Shown here piece after piece: positions 1-64,000 of a stretch of DNA of 64,000 nucleotides. A program made the translations under genes and the position numbers. The DNA is taken from NCBI GenBank assembly GCA_965208575.1, contig CBDBOV010000003.1, positions 256,001-320,000 on the forward strand, given 5' to 3'. The stretch is from Spirochaetia bacterium. Lineage in GTDB: Bacteria > Spirochaetota > Spirochaetia > SZUA-6 > Bin103. The first letter of the stretch is position 1. Each line of letters opens with the position of its first letter. The notes below the pieces were generated by a model that searched no databases, was not told the origin of the DNA, and was given only the letters and a program-made list of their open reading frames with translations.

Positions 1-75
1 CAGGCGTGAGCGTAGCCAGGGAGCGGCAAGTCGCTCCGCAATACGCTCAAAAAACAACGATCTATGGAGAAAACC

Positions 76-1902
76 ATGAATGGTATCGTAAGCGTGATGA
101 GGACCTTCGCGGTTGCGTTGGTCCTCATCCTGACCGCGACCGGCCTGTGGGCCGCTGGCGAAGAAGAGGCACCGGCAGCGGCGGCCGAGAAGGAAATGGT
201 GCTCGACCCGACCACCGGGGAGATGGTGGAGGCGCCACGATATGGCGGGACGATAACCGTTCTCAGTCATGATTGGGCTCCTGCCACTATGGACCCGTAT
301 TTTTCGGCCCCTCAGGCCCTTCAGTATCTCACCCAGGTTCTAGAGAAGCTGGCCATTGGCGACTGGGGAATAGACAGGGACGTATATGACTGGTCGGGCC
401 CCCCGGTCTTTCCTATGAGTGCCATGCGCGGGGCGCTGGCGGAAAGCTGGGAGATTTCCTCGGATAACCTCACTTATACCTTCAAGATCCGCCAGGGCGT
501 TCAGTTCCACGACAAGGCACCGGTGAACGGCCGGGAGATGACTGCCAAGGACGTAGAATACAGCTTTCAACGCATGTTGGGAAGTAAGCTGACAGGGACC
601 GAGTTCAGTGAAACCGAACCTTCCCCCCACATTGGTACTTGGAAGGCTAGACAGGTCGAATCGGTGACGGCGACGGACGAATGGACGGTTGTCATGAAGC
701 TGAAACAGCCAGACCCCATGGCGCTGAGGGATAGCATCGACACGACCGTGTTTTACATGATTCCAAGGGAGGTAATCGATACATACGGTGACATGAAGGA
801 TTGGCGGAACGCGGTCGGCACCGGACCCTTTGAGATGGCTGAGTATGTCGAGGGCAGCTCTATAACCTATACGAAGCATCCCAACTACTGGAGCTTCGAC
901 GAAAAATTCCCGGACAACCGCCTGCCCTATGTTGACGAGATGAGGTTCGTGTTCATGACCGAGCCAGCAACGAAAATTGCCGCGCTGCGCACGGCTAAGG
1001 TCGATATCCAGGGCAGTCTCACGTACGCGCTCAAAAACAAGGACGACATGGAGAGGCTGCAACGGACCAACCCTGACATCGTGATAACCGAGCATCCTAA
1101 TCGGTCGGACTACGGTATCGGCATGAACACGCAGAAGGCGCCATTTGATGACATCCAGGTACGCAAGGCAATGCAGATGGCACTGGACCGTGAGACACTT
1201 CACAATACCTACTTCAAGGGGTGGGGAAGCTGGACACCTCACTCATTGCTGGCCAACGATATGCCAGTAGTTGGCACCGCATTCGAAGAGTGGCCCGAAG
1301 AGCTCAAGAAGATCTATGACTACGACCCGACAGAGGCCGAGAGGCTCCTTGATGAGGCGGGGTATCCGCGCGGCGCCGACGGCATCAGGTTCAAGCTCAC
1401 AATGGGACATTGGGAAGGCGGCGATCTGGACTATGCACAATTGGTAGCCGTTACCTACTTTCGTGACATTGGCGTTGAGGTAGAAGTTGAGCCAGTGCCA
1501 GGTGCGGAGTGGGCAAGTTACATTAACGCTGCACAGTGGGACATGTTTGGTGGTATGACAATGGCGGCGAAGTATGGTAATCCCCTGGGTTTTTTGAGTC
1601 AGCTCGGGACGGGTGCTTCTGCGAACCGCTGCAATTGCGCCGATCCGGCTTATGACGCCATTTTGGAAGCCGCCGGAAATGCAACCACGGAAGAGGAGTT
1701 TTTGCTGCAGGTAAGAGAGCTGATTGAGCACATAAAAGAGCAGGTTTGGTTCGTCTCGGGCCCGCAAATCCCATTACTAGGCGTGCACCAACCGTGGGTC
1801 AAAGGTCTCAACAAGGAATTTTGGCTGGGAAGTAACAAGACAAATGCCATCGTCCCCCGCCTCTGGGTCGACCAGGAGTTGAAGGCAGCGATGGGTTTTT
1901 AG
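76..1902 (+). CDS. ABC transporter substrate-binding protein, family 5 (cassette U1)
   Basis: Signal peptide, P.YGG, GALAESW, GTGPF, DEAGYPRGADG motifs; GGAG RBS favours ATG at 76 over 64. Confidence 0.92.
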   Translation: MNGIVSVMRTFAVALVLILTATGLWAAGEEEAPAAAAEKEMVLDPTTGEMVEAPRYGGTITVLSHDWAPATMDPYFSAPQALQYLTQVLEKLAIGDWGIDRDVYDWSGPPVFPMSAMRGALAESWEISSDNLTYTFKIRQGVQFHDKAPVNGREMTAKDVEYSFQRMLGSKLTGTEFSETEPSPHIGTWKARQVESVTATDEWTVVMKLKQPDPMALRDSIDTTVFYMIPREVIDTYGDMKDWRNAVGTGPFEMAEYVEGSSITYTKHPNYWSFDEKFPDNRLPYVDEMRFVFMTEPATKIAALRTAKVDIQGSLTYALKNKDDMERLQRTNPDIVITEHPNRSDYGIGMNTQKAPFDDIQVRKAMQMALDRETLHNTYFKGWGSWTPHSLLANDMPVVGTAFEEWPEELKKIYDYDPTEAERLLDEAGYPRGADGIRFKLTMGHWEGGDLDYAQLVAVTYFRDIGVEVEVEPVPGAEWASYINAAQWDMFGGMTMAAKYGNPLGFLSQLGTGASANRCNCADPAYDAILEAAGNATTEEEFLLQVRELIEHIKEQVWFVSGPQIPLLGVHQPWVKGLNKEFWLGSNKTNAIVPRLWVDQELKAAMGF

Positions 1903-1937
1903 GCGTTGCACCCCCGTGCCGCTGACCTTACGGAAAG

Positions 1938-1970
1938 AGGGAGCTGGGAGGCTCAGGATTCCCAGCTCCC
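1938..1970 (+). terminator. Intergenic hairpin between SBP and oppB (mRNA stabiliser or partial terminator)
   Basis: GGGAGCTGGGA...TCCCAGCTCCC inverted repeat; GC hairpins occupy the same position in U2, U3, U7, U8. Confidence 0.6.
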
Positions 1971-2013
1971 CAGCCCATTGAAATAGCGAACGGACGCGGT
2001 CGGTCATTATCAC

Positions 2014-3024
2014 ATGAGAGCCTATATCATCAGGAGGCTGTTGCTCATGATCCCCACCTTGTGGATATTGAGCATCCTGGTTTTTCTCTCGGTCCGCTTC
2101 ATCCCCGGCGACGCAATAGACGTGTGGGTGGCCAAGATGGCGGTCTATGGCGAGGCCCTCCAGGACTTTGACCGTGAAGATTTCATGCGTTTTCTCGGCT
2201 TGGACGTGCCTGTGTACGTGCAGTATGGACGCTGGATAGGAGTGTTGCCGTCCCCCGACTGGGTCACCGGCGAGCCCTACTTCAGAGGTCTCCTCCAGGG
2301 CACCCTTGGCGAATCAATGGGGGGCAGCGCTGCTTCCATAGAGGAACGCCTGATAGGTAGATTGCCGGTAACCATTCAACTTGGCGTGATGGCAATCGTA
2401 ATCGGGCTGCTGATAGCCCTGCCGGTCGGCATCTACTCGGCGATTCGGCAGGATACGGCCGCCGACTACGCAGGGCGTACCACGGGCATCATCGGCATGT
2501 CAGTGCCTAACTTCTGGCTGGCAATCATGGTCATGATCTACCCGGTAGTCTGGTGGGGCTGGTCGCCACCGCTGGAGTGGGTTCCGTTCACCGAAGACCC
2601 ACTGGGAAGTCTCAAGGGGTTACTCATTCCCAGCGTGATTCTGGGCACGGGCATGTCCGCGGGCACGATGCGGTTGACGCGCACCACGATGCTGGAGGTA
2701 CTCAGGCAAGACTATATCAGAACCGCCTGGTCCAAGGGTCTCAATGAGAGGGTAGTTGTTATGAGACACGCCGTCAAGAATGCCCTCATCCCGGTAGTTA
2801 CTGTGATCGGCATGCAGTTGCCTCTGCTGGTCGGTGGCTCGGTTATCATAGAGAACATATTCAACCTGCCGGGGGTGGGTCGTCTCTTTCTGACCGCACT
2901 CGTTGACCGAGACTACCCGATGGTGTCCGGAGTCAACCTGTTCTTGGCGACCGTGGTGGTAGGGGCCAATCTGATCATCGACCTGATTTATCCGTACTTG
3001 GACCCCAGGGTCCGATACAGCTAA
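2014..3024 (+). CDS. OppB/DppB-type permease (U1)
   Basis: MRAYIIRRLL N-terminus, QDYIRTAWSKG EAA loop, LDPRVRY C-terminus. Confidence 0.93.
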   Translation: MRAYIIRRLLLMIPTLWILSILVFLSVRFIPGDAIDVWVAKMAVYGEALQDFDREDFMRFLGLDVPVYVQYGRWIGVLPSPDWVTGEPYFRGLLQGTLGESMGGSAASIEERLIGRLPVTIQLGVMAIVIGLLIALPVGIYSAIRQDTAADYAGRTTGIIGMSVPNFWLAIMVMIYPVVWWGWSPPLEWVPFTEDPLGSLKGLLIPSVILGTGMSAGTMRLTRTTMLEVLRQDYIRTAWSKGLNERVVVMRHAVKNALIPVVTVIGMQLPLLVGGSVIIENIFNLPGVGRLFLTALVDRDYPMVSGVNLFLATVVVGANLIIDLIYPYLDPRVRYS

Positions 3025-3042
3025 AAGGGGGAAATCGTGCAT

Positions 3043-3975
3043 ATGAGCGACGCCACAGGGGTACCATCACCAGTAATCGAGGCAAACAGACGGAGCCCGC
3101 TGGCTGATTTCTTTATCAGGCTGGTAACGGAGAAGCCGGTGGGTACTGCCTGCGGGATTATCATATTGATATTGATCCTTGTCGCTATCTTTGGCGGTGT
3201 TCTGACTCCTTATCCATATGATGAAGCAAACATTCATGACATGATGAAGGGCCCATCAGCCCAGTATCTGCTGGGTACCGACCAGTTGGGGCGAGACTTG
3301 TTGAGCCGCATTATCTACGGGGCTCGTATTTCGCTACTTGTCGGTCTGACCGTGACCACTATCAGTGTTGTCGTCAGTACCCTGATAGGCGGCACTTCAG
3401 GATTCATTGGCGGTAAATTGGACCTGGGTGTGCAGCGATTTGTCGATGCTTGGCTGGCTTTCCCGGGACTGCTCCTGCTGCTGACGATGATGTCCATAGT
3501 CGGGCGCGGTCTGCCGCAGATAATACTGGTCCTGGGGATATCAGGAGGTATTGGCGGCAGTTGAGTAATCAGAGGCGCCGTGATCGGCATCAAAGAGAAT
3601 GTGTATTTTCAGGCGGCCGACGCCGTTGGCTCGTCGAGATTGCGAACATTCATGCGCCACGTGGTGCCGAATGTCCTGCCTATCGTAATCATAATGTTCA
3701 GCGTCACCATAGGTGGCGTAATCCTGTCGTTGGCTGCTCTGGGCTTCCTCGGATTTGGTCTGCCTCCCGGCACTCCTGATTGGGGGGGTCTGCTCAGCCG
3801 GGAGGGACGCCAGTACATGGAGGCAGCGCCGCGGCTGGCGTTCTGGCCCGGTCTGTGCCTGACTATCACCGTCTTCAGTCTCAACATGTTCGGCGACGCC
3901 GTGCGAGACCTGCTCGACCCGCGGCTGCGGGGTGGCAGCGGTCGTCTCGCTGGCGGCGGCGCCACGTCGGTTTGA
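3043..3975 (+). pseudogene. OppC/DppC-type permease with in-frame nonsense codon (U1)
   Basis: TGA at 3562-3564 in GGS*VIRG where paralogues have Arg; same frame continues to DAVRDLLDPRL. Confidence 0.88.
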
Positions 3976-4114
3976 GAGAGTGCGCGTGCGGGCAGAGGCG
4001 CGCAGGCGCCCACTGCCGGGCACGGGCCGATACCATCGTGACGCGCACGTGACGCTCCGGCCGTGCCTGCGTGTTGCATCGACGACCGGATAGTGTGCTA
4101 CTCTCCCACACTAC

Positions 4115-4330
4115 ATGGGGCTGGTGAACGCCGATCTTGAGCTCTCCAATCCGCGCGACTCCGCCCGCCGTCCGATGCGCGTAAACAGCTTGGTGGATAC
4201 CGGCGCCCTGCATCTCCGTGTTCCAGAGCATGTCGCCCTGCAGCTTGGTCTGGAAGAACTCTACCAGCGCGAAGTAACGACCGCCGACGGCGCCAAGCAC
4301 CTGGCACCGTATGTGTTGCCGCCATGTGTT
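4115..4330 (+). pseudogene. Clan AA (retropepsin-like) aspartyl protease, 3' truncated
   Basis: LVDTGA catalytic motif, TADG; the C-terminal LLG motif is missing. Confidence 0.7.
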
Positions 4331-4347
4331 CCATGTGTTAGGGCTGG

Positions 4348-4869
4348 TTGACCCGCATTGCAGGTCCGTGCTAGGGTCGCACCGCAAAGTCATGCACGGC
4401 CCCTGTAGGCCCCCACAACAAGTCAAGTTAGCCCCCCCCCAGCTCTTCATATCCCGTAGATCGCTAACTGCTCGGGCTGGTCGCCCCGCGGGCGCCTTCG
4501 GCTTCAGCACTGGGGGTAGCGGCCGGCTCCGTGTACGTCGGCTCAGTCCACGTTCGTTCACTGACCAGCGCAACCGTCCTGGATCCCCGGTCCCCAACTC
4601 ACCGTCGCAAACGCAACGCCGTCAGGTATCTGGCTGGCCACCCTGTGGCCTGTGGCCCCGAAAAAAGCAGAAAGGAGGTGCACGCTGGTACTCGAGCAAC
4701 CACGCAACGCGCGCGGCCTGAGCCCATGAGCCCATGAGTGACGTGCCGCGCGCTGGACGATCCGAGATTGCCGTCGCTGCGCAGCCGCCCGCGTTGCGGG
4801 CGCGAAAGTGCGCAGGGAGTGGCGATTCGCTACAAATATACTCTCAAAACCCAACATACGGAGTTACGT
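4348..4869 (+). promoter_or_regulatory. Conserved cassette leader U2
   Basis: TTGACC-N18-TAGGGT 4348-4377; uORF1 4392-4721 with C9 at 4432-4440; AGGAGGTG 4673-4680 then CTG uORF2 4685-4729; hairpins to 4845; homologous to 9550-9940. Confidence 0.7.
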
Positions 4870-6690
4870 ATGAACATTGTAATGACTACAAAGACCTTCG
4901 CGGTTGCGTTGGTCCTCGCCCTGGTCGCCACCGGCGTCTCGGCGAGCCCGGCCGGGGAAGAGGAGCCGGCCGCGGCGATGGAGAAGGAGATGGTGATGGA
5001 CCCGTCCACCGGCAAGATGGTGACCGCACCCGAGTACGGCGGCACCCTCACCATCGCATCCAAGAACGAGCTCCTGGACCAGGATCCGTCGATCGGCGGA
5101 CACTGGGCCGGCTTTCAGATCATGGGGGTGAACGAGAAGCTGGCATACGTCAACTGGGCCACGCCGCGGGACGAGTACCCCTTGACCTTTTGGTACACGC
5201 CGCCCCAGCACCTCACCGGGTGGCTGGCAGAGAGCTGGTCGAATCCCGACCTGCAGACGCTCATCGTCAAGGTCCGGCAGGGCGTTCACTGGCACGACAA
5301 GCCGCCGATGAACGGACGCGAGCTGACCGCCGAAGACGTCGCCTGGACCTACCGCCGCATCGGTGGCCTCCTCGACTGGAAGCCGGAGTATACCTACGCC
5401 CTGCGCAACTTTCCGTGGGAATCCATCGAGGCCACCGACCGGTACACGGTCGAGTTCAAGCTGACCGAGCCGCGTCTGGACTTGCAGAACCAGGTGCTCA
5501 CCGAGGTCGGCGTCTGGATCCTGCCACCGGAGGTCATCGAGCAGCACGGCAACTACTCCGATTGGCGGAACGTGGTCGGCACCGGGCCGTTCATGCTGGC
5601 TGACTTCCAACCCGAGGTACGCAAGCAGTGGGTGCGCAATCCCGACTACTGGGGCTTCGACGAGAAGTACCCGGACAACCGGCTGCCCTACGTCGATGAG
5701 CTGGTGGCTCTCCATATGAAGGAAGAGGCGACCTACACTGCCGCGCTGCGCACCGGCCAGGTAGACATGCTTACTGTCGGCGGCGGCATCGCGCTGGCCA
5801 CCGTCGAAGCGGTGGATGCCATCCTGAAGACCAACCCCGACATGCAGGCAGTCCCGTTCTACAGTCGCGCACTGCAGGTGTCCGGCCTGAACATCCGCCG
5901 GCCGCCGTTCGACGACATCCGCGTGCGCAAGGCGATGAACATGGCGATCGACCGCGATGCCATCAACGAGAGCTACTACGGCGGGTATGCCTACCCGACG
6001 GTGCAGGGCTGGGTCGGCGCCGCGCTCGGCGAGATGCACACTCCGTTCGCGGAGCGGTCCGCGGATCTGCAGGCTGAGTACTCCTACCATCCGCAGGAGG
6101 CCGAGCGCTTGCTTGACGAGGCCGGCTACCCGCGCGGCGCGGACGGGGTGCGGTTCAAGGTCACCTACGACCACCGCGACGTGATCGACCTCGGATGGGT
6201 CGAGATCGTGGCCGGCTACTGGAAGGCGATCGGCGTAGAGGTGGAGATCACGGTGATGGACACCGGCGCCTGGGTCGATCGCCGCGCCCGCGGGCTCTAC
6301 GAGATGACGACCGGCGACTCCGGCTGGGATCTGAGTCCCGCGCACATCATGAGCTACTACGGCTACGTCCACAACTACCAGGGCGAAGGGCAGGCGAACC
6401 AGGCGGGCGAATACACCGGCGGGCTCAAGGACGCGACCATGAGTCGGCTCTACGAGGCGTTCCAGGCTGCGACCAGCCAAGAAGCGCGGATCCCGATCAT
6501 GCGAGAGTTCGACGATTACATCATGCGCCAGCACTTCCAGGTCTACGGCCACAAGGCGCCGGCGTTCCAGCTGGCCAACCCCTGGGTCAAGGGCTGGAAC
6601 GGCGAGACGTTCCTCACGGATATGAGCAACAACGAGATTCTGGTGCGGGTCTGGATCGACCAGGACCTGAAGGCGAAAATGGGCTTCTGA
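4870..6690 (+). CDS. ABC SBP family 5 (U2)
   Basis: Same motifs as U1; GGAG RBS before ATG 4870. Confidence 0.92.
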   Translation: MNIVMTTKTFAVALVLALVATGVSASPAGEEEPAAAMEKEMVMDPSTGKMVTAPEYGGTLTIASKNELLDQDPSIGGHWAGFQIMGVNEKLAYVNWATPRDEYPLTFWYTPPQHLTGWLAESWSNPDLQTLIVKVRQGVHWHDKPPMNGRELTAEDVAWTYRRIGGLLDWKPEYTYALRNFPWESIEATDRYTVEFKLTEPRLDLQNQVLTEVGVWILPPEVIEQHGNYSDWRNVVGTGPFMLADFQPEVRKQWVRNPDYWGFDEKYPDNRLPYVDELVALHMKEEATYTAALRTGQVDMLTVGGGIALATVEAVDAILKTNPDMQAVPFYSRALQVSGLNIRRPPFDDIRVRKAMNMAIDRDAINESYYGGYAYPTVQGWVGAALGEMHTPFAERSADLQAEYSYHPQEAERLLDEAGYPRGADGVRFKVTYDHRDVIDLGWVEIVAGYWKAIGVEVEITVMDTGAWVDRRARGLYEMTTGDSGWDLSPAHIMSYYGYVHNYQGEGQANQAGEYTGGLKDATMSRLYEAFQAATSQEARIPIMREFDDYIMRQHFQVYGHKAPAFQLANPWVKGWNGETFLTDMSNNEILVRVWIDQDLKAKMGF

Positions 6691-6782
6691 CCCCGGCCGG
6701 CAGAGGGTCGAACCAACGCGGGGTGGCGGGGACGACCTGCCACCCCGTTTTCTTGCGCAACGGAGTGTGGAGGTGAGCTGAC

Positions 6783-7751
6783 GTGCGGGCGTATTTGATC
6801 AGGCGGGTGCTGCTGGTCATCCCCACCATCTTGATCATCACTGTCCTGGTGTTTCTGTCGGTGCGCTTCATTCCCGGCAGCGTCATCGAGGTGATGGTCG
6901 CCCGGATGGGCTACGAAGGCGGCGGCGCGATCGACATTGCTGCCGCGAAAAAGCGGCTCGGGCTCGACGTCCCCGTTCCCGTGCAGTACGGGCGGTGGAT
7001 CGGGAACATCGTCGTGCGTGGCACCCTCGGCAGCTCGCTATACGGCGGCTCGAGCGGCTACACCGTGGAGGCGATGATGGCCTCCAGGATAGGCGTGACC
7101 CTGGAGCTGGGGCTGCTGGCGATCCTGACCGGTTTGATCATCGCGGTGCCGATCGGTATCTATTCGGCGATTCGGCAGTACACGGTGGCCGACTACGCTG
7201 GCCGCTCGGCGGCGATCGTCGGCCTGTCGACCCCGAACTTCTGGCTCGCGCTGCTGGTCATCATCTATCCGGCCATCTGGTGGGGGTGGACGCCGCCGCT
7301 GACGCACGTCCGCTTCGCCGTCGACCCGCTGGCGAACCTCACCATGTTCCTGTTTCCCGCCCTGATCCTGGGGACCTACCTGGCGGCCAGCACGATGCGC
7401 ATGACCCGCACCATGATGCTGGAGGTGCTGCGCCAGGACTATGTAAGGACGGCTTGGGCCAAGGGCCTGCAGGAGCGCAGGGTGGTGCTCCGGCACGTCG
7501 TCAAGAACGCCCTCATCCCGGTGGTCACGCTGATCGGCCTGCAACTGCCGATCATCGCCGGTGGCTCGGTGATCATCGAGACCATTTTCAACCTGCCCGG
7601 GCTCGGACGCCTGATGCTGAGCGCGCTCAACCTGCGCGACTACCCGGTGGTGTCCGGCGTGAACCTGTTCTTCGCCTCGGTGGTGGTGCTGATCAACCTC
7701 GCCACCGACCTGGCGTACGCCTACCTGGATCCGAGGATCCGCTATGAGTGA
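6783..7751 (+). CDS. OppB-type permease (U2)
   Basis: EAA loop, LDPRIRY. Confidence 0.93.
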   Translation: MRAYLIRRVLLVIPTILIITVLVFLSVRFIPGSVIEVMVARMGYEGGGAIDIAAAKKRLGLDVPVPVQYGRWIGNIVVRGTLGSSLYGGSSGYTVEAMMASRIGVTLELGLLAILTGLIIAVPIGIYSAIRQYTVADYAGRSAAIVGLSTPNFWLALLVIIYPAIWWGWTPPLTHVRFAVDPLANLTMFLFPALILGTYLAASTMRMTRTMMLEVLRQDYVRTAWAKGLQERRVVLRHVVKNALIPVVTLIGLQLPIIAGGSVIIETIFNLPGLGRLMLSALNLRDYPVVSGVNLFFASVVVLINLATDLAYAYLDPRIRYE

Positions 7752-8736
7752 GTCGAATGCGTCGAATGCGCCGCTTTCGGTCGACGCGGGCGGCAGTCCG
7801 GTGGGTGAGGCGGCGCGTGACCCGGGCGGCGGCCGGCGCCGCCCCTTGACTGACTTCTTCGGTCGATTGCTGCGCCAGCAGCCGCTGGGCGCCGCGGCCG
7901 GCGTGGTCCTGTTGGGGCTGATCTTCGTCGCCGTCTTTGCCGAGCAGTTGACGCCGCACGAGTACGACATCGGCCGCGTGCAGGACCGCTTGCAGGCGCC
8001 CTCCGCCGAGCACCCGCTCGGCACCGATCACGCCGGCCGCGACGTGCTGGCGCGGATCCTCAAGGGCGCTCAGGTGTCGCTGCTGGTGGGGCTGATAGCG
8101 ACCCTGCTGAACACCATCGTGGCGCTGCTGGTGGGCGGCACCACGGGCTTCATCGGCGGCCGGGTCGACATCTACGCCCAGCGCTTCGTCGATGCCTGGA
8201 TGTCGTTCCCGGGATTGCTGCTGCTGCTCACCATCATGTCGTTCGTCGATCGCAGCATCGTCACGGTGATCGTGGTGCTGGGTGTCACCGGCGGCATTCC
8301 GGCGTCGCGGGTGGTGCGCGGCGCGGTGATCGGCGTCAAGGAGAACGCCTACTTCCAAGCCGCGGAGGCGGCCGGCGCGCGCCGGCGCCGGATCCTGGTG
8401 CGCCACGTGCTGCCCAACATCGCCGCGCCGCTGATCGTGATCTTCAGCATCAACGTCGGCAGCGTCATCATCGCCGAGGCCAGCTTGAGCTTCCTCGGTT
8501 TCGGCCTGCCGGTGAACGTGCCGAGCTGGGGCGGCATGCTGAGCCGCGAAGGGCGGAGGTACATGGAGCTGGCGCCGCGGCTGGCGCTGTGGCCCGGTCT
8601 GTTCCTGACGGTGACGGTGTACTGCCTCAACATGGTGGGCGACGCGGTCCGCGACCTGCTCGACCCGCGCCTGCGCGGCACCGCCGGCCGCTACGGGGGC
8701 TCCACGTCCCGCCGCCGCGGAGTTGGCACGCCCTGA
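7744..8736 (+). CDS. OppC-type permease (U2)
   Basis: LGTDHAGRD, RHVLPN, DAVRDLLDPR; overlaps oppB stop. Confidence 0.93.
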   Translation: MSESNASNAPLSVDAGGSPVGEAARDPGGGRRRPLTDFFGRLLRQQPLGAAAGVVLLGLIFVAVFAEQLTPHEYDIGRVQDRLQAPSAEHPLGTDHAGRDVLARILKGAQVSLLVGLIATLLNTIVALLVGGTTGFIGGRVDIYAQRFVDAWMSFPGLLLLLTIMSFVDRSIVTVIVVLGVTGGIPASRVVRGAVIGVKENAYFQAAEAAGARRRRILVRHVLPNIAAPLIVIFSINVGSVIIAEASLSFLGFGLPVNVPSWGGMLSREGRRYMELAPRLALWPGLFLTVTVYCLNMVGDAVRDLLDPRLRGTAGRYGGSTSRRRGVGTP

Positions 8737-8867
8737 GTGCCCGCGACGACTGACGGCGGCAGGATAACGGGGCCGTCAGGCACGCAAGCGTCCGTTACCA
8801 CGGTGTGGATTGTCCGTGACGGCGAGGTTTCGCCACGCTTCGTGACGGCCTATCCTGGGAGTGGATA

Positions 8868-9104
8868 ATGAAGTTCAGACTACTAGATACGGTCGTGCTC
8901 ACGAGAGATCATGAGGAGTTTGGACTCCGACGCGGAGACGTTGGAGCGGTGGTTGAGGTCTATCAGCCTGACAGGTTTGAAGTCGAGTTCGTCACCGCGT
9001 CCGGAAAGACAGAAGCTGTTGTGACGCTGGGGGATAACGATCTGCGTCCTGTCTGCGATTCTGACCTTCTGTCGGTGAGACCCGTCGTGCAGCGATCGGC
9101 ATAG
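8868..9104 (+). CDS. DUF4926-like small protein (TA-associated)
   Basis: LLDTVVL...GDVGAVVEVY...FEVEFV pattern; RBS present. Confidence 0.75.
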   Translation: MKFRLLDTVVLTRDHEEFGLRRGDVGAVVEVYQPDRFEVEFVTASGKTEAVVTLGDNDLRPVCDSDLLSVRPVVQRSA

Positions 9105-9175
9105 CCGGCGCGGCCGGCGCTGGTCTGCTCGACCGCGGCCACGTAAAGGGACCGCATGCAAGGCCCGCCGGCGGG

Positions 9176-9297
9176 TGGGGGCGGAGGCGGGCCACCTGAT
9201 CGTGTTCGACCGCGCGCCGGACCGAACCTGGGCGCAGAAGATCTTTGGCTGCGCGCCGTCGGGAGCTGGCGTGCCGGTCACGGTCTGGGGGATGTAG
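9176..9297 (+). pseudogene. C-terminal fragment of an ATP-binding/PD-(D/E)XK-type protein
   Basis: GHLIVFDR..W..KIF...VTVWGM* resembles a recalled C-terminus; no start. Confidence 0.4.
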
Positions 9298-9425
9298 CGG
9301 CAAGCGCGATGTCGCTGTTAGCCTGTTGAGCCTGTTGACAGGTGGTCGCGGCGTGAGTTACGGTGGCTGAGAGTGGCAAGCCCGACCGATGGGATGGTGG
9401 TGATCACGTGACCGACGACACGCGG

Positions 9426-9964
9426 TTGACGGCTGTTGCAGAGCCGGCTATGGTGAACACGTTGGGATCGCGACCGATGCGCATGATGCATGACGACCCG
9501 AACCCGCGCAGCCACTGGTGGCCCTCGAAGCGGCCGGTGATACGTCTGTCCCCCCCCCCCCCCCCAGCGTTTTCGTACATCCGGTAGATCACTAACCGTA
9601 ACCGCTCGGGCTGGTCGCGCCGCGGGCGCTTTCGCCTTCAGCACCGGGGTAGCGGGCGGCTGCGCCGGGCGCCGGCTCAGTCCACGTTCGCTCACTCGTT
9701 CACTGACGCCCGCCACGGTCCTGGATCCCCCTTCCACTGGTCAATCACGTCATCACATCCACAACAACCCGGTATTCCCGGCGTACAGGAGGTGCAAAGT
9801 GGTACGCAAAGAACCGGACGCGCGCGCGGCGTAAGCCCCGTGAGTCACGCGCCGCGCGCCTGCGGAGTTGACTCTGTTCGAACGCCTGCGTTGCGGGCGC
9901 TGAGAGTACCGGAAGCGGCAATCGCTACCCGATACTCTCGAAATCTTTCTATCAGGAGTTGGTT
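9426..9964 (+). promoter_or_regulatory. Conserved cassette leader U3
   Basis: TTGACG-N17-TATGGT 9426-9454; uORF1 9477-9587 (36 aa) with C16 at 9550-9565; AGGAGGTG then GTG uORF2 9799-9834 MVRKEPDARAA; hairpins to 9939. Confidence 0.75.
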
Positions 9965-11218
9965 ATGAACCATATAGCAAAGACCTGCGCGGTTGCGCTG
10001 GTCCTGGGCCTTGTGCTGACCGCAACCGGCCTGTGGGCCACCGGCGGCACGGAGGAGCCGGCAGCCGCCGCCGAGAAGGAAATGGTGCTCGATCCCACCA
10101 CCGGCGAAATGGTGGAGGCCCCACGATATGGCGGGACATTGACCTACGCCGAACGGGTCGAGCCGCCGGGTACCGACCCCTGGAACCAGGGCCACGGACC
10201 AAGGGGCGTCGATGGCGTTGCAGAGAAACTGGGCATCGCGAACTGGGGAATAGATAGGGATGAATTTGGCTTCGAAAGCAGGTACGTCCCGCTATTTGCC
10301 ATGAGACCGAATCTGGCGGAAAGCTGGGAAAAGCCCGACCCGCTGACTATTATCTTCAAAATCCGCCCGGGCGTTCGCTGGCACGATAAGGCACCGATGA
10401 ACGGTCGGGAGCTAACTGCCCAAGATGTCGAATACAACTTTCACCGCTATACGGGTCTGGGCAGCGGCTTCACCGAACCTAGCCCCTTCGACCCGATGAA
10501 GGCCGCGACATGGGAATCGATTACGGCCACCGACGATTCCACGGTTGTTTTTAAGTTAAAGGCGCCACGCAACGACGCGCTGGAGACTATCATCAGCGGC
10601 TGGTTTCTTTTGATAATGCCCCCCGAGGTAATCGAGCAACATGGTGACGTTCAGGACTGGAGGAACCTGGTAGGCACCGGGCCCTATATGCTGACGGACT
10701 GGGTCAAGGGCAGCTCGATGACCTATACCAAGAATCCGGACTACTGGGGCACCGACGAAAAATACCCAGAGAACCGGTTGCCCTATATTGACCAGTTAAG
10801 ACGGGTGATTATGCCCGAACAAGCAACATTTCTGGCGGCACTGCGCTCGGGTAAGCATGATATCATAGGTATACCCGGCGACACTCAGTTGGGGGATATC
10901 GGCCAGGTAGAGGCCCTCAAACGGACCAACCCCGAGATCAGGTTGTACCCGTGGTATCTAAGGTCGGGCACCTCTGTTACTTTCAACCTGCGCAGGGAGT
11001 CGCTCTTTAACGACATCCGGGTACGCCAGGCCATGCAGATGGCCATTGACCTGGAGACAATGTGGTACATATGGGGTCCTAAACCTCCCTCGTTCAATGC
11101 ATCCCAGCCATGGATCAAAGGCTATAACGGTGAAGTCGAACTGGGACTGTCTCGCTCAGTTGCCATGTTGGCCCGCATCTGGATTGATAGTGATCTGAAG
11201 CAAGAGATGGGAGGCTAG
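9965..11218 (+). pseudogene. ABC SBP family 5 with in-frame internal deletion (U3)
   Basis: About 417 aa versus about 600; jumps from MAIDLET to WYIWGP near 11060, lacking the DEAGYPRG region. Confidence 0.8.
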
Positions 11219-11319
11219 TAGCGCCCCGACTGACCTGCGTGCAAGGGGCTGGGATGTTGCGTTCGGAGCGCCGCTTCAGAGCGCGCTCCCAGCCCTCACT
11301 CATTGCATAAGGTGTCCCC

Positions 11320-12279
11320 GTGAGAGCCTATATCATCAGGCGCTTGTTGCTGGTCATCCCCACCCTGCTGCTCCTGAGCATCATCGTCTTTCTCACCGTG
11401 CGCTTCATCCCCGGCGACGTCATAGACGCCATGTTGAGTGAGATACAATGGGTGGGTGGCGGAGATATGGACCGTGCAACGCTCGAGCGTCGGCTGGGAT
11501 TGGACGTGCCGGTGTGGGTGCAGTATGGACGCTGGATCGGCGACATGTTCCGGCACGGCAGCCTGGGCCGATCACTGTGGCGCGATTGGACGGTAGAGGA
11601 GGAGATACTCTCCCGGTTGCCGGTCACCATCGAGCTTGGCCTCCTGGCCATCGTCATCGGGCTCGTGATCGCGCTGCCGGTGGGCATCTACTCGGCGATG
11701 CGCCAGGATACCGCCGCCGACTACCTGGGACGCTCGGTCGCCATCATCGGCCTGGCCACGCCGAACTTCTGGCTCGCCATCATGGTGTTGATCTATCCGA
11801 CCATCTGGTGGGGCTGGACCCCGCCGCTGGAATACGTTCCGTTCGCCGAACACCCGCTGGACAATCTCGCGGGGTTCTTGATCCCCAGCCTGATCCTGGG
11901 GACGGCCATGGCCGCCGCCACCATGCGGATGACGCGCACCATGACGCTGGAGGTGCTGCGGCAGGACTACATCCGCACCGCCTGGTCCAAGGGGATGGCG
12001 GAGCGGGTGGTGATTGTCCGGCACACCCTCAAGAATGCCCTCATCCCGGTGGTGACCCTGGTCGGCCTGCAGATGCCGATCCTGGTCGGAGGCGCGGTGA
12101 TCATGGAGAACATCTTCGCCCTGCCGGGACTCGGCCGTCTCATGCTCAATGCCCTGCAAAGCCGTGACTACCCGGTGGTGCAGGGAACCAACCTGTTCTT
12201 CGCCACCGGGGTGGTGCTGCTCAACCTTCTCATCGACCTGATCTATCCCTACCTGGACCCGAGGGTACGGTATGAGTAG
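11320..12279 (+). CDS. OppB-type permease (U3)
   Basis: Full-length paralogue. Confidence 0.93.
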   Translation: MRAYIIRRLLLVIPTLLLLSIIVFLTVRFIPGDVIDAMLSEIQWVGGGDMDRATLERRLGLDVPVWVQYGRWIGDMFRHGSLGRSLWRDWTVEEEILSRLPVTIELGLLAIVIGLVIALPVGIYSAMRQDTAADYLGRSVAIIGLATPNFWLAIMVLIYPTIWWGWTPPLEYVPFAEHPLDNLAGFLIPSLILGTAMAAATMRMTRTMTLEVLRQDYIRTAWSKGMAERVVIVRHTLKNALIPVVTLVGLQMPILVGGAVIMENIFALPGLGRLMLNALQSRDYPVVQGTNLFFATGVVLLNLLIDLIYPYLDPRVRYE

Positions 12280-12550
12280 GAACGGTCACTCCGTGCTCCG
12301 CAAGACCATGAACAGGGATGCGCAGACAGCACCCGCCGGTCAGCTTGTTCGGACCGGTGAATCCAGGCGGCGGGGCTGGCTGGCTGATTTCTTCACCAGG
12401 CTGTGGCAGGAGAAGCCCCTGGGCACCGCCTGCGGGATTCTCGTCGTGATCCTGGTTCTCGTCGCGATTCTTGCCGAGCGTCTACGCGCTCAACATGTTC
12501 GGCGACGCGGTGCGCGACCTGCTCGACCCACGCCTGCGAGGCGGCCAGGG
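12272..12550 (+). pseudogene. OppC with large internal deletion (U3)
   Basis: EKPLGTACG N-part joined near 12478, out of frame, to VYALNMFGDAVRDLLDPRLRGG. Confidence 0.85.
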
Positions 12551-12727
12551 AACCGCATGCGAGGCCTCCTGCGGCGTGGCGGTCACGCTGCTTCCGCATC
12601 GCCACGGGACTCGCGCGTTTGATCCCGGCAGCCCGAGCGCGACGGCACCCTGGCCGCTACCGAAGCGCGCGGACTGGCGTTCATCCCCTGGAGTCCCTGG
12701 AGCGCACCACCCCTGGCCGGAGGAGAG

Positions 12728-13069
12728 CTACGAGGTCGGACGCTCGACAATGAGGAGACTCTCGACAGCCGTGTCGAACTCCAATAGTCGATGCTCGTTC
12801 TCGGTGAGCAGTGCAACAAGCTCTCTCACCGTACAGTTCCCGACGCGCAGCCACACCACTTTGGGTGGTGCCCCGTGCAGGAAACTCAATTGTCGGAAGT
12901 CGCTGTCCTTGGAGACGATCGTGAAACCGTTCTGTCCCGCGTAATCGTAGATATGTGCATCGGGGGCATCGTCCAATCCAAGACCGATTACGTGTTCGGA
13001 ACCTGGAAACGTGACGGCCAACGTCTGAATGAGGCTTCGTGGGAGATTCTGGTCGAGAAGAAGCTTCAC
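12728..13069 (-). CDS. DUF5615 PIN-like toxin
   Basis: MKLLLDQNL, IVSKDSDF, PPKVVWLRVGN. Confidence 0.85.
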   Translation of the reverse strand: MKLLLDQNLPRSLIQTLAVTFPGSEHVIGLGLDDAPDAHIYDYAGQNGFTIVSKDSDFRQLSFLHGAPPKVVWLRVGNCTVRELVALLTENEHRLLEFDTAVESLLIVERPTS

Positions 13070-13293
13070 CCGTGACTGGAGGCCAACCTTCGTTCCCGGG
13101 CCGCGGCGAACTGTAGGACTGCCTGCACATCATCGCGGGTCAGCTCGGGGAACTCGCCGAGAAGCTCCTCCGTTGACATTCCTCCGGCCAAGTATTCGAG
13201 AACGTCGTAGACCGTGATGCGAGTCCCACGAATGCACGGCTTGCCCGAACGCCGGGCCGGATCAATGACTATGTGATCCAGGAAATCGTTCAT
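13066..13293 (-). CDS. DUF433 antitoxin
   Basis: GKPCIRGTRITV motif; 4-bp overlap with toxin. Confidence 0.88.
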   Translation of the reverse strand: MNDFLDHIVIDPARRSGKPCIRGTRITVYDVLEYLAGGMSTEELLGEFPELTRDDVQAVLQFAAARERRLASSHG

Positions 13294-13489
13294 GGCATCT
13301 CAGGATAGCCGAGTTGCCGATTGGTGAACACGGCCGCATTACGGCCGCATCGTGGGCCATTACGACGACTCGAGTCGAGCCGCCGCCCCGGACGGCAAAC
13401 CCGGCAGGTCGTTGCCGCGGCCTGCGAGCGGCGGTACGCCGGCGTCACGCGCTGGATCGAGGACATGCCGCTCGGTCGGGTGCTGGGGT

Positions 13490-13630
13490 GCGGTAACCAC
13501 TGTAGGTGCATCGTCCGGCGTCATCCTCACCACGGCGGCGCTGGCCCGGCTCAGGGTCAAGAAGGGCGACACGCTCTACCTGATCGGCGGCGCCGGCCGC
13601 CTGGGCGCGCAAGACACCCGGTCCGTTTGA
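13490..13630 (+). pseudogene. AbrB/MazE antitoxin fragment fused to an oppC tail
   Basis: VTTVGASSGVIL..LARLRVKKGDTLYL joined at 13580 to LIGGAGRLGAQDTRSV*, matching 49731-49781. Confidence 0.75.
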
Positions 13631-13737
13631 TCTCGTTGTTCCGGGACGAGGAGCATTGGCTTCGGCGAGGTAGACCATTTCGATGGTGTGCGATTGTCAC
13701 CCTTGCAAGCGTCGCATGAGCGCTGTATATTCGTCAT

Positions 13738-14229
13738 ATGGCGCGCGCATCCTCTAAACGGTCCGCGATTCTGCAAGCATATGCTGACCCGGCCGAGATG
13801 CCGGCGAGCGAAGCCACGCGCGTCGCGATGCTCCTGGCTATCGACGAGCCGGACATACGGAGTGACGTACAGCTCGCGCGGCTGGTCGCCGGCGGTTTGC
13901 TTCCGGCATCGGCCGTCGCCCTGGCCGAGGTGCTTGGGCAGCATCGGGTGGTTGGACCGGTAGTCCCCGAAGCAACGCTCCGGCGAGTGCGCAGAGGCAG
14001 GAAAGTGCTGTCCAGACAGCATAGCGAACGACTCTATGAACTGGGACGCGTCGTCGATGCAGTCAGCCGCGCGTACCACGGAGACCGGGACGCAATCGAA
14101 GCGTTCCTGAGCCGTCCACACCCATTGCTCGAAGGCGAGACGCCGTTCGACATGGTGCGCTCCAGCTCGGCAGGTGTGGAAGCGGTCCTGAATCTCATTC
14201 GTCGGGCGGAGGCCGGCGTGGCTGTTTGA
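13738..14229 (+). CDS. Xre/MbcA/ParS-type antitoxin
   Basis: SERL, FLSRPHPLLEGETP, EAGVAV C-terminus. Confidence 0.85.
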   Translation: MARASSKRSAILQAYADPAEMPASEATRVAMLLAIDEPDIRSDVQLARLVAGGLLPASAVALAEVLGQHRVVGPVVPEATLRRVRRGRKVLSRQHSERLYELGRVVDAVSRAYHGDRDAIEAFLSRPHPLLEGETPFDMVRSSSAGVEAVLNLIRRAEAGVAV

Positions 14230-14717
14230 CGAAACCGCGAACGCTCCCGCGGACGATGCGTGCCTTTCGGATCGGCGATCCTGCTGGCCGGTTGCCGGTG
14301 TGGAGCACGGCAGGCGCCAGACGCGTGTCCGGCCGGTGGCACGAGGCCGGCGCCGAAGTAATCTACGCCTCCGAATCCTATTCGACAGCCATGTTGGAGA
14401 CGCTCGCCCATTGGAACGGAGCGCCGCCGCCGAACCAGCACTACGTCGAGATCACGATACCTACGGGCACCAGCTATGAGGTGGTAACGGCCGATCTCGT
14501 TCGCGATTGGTCCCATCCGGACGGAGAGGCGGCCCGCCGCTTCGGTCGCGCGTGGTATGCCGACATCCGAAGTACACTCCTGATCGTCCCGTCGGTCGTG
14601 GCACGTATGGAGCGCAACATGGTCATCAACACGCGGCATGCAGATTTCGATCGCTTGACGGTCGGTCTGGAAACCCCCGTCTGGTGGGACAAGCGCCTCT
14701 TTCGCGACTCCGACTGA
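14226..14717 (+). CDS. RES-domain toxin
   Basis: GARRVSGRW, IYASES, LIVPSVV..ERN.VIN..H. Confidence 0.88.
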   Translation: MTKPRTLPRTMRAFRIGDPAGRLPVWSTAGARRVSGRWHEAGAEVIYASESYSTAMLETLAHWNGAPPPNQHYVEITIPTGTSYEVVTADLVRDWSHPDGEAARRFGRAWYADIRSTLLIVPSVVARMERNMVINTRHADFDRLTVGLETPVWWDKRLFRDSD

Positions 14718-14825
14718 CCGCGTAGCTGCCGGACGAGCTCCTCTTGGACTGGTTGCGGGGTTGCGGTGGGCCGAGCTGGAGGGAGCCTCGGAACACCTGG
14801 TCGATAATGCGAAGGAAGGAACCAG

Positions 14826-15755
14826 TTGAAGTTGCGGAAGTTGCCGGAAGCCGAGCAAGCGAGACGTCACTGGCTGGTCGATCTTTCGGTCAGACTCATC
14901 AAGACCAAGGCGCTCGGAACCGGATGCGGGATCATCGTGCTGGCCCTGATCCTGGTGAGCATTTTCGCGGATGTTCTGGCTCCCTATCCGTACGATGAGA
15001 TTCGACTGCAGGAGATACTGCAGCCGCCATCGGCACAGCACCTGCTGGGCACCGATCACGTGGGACGCGACTACCTGAGCCGCATCATCCAGGGGGCTCG
15101 GGTCTCGATGCTGGTCGGCCTGGCCGCGACCACCATCAATGTGGTGGTCGCCATCCTGGTGGGTGGCACCACCGGCTTCCTGGGTGGCAAGTTGGATCTG
15201 GTGGTCCAGAGATTCGTGGATGCGTGGATCGCCTTCCGGGCCTGCTCCTGCTGCTCACCCTCATGTCGGTCGCGGGTCGCGGGGTGCTGCAGATGATACT
15301 GGTCCTCGGAATCTCGGGCGGCATCGGGAGCGGCTCACGGGTCGTCAGAAGTGCTGTTATCGGGATCAAGGAGAACGTCTATTTCGAGGCGGGGGAGGCG
15401 ATCGGGGCCTCGAAGTGGCGTGCGCTCACCCGCCACGTCTTACCCAACATCGCGCCGCCCATCATCATCATCTTCAGCATCAGCATCGGCGGCTACATCC
15501 TGAGCGCGGCATCACTGAGCTTCCTCGGCTTCGGCCTGCCGCCCGACATCCCCGACTGGGGCGGGATGCTGAGCCGCGAGGGGCGCCAGTACATGGAGGC
15601 GGACCCGCGGCTGGCGCTCTGGCCGGGCCTGAGCCTGACGCTGGTCGTATACAGCTTGAACATGTTCGGCGACGCGCTGCGCGACCTGCTCGACCCGCGG
15701 CTCAGGGGCGGTGGTGGTGATCTCGGCGCCGGAGCCGCCGGGTCCTGTTCGATAG
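14826..15755 (+). pseudogene. Orphan oppC with 1-bp frameshift (U4)
   Basis: GCCTTCCGGGCC near 15235 lacks one C relative to AFPG in paralogues; no SBP or oppB upstream. Confidence 0.85.
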
Positions 15756-15795
15756 AGCCGGTGGTACGGTCGCTTCGACCGTGTTACAGTGTGTC

Positions 15796-16200
15796 ATGGC
15801 CGCGCGCTACCGGGACTGGCTTCGGCAGGCGGACGCTGATCTCCGGCACGCTCGCCAGTCGTGCGACCATGGCGCGCACGAGTGGGCCTGTTTTGCCGCC
15901 CAGCAGGCGGCCGAAAAGGCACTCAAGGCGGTCATCCTGAGCCGAGGAGCGGATGCCTGGGGTCATACGGTTACCGCTCTGCTCGGTGTGGTGGCGACCG
16001 CGGCGCAGGCCGGGGAGGACCTGATTACGTGCGCCAAGAGCCTCGACAAGCACTACATCCCCACCCGCTACCCGAACGGCTTCGACACCGGCGCGCCGGT
16101 CGACTTCTACACGAAGAAGGACTCTGACGATGCCATCCTCTGTGCCGAGCGGCTCACCAGCTTCGCTCGTGGTCAAGTCGAACAACCAGAGGACCGTTGA
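15796..16200 (+). CDS. HEPN domain protein
   Basis: WACFAAQQAAEKALKA, GHTV, YIPTRYP. Confidence 0.88.
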   Translation: MAARYRDWLRQADADLRHARQSCDHGAHEWACFAAQQAAEKALKAVILSRGADAWGHTVTALLGVVATAAQAGEDLITCAKSLDKHYIPTRYPNGFDTGAPVDFYTKKDSDDAILCAERLTSFARGQVEQPEDR

Positions 16201-16504
16201 AGCCGCGCTTCGATGCTGGGCCGGTCACGTCGGCGAGAGCCGACCGGAGGTGCGCAGGATCATCTGGTTCGGCTCACGGGTGAACGGCACTCCTGCGCCA
16301 AGCAGCGACGTCGACGTGTGCGTAGTGCTTGCGGGATCGAGCCGGCCCGTTCGGGACCGCGTCGGGGACTACCTTCCGTTCGGATTCCCGGTCGGAATCG
16401 ACCTGTTTCCCTACACCGAGGCGGAACTGGAGCGGCTCAAGAGCGAACACCCCTCGTGGTACGCCGCGATCACGTCCGGAATCGATCTCCCGATACGCCC
16501 GTAG
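16130..16504 (+). CDS. Minimal nucleotidyltransferase (MNT)
   Basis: FGS...SDVDV motif; start uncertain. Confidence 0.82.
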   Translation: MPSSVPSGSPASLVVKSNNQRTVEAALRCWAGHVGESRPEVRRIIWFGSRVNGTPAPSSDVDVCVVLAGSSRPVRDRVGDYLPFGFPVGIDLFPYTEAELERLKSEHPSWYAAITSGIDLPIRP

Positions 16505-16524
16505 GGATCTGGGCCTGCGCCACG

Positions 16525-16612
16525 CGGATTGATGCCGTGCAGGCGTCGCCGGAACTCGGTCTTCACCTGCCCCAGCTTGGCCTGCAACCGCACACGCATC
16601 GTGCACGCGCTG
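16525..16612 (-). pseudogene. Possible group II intron maturase fragment
   Basis: TMRVRLQAKLGQVKTEFRRRLHG resembles a recalled maturase X-domain segment. Confidence 0.45.
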
Positions 16613-16636
16613 GCTACTTGTTGCTCGATGGCTCTT

Positions 16637-17569
16637 TCAAACCGACCTGGCGGCATCGGCACCCAGGCGCCCCGCACCACCCCGGAGCCGCGGGTCGAGC
16701 AGATCCCGCACGGCATCGCCGAACATGTTCAGGCTGTAAACGACAATAGTCAGGCAAACACCAGGCCAGATCGCCAGCCAGGGGGCCACCTCCATGTACC
16801 TGCGCCCTTCCCGGCTGAGCATACCTCCCCAGCTGGGAATGTTCGGTGGCAGACCGAATCCGAGGAAGCTCAGAGAGGCCTCGGACATGATCACCCCCCC
16901 GATGTTGATGCTGAAGATGACGATGACGGGCGCCACAATATTGGGCAGGACATGCCGTAACAGGATTTGGGTCGTGGGGGTGCCCACGGCCTTGGCTGCC
17001 AGAAAATAGTCATTCTCTTTGATGTCGATAACGGCGCCTCGGAGTACTCTCGAGCCGCCGATGCCTCCTGCTATCCCCAACACCAGGATGATCTGGGGCA
17101 GACCCCGCCCCGCGATGGACATGATGGTCAATAACAGAAGCAGGCCCGGAAAAGCCATCCAGGCATCGACAAATCTTTGCACACCCAGGTCCAGTTTACC
17201 ACCAAAGAATCCTGAAGTGCCACCTATCAGGACAGCCACCGCAACATTGAGAGTGGTCGCGGCCAGACCGACAGTCAACGAAAGACGAGCCCCGTAGACA
17301 AGGCGGCTCAGGAGGTCTCGCCCCAATTGGTCGGTACCCAGCAGATACCGGGCTGATGAGCCCTGCAGCCTGTCCACCGGGTGTATTTCCATATGGCGAT
17401 AAGGAGCCAGAACATCGGCAAAGATAGCGACAAAAACCAATATCAATATGATAATCCCGCCGGCAGTACCCAGTGGCTTCTCCCTCCACAGCCTGCTCAA
17501 GAAATCAACCAGCCGGGAACCTCTCGTCGGCGCAGTTTCTGCTGACGGTCTGTTTATGGCGTCGCTCAT
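16637..17569 (-). CDS. OppC-type permease (U5)
   Basis: Full-length paralogue. Confidence 0.93.
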   Translation of the reverse strand: MSDAINRPSAETAPTRGSRLVDFLSRLWREKPLGTAGGIIILILVFVAIFADVLAPYRHMEIHPVDRLQGSSARYLLGTDQLGRDLLSRLVYGARLSLTVGLAATTLNVAVAVLIGGTSGFFGGKLDLGVQRFVDAWMAFPGLLLLLTIMSIAGRGLPQIILVLGIAGGIGGSRVLRGAVIDIKENDYFLAAKAVGTPTTQILLRHVLPNIVAPVIVIFSINIGGVIMSEASLSFLGFGLPPNIPSWGGMLSREGRRYMEVAPWLAIWPGVCLTIVVYSLNMFGDAVRDLLDPRLRGGAGRLGADAARSV

Positions 17570-17578
17570 GTGCCCCCT

Positions 17579-18535
17579 TTAGCTGTAGCGGACCCTGGGG
17601 TCCAAGTACGGATAAATCAGGTCGATCATCAGATTGGCCCCCAAAACCGCGGTGGCGAAAACCAGGTTTACTCCGGAGACCACCGGGTAGTCTCTTTGAG
17701 TGAGTGCCTTCACCATGAGACGACCTAACCCCGGCAGGTTGAATATGTTCTCCATGATAACGGAGCCGCCTACCAGGATAGGCAACTGCAGGCCGATCAG
17801 GGTAACTATCGGGATGAGGGCATTCTTGATGGCGTGTCTCAGAACGACGACCCTCTCATTGAGACCCTTGGACCAAGCCGTCCTGATATAGTCTTGCCTG
17901 AGCACCTCCAGCATCATGGTGCGCGTCATCCGCATGGTGGCTGCCGACAGGGCCGTCCCCAGAATCACAGCAGGAATGATGAACATCCCGAGATTCCCCA
18001 GCGGGTCTTCGGTGAAGCGAATCAGCTCTACCGATGGCGACCAGCCCCACCAGATTGCCGGGTAGAGAATGACCATGGTTGCCAGCCAGAAGTTGGGCGT
18101 TGCCAGGCCGATGATGGCGATGGTGCGCCCCACGTAGTCGGCGGCCGTATCCTGGCGAATCGCCGAGTAGATGCCGACCGGTAGGGCTATCAACAGCCCT
18201 ATTACGATTGACAGAACACCCAGCTCGATGGTTACTGGCAATCTACCGAGAATCTTCTCTTCTACCGCCGCAACGCCCCACAGTGATCGGCCCAGGGTGC
18301 CGTGCAGGAAAATATCCCCCATCCAGCGTCCATACTGTACGTGGACAGGCACGTCCAACCCCAGCATACGCCGAAGAGCTTCCTCGTCCACTACTTTCCC
18401 TTGCCCAAAGCTCGCATCCGCAAAAAAGTCTACTACATCGCCGGGGATGAAGCGGACAGAGAGAAAGACCAGGATGGTCAGTATGAACAGGGTGGGGATT
18501 GTCAGCAACAACCGCCTGATGGTATAGGCTCTCAT
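17579..18535 (-). CDS. OppB-type permease (U5)
   Basis: Full-length paralogue. Confidence 0.93.
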   Translation of the reverse strand: MRAYTIRRLLLTIPTLFILTILVFLSVRFIPGDVVDFFADASFGQGKVVDEEALRRMLGLDVPVHVQYGRWMGDIFLHGTLGRSLWGVAAVEEKILGRLPVTIELGVLSIVIGLLIALPVGIYSAIRQDTAADYVGRTIAIIGLATPNFWLATMVILYPAIWWGWSPSVELIRFTEDPLGNLGMFIIPAVILGTALSAATMRMTRTMMLEVLRQDYIRTAWSKGLNERVVVLRHAIKNALIPIVTLIGLQLPILVGGSVIMENIFNLPGLGRLMVKALTQRDYPVVSGVNLVFATAVLGANLMIDLIYPYLDPRVRYS

Positions 18536-19439
18536 GTCACAGCTTGTTGAGCGTCCGCAGCAAAACCCGGCGCACGGGCATCAAAAAACAACGTCTACTC
18601 CCCTTTCTCGGAGCTTGGAGATATGGACTTCCTTCGATGTCTCGCTCAAGGGGTTGCCGGACAAACTGACAGTGTCCCCCTCAGAGAGCCCGCGGTTCTC
18701 GACCAGTGGTGAGATGTCGACTATCTGGTTGAACATGAGGTCGAGCTGAGTGAGATTAGTCAGGGAAGCTAGCGGCGAGAGGTCACTTATCTGATTCTGC
18801 TCAAGGCTGAGCGAGGTGATGCTGGTGAGGGAAGCTAGCGGTGAGACGTCGCTTATCTGGTTCTGCTCGAGACTAAGCGCGGTTAAGTTGGTCAGCGGAG
18901 CCAGTACGGAAGCCAGTAGTGAGAGGTCGCTTAGCTCGTTCCCCGTAAGGTCGAGCTGGGTGAGATTAGTCAGGGAAGCTAGCGGTGTAATGTCGCTTAT
19001 CTGGTTCAATGCAAGGTCGAGCTCAGTGAGGTTAGTCAGAGAAGCCAGTGGTGATATGTCGCTTATCCGGTTCTTCCTAAGGCCGAGATTGGTGAGATTA
19101 GTCAGGGTAGCTAGTGGCGAGATGTCGCTTATCCGGTTGTCGTAAAGGCTGAGCGAGGTGAAGTTGGCGAGCGAAGCCAGTGGTGAGAGGTCGCTTATCT
19201 GTCCATAGTGGAAAACCAGCTCGGTAAGGTTGGTCAAATACTCCAATCCGGCGAGGTCGGTGATCTTGACTCTCGCATATCCCCTGCCTGATTCACGAAG
19301 CGAGGTGATGGTTTCCAGCTCCGAAACATGGATCGGACCTTGATGCTTCTGGATAGCTGCTCTTATGACTCTCTCAAGAGCTATCCCACCGGCCCCTGGG
19401 CCGGCGCAGTCATGAAAGAAACAAGGGTGAGCTATAGTG

Positions 19440-19645
19440 TGGGCAGAGTTCTGGGTGGAGCGCGAAAGTAGGCCGGCGCGTCACTGGCGTTACGTTCTGC
19501 GAACCCGTTCAAGAGCTTGGCCCCGGGGCGGGTGGCGTAGTCATTGGTGAGGTTGTCAGCCGGCGCGGCCGGGTGGCGATCATCCCGTTCAGGAGAATAC
19601 CTGCTACACACGCCTTGGCCGCACCACTCAGTCGTAGCGGAGGTT
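19440..19645 (+). ncRNA. Putative IS110 bridge RNA
   Basis: Non-coding left end holds TCAAGAGC (matches target) and TCAGGAG (matches donor end); boundaries approximate. Confidence 0.6.
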
Positions 19646-19647
19646 TC

Positions 19648-21036
19648 ATGGCACGACGCAGACACAGACGCAAGGGCAAGGGCAGTCGCACAGCGCAACC
19701 AAAGGTGATGCACCCGGACGCTGCCGGCTTGGACATAGGCGCTACCGAGGTGTACGCGGCTGTGCGCCCGGAGCGCGACCCGGACCCGATCCGGAACTTT
19801 GCTACGTTCACCGCGGACCTGCACGCCTTGGCCGACTGGCTCAAGGAATGCGAGGTCACCACGGTGGCGATGGAGTCCACCGGTGTGTACTGGATTCCGG
19901 TGTATCAGATCCTGGAGGCACACGGCTTCGACGTGGTGCTGGTGAATGCGCGTCACGTGCACTCGGTACCCGGTCGGAAGTCCGACGTGGCCGACTGCGA
20001 GTGGTTGCGCTACCTGCACTCGGTGGGATTGCTGCGCGGCTCATTCCGCCCTGCCGACGAGGTGTGTGCACTGCGCTCGGTGCTGCGCCATCGCGACACC
20101 TTGATCAAGATGGCGTCGCGCAGCGTGTTGCACATGCAGAAGGCGTACAGCCAGATGAACGTGCATCTGCACCATGCCATCTCTGACCTGACGGGGACGA
20201 CCGGTCTGGCCATTACGGACGCTATCCTGGCGGGTGAGCGGGATCCGGCGCGGTTGGCCGCTCTGGCCGACCGGCGGATCAAAGCCAGCCGCGAGACCTT
20301 GATCAAGGCGCTGCAGGGCGACTGGCGCGCCGAGCACCTGTTGGCGTTGCGGCACGCGCGAGCGACCTATGCCCACTACCAACAACTCATCACGGAGTGC
20401 GATCAGGAAATCGAAGCCGGCATCCGCGCGTTCGAAGCCAGCAGCGAGCCACCCGGCGCGGTGGGCGACGACCCACCGGATGAGGGAATCGATGCGGAGC
20501 CCGAGGCGCCAACCGAGTCACCGGCCAAGCGGTTCGACCTGCGCGGCCACCTTACGCACCTGTTCGGCACTGACCTGACGCTGATTCCCGGCATCGGCGA
20601 AAGTACGGCGCTGGTTCTGTTCACCGAACTCGGCCCGGAACTGTCCCGCTTTCCGACCGCACCGCAATTCGCCTCCTGGCTGCACCTGTGCCCCCACAAC
20701 CAGATCACCGGCGGCAAGATCATCAGCTCGCACACCGGTCGGGGCACCAATCGGGCCGCCCAGGCGCTGCACTGGGCGACCCAGTCGTTGTACCGCAGCC
20801 CATCGGCCCTGGGCCAGCACTTCCGCCGCATGCGGGCGCGTCTGGGTACTCCCGAAGCGACCACTGCAGTCGCGCATAAACTGGCTCGGATCATCTACCA
20901 TCTGATCACGCATCGCGTGGCCTACGATGACAGCATCCTCGCCGCCGAGGAGCGCCAGGACCGGCGCCGCTTTGAACGCCGGCTCCGAAGGCAGGCACAC
21001 GCACTCGGTTATGAGCTTGTCCCGGAGGCCGCCTGA
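19648..21036 (+). CDS. IS110 recombinase/transposase
   Basis: GLDIG, MESTGVYW, RKSDVAD, IPGIG; GGAGG RBS before ATG 19648. Confidence 0.92.
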   Translation: MARRRHRRKGKGSRTAQPKVMHPDAAGLDIGATEVYAAVRPERDPDPIRNFATFTADLHALADWLKECEVTTVAMESTGVYWIPVYQILEAHGFDVVLVNARHVHSVPGRKSDVADCEWLRYLHSVGLLRGSFRPADEVCALRSVLRHRDTLIKMASRSVLHMQKAYSQMNVHLHHAISDLTGTTGLAITDAILAGERDPARLAALADRRIKASRETLIKALQGDWRAEHLLALRHARATYAHYQQLITECDQEIEAGIRAFEASSEPPGAVGDDPPDEGIDAEPEAPTESPAKRFDLRGHLTHLFGTDLTLIPGIGESTALVLFTELGPELSRFPTAPQFASWLHLCPHNQITGGKIISSHTGRGTNRAAQALHWATQSLYRSPSALGQHFRRMRARLGTPEATTAVAHKLARIIYHLITHRVAYDDSILAAEERQDRRRFERRLRRQAHALGYELVPEAA

Positions 21037-21084
21037 TTGTTGTTTCTCAGGAGCCTCGTCGGGGATGGTGACCCCTTCGCCCAC

Positions 21085-21195
21085 TTCTTCTGTAGCACTA
21101 ACAGGTTCTTCTGTAGCACTAACAGGTTCTTCTGTAGCACTAACAGGTTCTTCTGTAGCACTGACCGGTTCTTCTGCAGTATTTGCAGGTTCTTC
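21085..21195 (-). repeat. 21-bp coding tandem repeat (EEPVSAT), about 5 copies
   Basis: TTCTTCTGTAGCACTAACAGG x3 exact plus 2 degenerate. Confidence 0.95.
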
Positions 21196-21382
21196 CGCGC
21201 CACAGCCGGAAAGAGTGAATATCATTACGAAGACAGCGAACAAAGGCAAGCATTTCCTATCCATCTGCGTCCACCTCCTGTTGCTTACCGCCCAAATTGT
21301 ACGCTGGCGCTCTATCCCGTTGCCCTGAGCAGAGGAACTGGGAAGCGCGCTTGCAAGCGACAGCCTCCCAGCTCCCTTTTCC

Positions 21383-23200
21383 CTAACGACCCATGGCGTT
21401 CTTCAGCTCACTATCGATCCAGATCCGGGCTTGGACGGTATTACGTTCACCCCATCCCATTCCTGCTTCACCGAAGAAACCCTCGACCCACGGCTGGCTC
21501 ACGGAAAACCGAGGGGACTTGGATTTGACCAGGCCCCAGTGCTCCCTCACCGTGATCTCATCGGCCTGTCTCAAAAGACTCTTATACTCCTCCAAGTCGG
21601 TAGTTTCTTGGGAGGCAAGATACAGGGCGTCCATACGCGGGTCCTTCGCTTTGTCGTAGCTCCAGCCAAAGTTTTGGCTAATCCCCTTCATGGGGTTCCA
21701 AAAGGTGACGCTGCTGCCGCCATTGTATCCCCCTTGCACTAGCGCCCACTCGTGCGTGTCCGCGCTATTGTCAGCGTTATGCTCAGCGATAGTCTGCGGA
21801 ACAAGCTCGCCTTCAACGCCAATGGCGTCGAAGTACCCCATGATGAGTTCTGCATAGTCTGTGGTGTACCTCTCAAAGGCCCTTACCTTGAGCTTGAATC
21901 TATAGCCGTCGGCGCCGCGCGGATACCCGGCCTCATCAAGGAGCTCCTCGGCCCTTTCGGGGTTATAGGTATATTCTTGCTTGACCTCCTCGGGCCACTC
22001 TTCATATGGCCAGGCCCACCCTTCTTCAAGATCTTGTCTCATTAACCCGGCAGGAGCTGGATCTCCATAACCCTTAAAGAAGCTGGCGGAATTCGCCTCG
22101 CGGTCCACTGACATCTGCAGTGCCTTGCGCACAATGGGGTTGTCAGTGGGCGGCAACGCCCAGTTAAAAACGAAAGCGCCGGCCGGTGGCCCAAGAAAGG
22201 GCCACACCTCGATTTCAGGGTTGGTCCGCTCGAGGGTCTCCAGATCGTCGACATTGTATATCCAAGAGTCGCCGAAGTTACCCATCACATCAATTTTGCC
22301 CGTGCGGAATGCCGCCAGACGTGCTGACATCTCTGTCATCATCAGGGACCTTAACTCGTCAATATAGGGTAGCCGGTTCTCCGGGAATTTTTCGTCGTAG
22401 CCCCAGTAGTTAGGATTCTTCTCCCAGGTTACAGAGCTGCCGTCCACGTACTCAGTCAGTCTCCAGGGCCCGGTGCCGACCAGGTTCCTCCAGTCTTTGG
22501 CGTCTCCGTATTTCTCGATTACCTCGGGAGCGTACGCAACCCAGTAGGGGTTGAGCAGTTTCCCCGGCACATCGAGGGTAGGCTCCGTCAGCTTCATAAC
22601 TACCGTCCATTTGTCGGTGGCCGTTACCGATTCGAGACCTACACCCCAGGTGGTAGCAAATGTATGGGCGCTAGGTCCGGCTTCGGTGAAGTCGCCCAGA
22701 CCGAAATAGCGGTGATAGTTGTATTCGACGTCATAGGCATCGAACTCCCGACCGTTCACCGGCTCCTTATCGTCCCAGTAAACGCCCTTGCGGATGTTCC
22801 AGATGAACGTTGTGTCGTCGGGCATCGACCAGCTTTCAGCCAGAGCCCCTGTAGTCATCTCTGGGGTCACAGTGACGTAGTCTCTACCGTTCCATATGTC
22901 CCTGGATAGTGCCCAGTTGGCGAAGGCCAGCCTCTCATTAACACCACCGACAAAGTGATGCGCCCAGCCACTGACCCACCAATGGTCAGCATTCTCAGGA
23001 TACGCCGTAGCGGCCCACGTGAGTGTGCCGCCGTACTCCGGCGCGGTCCACGTCATGCCGGTGGCGGGGTCGAACACCGTCTCTTTGTCGGCAGCGGCTG
23101 CCGGCTCCCCTTCGCTGGCCGCGCCGGCCCAGAGGCCGGTTGCGGGCAGAACGAGGACCAACGCAACCGCGAAGATCCTCGTCGTTTGTACAATAAGCAT
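21383..23200 (-). CDS. ABC SBP family 5 (U5)
   Basis: Same motifs; GGAG RBS. Confidence 0.92.
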   Translation of the reverse strand: MLIVQTTRIFAVALVLVLPATGLWAGAASEGEPAAAADKETVFDPATGMTWTAPEYGGTLTWAATAYPENADHWWVSGWAHHFVGGVNERLAFANWALSRDIWNGRDYVTVTPEMTTGALAESWSMPDDTTFIWNIRKGVYWDDKEPVNGREFDAYDVEYNYHRYFGLGDFTEAGPSAHTFATTWGVGLESVTATDKWTVVMKLTEPTLDVPGKLLNPYWVAYAPEVIEKYGDAKDWRNLVGTGPWRLTEYVDGSSVTWEKNPNYWGYDEKFPENRLPYIDELRSLMMTEMSARLAAFRTGKIDVMGNFGDSWIYNVDDLETLERTNPEIEVWPFLGPPAGAFVFNWALPPTDNPIVRKALQMSVDREANSASFFKGYGDPAPAGLMRQDLEEGWAWPYEEWPEEVKQEYTYNPERAEELLDEAGYPRGADGYRFKLKVRAFERYTTDYAELIMGYFDAIGVEGELVPQTIAEHNADNSADTHEWALVQGGYNGGSSVTFWNPMKGISQNFGWSYDKAKDPRMDALYLASQETTDLEEYKSLLRQADEITVREHWGLVKSKSPRFSVSQPWVEGFFGEAGMGWGERNTVQARIWIDSELKNAMGR

Positions 23201-24187
23201 ACGTAACTCCGTATCTTGATTTTTGAGAGTATTGCGGAGCGGATTGCCCTCCCTGGCTACTCTCGGGCCCGCAACGCGGACGGCCAGTCCGAGTCAAGCT
23301 CCTGAGGCGCGCGGCGTGTGACTCACCGGGTTCGCCCGGGCTCACGCCGCGCGCGCGTGCGGTTCTTTGAGTATCATTTGCACCTCCTGGTGCGCCGGCA
23401 AAAACCGGCAAGGTTGTTGTAGCGACCCGCGGCGGCGCCGAGTCATGCATCGTCGCTCGCAAGGGTGGGGAGCTGCCGCAGGCGGCGCGGCTATGGTGAA
23501 CCCTACACGGGCACGCAGGCGGAAACGCCGGACACAGCCAAGGGAGCACCTACGGTCACGCCGGCCGGTAGCGCCCGGGCCGCGGAGCGGGTGGAGGGAA
23601 GGGGCCTGGCCAAAGGGAATCCGCGCCAGCAAAACGCGTCCCGGACACCGTGCCGGATGGGCGTGCGCAGTGCGCCGGAGCGGATACGTCAAGCAGCGCG
23701 ATCCCTTATAGCGCCATGGCACAGGCGTGCCCCTTCCTTTTGTATGGGTGCCGGCAACGCCCTCTGGTGTGGACTGGTGGAGGTTGCGGCCGACGGGGTC
23801 GGCCGTTGGACTCACGGATGTGCGGCGGGTGTGCGCCACACCGATTGATGGTGCCGCAGCCAGCACCGGCGCCGCGCACTGGGCTGCTGCGCGGTTGGCC
23901 GGGCGGCTCCTAGTAGCGCTCGGCTGTCGCGCGGTTAGCTGAGCGGCTAACGGTAGTCGGGTAGACTGCTGCCGGGGGGGGGGGCGGGTAAACGCGCCGG
24001 CCGCTTTGGGGCTAACGAGTTGCTGCGCGGGTAGGGGTCGTCGGGCATCATGCGCATCGGTCGCGAATCCATGGCCGTCAATGATAGCCGACGTCGCAAG
24101 CGCCGGCCGTCAGGCACATGTGGTAGCATCCGCATCGGTCAGGCTCCCAAGGTTGGTCAGCATAGCCGACGCGGCAACAACCGTCAA
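23201..24187 (-). promoter_or_regulatory. Conserved cassette leader U5
   Basis: TTGACG-N17-TATGCT 24187-24159; uORF1 24057-23947 (36 aa) with C11 at 23974-23984; AGGAGGTG then ATG uORF2 23377-23342 MILKEPHARAA; hairpins to 23225. Confidence 0.75.
23505..23700 (+). other. Possible group II intron remnant inside the U5 leader
   Basis: GGCGGAAACGCCGGACACAGCCAAGG and GCGGAGCGGGTGGAGGGAAGGGG..GGGAAT blocks, then SRTPCR..SAPERIRQAAR; resembles recalled intron and RT-start patterns; absent from other leaders. Confidence 0.5.
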
Positions 24188-24201
24188 GCGTCCGTGTGTG
24201 T

Positions 24202-24790
24202 TCACGCCGCCGCGCGCAGAAACTCCAGGAGCAACCCGACGACTCGTTCCGGCTGCTCCTGCTGCACCCAGTGGCCGGCCCCGGGTACCGGATGGCAGCC
24301 GAGCAGGCGGCGGCAGCCCGCTTGCTGCATCTGCTCGTACGCACCGGGGCTCTGGTAGACCCCCCAGTCGTGGGCACCGGCGATGAAGCAGGCGGGGACG
24401 TCGATGGTCCGTCCCGCGAACACCTGCAACTCCGCGGCCCCGACCGCGCCGGTGCCGCAGCGATACCACTGCAGTCCGCCCTGGAAGCCGGTCGCCGCGT
24501 AGGCCGCGGCGTAGACCGCCAGCTCGGCGTCCGGCAGCCAGCCGCACGCGCGCACCGCGGCCGCTGAGGGCGCATGCGGGGCGCCCGCCTCGGGCATCGA
24601 GTGGTGCAGGTTCATCACGTAGTAGGTGGGCAGCTTGGCCAGCTCAGCGGCGGACCACCCCGCCAGGCGGTACGGCCGGTTGCCGCTCCAGTCGGCGCTC
24701 TTGTAGTGGTAGTAGGCGCGCAGGAACGGCTGCAGCCCCTGCCGGCAGTGCAGCATTTCGGCGTTGGCCTGCCGGGTCGAGTAGTAGCCA
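24202..24790 (-). pseudogene. Epoxide hydrolase-like alpha/beta hydrolase, C-terminal half
   Basis: GFQGGLQWYR, GAGHWVQQEQP; N-terminus absent. Confidence 0.75.
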
Positions 24791-24799
24791 CCCGCCACA

Positions 24800-25210
24800 G
24801 TCCGGCCAGGTCGTGGTGCGCGAACGCCCCGCAGTTCGGCAGCCGGAATCCGAACGTGGACCTGATTCCCAGTTCGATCTCCTCCGCCGTGGCCACCCCC
24901 ATCGCCCACAGACGCAGCGCTTCCCGCCCCATGGCGCCCTGGATCCGGTTCAGCAGGTAACCGGAGATTTCCTTGAGGACCCGAATCGGCACCTTGCCGG
25001 CGCGCTGCATGAGCTGACAGGTGACGTCGAACGTCTCCTGGCTCGTGCCGGGCCCCTTGGCAACCTCCACGCCGGGGACGATATGGGGCGGTGCGAAGTA
25101 GTGGGTGAGGGCGACCTTGTCCCGGCGCTCGACACCTTCCGCGATGTCGCTGAGCACGAATCCGGAGGTGTTGCTGACCACGATGGTGTGCGGCGGACAC
25201 AGGCGGGTTC
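24800..25210 (-). pseudogene. 3-hydroxyacyl-CoA dehydrogenase fragment
   Basis: SNTSG, HYFAPPH, GYLLNRIQ. Confidence 0.75.
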
Positions 25211-25394
25211 GGGGGTCAGGGTCCGTCAGCGTCCGTGACCGGCTGCACCCCATCCGGCTGGAGACCTCGTGAGATCGCGAAGATTCCTTTCCACCATGGT
25301 TCGGCGGTGTGGTGACGGGATGCGGAGGAGGAGCCGTTCGGCGTGCCGGATGCTGAAGCCGACTGACAGGTCCAATTCCGGCAGGGCAGCGAAC

Positions 25395-25699
25395 ATCCAA
25401 GTGCCTCCAAGGTGACCGCTCCGAGCAGGATGCTGTCACCCTCCTCACCGAACACGACCGGTGAGGCGCCGTCCCCGCCCTGATAGAAGAAGAGCGCGTT
25501 GCCCCGTCTTCGGGTGATGATCTGGCCATTGGGAATCGTGAACCGTTGCTCGGAGGTGGGCTCGATGCCCAACTCTACCAACAGGGTCGCCGGCACCACC
25601 GAGCAGGTCGCGCCCGAATCGATCAAGAACTCGACCTCCTTCCTTCGCTCGGGGACACCCGCGTGGGCGACCTCGAGGGGTCAGGTGCACCAGTGCCAT
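25395..25699 (-). pseudogene. Clan AA aspartyl protease, frameshifted
   Basis: FLIDSGA and ILLGAVTLEALG; N-terminus in another frame. Confidence 0.75.
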
Positions 25700-25780
25700 G
25701 CCCTATCTATCCTTCAGTGAGTGTATAGGCCGTAGCAGGAGAATCAAGGAGCCCGGCGGCTTTCAATCGGCTTGGACGCG

Positions 25781-25844
25781 TTAGACGGCCCTGGCGGCAT
25801 CGGCACCCGGCCGCCCCCCACCGCCCCGCAGCCGCGGGTCGAGC
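25781..25844 (-). pseudogene. Isolated oppC 3' tail
   Basis: LDPRLRGGGGRPGADAARAV*, close to the U5 tail. Confidence 0.8.
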
Positions 25845-26148
25845 GCACCGCATCGAAGTATCCATACGCAAAGGCCGACCGCGCCCGCTACCCCTCCGCG
25901 TCGAGCAACCGATCCAGCTGTTCGCTCAGGGATCCGGGCTCAGGCTCGCATCTTGGCGAGCCTGGCCGAAGACGTCTCCCACAGTTCGCTCGCTCGTGCC
26001 TTGCGCCTTCGCGCGGTCGACCTAGCGTCCTGGCACGGTATATTCGCATACGCCTTTCCCGAAGTATACTGTCGAGAATACGGTAGCTGGTCGAGCTGGT
26101 CGAGATCTACTCCCGGGACGTGTTGGGGACTCTCGCCAATAGTGACAC

Positions 26149-26463
26149 ATGACTGTGAATGCCACGATTGACACCATGGTCGAGCGGATTGTGCAGCGAT
26201 TCCAACCGTTGCGCATCATTCTGTTCGGTTCGCATGCCCGGGGATCAGCCGCCACCGACAGCGACGTCGATCTGCTGGTTGTGCTTCGCGAGGCGACCGA
26301 CAAGCGCAGCACTACCGTAGAGATCCGCCGCGCCCTTGGCGATCTGCCTGTGAGCAAGGACATCGTCGTGACCACGCCCGAAGAAATCGCCCGTCGGGGC
26401 GATCTCGTGGGCAGCGTGCTGAGGCCTGCGCTGCGTGAGGGCACGGTCTTGTATGAGCGATAG
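26149..26463 (+). CDS. MNT nucleotidyltransferase
   Basis: ILFGSHARG..DSDVDLLVV. Confidence 0.9.
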   Translation: MTVNATIDTMVERIVQRFQPLRIILFGSHARGSAATDSDVDLLVVLREATDKRSTTVEIRRALGDLPVSKDIVVTTPEEIARRGDLVGSVLRPALREGTVLYER

Positions 26464-26866
26464 TGAGCTGCTCAACGATGTTCGCCGATGGTTGCGCTTC
26501 GCTCGCGAGGACCTCGAGGTTGCCGAGGCGCTATCGTCCGAGGCCAGGTTTCCTCCCCGACACGTCTGCTGGTTGGCTCAGCAAGCGGCTGAGAAGGCTC
26601 TCAAAGGAGCGCTCAGCTCACAACAGATACCGTTTCCGTTCAGGCACGACCTGGACGCGCTCCGGAACCTCCTGCCAGAGAACTGGCAGGTAAGGATTCG
26701 GTGCCCTGATCTCGCCGAGCTGACCGAATGGGCGGTAGAGGCCCGCTACCCCGGCGATCATCCCGAAGCGACTTTGGATGATGCGCGACGCGCGGCCGAG
26801 CAGGGTCGGAGCGTCTACGAAAGCGTCACGAGGGATCTGGCAACCCACGGCATTCAGATCGACTAG
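26453..26866 (+). CDS. HEPN domain protein
   Basis: QQAAEKALK, RHDL, EARYPG. Confidence 0.9.
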   Translation: MSDSELLNDVRRWLRFAREDLEVAEALSSEARFPPRHVCWLAQQAAEKALKGALSSQQIPFPFRHDLDALRNLLPENWQVRIRCPDLAELTEWAVEARYPGDHPEATLDDARRAAEQGRSVYESVTRDLATHGIQID

Positions 26867-27299
26867 TACGCGTCCACTGGGCAGGGGGAGGCAAGTGGAG
26901 GCTCTTACCGAGTGTAATCGAGAAGCACTGCGCGCACTGCGCGAGACGAGCTGCGTCGTCTGGTTTCATCCATTTTTCGGGGGCCACGAATTGACAAGCG
27001 CGACCTCACCTCGGCCACGACGTTAGGCCAGGAGAACCCTGAGATTGGCGGTACCACGGCCACCGGTCTAACTTGGTCTAACCTCGTCCAGTTCTGTTCC
27101 CAATATTCTTGGTCCTCTCTAGGAGCCCCTCGACCGCCGGCTCAACAGCCGCCACGAACCCCCGCCGCGCCTTCCAGCTTGCTTGCCCGCATCAGCGGCG
27201 ATCGCGAGCTTATGATGGAGGGGAACCTCGCGAACCCGTGGGATCGCCAGAACCTGGCGCACCCACGCACCGGAGGTTGGTTCCCGCTCAAGCGGAGTC

Positions 27300-27410
27300 G
27301 TCCCTTACGTACGACTTCGAGGTGTTGCTGGTCAACGCCAAGCGCATCAAGACGGTGCCGGGGCGCAAGACCGACGTGAAGGACTGCCAGTCGATCGCTC
27401 AGCTATTTCC
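27300..27410 (+). pseudogene. IS110 transposase fragment
   Basis: VLLVNA..IKTVPGRKTDVKDC. Confidence 0.7.
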
Positions 27411-27790
27411 ACGCCATCGTGTTGGAAGGCGGTTTCGATGATCAGGGTACCTTCGTCTACATACCGCTTGGCCACCTGCAGGCCATGACCGAGCTGCTGC
27501 GTCGCCGTGTAGTCGCGTTGCTGGTGGATCAGAAGCTACTCGACCGCCGCTTCGCGCGTAACATGCTCTCCTGGCGGCACTCCGGCTTCAGCGTTGACAA
27601 TTCAGTTCGCATCCTCGATCGAGGTGTGCAGCGATCTCTGGCGGAATACATCTCGCGCCCCGCGATCTCCGCGCAAGGACGCTCCCGACGCGCGTGAACG
27701 TCGCCATGCGTGGGCCCGCCTACTCGCCCGGGTGTACGAAGTCGACGCACTCGTCTGCCCCCGCTGCGATCCGACCACCCTCGACTGAAC
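27411..27790 (+). pseudogene. IS91-like (Y2) transposase fragments
   Basis: WRHSGFSV, LAEYISR, WARLLARVYEVDALVCPRC; internally deleted. Confidence 0.7.
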
Positions 27791-28010
27791 AGGTTACTGG
27801 GCGCTGAGTAGAACTGCCGCTCGGATTGCGGCGGCGGTTCCACCCACGGCAAGGTGCGCACGCCCGCGTCGCCCGCAGTCTTCATCGAGCCTCATTCGCA
27901 GCCCCTATGCGCGGCATTCTCACCGGCACGCGCCTGCGTCAGCTGTCGTTCCTACTGGGAACCCATGCGGCACGCTCCGTTGGTTTCTTTGTTCCTTTGA
28001 TTGCGCTTCT

Positions 28011-28904
28011 CTAAACCGACCCGGCGGCTCCGGCACCGAAACCACCACCGCCACCCCTCAGCCGCGGGTCGAGCAGGTCGCGCACCGCGTCGCCGAGCAT
28101 GTTCAGGCTGTACACGGTAACCGTCAGAGCCAGGCCGGGCCAAAAGGCGAGGTGCGGCGCCGCCTCCATGTACTGGCGCCCCTCCCTGCTGAGCAGACCA
28201 CCCCAGCTGGGAATCTCGATCGGCAGACCGAATCCAAGGAAGCTCAACGCAGCCTCCGAGATAATCACCCCGCCGACGTTGATACTGAAGACAACGATTA
28301 TCGGAGCCGCGATATTGGGAAGCACATGGCGCAGCAGTATCCCCCATTTCGAGGCGCCAATCGCCAGCGCGGACTGAAAGTAGTCGTTCCCCTTTATGCC
28401 GATAACGGCGCTCCTGAGCACTCGCGAGCCGACGATGCCGCCCGAGATGCCCAGGACCAGGATGAGCTGCAACAGCCCCTTGCCCACGATGGATATGATG
28501 GTCAACAACAGCAGCAGTCCCGGGAAAGACATCCAGGCATCGACGAACCGCTGCACCACCAGGTCCAGTCTGCCACCGAGGAATCCTGAGGTGCCGCCGA
28601 GTAGAACAGCGACCAGAACGTTGAGCGCGGTGGCGGCCAGACCCACCGTCAGGGAGATACGGGCGCCGTGGATGATGCGGCTCAGGAGGTCGCGCCCGAG
28701 GTGGTCGGTACCCAGCAGATACTGGGCTGATGAGCCCTGCAATCGGTCGGGAAGGTGCCTCTCACCAATTGGATAGGGAGCGATGACGTCGGCGAAAACA
28801 GCCACCAGAATCAGTATCAATACGACCACGCCGCTCGCCGTGCCGAGCGGCTTCTCCTTGACCAGCCGGGTCAAGAAACGCGTGCGCCCGCTGCCCTGAC
28901 TCAC
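28011..28904 (-). CDS. OppC-type permease (U6)
   Basis: GTG 28904 overlaps oppB stop; near-identical to U7/U8 oppC. Confidence 0.9.
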   Translation of the reverse strand: MSQGSGRTRFLTRLVKEKPLGTASGVVVLILILVAVFADVIAPYPIGERHLPDRLQGSSAQYLLGTDHLGRDLLSRIIHGARISLTVGLAATALNVLVAVLLGGTSGFLGGRLDLVVQRFVDAWMSFPGLLLLLTIISIVGKGLLQLILVLGISGGIVGSRVLRSAVIGIKGNDYFQSALAIGASKWGILLRHVLPNIAAPIIVVFSINVGGVIISEAALSFLGFGLPIEIPSWGGLLSREGRQYMEAAPHLAFWPGLALTVTVYSLNMLGDAVRDLLDPRLRGGGGGFGAGAAGSV

Positions 28905-29116
28905 TGCTGATAGCGGACCCTGGGATCCAGGAACGCATAGACCAGGTCGATCATCAGATTGATCCCCATCACCGCGGTGGCGAACACCAGATTGATGCCG
29001 GCGACCACTGGGTAGTCTCTGTCGTTGAGAGCCCCGAGCATCAGACGACCCAACCCGGGCAGGTTGAATATGTTCTCGATGATGACGGCACCACCCACCA
29101 GGATGGGCAACTGCAG
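28901..29116 (-). pseudogene. OppB 3' remnant (U6)
   Basis: Only LQLPILVGG...LDPRVRY remains. Confidence 0.85.
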
Positions 29117-29332
29117 ACATTCCTTTATGTTCAGGCTCCTGTGCTCGCTCGACCCCCTGGATGCCCCCACCTTGCAGTCCTGTGCCTGACAAAGCGGCAG
29201 GGCCTTATACACCACGCAGCTATCGTGCGGTTACCCAACACGAACTGTGGCATCACTACGTACCCGAACCGGGCAATTGGTACGGCCGGTCCTTCCCCGG
29301 CTGGAATGCAGTCTGTCGGCTGCTCAAAACCC

Positions 29333-31132
29333 CTAATGCCCCATTTCTGCCTTTAGCTCACTGTCAATCCAGAGGCGCGAGAAGATGGGTAGAGTGTTTA
29401 AGAATGAAAGCCAGACTTCACCGTTATAACCGATGACCCACGGCTGGTGCGCCTGGTACGTTCCAGGCATGGGACCCCATATATACCAGTGGTTCTCCAC
29501 GGTGTACATATCCACTTCTTTGACCAGCCTCTGCCGTTCCTCTTCGGAAGTAGCGGTTCGGGCGGCGTCGAGAAGGGCATCCAACTCAGGGTACCTGGTT
29601 CCGTGTGTATTTCCAAAGCTGCTCGAGTGTACCCATTCGCGTGTAATATCCAACGGAGCGGTATGGTTGCCCAGAGGCATAGTAAACAGACCTTCCCAAG
29701 TACGATCCCTTTGAGCAGCGATACGACTCGCTTCATCCAATACGTCAATCTCTACATCAACGCCAATCTCCTCCCAGTAGGTGGCAGCCAGTTCACTATA
29801 GCCTAAATGAAACTTCTCTGAATGGTTCAACGTGGTCTTGAATCGAGTGCCGTCGGCGCCGCGCGGATATCCGGCTTCATCAAGCAGAGCTTCGGCTCCT
29901 GCCCGATCGTACCGATAGCCCTTCTTGACCTCTTCGGGCCACTCGTCGAAGGGGGTAGAATACCCGCTGATACCACTCCCTACTATACCCTGAGGCTGCC
30001 AGGCTGAAGTGCCCTTGTAGAAGCTGCGGTCGATGCCCTCGAGGTCCAGTGCCAACTGCATGGCCATGCGCACCCTGATGTCGTCAAAGGGCGGCTTGCT
30101 CGCGTCCATGTTAAAAGACGTTTCCGAACGGTTAAACCACGGCTCCAGCACGATTTCAGGGTTAGTCTTCCGGAGGCTATCAAGCACGTCGACCGACGTG
30201 ATATTAGTAGGGAAACCCACGAAATCAATCTTACCGGCGCGCAGTCCCGCCAAACGTGTTGCTTCCTCTTTGATGAAAAGGCCCTGCAACTTGTCAATGT
30301 AGGGCAGACGATTCCCCGGGTACTTCTCGTCGTCTTTCCAGTAGTCAGGATCCTTGGTATGGGTTATTGAGCTGCCCTCCACCCAGTCAGTCAGCATATA
30401 CGGCCCGGTACCGACCAGGTTTCTCCAATCCTTAACGTCGCCATATTGCTTGACGACCTCGGGGGGGTATATCAAGGCGTGGGACGACCCGCCAGCGAAT
30501 AGTACAAGGATAGCCGTATTTGGCTCGGTCAGCTTAACAACAACCGTATATTTGTCGGGCGCCGTTATCGATTCGGCAGATGGCCGCGCGTACGTAAAGG
30601 GGCTAGGTCCGGCTTCGGCGAAGTCATTCATACCCAACATGCGCTGAAAGCTATGGACGACATCATCAGCGGTAAATTCTCTCCCATTCATCGGTGCTTT
30701 GTTTTGCCACTTAATACCTTTGCGGATGTTGAAGATAATAGTCAGTGGGTCGGGAGTGTCCCAGCTCTCAGCCAGATGCGACGTATAGGCAAATTCAGGT
30801 TGGTAATGGGTTCTGAAGGAAAATACGTCCCTATCTATTGCCCAGTTCAGGAGTCCCAGCGTCTCTACAACGCCACCAGCGGCCAGTGCTGGGAGATGGA
30901 AGAAAAAGGAGTCAGCATTGTCTGGCTCGAGCATCGCGCCATAGGTCAATGTCCCGCCGTACTGGGGCGCGACCACCACCTTGCCGGTGGTGGGGTCGGT
31001 CACATACTTCTTGTCGGCGGCGGCTGCCGAGTCGCCACCGTCGCTCGAGCCAGCGGCCCACAGGCCGGTTGCGGTCAGGATGAGGCCACACAGCACTGCG
31101 AGCCCCGTCTTAAATAGAATTGTCTGTCTCAT
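29333..31132 (-). CDS. ABC SBP family 5 (U6)
   Basis: Close paralogue of U7/U8 SBPs. Confidence 0.92.
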   Translation of the reverse strand: MRQTILFKTGLAVLCGLILTATGLWAAGSSDGGDSAAAADKKYVTDPTTGKVVVAPQYGGTLTYGAMLEPDNADSFFFHLPALAAGGVVETLGLLNWAIDRDVFSFRTHYQPEFAYTSHLAESWDTPDPLTIIFNIRKGIKWQNKAPMNGREFTADDVVHSFQRMLGMNDFAEAGPSPFTYARPSAESITAPDKYTVVVKLTEPNTAILVLFAGGSSHALIYPPEVVKQYGDVKDWRNLVGTGPYMLTDWVEGSSITHTKDPDYWKDDEKYPGNRLPYIDKLQGLFIKEEATRLAGLRAGKIDFVGFPTNITSVDVLDSLRKTNPEIVLEPWFNRSETSFNMDASKPPFDDIRVRMAMQLALDLEGIDRSFYKGTSAWQPQGIVGSGISGYSTPFDEWPEEVKKGYRYDRAGAEALLDEAGYPRGADGTRFKTTLNHSEKFHLGYSELAATYWEEIGVDVEIDVLDEASRIAAQRDRTWEGLFTMPLGNHTAPLDITREWVHSSSFGNTHGTRYPELDALLDAARTATSEEERQRLVKEVDMYTVENHWYIWGPMPGTYQAHQPWVIGYNGEVWLSFLNTLPIFSRLWIDSELKAEMGH

Positions 31133-31665
31133 AGAGATCGACCTCCGACAAATATTGTTTGAGAGCAGTCATTCCACTGCCGGCCCCTCGCCTGCTCCAT
31201 TCGAGCGAGGGCGACACCCCTTAGCGGTGCAGCCGCCCGGTCTTTCGTTAGTCTCTTGTCGCGTGCCTCCTTTGGCGCGCCGCGCCGAAAGGCAGCCATG
31301 CGCGCCGCCGCGCGTGGTGGCGGTGCTGCACGTCACCCATCTGCTTCTTGCTGCCGGCAAAGTCGCTACGCATGTTGATGTGGACTGGTGGAGTCGGCCG
31401 ACGTCGGCCGTTGGAGGCACGGATGCGTGGCGGGTGTGTGCCACGCGGATGGCTGGTGCCGCGCTCAGCACCGGCGCCGAGCGGCTGGCTGTCGCGCGGT
31501 CGGGTAGTCGGGTAGTCGGTAGTCGGGTAGTCGGTAGTCGGTAGTCGGTAGTCGGTAGTCGGTAGTCGGTAGTCGGTAGTCGGTAGTCGGTAGTCGGTGG
31601 CTGGGCTGGATGCTGTCGGTGCCCATTTGCGGACGAGTGTAGAGGCCGGCCCAAATCCGTGTCAA
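31133..31665 (-). promoter_or_regulatory. Divergent cassette leader U6
   Basis: TTGACA-N18-TACACT 31665-31636; uORF 31626-31465 spans the heptamer array; 31380-31500 homologous to 23770-23935; AAGGAGG kept but no clear uORF2. Confidence 0.65.
31502..31597. repeat. Heptamer tandem repeat (GGTAGTC) x13
   Basis: 13 TAGTC cores, a few units 8 bp. Confidence 0.97.
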
Positions 31666-31768
31666 GCGCGACCCACCGCGTTCACCGCGTTGCGACACCG
31701 CCAACCGGCCACTGCGCTGGCTGTCGTCATGGCTCGTCATCATTCGTCGAACCCGTAGGCGAGGCACA

Positions 31769-32290
31769 CTAGTGTCCCGCATCAGAAATTCTTTCGCAGT
31801 ACTTCTTGACTGATTCAAGGATTTGGTCAGGGCTCTTGGTCCAGATGAATGGCTTGGGGTCCTCGTTGTAAACCGCCAAGTAGTCGTTGATCGCCTTCTC
31901 CAACTCCCTGGTGCTCCGATGGCTGCCACGTCGGATCTGCTTCTCGGTGAGCGCCGCGAACCAGCGCTCGACCTGGTTGAGCCACGACGCGCTGGTCGGC
32001 GTGAAGTGCAGATGGAAGTTCGGTCGGCGGGCCAGCCAGTCATGAATCATCGCCGTCTTGTGGGTACCGTCCACAACACCACCGCTCGCTCCGGTGGATG
32101 CAGGTACAGGCCGTCCGTGTCGTGCCAAGCTTGTCCGCTACTTCCAGGTCACTCTTCCCGGTCGCGCTCTCCAAAATGATCCGCGCGCGCAACGCCAGTG
32201 CTTGAGAAGTGGTGGTCCGCCTTACCCAGCGTCGCAATTCCTGCAGTTCCTGATCCGAAGGATCTGGAATCTGGCGTCTCGGTACCGACC
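31769..32290 (-). mobile_element. IS630-family remnant, internally deleted
   Basis: N-part QALALRARIIL and C-part HFTPTSASWLNQVERWF...PKPFIW; core missing. Confidence 0.8.
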
Positions 32291-33263
32291 GCGCTACGTA
32301 GCCGGGGCGACGTACCGCGTGCGGCGCAGGTAGGTTGGAGGGACTTGCTTTCGTCCCTCTTGCACCGGTCGGTCGTGGCGCCGTGGGCCGGCGGGCCGGC
32401 GGAGCGCCGCCGCGAGACCACCCACTCTCTACGGTCGCCGGCCGGTTCCATGGCTTGCAGCATCCCGGGGTTGTGCGTAGAGTCTCGTTCATGAGCCACG
32501 CTGCTCTCCCGACCGACTCGGCAAAAGGCGCGATGGCGGCGCCTGTCGCTCCGGTCATTCCGCTGGAGAATGGAGATCGGCTGCCCCGTTGCGAGTTTGA
32601 GCGGCGCTATCTCGCCCAGCCCGAGATCAAGAAGGCGGAACTGATCGAGGGGGTAGTCCATGTGCCGTCGCCCGTCCGCGCGACCCATGCCGAGAAGCAC
32701 GGCGACCTGTTGGCATGGCTGCGCGTTTACAGCGCATCGACCCCCGGCGTCTCGGTGCTCGACAACGCCACCGTGCGTCTGGACCTCGACAACGAGCCGC
32801 AGCCCGACGTGCTCATGCGCATCAAGCCGGCCGCCATCGGCCGGTCGCGACTCGACGCCGACGACTACGTGAGCGGAGCGCCCGAGTTGGTGGTCGAAGT
32901 GGTGGCGAGCAGCGCAGCCTACGACCTGCATGACAAGCTGCACGCCTACCGCCGCAACGGGGTGCCCTATTGCCTCACGTAAAAATCTAACCTTACGGTG
33001 AGCGTGCCTCACGTAAGAATCTAACCGAAAGGGAGGCGGAGAACGAGGGGGGAGCGCGAGGGGGGAGACTCATAAATTGTGGATAAGTGGATAGGCTGCT
33101 GGGCGACCGGCCGGGTTGATTCAAGCACACCAACGCGACCGGGGGCGTATCTGGTTGGTCGGCGCGGATGAGGAGGCGTCAACGGCAGGGAGGTGGTCGG
33201 TGCCGTGTCGTGTCGCTGACCGAAGAGGGGGCGGACGGGTCTGGAGGCGACTTCGGTGCTGGT

Positions 33264-33345
33264 GACACGGGGATGTCCAGACACCACCTCGTGTCGCGGA
33301 GAGGCCTTACAGCGCGGCTGAGGCGACATTTCTTGACGCCGACCG
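33264..33345 (+). repeat. About 82-bp direct repeat, copy 1 (copy 2 at 35236-35318)
   Basis: GACACGGGG..CCAGACACCACCTCGTGTCG..GGCCTTACAGCGCGGCTGAGGCGAC; internal palindrome. Confidence 0.9.
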
Positions 33346-33672
33346 TCTGGCTCACGGATATACGGGCGTCAGAGACGCTCAGAAGTCATTTGCCGAGCCG
33401 GGTGATGCCGCCCACGCCGCGAGCGGCGCGCAGGTTGCTGCGGAGCGCACGGAGCGAGGCGCCCCGGACAACTGCACCGAGGTGCGTTGCCCGGGGCAGG
33501 GTCATGACAATTCCCCACCGCCGGGACGGGGTAGGCGACGAGGTTGCGACACCGGAGCCGTCGGGATCGAACGGGGCGGAGGAGATGCTGTACCCCGCTG
33601 ACGGACGGAGGGCGTAGCCCGACCGGAGTCAGCCGGCGCGGTGCCGTGGAGGCCACCGTGGACGACGCCGAG

Positions 33673-35217
33673 ATGGCGGACCAGGCAGCCAAGCTGCTCG
33701 CTTCCGGGATGAGCGGCTCAGCCTGCGCTCGCGAACTCGGCATCCCGGTGAGCACCTTCAACGAGAACCGCCGCGCCGGCGTCATCACAGATCCCACCCG
33801 GGAGCCCGCCGCCAGCGCCGAGGTTGCGCCGGCGGCCACCACCACTGATCACCCGGTCAGCACCGCCGCCGCGGTCAGCGACCCGGCGGTCGCCACTGAG
33901 CGCGCCAGCCGCGACGCCCGCGACAAGCACGCGCCCATGGGCCGCGCGGCGCGCGACGTGGAACGCCGCACGCTCGCCAGAGCCGGCCTGCTGACCGAGG
34001 CCACACCAGCGTTCGTCGAGCCCGCCCACGCGGTCGCTGGCGGCGGCGTGCTGGCCGCACTGGCGATGCTGCTGCGCGAGGGCCTGCTCACCGCCGCCAA
34101 CCGCCTGTTCCGCCTGCCGGCCGGATTCTACGGCCTGACCACCATCCTCCTGTTCGTCGCCTGCATGACCCTGGCCCGGGTGCGCAACCCCGAGAGCCTG
34201 CGCTACCAGGCACCCGGCGAGTGGGGCGCCATCCTCGGCCTCGACCGCTGTCCGGAGACCAAGACGCTGCGCCGCAAGATCAGGCTGCTGGCCAGCGCCG
34301 AGCACACCGTGCGCGATTGGCAATCGGTACTGGCGCGTACCTGGGCCAGCGAGCACGACGACGACTGGACGACGCTGGCCGTGGATGGCCACGTGAAGGT
34401 GTACACCGGGCGCAACGGGCGGTTGCCGAAACACTTCGTCGCACGCCAGAAGCTGTGTCTGCCGGCGTCGGTGAGCTACTGGATCAACGCCCTCGGCGGC
34501 GCACCGCTGCTGTGCCTGCACAAGGCGCTGGACCCGAAGCCGGTGAATGCGATCAAGCACGACGTGGTGCCGCAGTTGCAGCACCTGGGGGTGGTGACCG
34601 AAGCGGCCCCCGACCTGACCGGAGCACCGGCCGGTACCCCGCAGCTGACCCTGGTGTTCGACCGCGAGGGCTGGAGCCCGGACCTGTTCAAGCGCCTGGC
34701 CCGGCGTGGCATCGCCTGCATCACCTGGCACAAGAACTTCAACGGCGCGGACTGGCTGCCGGAAGACTTCCACACCTTCGAGGTACCGATCCATGGTCCC
34801 GCCGGCACCAGCACGACTGCGGTTGATCTGGCCGAGCAGCCGATCATGCTGCGCAACGGGCTGGTGGTGCGCCAGATCCGGCGGCGTCTGGCCAACGGTC
34901 GTCAGGTGGCGGTGATCACCACGCACCCGCAGATGCCGTTGGCGCAGGTCGCCGGCGCCATGTTCTCGCGCTGGTCGCAGGAGAACTTCTTCAAGTACCT
35001 GCGCGAGCAGTTCAACCTTGACGCGCTGCCGAGCCATGACCTTGCGCCGCCGGAGCCCGACGCACGGGTCGTGAACCGGTGCGCCGGGCCCTGGAAAAGA
35101 GCATCAGGCGGGTACGCAGCCGGCTGGCAGCGGTCCGCAATCGCCTCGCCGAGGCACTGCAGGGACGGCACCGGGACTCCGCCACCCGGCTTACGGTCGC
35201 GGATAAAGTTGCACTGA
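33673..35217 (+). pseudogene. Putative DDE transposase, 3' frameshifted/truncated
   Basis: HTH, VDGHVKVY, VFDREG, RWSQENFFK motifs; degenerates after about 35080; start uncertain. Confidence 0.65.
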
Positions 35218-35359
35218 ATTGCATGGTTATGCATAGACACGGGGGTATCCAGACACCACCTCGTGTCGTGGAGGGGCCTTACAGCGCGGCTGAGGCGACG
35301 TTTTCTCATCGCTGACCGCCCATTCTCCGATTATCGACCGTCAGACCCGCCTGAGAGGG

Positions 35360-36634
35360 TCATTTTGCCGTGCGACCGCTGCCACCACGCTCCTCGCTCG
35401 GTGTTTGCACCGTGCTTGGTGCGGCCTTGGCGGTCTTGCTGACGTTCAGCTGCAGCAGATCCTCGGTCAACCTGGTCAGCTCGCGCTTGAGGGCGACCGG
35501 ATTCAACGTCGCGTACTGCTGCTTGAGGCGGTTCTTCACCTTCTCGCTCACCGACTCGGAGGCCAGCATGCGGTGATACGGCGTCTGCGGGTCGTCATAG
35601 ATGCGGCGCACCTTGCTGCCGGTGCGGGTTTTCTTCACCAGCTTCACCGAGGGATAGAAGAAGTTCACCAGCAGGCACAGCGGGCGGTATATCGCGTTGA
35701 GGGCAGCCAGTTCCCGGTCGGTGTCGTAACGCAGGTGGCCGACCGCCCGTCGCACCACGTGGCCATTCTTCTGCTCGACGTAGCAGGTGTCGTTCTTGCG
35801 ATGCGGGCGACCCCGAGTGAACGTGATGCCGTGCGCTTCGCAATAGCGCAGCAAATGATGATTGATGAACTCGCTGCCGTTGTCGGTGTCGATCCCCCGC
35901 ATCACGATCGGCAGGCTCTGCCGGGCAGCGTCGATCGCCTCGTGGGTCCAGCGCTGCGCCTTGTTCTGCACGCCGTACAGGTCGACCCAGCCGGTGTCAA
36001 CGTCGGTGATGGTGAGCGTGTGGCAGAAGTCGCCTGACGCGTTGCCGCCTTCATGGCCCACCAAGTCGATCTCGAAGAAGCCCGGCTCCTGCTCGTCCCA
36101 GTCAGCGAAGGTTCGGATCGCGATCTGATCCTTCAGGAGGGTGCCCGGCTTGGTGTGCGTGCGACCCTTCAGGCGCAGCCGTGCGCGCTCCTGCTGCAGC
36201 AGCCGGTCGATGGTCGCGGCGCTGATGGTCTGCAGCTTGCCGCGCACCGCTGCGGTCAGCTCGATCTCGCCGAACGACTCCAGCGTCGGCAGCATGGTGC
36301 GCAGCACGACCACCAGGCGCTTGCCGCACATGCAGTCGAACACGTACCAGATCAGCTTCAGAGCGACCAGCACCTCCTGGTCGTAGCGCCGCGGTCGCAC
36401 GCGGCGCTGGGCAGGCCGCGGACGCCCGACCACCAGCTTCACCAGTGTGCCGTCGACTCGCACCATGCGGGTCCGTCCCCACCAGGTCAACAGATGGATC
36501 GCGTACTTGCGCTGGTACCCGGTCGACTCGACGAACTCGTCGAGTATGCGCCCCTTCTCCTTCTTGCCCGCCCGACGATACCGCTGCGCGTGCTGCTCGG
36601 TGAGCTCTCGCCTTGAACTCATCTTCAACCCCAT
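35360..36634 (-). CDS. ISNCY-type DDE transposase (integrase core)
   Basis: EIDLVGH, DTDNGSEF, KND..YVEQKN. Confidence 0.88.
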   Translation of the reverse strand: MGLKMSSRRELTEQHAQRYRRAGKKEKGRILDEFVESTGYQRKYAIHLLTWWGRTRMVRVDGTLVKLVVGRPRPAQRRVRPRRYDQEVLVALKLIWYVFDCMCGKRLVVVLRTMLPTLESFGEIELTAAVRGKLQTISAATIDRLLQQERARLRLKGRTHTKPGTLLKDQIAIRTFADWDEQEPGFFEIDLVGHEGGNASGDFCHTLTITDVDTGWVDLYGVQNKAQRWTHEAIDAARQSLPIVMRGIDTDNGSEFINHHLLRYCEAHGITFTRGRPHRKNDTCYVEQKNGHVVRRAVGHLRYDTDRELAALNAIYRPLCLLVNFFYPSVKLVKKTRTGSKVRRIYDDPQTPYHRMLASESVSEKVKNRLKQQYATLNPVALKRELTRLTEDLLQLNVSKTAKAAPSTVQTPSEERGGSGRTAK

Positions 36635-36741
36635 CTCCTCCGGAACCTCCTCACGTCCCTCGGAGAGGCTCCAACCGGACCCGGAAGGTCCAGCCCGTTC
36701 GGTTAGATTTTTAGATGAGGCATGCTTTCGCTACGGTTAGA

Positions 36742-38718
36742 CCGAGGTTTGAGAGGCCGTTCTTGTAACTGTTTCCTATTACAGGAATTAGCGTGTTCAT
36801 GGGTGTAAATCGTGTCCATGTAAATAGTCCTGTGGTTCAGCGTTAATTTTCTCTCATCTGGTTGACATGTAATTATTAAATGATCTACCATTCCCTCCGT
36901 AGGGTGCCCATGTACATCGACACCGTCCCCAACCGCAACTCTCCCCCAGCCGTCCTCCTCCGCGAGTCCTTCCGCCAGCACGGCAAGGTCAAAAAACGCA
37001 CCATCGCCAACCTCTCCAAGTGGCCCGATCACCTCGTCGAGGGTTTGCGCGTCCTCCTCAACGGCGGTATCGCTCTGCGCTCTCCCAACGAACTGCTCTC
37101 CATCTTGCGCAGCTATCCCCACGGCCACGTCGCCGCCGTCCTCGGTTCCCTCCGCAAGCTCTCCCTCCATTCCCTCGTCGCTCGTCCCGCCTCCCGTGAA
37201 CGCGACCTGGTCGTCGCCATGATCGTCGCTCGCGTCGTCGACGCTCGCTCCAAACTCGCCACCGCTCGCGGCCTGAACCCCGAAAGCGCCGTCTCCTCCC
37301 TCGGCCACCTGCTGCAGTTGGGAGCCGTCGACGAGAATGAGCTGTATGCCGCCATGGATTGGCTGCTCGCTCGCCAGCACGGCATCGAGCAGCGCTTGGC
37401 CAAGCGCCATCTGCATGACAACACGCTCATGTTGTACGACCTGACTTCCAGTTACTTCCATGGCCACACCTGCCCGTTGGCGCGCCGTGGTCACAGCCGC
37501 GACGGCAAACGCGGCACCTTGCAGATCGTGTTCGGCCTGCTGTGTACCGCAGACGGCTGTCCCATCGCCGTCGAGGTATTCGAGGGCTCCACCAGTGACC
37601 CCAAGACGGTCGCCGCTCAGGTCGACAAGATTCGCAACCGTTTCGGCTTGCAGCGCGTCGTGCTGGTCGGCGACCGCGGCATGCTCACCGGCGCGCGCAT
37701 CCGCGAGGACCTGCAGGGGATCGACGGCCTGCGCTGGATCACGACCCTGCGGGCGCCCACCATCCGCAAGCTGATCGAGGCCGGCGAAGTGGCGCAGACC
37801 ATGTTCGACGAGCGTGACCTGGCGGAGATCAGCTCACCCGAGTTCCCCGGCGAGCGGCTGATCGTGTGCCGCAACCCGATCCTGGCCGAGCAACGGCAGC
37901 GCAAGAGGCAGAAGTTGCTGGCCTCCACGGAGGAGGAACTGACGCCGATCGTGACGGCCACGCAGCGCGCCAAAAAGCCGCTGCGCGGCGCCGCCGCGAT
38001 CGGCCTGCGGGTGGGCAAGGTGATCAACCACTACAAGGTGGGCAAGCATTTCACCACCACCATCACCGACGACTCGTTCTCGTTCGTGCGTGACCTGGAC
38101 AAGATCGCGGCCGAGGAAGAACTGGACGGGCTCTACATCGTGCGCTCCAACGTGGAGCCGGAGCTGTTCGACGCCGAGCAGACGGTGACGGCGTACAAGG
38201 ATCTGGCCAAGGTGGAGCGCGCCTTCCGCAGCATGAAAACGGTGGATCTGAAGGTGCGACCGATCTATCACCGCAGTGCTGACCGGGTGCGGGCGCACGT
38301 GTTCCTGTGCATGCTGGCCTACTACGTGGAGTGGCACATGCGCAGCAAGCTGGCGCCGGTGCTGTTCGACGACCACGACCGCGCCGCCGGCGAGGCGCTG
38401 CGCGAGTCGGTGGTGCAACCGGCGGAACGCTCACCGGCCGCACACCGGAAGGCGGCGAGCAAGCGTACCGACGACGGTCTGCCGGTGCACAGCTTTCGCA
38501 GCCTGATGAGCGAGTTGGGGACGCTGACGGCCAACCGCGTGCGGATAGTGGATAGCGGCGCCACGTTCACCATGCACAGCGAACCGACCGCGCTGCAGCA
38601 GCGCTGTTTCGATCTCCTGGAGGTCAGCGCCCAAGTGTAGCCAGTAACGGACATCGGCTGTTGAGCGCAATTTTCAGATCAATAACGAATTAACAAGATT
38701 CCCGCTCTGGAACTTCGG
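36742..38718 (+). mobile_element. IS1634-family element
   Basis: TSD GTTAGA 36736-36741 and 38719-38724; IRs CCGAGGTTTGAGAG / CTCTGGAACTTCGG. Confidence 0.9.
36910..38640 (+). CDS. IS1634 transposase
   Basis: YDLTSSYF, GHSRDGK, VGDRGM, VERAFR..K. Confidence 0.92.
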   Translation: MYIDTVPNRNSPPAVLLRESFRQHGKVKKRTIANLSKWPDHLVEGLRVLLNGGIALRSPNELLSILRSYPHGHVAAVLGSLRKLSLHSLVARPASRERDLVVAMIVARVVDARSKLATARGLNPESAVSSLGHLLQLGAVDENELYAAMDWLLARQHGIEQRLAKRHLHDNTLMLYDLTSSYFHGHTCPLARRGHSRDGKRGTLQIVFGLLCTADGCPIAVEVFEGSTSDPKTVAAQVDKIRNRFGLQRVVLVGDRGMLTGARIREDLQGIDGLRWITTLRAPTIRKLIEAGEVAQTMFDERDLAEISSPEFPGERLIVCRNPILAEQRQRKRQKLLASTEEELTPIVTATQRAKKPLRGAAAIGLRVGKVINHYKVGKHFTTTITDDSFSFVRDLDKIAAEEELDGLYIVRSNVEPELFDAEQTVTAYKDLAKVERAFRSMKTVDLKVRPIYHRSADRVRAHVFLCMLAYYVEWHMRSKLAPVLFDDHDRAAGEALRESVVQPAERSPAAHRKAASKRTDDGLPVHSFRSLMSELGTLTANRVRIVDSGATFTMHSEPTALQQRCFDLLEVSAQV

Positions 38719-39138
38719 GTTAGATTTTCGATGAGTCAATGCGGGTGCTGGAGTACCTGGTGTGGCGGGTATACGATGACGTAATCGACTGGTTCGTGCT
38801 TACCGAAGACGAGTACCGGCCCCTGGCGCCGGATGCCGCCGGGATTCTGTACAGCCAGACGTTCGCCGGTCTGCGCCTTGCCTCCAACGCGCTCCTCGCC
38901 GGCGACTTCGCCGGCGTGCTGTCCGAGTTGAGCAACGGCATCGCCACCCCTGAGCATTCCGCGTTCGTCGCCAAACTGGGATCGGCGTCCGCTCGATAGT
39001 CCGCCTCTCAGGTGCCGCGGTCGCGGAGTCAGCGGTCACGTAGCGTCGTCCAGTCACTCGGGTCGACGGCGGCACCCGCGCCCGCGCAGTCCGGCCCACC
39101 GTCCCGTATGCAGTCCACCCGGTCGCAATCGGCGCCAC

Positions 39139-39380
39139 CCTGGTGCGCCACGTGCTGCCCAACATCGCCGCGCCGCTGATCGTGATCTTCAGCATCAACG
39201 TCGGCAGCGTGGATCATCGCGATGGAGGAATTCGCGAACGGCGGATCGCCCGCTCCACCACGCTGGCCGATCTGAGCCCGGCATCCGTGGGCCGTGTGCT
39301 GGCGCCGCTGCGCCGCGGCGATGACCTGCTGGCCGAACTGCTCGACGATGATCGGGATTGATACGACGTTCCTGGATGAG
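39139..39380 (+). pseudogene. oppC fragment fused to a VapBC-like remnant
   Basis: 39139-39210 identical to 8394-8465; then antitoxin-like C-terminus and PIN-type start MIGIDTTFL at 39348. Confidence 0.65.
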
Positions 39381-39467
39381 AGGCCACGGGCTCGGTCGCA
39401 AACGACTGCTCGACACAGTCAGTCGATTGCCCTGGCACTACCTGCAACTGCTCTTGACGAAACGCGT

Positions 39468-39973
39468 TTGACACCTGGCCTCGTCCATGCCATGGTTGCG
39501 CGAAGCGGGCCGATGCGTATGACGCGTAACGACACCCTTCAGCGTTGCTTCCGGACGGTGGTCTTGCAACCGGTGCGCCCCCCGGCCGCGGAGGCGATAC
39601 ACCTAACTCTCCATCCTGCAGAAACAACCGAACGCTCCGGGCGACCGGGCGGCGCGTACGGGTGCTCCTGCGCGTGCCCTCGCCTTCGGCATCACACCGT
39701 CGACTATCGAACTACCGAGCCAGACCATCCGGGCGGCCCAGGCGGCAACCCGCGCGTGAGATCCGCCAAACGGGGAGGTGCACGTTGGTACGCAAGGAAC
39801 CACGCCACGCGCGCGGCCTGAGCCCATGAGCCCATGAGGCACCCGCCGCGCGCACGACGATCCGTGATTGCCGCCGCTGTTTGGCCGCCCGCGTTGCGGG
39901 CGCGAGAGTGGCAGGGAGCGGCAACTCACCATGGCAGAACTCTCAACACACAGAGAATCGAGGAGTGATCAAT
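39468..39973 (+). promoter_or_regulatory. Conserved cassette leader U7
   Basis: TTGACA-N17-CATGGT; uORF1 39513-39821 with C6 at 39578-39583; GGGAGGTG then TTG uORF2 39785-39829. Confidence 0.72.
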
Positions 39974-41773
39974 ATGGATCTTCCAAGAATCGCACACACC
40001 TTCGTGTGTGTGCTCGTGCTCGGCTTGGCCGCAACCGGCCTGTGGGCGGCTGCGGCGGAAGAGGAGCCGGCCGCGGCGATGGAGAAGGAAATGGTGCGCG
40101 ACCCGGCCACCGGCGAGATGGTCAGCGCGCCTGAGTATGGCGGGACATTTACCTATGCCACGTCGCTCGAGGCTCCGCATGCCGACACCCACGTCAGTCA
40201 TCTCCCGGGGCTGGTCACCAGCGGTGTCACGGAGAAGCTCGGAATCATGGACTGGGCAGTAGACCGGGACGTGTTTTCGTTCAGTCACTGGTACATGCCG
40301 CCATCCCTCTTTGTACCGCACCTGGCTGAGAGCTGGGACACCCCTGACCCACTCACGATCATCTTCAACATTCGCCAGGGCGTGTACTGGCAAGACAAGG
40401 CACCGATGAATGGGAGAGAGCTGACCGCTGATGATGTCGTATTCAACTTTCATCGCCAGCTGGGCCTGGGCGACTTTGCCGAAGCCGGACCGAGCCCCTT
40501 TACGTATGAGCGGCCACCACTGGGCGGGTCGGTAACGGCCACCGACCGATACACGGTCGTTATCGAGCTGGCGGAGCCGAGCAGCGGAGCTCTTGGGCAG
40601 TATCTCGGCATCGGTCTCACCTACATAAACCCCCCCGAAGTCATCAAGGAACACGGTGACATGAAGGACTGGAGGAACCTGGTCGGTACCGGTCCCTACA
40701 TGCTGACCGACTGGACCGAGGGCAGCTCCATGACCTTGCAGAGGAATCCTGATTACTGGAAAGACGATGAGAAGTACCCGGGGAATCGTCTGCCCTATAT
40801 CGACGAGATACAGGGCCTTTTCATCAAAGAGGAAGCAACAATTCTGGCGGGACTGCGCACGGCCAAGATTGACTTCATGGGGAGCACTACCGGTCCGCCC
40901 AACATCACATCGGTCGAAGTGCTCGACAGCATCCGCAAGAGCAATCCCGAAATCGTGCTGCAGCCGTGGTGGAGCCGTTCCGTAAACTCGTTTGTTATGG
41001 ACGCGAGCAAGCCGCCCTTTGACGACATCAGGGTGCGCAAAGCAATGCAGATGGCAATCGACCTCGAGGGCATTGACCGCGACTTCTACAAGGGCACTTC
41101 GATGTGGCAGCCTCAGGGGATAGTGGGGGAAGGCATCACCGAGTATTTCACCCCATTTGAAGAGTGGCCAGAAGAGGTCAAGAAGGGCTATCGGTACGAT
41201 CCGGCGGGGGCGGAAGCCTTGCTGGATGAGGCCGGATATCCGCGCGGTGCGGACGGCACCAGATTCAATACCACACTGAACGTTTCTGCTACACTCGATA
41301 TAGGCTACAGCGAACTGGCTGGTACGTACTGGGCTGAGATCGGCGTCGACGTGCAGATCAACCCATGGGATACTGGCCCCTTTGGGGCTGCTCGAAGGGA
41401 CCGTACTTGGGACGGTCTGATGTGGGAGCCTCTGGGCACGAATGGTAATCCCATGTCGTATATACGCGGCTCCGTACACTCGAGCAGTATGAATGACTTG
41501 CACGGAATCAGGTATCCTGAGTTGGACTCCCTTATTGAAGCCGCCGAAGCCACTGATTCCGAACAGGAGCGGCAGAAACTGGCTAAAGAGGTGGATCTGT
41601 ACACCATGGCGAACCACTGGTGGATATGGGGCCCTAAAACCGGCAGCTACATGGCGCACCAGCCGTGGATCGCCGGCTTCAACGGTGAAGTCTGGCTGGG
41701 ACGCATGGACTTCCTCACCGTCATCGCGCGCGTCTGGATCGACAGTGCGCTGAAGGCGGAAATGGGCAATTAG
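39974..41773 (+). CDS. ABC SBP family 5 (U7)
   Basis: GAGGAG RBS, family motifs. Confidence 0.92.
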   Translation: MDLPRIAHTFVCVLVLGLAATGLWAAAAEEEPAAAMEKEMVRDPATGEMVSAPEYGGTFTYATSLEAPHADTHVSHLPGLVTSGVTEKLGIMDWAVDRDVFSFSHWYMPPSLFVPHLAESWDTPDPLTIIFNIRQGVYWQDKAPMNGRELTADDVVFNFHRQLGLGDFAEAGPSPFTYERPPLGGSVTATDRYTVVIELAEPSSGALGQYLGIGLTYINPPEVIKEHGDMKDWRNLVGTGPYMLTDWTEGSSMTLQRNPDYWKDDEKYPGNRLPYIDEIQGLFIKEEATILAGLRTAKIDFMGSTTGPPNITSVEVLDSIRKSNPEIVLQPWWSRSVNSFVMDASKPPFDDIRVRKAMQMAIDLEGIDRDFYKGTSMWQPQGIVGEGITEYFTPFEEWPEEVKKGYRYDPAGAEALLDEAGYPRGADGTRFNTTLNVSATLDIGYSELAGTYWAEIGVDVQINPWDTGPFGAARRDRTWDGLMWEPLGTNGNPMSYIRGSVHSSSMNDLHGIRYPELDSLIEAAEATDSEQERQKLAKEVDLYTMANHWWIWGPKTGSYMAHQPWIAGFNGEVWLGRMDFLTVIARVWIDSALKAEMGN

Positions 41774-41856
41774 CTCTCCCTCCGGAGGGGGACAGGACAA
41801 CGGATTGTCCTCCTCCGAGGGTCAGATGACGGGAAGATCGCGGTGAGGCGCAGCAC

Positions 41857-42810
41857 ATGAAAGCCCACGTCATCAGGCGGTTGCTGCTGGTCATCCCCAC
41901 CCTGTTCATCCTCAGCATCCTGGTCTTTCTGTCGGTCCGCTTCATTCCGGGTGATGTGATCGACGTGATGCAAGGCAGGCTGGGCGGCCTGGGGCAGGTG
42001 GACCGTGCAGCGCTCGAGCGGATGCTGGGACTGGACCAGCCGGTGTACGTGCAGTACGGGCGCTGGTTGGGCGATATCCTGCTGCACGGCAGCCTGGGCC
42101 GCTCGCTGATGGGCGACTGGTCGGTAGAGGAGAAGATTCTCGCTCGATTGCCGGTCACCATCGAATTGGGCGTGCTGTCAATCGTCATCGGGCTGTTGAT
42201 CGCGCTCCCGGTCGGCATCTACTCGGCGATTCGCCAGGATACGGCGGTCGACTACGCCGGCCGCTCCATCGCCATCCTGGGCCTGGCAACGCCCAACTTC
42301 TGGCTCGCCCTGATGGTGATGATCTACCCGGCGATCTGGTGGGGCTGGTCGCCGCCGATGCGGCTGATCACGTTCAGCGAAGACCCGCTGGGGAACCTGG
42401 GCATGTTCCTGATTCCGAGCCTGATCCTGGGGACCTACCTGGCCGCCGCCACCATGCGCATGACGCGCACCATGATGCTGGAAGTGCTGCGCCAGGACTA
42501 CATCAGGACGGCGTGGTCCAAGGGCCTGAAGGAGCGGGTGGTGGTGGTGCGGCACGCGGTCAAGAACGTGCTGATTCCGGTGGTTACGCTGATCGGCCTG
42601 CAGTTGCCCATCCTGGTAGGCGGCGCCGTGATCATCGAGAATATCTTCAACCTGCCCGGTTTGGGCCGCCTGATGCTGGTGGCTCTCACTGACAGAGACT
42701 TCCCGGTGGTCGCCGGCATCAACCTGGTGTTCGGCACCGCGGTGATGGGGATCAACCTGATGATCGACCTGGTCTATGCGGTCCTGGATCCCCGGGTCCG
42801 GTACCAGTAG
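41857..42810 (+). CDS. OppB-type permease (U7)
   Basis: Full-length. Confidence 0.93.
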   Translation: MKAHVIRRLLLVIPTLFILSILVFLSVRFIPGDVIDVMQGRLGGLGQVDRAALERMLGLDQPVYVQYGRWLGDILLHGSLGRSLMGDWSVEEKILARLPVTIELGVLSIVIGLLIALPVGIYSAIRQDTAVDYAGRSIAILGLATPNFWLALMVMIYPAIWWGWSPPMRLITFSEDPLGNLGMFLIPSLILGTYLAAATMRMTRTMMLEVLRQDYIRTAWSKGLKERVVVVRHAVKNVLIPVVTLIGLQLPILVGGAVIIENIFNLPGLGRLMLVALTDRDFPVVAGINLVFGTAVMGINLMIDLVYAVLDPRVRYQ

Positions 42811-42829
42811 GGGCCGGGGACGTGGCAGC

Positions 42830-43708
42830 ATGCGCACGCGGTTCCTGACCCGGCTGGTCAGGGAGAAGCCGCTCGGCACGGCCAGCGGCATCGCCGTAGT
42901 GATCCTGATTCTGGTGGCCATCTTCGCCGACGTCCTCGCTCCCTATCCCTACGGGGAACGGCACCTGCCGGACCGCCTGCAGGGCTCATCGGCCCAGTAC
43001 CTGCTCGGTACCGACCACCTGGGGCGCGACCTCCTGAGCCGCATCATCCACGGCGCCCGGGTCTCTCTGACGGTGGGTCTGGCAGCCACCACGGTCAACG
43101 TGCTGGTCGCCGTACTGATCGGCGGCACGTCGGGATTCCTGGGCGGCAGGCTGGACCTGGTGGTGCAGCGGTTCGTGGATGCCTGGATGTCGTTCCCGGG
43201 ACTGCTGCTGTTGTTGACCGTCATATCGATCGTGGGCCAGGGGCTGCTGCAACTGATCGCGGTCCTGGGCATCTCGGGCGGCATCGTCGGCTCGCGCGTG
43301 CTCAGGAGCGCGGTCATCGGGGTAAAGGGGAACGACTATTTTCAGTCGGCGGTGGCGATCGGCGCCTCGCAGTGGAAGATCATCGTCCGCCACGTGCTGC
43401 CCAACATCGCGGCACCGATCATCGTGGTATTCAGCATCAACGTGGGGGGCGTGATCATCTCGGAGGCTGCGTTGAGCTTCCTGGGCTTCGGCCTGCCGAT
43501 CGAGATTCCGAGCTGGGGCGGGATGCTGAGCCGGGAGGGACGCCAGTACATGGAGGCGGCGCCGCACCTCGCGTTGTGGCCCGGCCTGGCGTTGACGGTC
43601 ACCGTGTACAGCCTGAACATGCTCGGCGACGCGGTGCGCGACCTGCTCGACCCGCGGCTGATCGGTGGCGCCGGCCGCCTGGGCGCGCAAGACACCCGGT
43701 CCGTGTAG
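42830..43708 (+). CDS. OppC-type permease (U7)
   Basis: Full-length; start uncertain. Confidence 0.92.
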   Translation: MRTRFLTRLVREKPLGTASGIAVVILILVAIFADVLAPYPYGERHLPDRLQGSSAQYLLGTDHLGRDLLSRIIHGARVSLTVGLAATTVNVLVAVLIGGTSGFLGGRLDLVVQRFVDAWMSFPGLLLLLTVISIVGQGLLQLIAVLGISGGIVGSRVLRSAVIGVKGNDYFQSAVAIGASQWKIIVRHVLPNIAAPIIVVFSINVGGVIISEAALSFLGFGLPIEIPSWGGMLSREGRQYMEAAPHLALWPGLALTVTVYSLNMLGDAVRDLLDPRLIGGAGRLGAQDTRSV

Positions 43709-43899
43709 CCGACGTTTAGTTTAGGCGCTGACGAGAGCTTGACTGACTACCGCGCATGTGAGACCGTGCCGCACCGTCGTAGCGCACACGAAGTGGGGCA
43801 AGGCGGCGGTTCCGGCCTTGTATCTGCGGCCACATGCCTTGCCGAAAGACAACACGAGCGATATCCTTGTAGTGACTGTGAGGCCACCGAGGGAAGAAT

Positions 43900-44157
43900 A
43901 TGCCCACGATTCTGTTTATTCTTGGCTGGCGATTGTTCTTTTACACAAATGAACGGCGTGAACCGCCTCATATTCATGGCCGTAAGGGTGATTGTGAATG
44001 CAAGTATTGGTTGGATACTGAAGACTACGATGTTCTTGAAGCTTACTGTTACAACATGAGCCCAAGGGATAAACGAGCAATTCGTAAAATCATTTTTGAT
44101 CATTTCGACTACATAATAGCGGAATGGAATCGAGTCCATAAAATGCGCAATGGATAA
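43900..44157 (+). CDS. DUF4160 protein
   Basis: MPTI..GWRLFFY.NE..EPPHIH; AT-rich. Confidence 0.82.
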   Translation: MPTILFILGWRLFFYTNERREPPHIHGRKGDCECKYWLDTEDYDVLEAYCYNMSPRDKRAIRKIIFDHFDYIIAEWNRVHKMRNG

Positions 44158-44416
44158 ACACTACAAGATAATCAAAGTGTCCTTTGAGGACGATACGATG
44201 GTACTACAGGTTGATGGTAATACCCATTTGATCAATATCAAAGGGCAGTCCCAAAGACTCGCCATGGCCTCACAAGCACAGCGGCAACACTATGTTGTCT
44301 CGCCTGCGGGATACGGAATTCACTGGCCGCTAGTCGACGAGGATCTTTCTATCGACGGCCTGATTGGCATTGAACACGCGCCTCCCCTGCACGAGGAATC
44401 CAGTCGGGTCCGCTAA
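44150..44416 (+). CDS. DUF2442 protein
   Basis: GYGIHWP.VDEDLSIDGL; overlaps DUF4160. Confidence 0.82.
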   Translation: MDKHYKIIKVSFEDDTMVLQVDGNTHLINIKGQSQRLAMASQAQRQHYVVSPAGYGIHWPLVDEDLSIDGLIGIEHAPPLHEESSRVR

Positions 44417-44534
44417 TGGTCTGACATTGAGTCCGCGCTACGACACGGCGAGGCGAAGGCGCGCTGCGGCATTCGCGGGTCCGGCAGGTCGCGTCGCACC
44501 GGCAGTCCTCTATGGCCAGCGTTACCTTGAGGCT

Positions 44535-45400
44535 CGCGAACCACAGCAGCCGAAAGGCCCGGCTGCCGCGCAGCAACTCTCCGTAGCCGCCACGGCTACG
44601 CATGGCACGCCTCCGGCCGGCGCTGCGCCCGAATAACACCACTGCCGCGCAGCGATTCGCCGCCGCGTTCACGCATGCGGCGCCCCCGGCGGTGACCACG
44701 ACGGGCGCCCGCGGCGGAGTTGGAGCGAGCCGTCGCGTGTCTCCTGATCGGTTGGCGGGATGGTGGAGATACCTGTCGCCGGCGTCAACAAGCAGATGCA
44801 ATTCGCGCAATGGGGTTGGAGGTGCTGATCGAGTTGGTCGAGCGCGCCGGGGTGCTGATGAGCGCCGCCAAGCCGGGGTAGGTTACATACCTCGCCATGA
44901 CTGCCGCCCACCCGCTGCCGCTCTCGTATATTGTGAGAACCTACGAGCTGAGTCCCGCGGTGCTGGAGACGGCAGCGCGGGCGGCGAAGCCGCAACGCTG
45001 GGAGGCGCTGATGTCAACGGTCGCGGAAGCATGGATGCGGGAGGGCAAGGCCGAGGGCAAGGCCCAGGGTAGAGCCGAGGGCAAGGCCGAGACGCTGCTT
45101 CGTCTTTTGCAGCGGCGATTCGGTCCCGTTGCGGAGAGTGCTCGGGCACGGGTGGCGGGCGGGTCGGCGGCGGAGATCGATGCCTGGTTCGATGCCCTGC
45201 TTGACGCGCAAAGCCTGACGGAGGTGTTCGACGCCCATCCGCAGTGAGCGCCGCCCGACCGCTCGGTGTGAGGCGAAGAGGTAACCGACCCATGCCGGCC
45301 CCCGTTCTGCTGACGGACCAACAGGTTCAGGACTACCTGACCCATGGCTACCTGGTGCGGCGATGCGGCCATCCGGCTGCGGTGCACCGGCGCATCCTGC
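44535..45400. pseudogene. Collapsed copy of 58880-60670 carrying an Rpn/DUF4351 C-terminal fragment
   Basis: MFS 5' end, DUF1801 3' end and PhyH 5' end in the same order; EGKAEG..LLRLLQRRFG at 44930-45247. Confidence 0.75.
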
Positions 45401-45537
45401 CGCCGCCGCCGTCAAGTCGCGCGGACGACCCCGCCGACCCCGCGAGGGCCACGATCTTGCGCCGCTTGCACTCTCGTGGCGGATGTGATAGAGTGACGAA
45501 ATGAAGCGAGCGAGAGCAACCGCTCAACCGCTCGCGT

Positions 45538-46060
45538 TTGACACCTGGCCTCGTCCATGCCACGGTTGCGCGAAGCGGGCCCGATGCGTATGACGCGCAA
45601 AGACACTTTTCAGCGTTGCTACCGGACGGTGGCTATCCAACCCGTGCGCCCGCCCGCCCCCCCCCCGGGGGGCCGCGGAGGCGATACACCTAACTCTCCA
45701 TCCTGCAGAAACAACCGAACGCTCCGGGCGACCGGGCGGCGCGTACGGGTGCTCCTGCGCGTGCCCTCGCCTTCGGCATCACACCGTCGACTATCGAACT
45801 ACCGAGCCAGACTATCCGGGCGGCCCAGGCGGCAACCCGCGCGTGAGATCCGCCAAACGGGGAGGTGCACGTTGGTACGCAAGGAACCACGCCACGCGCG
45901 CGGCCTGAGCCCATGAGCCCATGAGGCACCCGCCGCGCGCACGACGATCCGTGATTGCCGCCGCTGTTTGGCCGCCCGCGTTGCGGGCGCGAGAGTGGCA
46001 GGGAGCGGCAACTCACCATGGCAGAACTCTCAACACACAGAGAATCGAGGAGTGATCAAT
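45538..46060 (+). promoter_or_regulatory. Conserved cassette leader U8
   Basis: TTGACA-N17-CACGGT; uORF1 from 45584 with C10G6 at 45657-45672, in frame with uORF2 45872-45916. Confidence 0.72.
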
Positions 46061-47854
46061 ATGGATCTTCCAAGAATCGCACACACCTTCGTGTGTGTGC
46101 TCGTGCTCGGCTTGGCCGCAACCGGCCTGTGGGCGGCTGCGGCGGAAGAGGAGCCGGCCGCGGCGATGGAGAAGGAAATGGTGCGCGACCCGGCCACCGG
46201 CGAGATGGTCAGCGCTCCGCAGTATGGCGGGACCTTGACCTATGCCACCGGCGGGGCCGCTCCGGCGAATGCCGACACCCATTTCCTCCATGTCCAGGCA
46301 ATGGTCACCGGCGCCACCACGGAGAAGCTGGGCATCATGGACTGGGCCATCGACAGGGACGAGTTTTCGTTCCGCAACACGTACATACCGTTATCCGTCT
46401 ACCGACCACATCTGGCTGAGAGCTGGGACACTCCCGACCCGCTCACGATCATCTTCAACATCCGCAAGGGAGTGAACTGGCAAAACAAGGCGCCGATGAA
46501 CGGGAGGGAGTTTACCGCTGATGACGTCGTATTCAACTTTCGTCGCCTGCTGGGCCTGGGCGAGTTCGCCGAAGCCGGGCCGAGTCCCTTTACCTATCAG
46601 CGGCCACTTGGCGAGTCGGTAACGGCCACCGACCGATACACGGTCGTCATCAAGCTGCCGGAGCCCAGTGCCGTAGCGCTCGGACAGTATCTCGGCATCG
46701 GCCTCACCTACATGAACGCCCCCGAGGTGATCCGGGAGCACGGTGACGTGAAGGACTGGCGTAACCTGGTCGGTACCGGGCCCTATCTGCTGACCGATTG
46801 GACCGACGGTAGCTCATTTACCTTCCAGAAGAATCCCGACTACTGGAAAGACGACGAGAAGTACCCGGGGAATCGGCTGCCCTATATCGACGAGATACAG
46901 GGCCTTATCGTCCTGGAAGAAGCCACCTACCTGGCGGGGCTGCGCACCGGCAAGATTGATTTCCTGGGCTTTCCCGTTGGCGTCTCCGACATCACGTCGG
47001 TCGAAGTGCTTGAGAGCCTGCAGAAAAACAACCCCGAAATCATGCTGCAGGCGTGGTGGGACCGCTCGGAAAACTCGTATGCGATTGACGCGAGCAAGCC
47101 GCCGTTTGACGACGTCAGGGTGCGCCGGGCGATGCAGATGGCAATCGACCTCGAGGGCATCGACCGCAGCGTCTACCAGGGCACTTCAGCCTGGCAGCCT
47201 CAGGGTATAATCGGGGAAGGCGTCGGCGGGTACTTCACCCCTTTCGACGAGTGGCCCGAAGAGGTCAAGAAGGGCTATCGGTACGATCCGGCCGGGGCGG
47301 AAGCGTTGCTGGATGAGGCCGGTTATCCGCGCGGTGCCGACGGCACGCGATTCAAGACCGTGTTGAACCATCTCTATCGGTTTCCCTTGGGGTACAGCGA
47401 ACTGGCTGCCACCTACTGGGCCGAGATTGGCGTTGACGTGAAGATCAACGTATTGGATGAAGCTGACCCTGCGCGAAGCAACCGTACGTGGGAAGGTCTG
47501 ATATATCACACGATGGGCAACAATACTGAGCCGTTGGGTTTCGTACGCCAGATGGTCCACTCGAGCAGCCACGAAGACCTGCACGGAGTCAGGTACCCTG
47601 AGTTGGATGCCCTGCTCGACGCCGCCGCGGCCACTGATTCCGAACAGGAACGGCAGAGGCTGGTCAAAGAGGTGGATCTGTACACGATGGAGAACCACTG
47701 GTGGATATGGGGTCCCAAAGCCGGGAAGTACATGTCGCACCAGCCGTGGGTGGTCGGCTTCAACGGTGAAACCTGGCTTGGATTCATGGACCGCCTCACC
47801 ATCCTCGCACGTCTCTGGATCGACAGTGAACTGAAGGCGGAAATGGGTCATTAG
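46061..47854 (+). CDS. ABC SBP family 5 (U8)
   Basis: N-terminus identical to U7, body diverged. Confidence 0.92.
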   Translation: MDLPRIAHTFVCVLVLGLAATGLWAAAAEEEPAAAMEKEMVRDPATGEMVSAPQYGGTLTYATGGAAPANADTHFLHVQAMVTGATTEKLGIMDWAIDRDEFSFRNTYIPLSVYRPHLAESWDTPDPLTIIFNIRKGVNWQNKAPMNGREFTADDVVFNFRRLLGLGEFAEAGPSPFTYQRPLGESVTATDRYTVVIKLPEPSAVALGQYLGIGLTYMNAPEVIREHGDVKDWRNLVGTGPYLLTDWTDGSSFTFQKNPDYWKDDEKYPGNRLPYIDEIQGLIVLEEATYLAGLRTGKIDFLGFPVGVSDITSVEVLESLQKNNPEIMLQAWWDRSENSYAIDASKPPFDDVRVRRAMQMAIDLEGIDRSVYQGTSAWQPQGIIGEGVGGYFTPFDEWPEEVKKGYRYDPAGAEALLDEAGYPRGADGTRFKTVLNHLYRFPLGYSELAATYWAEIGVDVKINVLDEADPARSNRTWEGLIYHTMGNNTEPLGFVRQMVHSSSHEDLHGVRYPELDALLDAAAATDSEQERQRLVKEVDLYTMENHWWIWGPKAGKYMSHQPWVVGFNGETWLGFMDRLTILARLWIDSELKAEMGH

Positions 47855-47929
47855 CCTGGCGGAGGGGGGCAACGAAATTGTCCCCCTCCGAGGGTCCGAT
47901 GACGCGCAGATCGCGGAAAGGCGTAGCAC

Positions 47930-48883
47930 ATGAGAGCCCACGTCATCAGGCGGTTGCTGCTGGTCATCCCCACCCTGTTCATCCTCAGCATCCTGGTCTT
48001 TCTGTCGGTCCGCTTCATTCCGGGTGATGTGATCGACGTGATGCAAGGCAGGCTGGGCGGCCTGGGGCAGGTGGACCGTGCAGCGCTCGAGCGGATGCTG
48101 GGACTGGACCAGCCGGTGTACGTGCAGTACGGGCGCTGGTTGGGCGATATCCTGCTGCACGGCAGCCTGGGCCGCTCGCTGATGGGCGACTGGCTGGTAG
48201 AGGAGAAGATTCTCGCTCGATTGCCGGTCACCATCGAATTGGGCGTGCTGTCAATCGTCATCGGGCTGTTGATCGCGCTCCCGGTCGGCATCTACTCGGC
48301 GATTCGCCAGGATACGGCGGTCGACTACGCCGGCCGCTCGATCGCCATCCTGGGCCTGGCAACGCCCAACTTCTGGCTTGCCCTGATGGTGATGATCTAC
48401 CCGGCGATCTGGTGGGGCTGGTCGCCGCCGATGCGGCTGATCACGTTCCGCGAAGACCCGCTGGGGAACCTGGGCATGTTCCTGATTCCGAGCCTGATCC
48501 TGGGGACCTACCTGGCCGCCGCCACCATGCGCATGACGCGCACCATGATGCTGGAAGTGTTGCGCCAGGACTACATCCGCACCGCGTGGTCCAAGGGCCT
48601 GAAGGAGCGGGTGGTGGTGGTGCGGCACGCGGTCAAGAACGTGCTGATTCCGGTGGTTACGCTGATCGGCCTGCAGTTGCCCATCCTGGTGGGTGGCGCC
48701 GTCATCATCGAGAACATCTTCAACCTGCCCGGTTTGGGCCGCCTGATGCTGGTGGCGCTCACTGACAGAGACTTCCCGGTGGTCGCCGGCATCAACCTGG
48801 TGTTCGGCACCGCGGTGATGGGGATCAACCTGATGATCGACCTGGTCTATGCGGTCCTGGATCCCCGGGTCCGGTACCAGTAG
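47930..48883 (+). CDS. OppB-type permease (U8)
   Basis: Near-identical to U7. Confidence 0.93.
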   Translation: MRAHVIRRLLLVIPTLFILSILVFLSVRFIPGDVIDVMQGRLGGLGQVDRAALERMLGLDQPVYVQYGRWLGDILLHGSLGRSLMGDWLVEEKILARLPVTIELGVLSIVIGLLIALPVGIYSAIRQDTAVDYAGRSIAILGLATPNFWLALMVMIYPAIWWGWSPPMRLITFREDPLGNLGMFLIPSLILGTYLAAATMRMTRTMMLEVLRQDYIRTAWSKGLKERVVVVRHAVKNVLIPVVTLIGLQLPILVGGAVIIENIFNLPGLGRLMLVALTDRDFPVVAGINLVFGTAVMGINLMIDLVYAVLDPRVRYQ

Positions 48884-48902
48884 GGGCCGGGGACCTGGCA
48901 GC

Positions 48903-49781
48903 ATGCGCACGCGATTCCTGACCCGGCTGGTCAGGGAGAAGCCGCTCGGCACGGCCAGCGGCATCGCCGTAGTGATCCTGATTCTGGTGGCCATCTTCGC
49001 CGACGTCCTCGCTCCCTATCCCTATGGTGAGAGGCACCTGCCCGACCGCTTGCAGGGCTCATCGGCCCAGTACCTGCTCGGCACCGACCACCTGGGGCGC
49101 GACCTCCTGAGCCGCATCATCCACGGCGCCCGGGTCTCTCTGACGGTGGGTCTGGCAGCCACCACGGTCAACGTGCTGGTCGCCGTACTGATCGGCGGCA
49201 CGTCGGGATTCCTCGGCGGCAGGCTGGACCTGGTGGTGCAGCGGTTCGTGGATGCCTGGATGTCGTTCCCGGGACTGCTGCTGTTGTTGACCGTCATATC
49301 GATCGTGGGCCAGGGGCTGCTGCAACTGATCGCGGTCCTGGGCATCTCGGGCGGCATCGTCGGCTCGCGCGTGCTCAGGAGCGCGGTCATCGGGGTAAAG
49401 GGGAACGACTATTTTCAGTCGGCGGTGGCGATCGGCGCCTCGCAGTGGAAGATCATCGTCCGCCACGTGCTGCCTAACATCGCGGCACCGATCATCGTGG
49501 TATTCAGTATCAACGTGGGGGGCGTGATCATCTCGGAGGCTGCGTTGAGCTTTCTGGGCTTCGGCCTGCCGATCGAGATTCCGAGCTGGGGCGGGATGCT
49601 GAGCCGGGAGGGACGCCAGTACATGGAGGCGGCGCCGCACCTCGCGTTGTGGCCCGGCCTGGCGTTGACGGTCACCGTGTACAGCCTGAACATGCTCGGC
49701 GACGCGGTACGCGACCTGCTCGATCCGCGGCTGATCGGCGGCGCCGGCCGCCTGGGCGCGCAAGACACCCGGTCCGTGTAG
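48903..49781 (+). CDS. OppC-type permease (U8)
   Basis: Protein appears identical to U7 oppC. Confidence 0.92.
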   Translation: MRTRFLTRLVREKPLGTASGIAVVILILVAIFADVLAPYPYGERHLPDRLQGSSAQYLLGTDHLGRDLLSRIIHGARVSLTVGLAATTVNVLVAVLIGGTSGFLGGRLDLVVQRFVDAWMSFPGLLLLLTVISIVGQGLLQLIAVLGISGGIVGSRVLRSAVIGVKGNDYFQSAVAIGASQWKIIVRHVLPNIAAPIIVVFSINVGGVIISEAALSFLGFGLPIEIPSWGGMLSREGRQYMEAAPHLALWPGLALTVTVYSLNMLGDAVRDLLDPRLIGGAGRLGAQDTRSV

Positions 49782-49855
49782 CGGTAGTGAGCCGAAAAGG
49801 CGCTGCCGCATTCGCGCGTGCGCCGCATGCTTGACCAGGTGGATCTCGCCATGCT

Positions 49856-50344
49856 TCATGAGTCGTCCTGATACTCGAGCACCTCTCGGGCCTCGCGGTT
49901 CAGTTCCTCCGCGTGGGCGTCGAGCGCGGCAAGCTCTCGTTGCGGTGCCGGGGCAGGCCGCAGGTAGTCACTCGGTCGCAGGATCGTAAGGCCCGCAACC
50001 GTGGATCCGTAGTACGCGCCGAAGTGTGTGCGGTCGCCGGTGATCAGATGGGTCGCTCCGGCGGCCGCGGCCGCCGAGAACACGGGGCGGTCCTTGTCCG
50101 GCAGGTCCACGGGACACCGGTCGGCGGGAGACTCCGGTACGACGAGTGCGGATTGCAGCCTGGTGTCCAGCCGCCGGATCTGTTCCGGTTCCCGCAGGTT
50201 GCGGCGTGCTTCTTCGATCACGTAGCGAGACACCAGGAGCGTGCAACTCCCGGCGCGTTGCGCGTCCCACAGCCGCTCAATGCTGGGGCTGCCGTACGCC
50301 GCCGAGAACAACACGTTCGCATCGAGAAACAGTCGGTCTGCCAA
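49856..50344 (-). CDS. PIN-domain toxin
   Basis: LFLDANVLFSA, KD.PV, LITGD. Confidence 0.85.
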   Translation of the reverse strand: MADRLFLDANVLFSAAYGSPSIERLWDAQRAGSCTLLVSRYVIEEARRNLREPEQIRRLDTRLQSALVVPESPADRCPVDLPDKDRPVFSAAAAAGATHLITGDRTHFGAYYGSTVAGLTILRPSDYLRPAPAPQRELAALDAHAEELNREAREVLEYQDDS

Positions 50345-50349
50345 TGAGG

Positions 50350-50637
50350 TCAGGTGGGACGGTCGTGGGGTACGCGGTCCGGGTCGAGACCGAGCTTGCG
50401 CACCTCCTCCCGCGCCCAGGCGTAGTCCTGCTCGTCCACGGCGTTTGTCAGCAGGAACTCCGCCTTGCGCTGGCGGGTGTAGGTCTCCACCGGCAGGGCT
50501 ACGGCGGGCCGCACCAGCACGCCTTCCTCGTGCGCCTCGGTGATCACGAAAGATCCCTCCTCCATGCCGTATTCGCGCCGCAGTTGCGCAGGAATCACCA
50601 CGGTGCCACGTTTACCGACTTTGCTCGTTTGCGTCAC
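50350..50637 (-). CDS. AbrB/MazE-type antitoxin
   Basis: KVGKRGTVVIPAQLRR; GGAGG RBS, GTG start. Confidence 0.85.
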   Translation of the reverse strand: MTQTSKVGKRGTVVIPAQLRREYGMEEGSFVITEAHEEGVLVRPAVALPVETYTRQRKAEFLLTNAVDEQDYAWAREEVRKLGLDPDRVPHDRPT

Positions 50638-50760
50638 ACGCACCTCCAGTTCGGTGCCTGATAATCTGATAATCAGAATAGCAGAACCTTCTCGAGCCGC
50701 CAAGCCGGCAAGCCCGCACGGCTCGGATGACACTCGCATGACGGATATACTCTCGCCGCG

Positions 50761-51645
50761 ATGCAGTTCTGGGATCCTCACTTTCACATCTGGGACGCGT
50801 CCGCGGGAGTGGACGACGCCGGATACGGCCTGGCCGACTACGAGCGCGATGTTGCCAGCGACGGCTTCGAGTTGATCGGCGGCACGTTCGTCGAGGTGAT
50901 GAGCGCGCAGCACGCCGGCGTGGAAGGGCAGGCGTTCGCGGATGCGTGCGCCGAGGAAGCGGACTGGGTGTCGCGGCAGCTCGGCGGCGGGCGGCTGCCG
51001 TACGTGATGGTGGCGTCCGCGCCGCTGGAACAGGAGGGCGTTCAGGCGCTGCTGCGGCAACTGGCGGCGGACGATCGGGTGCGGGGGGTGCGTCAGATCG
51101 TCAACCACGAGCCCTCCTGGCCGCGCAACGGCCATCTGGGCAACCTGCTGGAGAGCACGGCGTGGCGGCAGGGATATCGGTTGCTGGCCGAGCATGGGCT
51201 CGGGTTCGACCTGCAGCTCAACCCGCACCAGTACGCGGCCGCGGCACGGCTGTTGGCGGCCAATCCGCACGTTCCGGTAGTAATCGATCACCTGGGGACG
51301 CCGACCTTCGCCGACCTGCGCGGCGACACCTACTGGGACGGGATGCGCGCCCTCGCCGACTGTCCCCACACCACCATGAAGCTGTCGATGCTCCCCTACG
51401 TGGACCGGGAGTGGGACACGAACGCGCTGGCCACGGAGAGCGTCCTGCGCGTGATCGACCTGTTCGGCGTGGAGCGCTGCTTCTTCGCCTCCAACTTCCC
51501 CGTCGACCTGAAGTCCGGGTGGCCTGCCGCGCGCCTGTTCGGCGCCTTCGCACGCTTGGTGAGCGAGATGCCGGAGGTGGACCGGCGGCGGCTGTTCACC
51601 GGCAACGCCATGCGCGCCTACGGCGTCGCCGTATGCGATGGGTAG
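50761..51645 (+). CDS. Amidohydrolase_2 family (sugar lactonase-like)
   Basis: DPHFHIWD, VIDHLG, FASNFP. Confidence 0.85.
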   Translation: MQFWDPHFHIWDASAGVDDAGYGLADYERDVASDGFELIGGTFVEVMSAQHAGVEGQAFADACAEEADWVSRQLGGGRLPYVMVASAPLEQEGVQALLRQLAADDRVRGVRQIVNHEPSWPRNGHLGNLLESTAWRQGYRLLAEHGLGFDLQLNPHQYAAAARLLAANPHVPVVIDHLGTPTFADLRGDTYWDGMRALADCPHTTMKLSMLPYVDREWDTNALATESVLRVIDLFGVERCFFASNFPVDLKSGWPAARLFGAFARLVSEMPEVDRRRLFTGNAMRAYGVAVCDG

Positions 51646-52387
51646 CCGCCCGGGAGAGACCGGCAAGAGCGTGCGCCGCCTTGCTTCGCCGGACCTTGGG
51701 AGACGGTGGAGTACGGGTGATGTGGTGGTGCTCCGGTACATGGGGCTCATGCGCGCGGGCACGCCGGCGATCGTGGTGGAGGATAGCGACGAACGGGTGC
51801 TGGTGTACGTACCGGACGGCGTGCGGTGGTTTGGCTCCGGCGCGGCGGCGGCGGGGCGCAGCGAACGGGTCCGGGCGATTGCGCGCGGCGAGACGGTGGT
51901 AACGGGACGCCACATTTCCTGGCGCAACCACAACCTGCGGGTGCTGTTGCCGGGCCGGCCGTATTCGATCTGGCTGCTGTGGACCCCGGCGTGGGAGTTC
52001 AAGTACTACTACGTGAACCTGGAGGCGCCGTTTGCGCGCTCCGCGGTCGGGTTCGACTCGCGCGACCACGTATTGGACGTGTGCGTCCGCGCGGACCGCA
52101 CCTGGTACTACAAGGACCAGGACGAATTGGACACCCGTATCGAAGTGGGCCTGGTCCCGGCGGAGGCGGCGGCCGAAGTGCGGCGCGACGCGGAGCATGC
52201 GGTGGCGTTGATCGAGGACTGGCAGCCGCCGTTCAGTTCCGGGCTCGAGCATTGGCGGCCCGATCCGGCGTGGGAGGTGCCGGTGCTGCCTGCCGGGTGG
52301 CAGGCCCATCCCTCGAACATAGAGCCCTGGACGCGGGCGCCGACCGGCGGGGTGGCGACCCCTGGCGGCGCGGTGAGCGGAGGGTAG
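51638..52387 (+). CDS. DUF402 domain protein
   Basis: YYVNLE.P, D..D.VLD, KD.DEL, WRPDP.W. Confidence 0.8.
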   Translation: MGSRPGETGKSVRRLASPDLGRRWSTGDVVVLRYMGLMRAGTPAIVVEDSDERVLVYVPDGVRWFGSGAAAAGRSERVRAIARGETVVTGRHISWRNHNLRVLLPGRPYSIWLLWTPAWEFKYYYVNLEAPFARSAVGFDSRDHVLDVCVRADRTWYYKDQDELDTRIEVGLVPAEAAAEVRRDAEHAVALIEDWQPPFSSGLEHWRPDPAWEVPVLPAGWQAHPSNIEPWTRAPTGGVATPGGAVSGG

Positions 52388-52680
52388 GCACTCGGAGATG
52401 GCGGCACGGTGGAACCCCGGAGATTGCGTCGTCCTGCGGGCGGTCGGCCCGCTCACGGTGGGCAAACCGGCGATTGTCGTCGAAGACGGTCCAGAGCGGG
52501 TCATGTTGTACGTGCCGCACGGGGTCCGTTGGTTGGGGCCCGTAGCGCCATCAGGCGACCGCGTGGAGATGATTCGCGCCTTTGCCAGGGGCGAGCGCGT
52601 CATCGCCTTGGAGATGATTCCGTGGCTGTTGGGTCTCACGTAATTCTGCTGTTTTTTCGCACGGTAATCTGGACACCATA

Positions 52681-52995
52681 TTATTCTGCACCGGGTTGCC
52701 GGTGGCCGCGGGCGAGATCTCCTGTCGGTGGTGCTGAGGGGTCCTCAGGAGATTGTCTCAGGAAGCCGAGAACGGCAGGATGTTTGAGAGAGAGTTCCTG
52801 TTCGACGAGAGTCAGCTTGACGGGTGAGTTCTGGAACACGGCGCGCAGCATGTCGGTGAAGTTGTGCAGCACCATGGCGCCCCAGATGTCATCACGGAAA
52901 TACACGAAGTAGGTGGCGCGACCGGCGAACGTCCTGGCGTAGGCGAAGTATTCGCGGTCGCTGCCGGCGATTTTTCTGATAGCGACGTTGATCAC
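52681..52995 (-). CDS. Hypothetical protein in transposon
   Basis: 104 aa ORF directly after the ATPase. Confidence 0.55.
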   Translation of the reverse strand: MINVAIRKIAGSDREYFAYARTFAGRATYFVYFRDDIWGAMVLHNFTDMLRAVFQNSPVKLTLVEQELSLKHPAVLGFLRQSPEDPSAPPTGDLARGHRQPGAE

Positions 52996-53004
52996 GGAAC
53001 CGAC

Positions 53005-53835
53005 CTACAGAATCTCGGTGGCAGCGAGCCGGACATGCTCGGCGGCGACCACCGAGCAATGCTCGCGAGCGGCCGCCATGAGGGCGCCGCGGGCGAGATG
53101 ATTGGCGCGCCGCAGGAGCCCGCCGGAGCCCTGATGGATGGCGACGGCGGCTTCGTCGCTGAGCAGGTCGGCGCTGCGCCGCGCTGTGGCGGACTGGGTG
53201 TCCCGCCCGGCGGCGAGCTGCAGATGGTGGTCGAGGTAGCCGCGCATGTCATCAAGGGAGAGAGCATCGAGGTGGCTGCGGCCCACGACCCGTGAGGCGA
53301 GCGGGCGCGAGGTATGGAACAACAGGCGGTCAAGCAGGCTGCTCTGGCCGGCCAGCACCATCGGCATCAAGGTCTGCGAATCGAAGGCGAACTGAGTGAG
53401 AGTGTGGAGCTGTGCGAACACCTCGAAGCGGAGCAGATGTGCCTCGTCGACGACCAGCAACGGGGTCTGCTTCTTGCGCCTGATGTCGGTCAGCAGGTCG
53501 CGCACGGTGCGGCTGAGGACGGCCAGTGAGGAGCGCGGGGGGGTGCCCATCTCCAGGCAGATCTGGCGCAGCAGGTCGAGCAGCGTGCCGGTGGTGGCGA
53601 TGACCGCCAGGAGACGGTATTCGGCGGGGTGCAGGGTGCTCGTGACATGGCGCAGGGAAGTGGATTTTCCCGCTCCCACCTCGCCGGTGATGACGGTGAT
53701 GAGGCCGAGCCCGAGGGCATACTGAAAGCGCTCGGTGAGCGCTTTCAGGCCCGGGATCGGGTACAGACCGTTGATCGGGACGTCCTGGGGGAACGGATCG
53801 CGTTGGAAACCGAAGGCATGTCTGAGGTCGATCAT
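53005..53835 (-). CDS. ExeA-like AAA ATPase (transposition helper)
   Basis: GEVGAGKS, LVVDEAH, LAGQ. Confidence 0.88.
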   Translation of the reverse strand: MIDLRHAFGFQRDPFPQDVPINGLYPIPGLKALTERFQYALGLGLITVITGEVGAGKSTSLRHVTSTLHPAEYRLLAVIATTGTLLDLLRQICLEMGTPPRSSLAVLSRTVRDLLTDIRRKKQTPLLVVDEAHLLRFEVFAQLHTLTQFAFDSQTLMPMVLAGQSSLLDRLLFHTSRPLASRVVGRSHLDALSLDDMRGYLDHHLQLAAGRDTQSATARRSADLLSDEAAVAIHQGSGGLLRRANHLARGALMAAAREHCSVVAAEHVRLAATEIL

Positions 53836-55148
53836 CGGTCGGACTCCTCGAACAGCTGGCCGCCGCGGGGGCCGGGCTGGGGGTCATCAGCGGGCGGCTC
53901 CGGCGCCGGCTCGAGCTCGGTCTCATGGCCGCTGATGCGGCGCACGCGGCTGTTGACGTGGGGGTTCAACTCACTGAGGAAGCCGTAAGAGCGATCTTCG
54001 AAGAACACCTCGATGCGGGACGGATCAGCCTCATGATAGAGCAGGTTGACGGTGTTCCCGATGAGCCCCACCGGCGCTTCGTAGAGCTTGCCGTAGAGGG
54101 CGACGGCACGATCCTTGTCGACCTTGCGGCGCACCATGGTGCGGAAGTGGTCACGCACATTCTGGGGCGCAGGCCGCAGCAGTTCCAGGTGGCGCAGATA
54201 GCGCTGCAGGGGCTGCTCCCCGGTGCTGGAGTGAAGCCGCTGATGGTAGCTGTGGTCGAGCCACTCGGCAAGCTGGGCGTTGAGCTGCTCGAGGGTATCG
54301 TGATCGCTGACCAGAGGCAGCATCTGGGTGCGTATGGTGCGGAAATAGCGCTCGATTTTACCCTTTCCCTGGGGCGTGTATGGGGTCGCGAAGAGGAGCG
54401 CTATGCCCAGCGATGCACAGGCGTAACTGAGTCGTTGGGAGCGAAAGCTGGGGCCGTTATCGACATACAGTTTGCGTGGCAGACCGCGCGTTTCGAGCGC
54501 CCGCAGCAGGCAGTCCTGGAAACAGTCGATGTTTTCACGCAGATAGAAGCGGGCGCCGGTGATGAGCCGCGAGTGATCATCGATGCAGGCGAACAGAAAC
54601 GTCTTGCGCAGCTTGCCGTCGCTTTTCACGCGCGGGCCGTGCATGCAATCCGCTTGCCACAAGTCGTTCGGCAGTTCCGCTTCGAAGCGCCGCCGGTCCT
54701 GCGTCGCGGGCCGCTGCCGGTGCAGACCATGGCGCCGGAACAATCGGTAGATGCTTTGCCGTGAGGCTGCGAAGTCGGGCGGCAGGAGATTGCGGCGGCG
54801 CGCCACCTGCAGCACCACTGACAACGACGCCTGTGCCAGTTCACGCCGGAGATTGACCAGTGCCAACTCGGTCTCGGGATCGATGCTGCGCCCCACGCCG
54901 GCGTCCGCGCGGTCCTTCGGGAACAGGCTCTCCAGTTTCTTGCCGCTGTGCTCGTAACGCCGCAGCCAGTCGCGGATCGTCGACCGGCTGATCGAACTGC
55001 GCAGCGAGAATGGGATCTTCCATTCCTGCTCCGCCAGGTCCTTGATGCGCGCCTCGCGCTTGCCCTGGTCGAGCTTCGCATACCCGATCAGGCCGGCGAT
55101 CACACCGAACCGGAACAACGCGATCCGCTTTTTCTTCTCTTCCTCCAT
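53832..55148 (-). CDS. DDE integrase/transposase with Mu-like C-terminus
   Basis: WQAD, IDDHSR, YVDNG, GKGKIER; GGAGG RBS. Confidence 0.9.
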   Translation of the reverse strand: MEEEKKKRIALFRFGVIAGLIGYAKLDQGKREARIKDLAEQEWKIPFSLRSSISRSTIRDWLRRYEHSGKKLESLFPKDRADAGVGRSIDPETELALVNLRRELAQASLSVVLQVARRRNLLPPDFAASRQSIYRLFRRHGLHRQRPATQDRRRFEAELPNDLWQADCMHGPRVKSDGKLRKTFLFACIDDHSRLITGARFYLRENIDCFQDCLLRALETRGLPRKLYVDNGPSFRSQRLSYACASLGIALLFATPYTPQGKGKIERYFRTIRTQMLPLVSDHDTLEQLNAQLAEWLDHSYHQRLHSSTGEQPLQRYLRHLELLRPAPQNVRDHFRTMVRRKVDKDRAVALYGKLYEAPVGLIGNTVNLLYHEADPSRIEVFFEDRSYGFLSELNPHVNSRVRRISGHETELEPAPEPPADDPQPGPRGGQLFEESDR

Positions 55149-55429
55149 GATCGAGGAACCTCCTGGGGTGTTGGTGGCATCAATTTGCTCCCCATTGGTT
55201 CGCCGATCACCGCAAAGATCCGGTAGGCTTGGGGTCACCCAGGCGCCAGTTCGCGTTATTTTCTCCGCTCCGATCATGATCAGCCGCGCCACCAGCGCCC
55301 TGCCCGCAGCGTCGCCCGGACAGCCACCCAAGCGCCAAAGGCGCTCGCCAGCACCGCGGCGGCGTCCTCCTGCACTGCTCACCAGCCACTTGCCCGGTCT
55401 GAGCCGGCACCCCGCGACCAGCACCGTGC

Positions 55430-56041
55430 TCATCGTGCCCCGTGACTGGGTGTCGGCTCATTCCCTGGCTCCTTCAGGGCGCTGTCTGCTGTGCTCCCGA
55501 CGCCATCAAGGTGTCCCGCAAAGCCCACCACCGGCACCGCCAGCACCAACTCGGGGGCGGCATCCACTCGCCGTATCTGGCGGTAGCTCACCGAATGCGT
55601 ACTGACGATGATCAACCGCACCACCAGCGCCTTCAGCGCACTGGCCGCAACCTGGCCCGGCCGGCTCACCGCGGTCACCCCCTCCAGCAACAACTGCCGG
55701 CGCAACCCCTGGCGCCAGTACTGCTGCCGCTGTCGGCTCACCCGCGCGATCCAGCGACCACCCTTCAGCTTGCCCAGCAGGGCTACCAGAATCACTCGCC
55801 ACGGCGCCCAGAACCCGCGGTAGTGGCTGTCCGGTCGCAGCGTGTACACGGTCCCGCAGTCCGGACACCGGTAGCGCTTCATCCACAGCGGCTCGCCGCA
55901 GCCATCGAAGCACCGTCCGACATAGCCATGGCCCCACGGCCGCCTCCGACCGCACTCCAGGCAGCGCTCCGGCCGCGGCCACCGATACTCCTTGCCCTGT
56001 TCCTGAAGTCTCTTGAAATCAACCGCCAGATGGAGTACCAA
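55430..56041 (-). CDS. Zn-ribbon transposon accessory protein (DUF6431-like)
   Basis: CLEC..GHG.V.R, RYRCPDC. Confidence 0.6.
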   Translation of the reverse strand: MVLHLAVDFKRLQEQGKEYRWPRPERCLECGRRRPWGHGYVGRCFDGCGEPLWMKRYRCPDCGTVYTLRPDSHYRGFWAPWRVILVALLGKLKGGRWIARVSRQRQQYWRQGLRRQLLLEGVTAVSRPGQVAASALKALVVRLIIVSTHSVSYRQIRRVDAAPELVLAVPVVGFAGHLDGVGSTADSALKEPGNEPTPSHGAR

Positions 56042-56638
56042 TCGGCTGTCCTTAGTTCAGGGTAGCTGTCCGGTTCTCATCACCTGGGGCAGCTACCCTG
56101 TTTTTCTGGTCAGTTTACCTCGACTCTCCCGTCCTCCACTCCAGTCGATCGTGAGACGTCCGCCCCCATTCCGCTCAGATCAATCTGAGAGCCGACAGTG
56201 GCGCAATCACGTATTGCACGTCCTGCTTCCCGGCCGGCCCTTCTCGGTGTGGCTGTTCTGGTCGGCCGAGTGGGAGTTCCTCTCGTACTACGTGAACATG
56301 GAGACGCCGTTTACTCGGTCGGCGGCGGGGTTCGACACCTGCGACCGTGTGCTCGACATCTGCGTGCGTGCCGATCGCACCTGGTACTACAAGGACCTCG
56401 ACGAATTGGAAGTGTGCGTGGAGGTTGGCCTGATGAGCGCGGCGATGGCAGCCGAGGTGCGCCGAGATGCCGAGCAGGCAGTCGCACTGATCGAGGGCTG
56501 GCGGACGCCGTTCGATGCTGAACTCGAGGGCTGGCGGCCCGACCCGGCCTGGTCAATCCCGTTGCTGCCGGCAGGGTGGGAGGCGCATGCGTCCGAGACT
56601 CAGCCGTGGGTGCGGTTCCCTTCCGAATAGCTGAGCCG

Positions 56639-57295
56639 CTACGGGCCGATGAGGGAGGTCTTGGTCTCCCGAAACCGAGTAACGGTGAAGTCCCAGCGCG
56701 ATGCCTGCTGCGTCAGAAGGCGTCGCGTCGCGTCATCAACCTGGCTCGCAATGTCCCCCTCGTAGTAGGCAAGCGCCTTGACGGCGTCGGTCGGCGGGAA
56801 CTCACTGCCGTACAGCGCCACGGCGGCGCCAAGCCCGTCCTGCAGCGGGATGCCGGCACGCAGGATCGCGGCCAGATCCAGGTAGTCGCGCGCGGCGACG
56901 CGCTGCAGGAGCACCTTCAGCTTGGTGCCGAACAGATCGAGCAGGGAGGCGACTGCCAGCACACCGTCAGCGGTCTGGTCAGGACTACTCACGCGGCCGA
57001 AACCGATGTTGCCGAAGAACGACACCTTCACCGGGTCGGGAGGGTTCACCGAGAGGGTCAACGCCGTGGGCTCGCGCTGGAGAACCTCGGCATCCACGAT
57101 GAACGGAATCTTGTACAACGCCTCGGTGTCGAGCGCCTGTGAGGAGAAGAAATCGAAATCGACGGACGATCTATGTCCCAACCGCAACGCCAACGCGGTT
57201 CCACCGTACAAGACGAAGTTGTCCGGGACTTCGGCGAGGGCAGGCCACAGTTCGCGCTGCGCCTGCGGCAGGATGTCGAGTATCGGTTCGAGCAT
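56639..57295 (-). CDS. AbiEii/AbiGii nucleotidyltransferase toxin
   Basis: LYGGTALALRLGHRSSVDFDF, RDYLD. Confidence 0.88.
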   Translation of the reverse strand: MLEPILDILPQAQRELWPALAEVPDNFVLYGGTALALRLGHRSSVDFDFFSSQALDTEALYKIPFIVDAEVLQREPTALTLSVNPPDPVKVSFFGNIGFGRVSSPDQTADGVLAVASLLDLFGTKLKVLLQRVAARDYLDLAAILRAGIPLQDGLGAAVALYGSEFPPTDAVKALAYYEGDIASQVDDATRRLLTQQASRWDFTVTRFRETKTSLIGP

Positions 57296-57297
57296 CG

Positions 57298-57618
57298 CTA
57301 CGCCGGTAGCCGCCGGGCGGGTAGTGCAGGTACCGGTTCGCGGCCCAGCCGGAGATGCCAGAACGCCCACGAGCGGCGATTGAACACACCGATCGGAGGA
57401 TCGTCGAGCACCTGCAGCAGGTGTTCGCTGGCGGCCACCGAGAGCAGCCAACGCAGGTCGTCGGCCGTACCGAGCGTCATCATCTGCGCAAGCAACACCC
57501 GGCCATCGGCAAGCGCACGCTCGGGCGACTGCCACCAGACGTACTTCTTCGCCATTCTCAGGGCGCGGCGGTCGACTTGCAGGCGGCGCTCAAGGTCAGC
57601 AAGGGCGGAGGCGGCCAT
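57298..57618 (-). CDS. Probable cognate antitoxin
   Basis: KYVWW..., coupled directly upstream of AbiEii. Confidence 0.6.
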   Translation of the reverse strand: MAASALADLERRLQVDRRALRMAKKYVWWQSPERALADGRVLLAQMMTLGTADDLRWLLSVAASEHLLQVLDDPPIGVFNRRSWAFWHLRLGREPVPALPARRLPA

Positions 57619-57685
57619 CACTGCCGGAACGGTCTCATGAGGTGCACCCGCAGTCAAGCTCCCCACCTGCCGGACGAACGCGAAT

Positions 57686-58948
57686 TCAGCGCGCTTTGCG
57701 TGCGCGGCGGACGCCGTAGGCGGCCCAGTGCAGCCCCGGTACCAGGGTCAGCGGCGCAAGCAGCCAGAGCAGGGGAGCGAGGGGGAGCAGTTCCAGGCCG
57801 GCGCCGGCGCACGCCGAGCCGACCGCGCCGAGCAGGGTGAAGCTGGCGTGCTCGGTGGCGATCACCCGCCCGCGCAACTCGTCGGGCACGGTTTCGAGCA
57901 GGATCTGGGTGCTGAACACCCATATCAGGCCGGAACCCACGCTGCGAATTGCCGCGCCGATCATAACCAGCGGCAGGCTGGACAGCGGAGCGGCCAGCGC
58001 AAGGCCGGCGCACATCAGCAGGTAGCCGGCCAGCATCGCCCAGCGCAGCGACTGCTGCCGGGCGCCGAGCATCGGTTGAATCACCAGGGGACCGAGCGCG
58101 GAGCCGACGCCGCCGGCGGCGAACAGCAGTCCCACCGTGGTGCCGCCGCCGACGCCGATAGGGAACACCGTCCCCGCGATGGCGACGCTGGCGACCTGGA
58201 AGGCGGAGAAGAAGATCGACAGAAAGCCTTTCTGCAGGGCGACCGCCAGCACGCGGCCCTGCTTGCCCAGGTAACGCAGCGACTCGGCGTACTCGGCGAT
58301 GCCGGCCCGTACGCTGCCGACGAGGGTAGCGGGCGTCGCGGTCACCGAGCGCCGGCCACCCGCGGCGTAGGGCATGCGGACCAGCAAGAGCGCCGACAGC
58401 AGGTAGGTGGCGGCGTCCAGGATGAACGCGGCCGCGATGCCGAACACGCCGGCGAAAATGCCGCCGGCAGCGGCGCCGATTGCCAGCATGGCGGCCCAGG
58501 TCGCCGAGCTCAGGGCATTGGCCGGCCCCAGCAGCCGGCGCGAGGCGACCTCCGGCAGGATCGCCACCCGCACCGGAAAGAACACGCCGCTGATGCCCAC
58601 CTGCAGCGCGGTAAGCGCGAACAACAGCCACACGTGCTGCGGCTCGCGGACGAACAGGAGGCCAAGCACCGCCACGGCGCGCAGCAGGTCGGTGGCGATC
58701 AGGATGCGCTTGCGGTTGTAGCGGTCGGCCAGCACGCCGGCGAGCGGACTGGCCAGGAACGAGCCCAGCATGCGGATGGCGAACAGGGCGCCGAGCGCCG
58801 CGCCCGCTCCGGTGAGCTGCGCCAGCAGCGTGGACGAGGCGATGACGTTGAACCAGTCGCCGAACAGGCTGGCGATCTGCGCGAACCACAGCAGCCGAAA
58901 GGCCCGGCTGCCGCGTAGCAGCTCGCCGTAGCCGCCACGGCTACGCAT
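57686..58948 (-). CDS. MFS transporter
   Basis: FRLLW..Q..SLFGD, GVLADRYNRK, multiple TM segments. Confidence 0.88.
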   Translation of the reverse strand: MRSRGGYGELLRGSRAFRLLWFAQIASLFGDWFNVIASSTLLAQLTGAGAALGALFAIRMLGSFLASPLAGVLADRYNRKRILIATDLLRAVAVLGLLFVREPQHVWLLFALTALQVGISGVFFPVRVAILPEVASRRLLGPANALSSATWAAMLAIGAAAGGIFAGVFGIAAAFILDAATYLLSALLLVRMPYAAGGRRSVTATPATLVGSVRAGIAEYAESLRYLGKQGRVLAVALQKGFLSIFFSAFQVASVAIAGTVFPIGVGGGTTVGLLFAAGGVGSALGPLVIQPMLGARQQSLRWAMLAGYLLMCAGLALAAPLSSLPLVMIGAAIRSVGSGLIWVFSTQILLETVPDELRGRVIATEHASFTLLGAVGSACAGAGLELLPLAPLLWLLAPLTLVPGLHWAAYGVRRARKAR

Positions 58949-59075
58949 GGCGCGCCTCCGGCCGGCGCTGCGCCCGGAACCCCCGGCTGCCGCGCAGCAA
59001 TTCCCCGTAGCCGCCACGGCTACGCATGGCGCGCCTCCGGCCGGCGTCGTGCCCGGAACGCCCGGCTGCCGCGCA
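58903..59075. repeat. About 79-bp tandem duplication of the MFS start
   Basis: CCGTAGCCGCCACGGCTACGCATGGCGCGCCTCCGGCCGGCG occurs twice. Confidence 0.8.
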
Positions 59076-59257
59076 GCGACTCGCCGCCGCCGCGTTCACG
59101 CATGCGGCGCCGCCGGCAGTGACCACGACGGGCCGCCCGCGGCGGAGTTGGAGCGAGCCATCGCGTGTCTCCTCATCGGTTGGCGGGATGGTGAGAGATA
59201 CCAGCCGCCGGCGTCAACGAGCAGATGCAACTCGCGCGATAGGGTAGGTTGTGGCCC

Positions 59258-59698
59258 ATGGAACGCGTATCGACCTCGCCCGACGAATATCTTGCGACGC
59301 TGCCGGAGGAGTTTCGCGGCGACATGACCGCGCTGGACGAGCGCATCGCGGCGGCGCTGCCCGGGCACCGGCGCTGCCTGTGGCAGGGGGTATTCTGGGG
59401 CGGCAGCTCCCAGTCGATCATCGGCTACGGCGACTACTCGTACCTGCGCTCGGACAAGAAGCAAGTGGAGTGGTTCGTCGTCGGGCTCGCCCGGCAGAAG
59501 AACTACTACAGCGTCTACGTCAACGCCGCCGACGGCCGCCGCTACCTCACCGAGGCGTACGTCGGCCGGCTCGGCAAGGTGAAGGTAGGCAAGAGCAACG
59601 TGACCTTCCGCCGTCTCGCCGACGTCGAGTTGGAGGTACTGATTGAGCTGGTCGAGCGTGCCGGCGTGCTGATGAGCGCTGACGGCCCCGGTCGCTGA
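59258..59698 (+). CDS. DUF1801-like protein
   Basis: IIGYG.Y.Y, GLARQKNY.S.Y, LGK.KVGK. Confidence 0.75.
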   Translation: MERVSTSPDEYLATLPEEFRGDMTALDERIAAALPGHRRCLWQGVFWGGSSQSIIGYGDYSYLRSDKKQVEWFVVGLARQKNYYSVYVNAADGRRYLTEAYVGRLGKVKVGKSNVTFRRLADVELEVLIELVERAGVLMSADGPGR

Positions 59699-59938
59699 GC
59701 CGGGGACAAAATGAATCGCGGCGGTGTCGGGGCATCGAGTTCGTTGCGGGCGACGTAGACGGGAGCCTGCCGGGAAGTGGCTCACCAGCGCGCGCCGGAT
59801 CGCGGCACACTGTGGTCGATGCCGGCCAAGCAGTTTCTGCCGCCCCCGTCGTTTACACCCACTCGGGGCACTCAGTTGATCCTCCTGGATGCCGGGTACA
59901 TACTGTCGGTATCACCAGGTCGTCCAGGGAGGCTCATC

Positions 59939-60178
59939 ATGTCCAAGCTTCTTTCCCTCAAAGTTCGGGAGGAGGTCTTTCGCGAGACCGAGGAGATTCT
60001 ACAGCATCTGCGGAAGCCTCGGAACGCCTATTTCAATGACGCCATCAATCTTTACAACAAGCTTTGGAAACGGAGAGCCCTCAAGGAGGCCCTGCTTCGG
60101 GACTCCGCTCTGGTTGCGGAAGATTCCCTGGAAGTGTTGGAGGTGTTCGAACAGTTAGAGGACGAGCTGGTTGAGTAA
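59939..60178 (+). CDS. Probable antitoxin
   Basis: Small protein with acidic tail upstream of PemK/MazF; GGAGG RBS. Confidence 0.7.
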   Translation: MSKLLSLKVREEVFRETEEILQHLRKPRNAYFNDAINLYNKLWKRRALKEALLRDSALVAEDSLEVLEVFEQLEDELVE

Positions 60179-60184
60179 CACCTC

Positions 60185-60523
60185 ATGGAGATCAAGAAGT
60201 GGCACGTTTACCTGGCGGACCTCAATCCTCAGAGGGGAACCGAACCCGGCAAGGTGAGACCGGTGGTCGTGGTACAGACTGACCTGCTCAATGAAGTCCA
60301 TCCCTCCACCGTTGTGTGCCCTGCCACGACTAACGTCCAGCCGCGGGCGCGTTTCCTGCGCGTGCATCTTGCCGTTGGTGAAGGTGGCCTGGCGAAGCCA
60401 TCCGACCTCATGGTCGACCAGATCCGAGCTATCGATAACCGACGTTTTCTCAGAGATCTGGGCATGATTTCTCGCCAAAGCCAGGTGAGATTATCCGCCA
60501 ATCTCAAGGTTCTCTTGGCCTGA
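60185..60523 (+). CDS. PemK/MazF toxin
   Basis: ADLNP..G.EPGK.RPVVVVQ, DQIRAID..R. Confidence 0.92.
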   Translation: MEIKKWHVYLADLNPQRGTEPGKVRPVVVVQTDLLNEVHPSTVVCPATTNVQPRARFLRVHLAVGEGGLAKPSDLMVDQIRAIDNRRFLRDLGMISRQSQVRLSANLKVLLA

Positions 60524-60551
60524 TGCGGCTCGAAGGGGCCACAATGCACGC

Positions 60552-61892
60552 ATGGCTGCCAACCGCGATCCCATCCTGCTGACCGATACCCAGGTTCAGG
60601 ATTACCTGACCAACGGCTACCTCGTGCTGCACACCGGCCACCCGGTGGTGCTTCACCGGCGCGTGCTGCGGCAGATTGCGAACCTGTACGCGACCGAGGG
60701 CAATCCCGGCAATGATATCCTGCCGCGCGTTCCCGACCTGTACGAGATTCTGCACGACCCGGTGGTCGACGGCGCGCTGCGCAGCCTGCTCGGAGCCGAC
60801 TACCTGGTGCATCCCCACCGCCACTGCCACGAGAACCCCAGCGGCTCGGACGGCCAGGAGATGCACCAGGACAGCTACGAGAACGACCAGAACGTGCGCC
60901 ACCACCGCACCCGGTGGGCGATGGCGTTCTACTACCCGCAGGACGTCCCCCTGGAGCTGGGGCCGACCGCCATTTTGCCGGCCAGCCAATACTACGAGTC
61001 CGGCGACCAGGCTCATCAGCGCGCGGAGCTGCCGCTGTGCGGCGCCGCCGGCACCGTTGCCGTCGTCCACTACGACCTGTGGCATCGGGCCATGGCCAAT
61101 ACCTCAGGCCGGCACCGCTACATGGTCAAATTCCTGTTCACCCGCATGAGCGAGCCGCGGGCGGCCGCCTGGGACCACCGCGCCGCGGCTTTCGATACGG
61201 CAGGCGATGACCCGCCGGCCGCGCTGCGTCGGCGGATGTGGGACTGGATGCGGGCGGCGGAGTGGAGCCCGGCAGCCGCCGGCGGGGCTCTGGAGCGGTG
61301 GGAACAGGCCCTGGAGGAGGGCACGGAGGCCCAGCGGCTGCGCGCCGCCTATGCTCTGGCCAGCCGCGGCGCGGATGCGGTGCCGCACCTGGTGGCGGCG
61401 CTGCGGCGCCAGGCGGCGGCGCTGCGCGAGCGCAACCTGGCGGCCGACCACACCAACCCCAGCCAGCTCGACGCGGTGTTCGGGCTGTCCGCCGTCGGCG
61501 CGCCCGCGGTGCCGGCGGTGGCGGAGCTGCTCGCCGACGAGGCGTGGTGGGTGCGTGCGGCCGCGGCCGACGTGCTCGGCGACATGGGCGAGACCGCAGG
61601 CGAGACCGTGCCGCAGCTTACCGGCGCCTTGGCCGACGAATCGGTCTGGGTACGGCGCAACGCGATCGAGGCGCTTGGCTACCTGGGCCCCGCCGCGGCG
61701 ACCGCCGTTCCCGCGCTCAGCCGCTGCCTGTCCGACGCGGACAGCCGGGTGCGCCACAACGCCGCCCTGACCCTGGCCAAGCTGGGCCGCGCTGCATCCG
61801 CAGCCGTCCCCGCCCTGCGCCGCACCGTGGCGGACGAGGAGCGCTATACCCGCGCAAACGCCGCGGTAGCCCTGGAACGCATCGGCTCCTGA
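60552..61892 (+). CDS. Phytanoyl-CoA dioxygenase-like domain fused to HEAT repeats
   Basis: HQD, GPT.ILP.S, LWHRA..N; L.D...VR..AA repeats. Confidence 0.8.
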   Translation: MAANRDPILLTDTQVQDYLTNGYLVLHTGHPVVLHRRVLRQIANLYATEGNPGNDILPRVPDLYEILHDPVVDGALRSLLGADYLVHPHRHCHENPSGSDGQEMHQDSYENDQNVRHHRTRWAMAFYYPQDVPLELGPTAILPASQYYESGDQAHQRAELPLCGAAGTVAVVHYDLWHRAMANTSGRHRYMVKFLFTRMSEPRAAAWDHRAAAFDTAGDDPPAALRRRMWDWMRAAEWSPAAAGGALERWEQALEEGTEAQRLRAAYALASRGADAVPHLVAALRRQAAALRERNLAADHTNPSQLDAVFGLSAVGAPAVPAVAELLADEAWWVRAAAADVLGDMGETAGETVPQLTGALADESVWVRRNAIEALGYLGPAAATAVPALSRCLSDADSRVRHNAALTLAKLGRAASAAVPALRRTVADEERYTRANAAVALERIGS

Positions 61893-61895
61893 GAG

Positions 61896-63038
61896 CTAAC
61901 GGCGGTAGGGGTCGGCGGCGTCGCGCAGGCCGTCGCCGACAAAGTTGAAGCACAGCACCACGATCACCACGAACAGGCCGGGGATCAGCAGCCAGGGGTG
62001 CAGCGAGATGGTGCGCACGTTCTGCGCCTGCTGCAGCATTACCCCCCAGCTCACCACCGGCGGGCGCAGGCCGATGCCGATGAAGCTGAGCGCGGTCTCG
62101 CCCAGGATCATGTACGGGATGGCCAGCGTCAGGTGGACGATCAGGTAGCTCAGGAAGCCGGGCAGCAGGTGGCGCAGGATGATGGTCATCGGGGTGGAGC
62201 CGCCGATTGCCGCCGCGGTCACGTAGTCCTCGGTACGCAACTGCAGCAGCTTGCCGCGCACCACGCGCGCCAGGCCGGTCCAGCCGATCACGCTCAGAAT
62301 CACCGTGATCATGAAGTAGACGCGCAGCGCCGGCCACTCGATCGGCACCGCGGCCGCCAGCGCCATCCACAGCGGAATGGTGGGCAGCGCCTGCAGGAAC
62401 TCGATGATGCGCTGCACCAGCATGTCGACCGCGCCGCCGAAGAAGCCGGACACGCCGCCGAGCAGGCAGCCGAGCAGGAAGCTGAGCGCCACCCCCACCA
62501 GGCCGATGGAGAGCGATACCCGCGCCCCATGCAGCACCCGCGTCAGCATGTCGCGGCCCAGGCTGTCGGTCCCGAACGGAAACAGCACCGCCCCCTCGTC
62601 GACGCCCAGCAGGTGCAGGCGGGTGGTGAACAACCCGAACAGCCGGTACTCGTAGCCGGTCACCAGAAACCTGACCGGGTACGTCTGGCCGCGGTCTATG
62701 GTGAACACCTTGGCGCGCGTCACCGGGTCGCGGGTCACCTGCAGCCCGTACACGAACGGGGCCCGCAGGCCGTCCTCGTGCACCAGGCGCACCCGGGTGG
62801 GCGGCGCGTACAGGTGTTCAGGGTAGCGCTGGTCGCGCCCCGACACGGCGAGAAAGTCGGCGAACACGGCCATCAGGTAGACCACGGTCAGCACCACGCC
62901 GCCGATCAGCGCCAGCCGGTGGCGCAGGAACTTGCGCCGCATCAGCGTCCAGCTCGATGCCACGAAGTAGCGTTCGTCGAGCTGCTGCGCGCCGGCGGCT
63001 GTTTCCTCTCCGAGGGTACTGCCGTGCCGGGTACTCAC
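61896..63038 (-). CDS. OppC-type permease (different clade)
   Basis: GTDSLGRD, DGLRDAADP. Confidence 0.92.
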   Translation of the reverse strand: MSTRHGSTLGEETAAGAQQLDERYFVASSWTLMRRKFLRHRLALIGGVVLTVVYLMAVFADFLAVSGRDQRYPEHLYAPPTRVRLVHEDGLRAPFVYGLQVTRDPVTRAKVFTIDRGQTYPVRFLVTGYEYRLFGLFTTRLHLLGVDEGAVLFPFGTDSLGRDMLTRVLHGARVSLSIGLVGVALSFLLGCLLGGVSGFFGGAVDMLVQRIIEFLQALPTIPLWMALAAAVPIEWPALRVYFMITVILSVIGWTGLARVVRGKLLQLRTEDYVTAAAIGGSTPMTIILRHLLPGFLSYLIVHLTLAIPYMILGETALSFIGIGLRPPVVSWGVMLQQAQNVRTISLHPWLLIPGLFVVIVVLCFNFVGDGLRDAADPYRR

Positions 63039-63045
63039 GGGCGCC

Positions 63046-64000
63046 TCACGCCTGCGCGCGCACCCCGAAGCGGATGCGCGGATCGACCGTCGCCAGCAGC
63101 AGGTCGGAGATCAGGTTGCCGACCAGGATCAGGGCGCCGAGCAGCATCACGATGGCGCCGGCCAGATACATGTCCTGCGCCTGCAGCGCCACCAGCAGCA
63201 GTGGGCCGATGGTGGGCAGGCTCAGCACGATCGCGACCAGCGTCTCGCCGGAGATGATCGCCGGCAGCAGGTAGCCGACGGTGCTGATGATCGGGTTGAG
63301 CGCCACCCGCACCGGGTACTTGAACAGGATGGCGCCCTCGGCCATGCCCTTGGAGCGGGCGGTGATCACGTACTGCTTGCTCAGTTCGTCGAGCAGCGAG
63401 GCGCGCAGGATGCGGATGATCTCGGCGGTGCCGGCGGTGCCGATCACGGTAAGCGGGATCGGCAGGTGCTTGAGCAGGTCGACCACCTTGCCGAAGCTCC
63501 ACGCCGCCGACATGTACTCGCGCGAGAACAGCCCGCCGGGGCTCCAGCCGAAGTAGGTGAACGCCAGGTACATCAGGATCAGCGCGAGCAGGAAGTTGGG
63601 CGTCGCCAGGCCCAGGAACCCGAACACGGTGGCCACGTAGTCGCCGAACGAGTGCGGGTGGGTGGCAGAGTAGATGCCGATCGGCACCGCGATCAGGTAT
63701 ACCAGGATCAACGTCGATATCGACAGGGTCACCGACAGGGCGAGCCGCTCGCCGATCACCTTGACCACGTCGCGGTTCTGAGAGAACGAATCGCCCATGT
63801 CGCCCTGCAGGAAGTTCCGTGCCCACTTGAAGTACTGGACGTGCAGCGGCTGGTCGAGCCCGTATTGCTCGCGCAGTCCCTCCAGCAACGATTCGGTGAC
63901 CGGTATGCGGCGCGTTTCCAGGGTCGCGATGTAGGTGGTCAGGTAGTCGCCCGGCGGCAACTGGATGATCACGAACACGACGAACGAGAGCAGAATGAGC
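63046..64000 (-). CDS. OppB-type permease (different clade), 5' partial
   Basis: LPPGDY, ITARSKG, DPRIR; runs off the window. Confidence 0.9.
   Translation of the reverse strand, partial: LILLSFVVFVIIQLPPGDYLTTYIATLETRRIPVTESLLEGLREQYGLDQPLHVQYFKWARNFLQGDMGDSFSQNRDVVKVIGERLALSVTLSISTLILVYLIAVPIGIYSATHPHSFGDYVATVFGFLGLATPNFLLALILMYLAFTYFGWSPGGLFSREYMSAAWSFGKVVDLLKHLPIPLTVIGTAGTAEIIRILRASLLDELSKQYVITARSKGMAEGAILFKYPVRVALNPIISTVGYLLPAIISGETLVAIVLSLPTIGPLLLVALQAQDMYLAGAIVMLLGALILVGNLISDLLLATVDPRIRFGVRAQA

Follow-up and report, generated by a model that had tools for sequence, protein, structure and literature searches.

Translational contingency loci, in which homopolymers or 4- to 7-mer repeats are located early in coding genes, are known from Neisseria, Haemophilus and Campylobacter; Campylobacter is the example treated in the consulted part of one report (PMC11955535). 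The closest precedent for the leaders described here is the pil1 switch of Streptococcus gallolyticus, where, according to the available part of the 2014 report (PMC3894217), a GCAGA repeat in a leader-peptide gene acts via an attenuation hairpin and where phase switching has been shown experimentally. In Haemophilus influenzae hmw1A, a repeat, (ATCTTTC)n, is transcribed in the 5'-UTR and its number modulates expression post-transcriptionally: with a G-rich arm, the repeats form a long hairpin that RNase III cleaves, and an ORF plays no part, as far as the accessible portion of that report describes it (PMC12721329).

Here, we have analysed the leaders of SBP_bac_5 ABC-importer operons, above all those of two operons referred to as U7 and U8, in a window of 64,000 nucleotides, i.e. 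the whole stretch of DNA under analysis (Table 1). The window belongs to the 6.5-Mb metagenome-assembled genome (6 contigs) of a sponge-associated bacterium, with 133 SBP_bac_5 importer genes. The arrangement of these leaders looks like a heritable frame switch. As in pil1, to the extent covered by the available part of that report, the repeat is located within a leader ORF and its unit (GCAGA in pil1) is not divisible by three, the frame determines where the stop codon falls, either a good distance upstream of a stem-loop or inside it, and two of the three frames are long, as they are in U7 and U8. The leaders differ from pil1 in several respects: their units are poly-C or 7- to 10-mers; their hairpin lacks a U-tract and so would not count as an intrinsic terminator under the usual rule; the stop is shared with another small ORF, which has a ribosome-binding site to itself; and the layout occurs at about 34 loci of one genome, that of a sponge-associated bacterium not in culture, in front of ABC importers, whereas pil1 is a pilus locus of a pathogen. 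With contingency loci they share a repeat soon after the start codon, a unit not divisible by three and mixed in-frame and out-of-frame states within a genome, but the ORF that would be switched is a leader ORF without a conserved protein rather than an effector gene, the host is a symbiont with a large GC-rich genome, and it is importers that would be targeted, in place of surface antigens. With hmw1A, as described in the consulted part of that report, they share a pyrimidine-rich 7-mer repeat transcribed within a long 5' leader; unlike hmw1A, they contain an ORF, and a C run is paired with an adjoining G run only in U8, no G-rich partner having been seen in the main-family leaders that were read.

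Table 1. Positions of the features of the importer leaders and operons, in window coordinates.
Feature	Position	Strand	Basis or remark
U2 C9 tract, homologous leader	4432..4440	+	leader ORF ends ..NHATRAA* at 4721
U3 C16 tract, short phase	9550..9565	+	leader ORF ATG 9477 to 9587, 36 aa
U5 C11 tract (G11 on + strand)	23974..23984	-	leader ORF ATG 24057 to 23947, 36 aa
U6 leader repeat (CCGACTA)n, ~13 copies, equivalent place	31503..31598	-	repeat reading
U7 -35-like box, TTGACA	39468..39473	+	TTGAC(A/G) family position
U7 leader ORF (uORF1), 102 aa, end ..NHATRAA*	39513..39821	+	ATG 39513, stop 39819-39821
U7 C6 tract	39578..39583	+	direct reading and MAFFT alignment
U7 TAA ending the third (short) frame 3' of the tract	39604..39606	+	direct reading
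U7 uORF2, TTG start behind GGAGGTG, 14 codons	39785..39829	+	G000 C3:295785
U7 conserved GC hairpin (arms 39809-39816 and 39846-39853)	39809..39853	+	fold prediction
U7 SBP_bac_5 substrate-binding protein gene	39974..41773	+	Pfam PF00496, E 2.2e-66
U7 ABC permease gene pair	41857..43708	+	Pfam BPD_transp_1 and OppC_N
U8 -35-like box, TTGACA	45538..45543	+	TTGAC(A/G) family position
U8 leader ORF, 110 aa, end ..VRKEPRHARGLSP*	45584..45916	+	ATG 45584, stop 45914-45916
U8 composite tract CCCGCCCG-C10-G6 (C10 at 45657-45666)	45649..45672	+	direct reading and MAFFT alignment
U8 TAA ending the third (short) frame 3' of the tract	45691..45693	+	direct reading
U8 uORF2, TTG start, 14 codons	45872..45916	+	G000 C3:301872
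U8 hairpin copy, identical to U7	45896..45940	+	fold and alignment
U8 SBP_bac_5 gene	46061..47854	+	Pfam PF00496, E 6.1e-66
U8 ABC permease gene pair	47930..49781	+	~98% identity to U7 pair

The preliminary description of this DNA had reported nearly identical U7 and U8 leaders separated by a 16-nt indel at the tract, and the re-read tracts agree with it: the MAFFT alignment contains a single gap, of 16 columns, located at the tract, and this indel puts the 5' leader ORF in a different frame. The reported consequences for the reading frames are likewise confirmed: the U8 leader ORF is in frame with uORF2 and fuses with it, those of U7 and U2 end out of frame, and those of U3 and U5 stop early. 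A Pfam search with the U7 and U8 leader ORFs has matched no family. The same description had also proposed an ON/OFF or graded switch acting through the leader ORF, on a slippage-prone tract. The part of this proposal that stands is that the tract is located in the leader ORF and sets its frame; the part that does not is the use of this particular pair, because in the U7/U8 subfamily two of the three frames run to the hairpin, with stops that are 8 nt apart, so that U7 and U8, both in long frames, are unlikely to represent an ON/OFF contrast. By coordinate arithmetic, U7 with C5 would have an ORF of ~30 aa, and U8 with C11 would have the 36-aa short form. As for slippage, the C6 of U7 is rather short for a slippage-prone tract, and the difference between the two tracts is composite, (CCCG)2 + C10 + G6 against C6 + G2, and is thus not one homopolymer slip; what holds is that the site is hypervariable among paralogs and among species. 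Tract length differs in all five close paralog pairs, and orthologs contain ~3, 4 and 15 copies of TCCAATCCCG. No indel at the U7 or U8 tract was found among the matches listed for Logan contigs from four runs.

The poly-C tract belongs to a family of C-rich leader repeats that are hypervariable, and is not a local oddity. The genome has 103 simple repeats, 34 of them located at most 1.5 kb upstream of an SBP_bac_5 gene, with unit lengths of 1 (n=26), 8 (n=3), 10 (n=3) and 7 (n=2); no unit among the 34 is divisible by three, compared with 32 of the 69 remaining repeats, and in 33 of the 34 the sense strand is rich in C and poor in G. The same association is seen when C/G runs are counted: there are 121 runs of length 7, 13 of length 8, 14 of length 9, 9 of length 10, 5 of length 11 and 14 of lengths 12-55, the counts being flat after length 8, and 23 of the 55 runs of at least 8 are located less than 1200 nt upstream of a conserved 150-nt leader element, whose 62 copies (blastn) form the reference set. 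All 23 are C on the sense strand, against an estimated chance expectation of ~0.6 near the element. The repeat is located from a few to ~22 codons 3' of the leader ORF start codon, and the layout is shared by two further leader families, whose ORFs end in ..MQPKTGYD* and in ..ISTSGRDP*, the stop of the latter being located in a hairpin loop. At 48 loci of related genomes, the main C-rich multi-copy leader repeats have units of 7, 8, 10 or 1, and the pattern recurs in independent assemblies.

This recurrence bears on whether the tracts are artefacts of assembly or sequencing. The source is a 6-contig metagenome assembly and long homopolymers are hard to size, so single-base errors may affect the longest tracts, for instance the 55-nt one at G000 C4:509488; nevertheless, given the non-homopolymer parts of the U8 tract, the 7- to 10-nt heteropolymer repeats found at the same place and the repetition in independent assemblies, an artefact is highly improbable. 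A neutral origin deserves more weight, although we consider it unlikely: the tract could be slippage-prone junk, i.e. a mutational or recombinational hotspot in a fast-evolving leader, whose length, also in U7 versus U8, has no regulatory effect. Similarity breaks exactly at the tract both in U7/U8 and in U3 compared with G006:C30, a mark of fast change at the site that also puts the tract at the border of a block homogenised recently, one relative has clean deletions of the entire repeat-bearing segment, the leader ORF is without clear amino-acid conservation, and U7 and U8 are both long; all this would suit junk. Junk would not, on the other hand, be expected to show so precise a placement, which follows a conserved ATG in 34 leaders or more and in three families whose ORF ends are dissimilar, or the strand bias, the lack of units divisible by three or the excess of open frames described below.

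Most family leaders (24 of 25, as read by eye) have TTGAC(A/G) at the corresponding position, a loose regular expression detects both a -35 box and a -10-like hexamer in 20 of the 25, and the leader ATG is located 13-21 nt 3' of the -10-like hexamer; the duplicated unit of U7 begins at 39463. A sigma-70 scan of the U7 and U8 leaders has found no promoter at either box, in U7 because the -10 (CATGGT) is weak, and in low-GC relatives the promoter spacer may include the ATG that precedes the repeat. Among 50 distinct copies of the 70-nt stretch 5' of the tract, 49 have an open ATG frame, and stops interrupt the other two frames in 49 and 47 copies. Past the repeat, the uORF2 frame is open along the whole span to uORF2 (129-772 nt) in 16 of the 22 leaders that have both elements, against 3.5 expected from shuffles, and some frame is open in 21 of the 22, against 8.7; in 16 of 25 leaders, uORF2 is a multiple of three nucleotides away from the down-motif frame, at 15 different lengths (binomial 0.0016), these statistics overstating independence since paralogs share ancestry. 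By the start rule used, the 25 tract-proximal leaders comprise 12 long, 11 short and 2 without an ORF. In the leaders of relatives, only 4 of 12 are in phase by a fixed anchor frame, the open frame of the anchor varying by subfamily, and 5 of 11 have an open uORF2 frame. In composition, the leader ORF does not resemble an ordinary gene: its GC content is 0.70/0.66/0.70 at codon positions 1/2/3, compared with 0.57/0.53/0.75 in real genes, and the synonymous share is only slightly higher in the ATG frame (0.282) than in the other two (0.227 and 0.249); this fits a leader in which only openness matters, but also one that is not translated.

At the far end of the leader, uORF2 is present in 49 copies in the genome, and 46-48 of 48 distinct copies retain the 9-bp stem of the hairpin, which is so nearly invariant that it offers no covariation evidence; the family stop, that of U7 included, comes directly 3' of the 5' arm. 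No U-tract follows the hairpin, and a terminator scan has found no + strand terminator in the U7 or U8 leader, so these leaders lack an intrinsic attenuator of the pil1 type, and the step from frame to expression would have to rest on Rho or on translation. Because ribosomes can load at a strong binding site that belongs to uORF2 itself, they may open the hairpin whatever the phase.

The tract could also act at the RNA level, with the frame irrelevant: together with the C-rich stretch that follows, it would be a loading site for Rho, or a site bound by another protein that recognises C-rich RNA, and its length would tune attenuation gradedly. Rho is encoded in the genome, the leaders are long and, in U7 and U8, free of intrinsic terminators, and in low-GC relatives the repeat may start at the transcript's 5' end; the sense-strand C-richness of the repeats, moreover, extends beyond them, C exceeding G from the repeat to ~+180, with a mean C of 0.42-0.45 against a G of 0.27-0.30 at +40 to +180 and a G of 0.19-0.22 over the first 40 nt. 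A G of 0.27-0.30 is, however, just moderately low, and neither the lack of units divisible by three nor the open frame from repeat to hairpin would be explained, which makes this account, as a replacement for a frame switch, improbable to about the same degree as neutral junk; it is compatible with a frame switch and partly contained in it.

A sensor that is not heritable would be a further alternative: RNA polymerase may slip on long C runs and ribosomes may shift by +1 at CCC-C, so that slippage, recoding or a poly-Pro stall could make the tract report translation capacity or proline supply, instead of acting as a DNA switch. Poly-C encodes proline in every frame (..PPAPPPG.. in U8, up to ~18 Pro in other leaders), leader ORFs with proline codons are known from the mgt leaders of Salmonella, and EF-P, which relieves poly-Pro stalling, is encoded in the genome. 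According to the available part of one report (PMC5021804), loss of EF-P lowers, via Rho, the expression of poly-Pro mRNAs that have rut sites. What such systems, the mgt leaders included, have in common with the present family is a long leader whose short 5' ORF contains Pro codons, with ribosome progress deciding premature termination; they differ in that they sense physiology and are not DNA-length switches. The U7 tract, being C6, encodes just two Pro, and Pro runs are missing from many members of the family: (TCCAATCCCG)n, (CCGACTA)n and other units, which provide neither Pro runs nor slippery homopolymers, occur at the same place in orthologous and paralogous leaders. Poly-Pro stalling, suggested earlier as a possible contribution, therefore cannot serve as a common mechanism, and we regard a recoding or stalling sensor as decidedly unlikely, more so than the RNA-level account.

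The reading that we tentatively put forward, at somewhat less than an even chance, is a repeat-phased leader ORF switch located before the SBP_bac_5 ABC-importer operons, the phase of which would set operon expression. MutS is encoded in the genome, giving no hint of a mutator background, which counts against this reading. In such a switch, the repeat would be located at the 5' end of the importer-operon transcripts and its length would fix the frame of the leader ORF. In the long phase, ribosomes from the 5' ATG would traverse the whole 200-700-nt leader and stop at the conserved codon beside or inside the GC hairpin, ~100-150 nt before the importer gene; by analogy with pil1, this would open the hairpin, cover the C-rich leader and raise expression of the operon. 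In the short phase, ribosomes would stop ~10-15 codons past the repeat, the hairpin would remain closed, and the naked C-rich RNA, a possible Rho loading site, would lower it. The repeat-phased leader ORF is a known kind of element; in this family of importer leaders, it would be translated, its repeat length would change within the population, and its frame would affect the expression of the importers.

The U7 and U8 leaders form a near-identical pair among the leaders of the window (U2, U3, U5-U8), each of which precedes an SBP_bac_5 ABC-importer operon. The preliminary description had stated how the leader ORF that runs from a 5' ATG through the C tract (uORF1) is read in five of these leaders, and every one of these statements has been confirmed by ORF reading: uORF1 of U2 (C9) has the C-terminal end ..NHATRAA*, while in U3 (C16) and in U5 (C11) uORF1 is 36 aa long; the readings of the pair are listed in the table. 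The alignment of the two leaders contains a single 16-column gap, located at the tract; the tract difference is composite, and one homopolymer slip is insufficient to produce it.

Coordinates of the tracts, leader ORFs and conserved leader element of U7 and U8 (window positions)
Feature	Position	Strand	Description	Basis
U7 tract	39578-39583	+	C6	direct reading and alignment
U8 tract	45649-45672	+	CCCGCCCG, C10 (45657-45666) and G6	direct reading and alignment
U7 uORF1	ATG 39513, stop 39819-39821	+	102 aa, end ..NHATRAA*	
U8 uORF1	ATG 45584, stop 45914-45916	+	110 aa, shares frame with uORF2 (TTG 45872)	
Conserved 150-nt leader element	39774-39924, 45861-46011		ribosome-binding site, uORF2, GC stem, second small hairpin	

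In the U7/U8 subfamily, two of the three frames are long, i.e. they extend as far as the hairpin, and U7 and U8 occupy one each, with stops that are located 8 nt apart, both at the hairpin; the third frame closes at 39604-39606 in U7 and at 45691-45693 in U8. Coordinate arithmetic places the stop of a C11 version of U8 at the TAA at 45691-45693, after 36 aa, and that of a C5 version of U7 at 39604-39606, after 30 aa. Since U7 and U8 are both long, the pair presents no ON/OFF contrast if reaching the hairpin is what counts, and a functional difference between these two leaders specifically is unlikely.

A typical leader is built of seven parts. The first comprises a TTGAC(A/G) box followed by a -10-like hexamer, the two of which were found together in 20 of 25 leaders with a loose regular expression; a stricter sigma-70 scan returned no promoters in the U7 and U8 leaders. 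The tract begins ~105-120 nt downstream of the TTGACA box, and a repeat switch acting through the promoter spacer has thus been rejected. The second part is a conserved ATG, located 13-21 nt behind the -10-like hexamer, that opens a conserved stretch of ~70 nt (53 nhmmer matches); of 50 distinct copies, 49 have an uninterrupted ATG frame, and stops interrupt the two remaining frames in 49 and 47. Next come the repeat, a conserved C-rich, G-poor motif in which one or two frames contain stops, a variable region of 100-700 nt, a strong ribosome-binding site with uORF2, i.e. a small ORF of 11-14 codons that ends at the GC hairpin, and lastly the ribosome-binding site of the importer gene, ~100-150 nt beyond the hairpin. 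A tightened regular expression finds 49 copies of uORF2 in the source genome (a first, loose version had given 259 matches, mostly false). A 9-bp GC stem, of which the 5' arm coincides with the last codons of uORF2, is kept in 46-48 of 48 copies, so nearly invariant that covariation is uninformative. No Rfam family matches at gathering score in the entire 64-kb window, and just two chance-level matches (E >2) occur at 39300-40100. As a separate observation, the promoter-like box and the first ~60 nt of the leader ORF occur in 2-3 tandem copies with ~125 nt spacing at C6:950790-951190 and C4:525400-525150 (minus strand) of the source genome; one of these copies also bears a (CGGTGACGT)4 repeat, and the end of one upstream copy's ORF overlaps the next ATG as ATGA.

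The repeats of these leaders belong to a family that extends over the source genome, a metagenome-assembled genome of 6.5 Mb and 67% GC in which the window occupies C3:256001-320000. The counts of C/G runs in this genome (121 of length 7, then 13, 14, 9 and 5 of lengths 8, 9, 10 and 11, and 14 of lengths 12-55) lack the expected decay with length; 23 of the 55 runs of at least 8 sit less than 1200 nt upstream of a copy of the 150-nt leader element (62 copies by blastn), and all 23 read as C on the sense strand. Among the simple repeats of the genome, 34 of 103 are located within 1.5 kb upstream of one of the 133 SBP paralogs; the sense strand is C-rich in 33 of these 34, and their unit lengths are 1 (26 repeats), 8 (3), 10 (3) and 7 (2), so that none has a unit divisible by three, whereas 32 of the 69 other repeats do. 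Within the window, the U6 leader carries (CCGACTA)n at the place equivalent to the tract. The related genomes are assemblies from sponge-type samples. Across 48 of their loci, the principal repeats of the leaders are likewise C-rich, with units of 7, 8, 10 or 1; units divisible by three (15, 39, 42) are present deeper inside some of these leaders. The 133 SBP_bac_5 paralogs, found by tblastn, are frequently arranged as tandem cassettes with no adjoining ATPase genes. One leader contains a 55-G run (C on the sense strand; C4:509488-509542), a length of which the exact value is doubtful in any assembly. The close relatives, whose binding proteins reach up to 93% identity, are labelled variously as Spirochaetia, Aggregatilineales, Dehalococcoidia and 'bacterium'; with labels in such conflict, the public taxonomic assignment of this lineage is not reliable.

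The span between the repeat and uORF2 tends to be open. In 16 of 22 leaders, the uORF2 frame has no stop over the 129-772 nt that separate it from the repeat, where shuffles expect 3.5, and some frame is open from the repeat to uORF2 in 21 of 22 leaders against an expected 8.7; the distance from the open frame of the downstream motif to uORF2 is a multiple of three in 16 of 25 leaders, over 15 different lengths, all of these counts being taken over paralogs that are related by descent and therefore non-independent. In the relatives, a phase test with a fixed anchor places 4 of 12 leaders in phase, which is no enrichment; subfamilies differ in which frame of the anchor is open, and an anchor-free test finds the uORF2 frame open in 5 of 11, weaker than in the source genome. 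The control for the phase test, uORF2 start versus SBP start, yielded just six usable cases and was dropped. As a pattern in sequence, the open-frame figures argue that the frame is maintained, i.e. that ribosomes would pass. The ATG frame is long in 12 of 25 tract-proximal leaders, eight of them ending at the family stop and four adjoining it, and short in 11, with a stop 10-15 codons past the tract; the remaining two have no ORF by the start rule. That uORF1 is a normal protein gene was considered and rejected: it matches no Pfam family, its GC content is flat across codon positions and it has hardly any synonymous excess. These features match a regulatory leader ORF, which predicts openness without a protein.

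The repeat site is variable. Tract length differs in five of five close paralog pairs (9/12, 55/10, 9/6, 9/20 and 55/7), a sixth listed pair being excluded as two runs within one leader; TCCAATCCCG is present in ~15 and ~3 copies in the tandem orthologs of one relative and in ~4 copies in another relative. Behind the tract, U3 and its counterpart in G006, a genome of the same genus, are nearly identical over ~250 nt; at the tract itself, the two cannot be aligned. Clean deletions are found in two G006 counterparts, of ~310 nt in that of the U7/U8 leader (L051, contig C50) and of 127 nt in that of the U3 leader (L085, contig C31); both take out the ORF start region and the tract, the larger one also the 5' arm of the hairpin, so these orthologs provide no length comparison. 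Of public sequencing data, 24 runs were found and used as contigs only: the fragmented unitigs of four of them (X1, X5, X6 and X7) over 29300-49200 contain no indel at 39578-39583 or 45649-45672 among the 12 rows listed, which is uninformative either way. Just 5-6% of the words are present in the RNA runs, and metagenome scans with two sequence patterns gave no matches for either. A contig of X6 has one extra C at position 39509, four bases before the ATG of U7, which is the state found in U8 of the source genome.

The two leaders are part of tandem cassette copies (39463-43709 and 45533-49782, 90.4% identity), each with an SBP_bac_5 gene and a pair of permease genes behind the leader, along which identity is distributed as a mosaic. 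The ~115 nt located 5' of the tract differ by ~12 substitutions and one indel; from the tract to ~40140, i.e. over ~560 nt that hold the 3' part of the leader and the signal peptide, there is one mismatch; the mature part of the binding protein is ~80% identical and the permeases are ~98% identical. On its 5' side, a recently homogenised block is thus bounded by the tract, and the mosaic suggests that the flanks of the cassettes have been gene-converted around a diverging ligand-binding part. Directly upstream of U7 lies a DDE transposase gene (PF01609, 36880-38637), over which contig depth is ~10-30x that of the neighbouring bins in all four runs; the raised depth marks it as a multi-copy insertion sequence.

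In the pil1 system of Streptococcus gallolyticus (PMC3894217), GCAGA repeats shift the reading frame of a leader peptide encoded at the 5' end, and transcription rises when the peptide is long and its stop falls within or beyond a stem-loop terminator. The leaders described here resemble pil1 in that the repeat unit is indivisible by three (1, 7, 8 or 10 in 34 of 34, and likewise in the main repeats of the relatives) and in that the frame sets whether the stop falls far upstream of the stem-loop or in it. They differ from pil1 in their hairpin, which lacks a U-tract and is no intrinsic terminator where scanned (U7 and U8): no terminator-like site was found on the + strand of either leader, and no U run follows the 3' arm. 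In place of termination at the hairpin, we therefore infer polarity through Rho or an effect on translation. Repeat length sets the frame of uORF1, and the frame would decide between ribosome transit to the hairpin and an early stop; transit, coupled to Rho or to translation, would in turn set the expression level of the importer operon. The source genome encodes Rho, and C is more frequent than G between the repeat and ~+180.

Poly-Pro stalling had been put forward as a possible contributor. In E. coli, uncoupling on poly-Pro mRNAs with rut sites leads to Rho-dependent loss of expression (PMC5021804). EF-P is encoded in the source genome, so that stalling may add to the effect in the poly-C leaders; it is excluded as a common mechanism, because the other units at the place of the tract encode no Pro runs. 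A conserved run of Pro codons, as in a proline-sensing or EF-P-dependent leader, is likewise rejected: the poly-C leaders encode such runs, but non-Pro repeats replace poly-C in orthologs and paralogs. A second analogue is the repeat hairpin of the hmw1A 5'-UTR (PMC12721329), in which the repeats make up one arm of a long hairpin opposite a G-rich arm; in the main-family leader sequences that were read, no G-rich partner of the C-rich repeat was seen. In the fold of U8, both the neighbouring G6 and a G-rich stretch ~80 nt downstream are pairing partners of the C run, and the U7 leader folds differently. The heritable switch acting through a leader ORF, as proposed in the preliminary description, is shown here in its anatomy, and is in our estimation the best single explanation, at slightly less than even confidence.

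The same order of parts recurs in two further leader families. One, ending ..MQPKTGYD*, has its own ribosome-binding site and ATG (L002, L004 and L005, leader loci of relatives). The other, of low GC, ends ..ISTSGRDP*, with the stop in the hairpin loop between two complementary 8-nt arms; in the low-GC loci L012, L013, L020, L027, L029, L039 and L048, C-rich 7-mer repeats of 4-39 copies are located directly behind a promoter-like TTGAYA-N18-TAnnnT, with the ORF downstream. In this low-GC family, the promoter spacer may contain the ATG that precedes the repeat.

Simple-repeat phase variation has been described mainly in host-adapted pathogens with small genomes, in which it controls surface structures. 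In the literature searched, pil1 is the sole worked example of a leader-peptide phase switch, and nothing was found on sponge symbionts or importers. Our broadest reading, tentative and rather doubtful as a whole, is that this uncultured sponge-associated bacterium possesses a 'phasome', in which hypermutable C-rich repeats phase a translated but otherwise meaningless leader ORF before at least 30 ABC-importer operons. Transit of this ORF to the hairpin, together with Rho, would switch each operon on or off, nutrient-uptake repertoires would be combinatorially mixed within a clonal population, and the layout would have emerged in three or more leader families, whose ORF ends are dissimilar. 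If true, this would be bet-hedging on substrates, not on surface antigens, and pil1-like logic would operate at ~34 loci of one large, GC-rich symbiont genome, before importers. Such a switch would also have a searchable signature, i.e. an ATG, a repeat unit indivisible by three, a long open frame and a stop in a hairpin, for use on other genomes; in annotation pipelines, such leader ORFs will appear as hypothetical proteins that vary in length. A working switch would let the cells in a sponge diversify their nutrient uptake at little cost, and it would give a reason for keeping 133 paralogous binding-protein genes.
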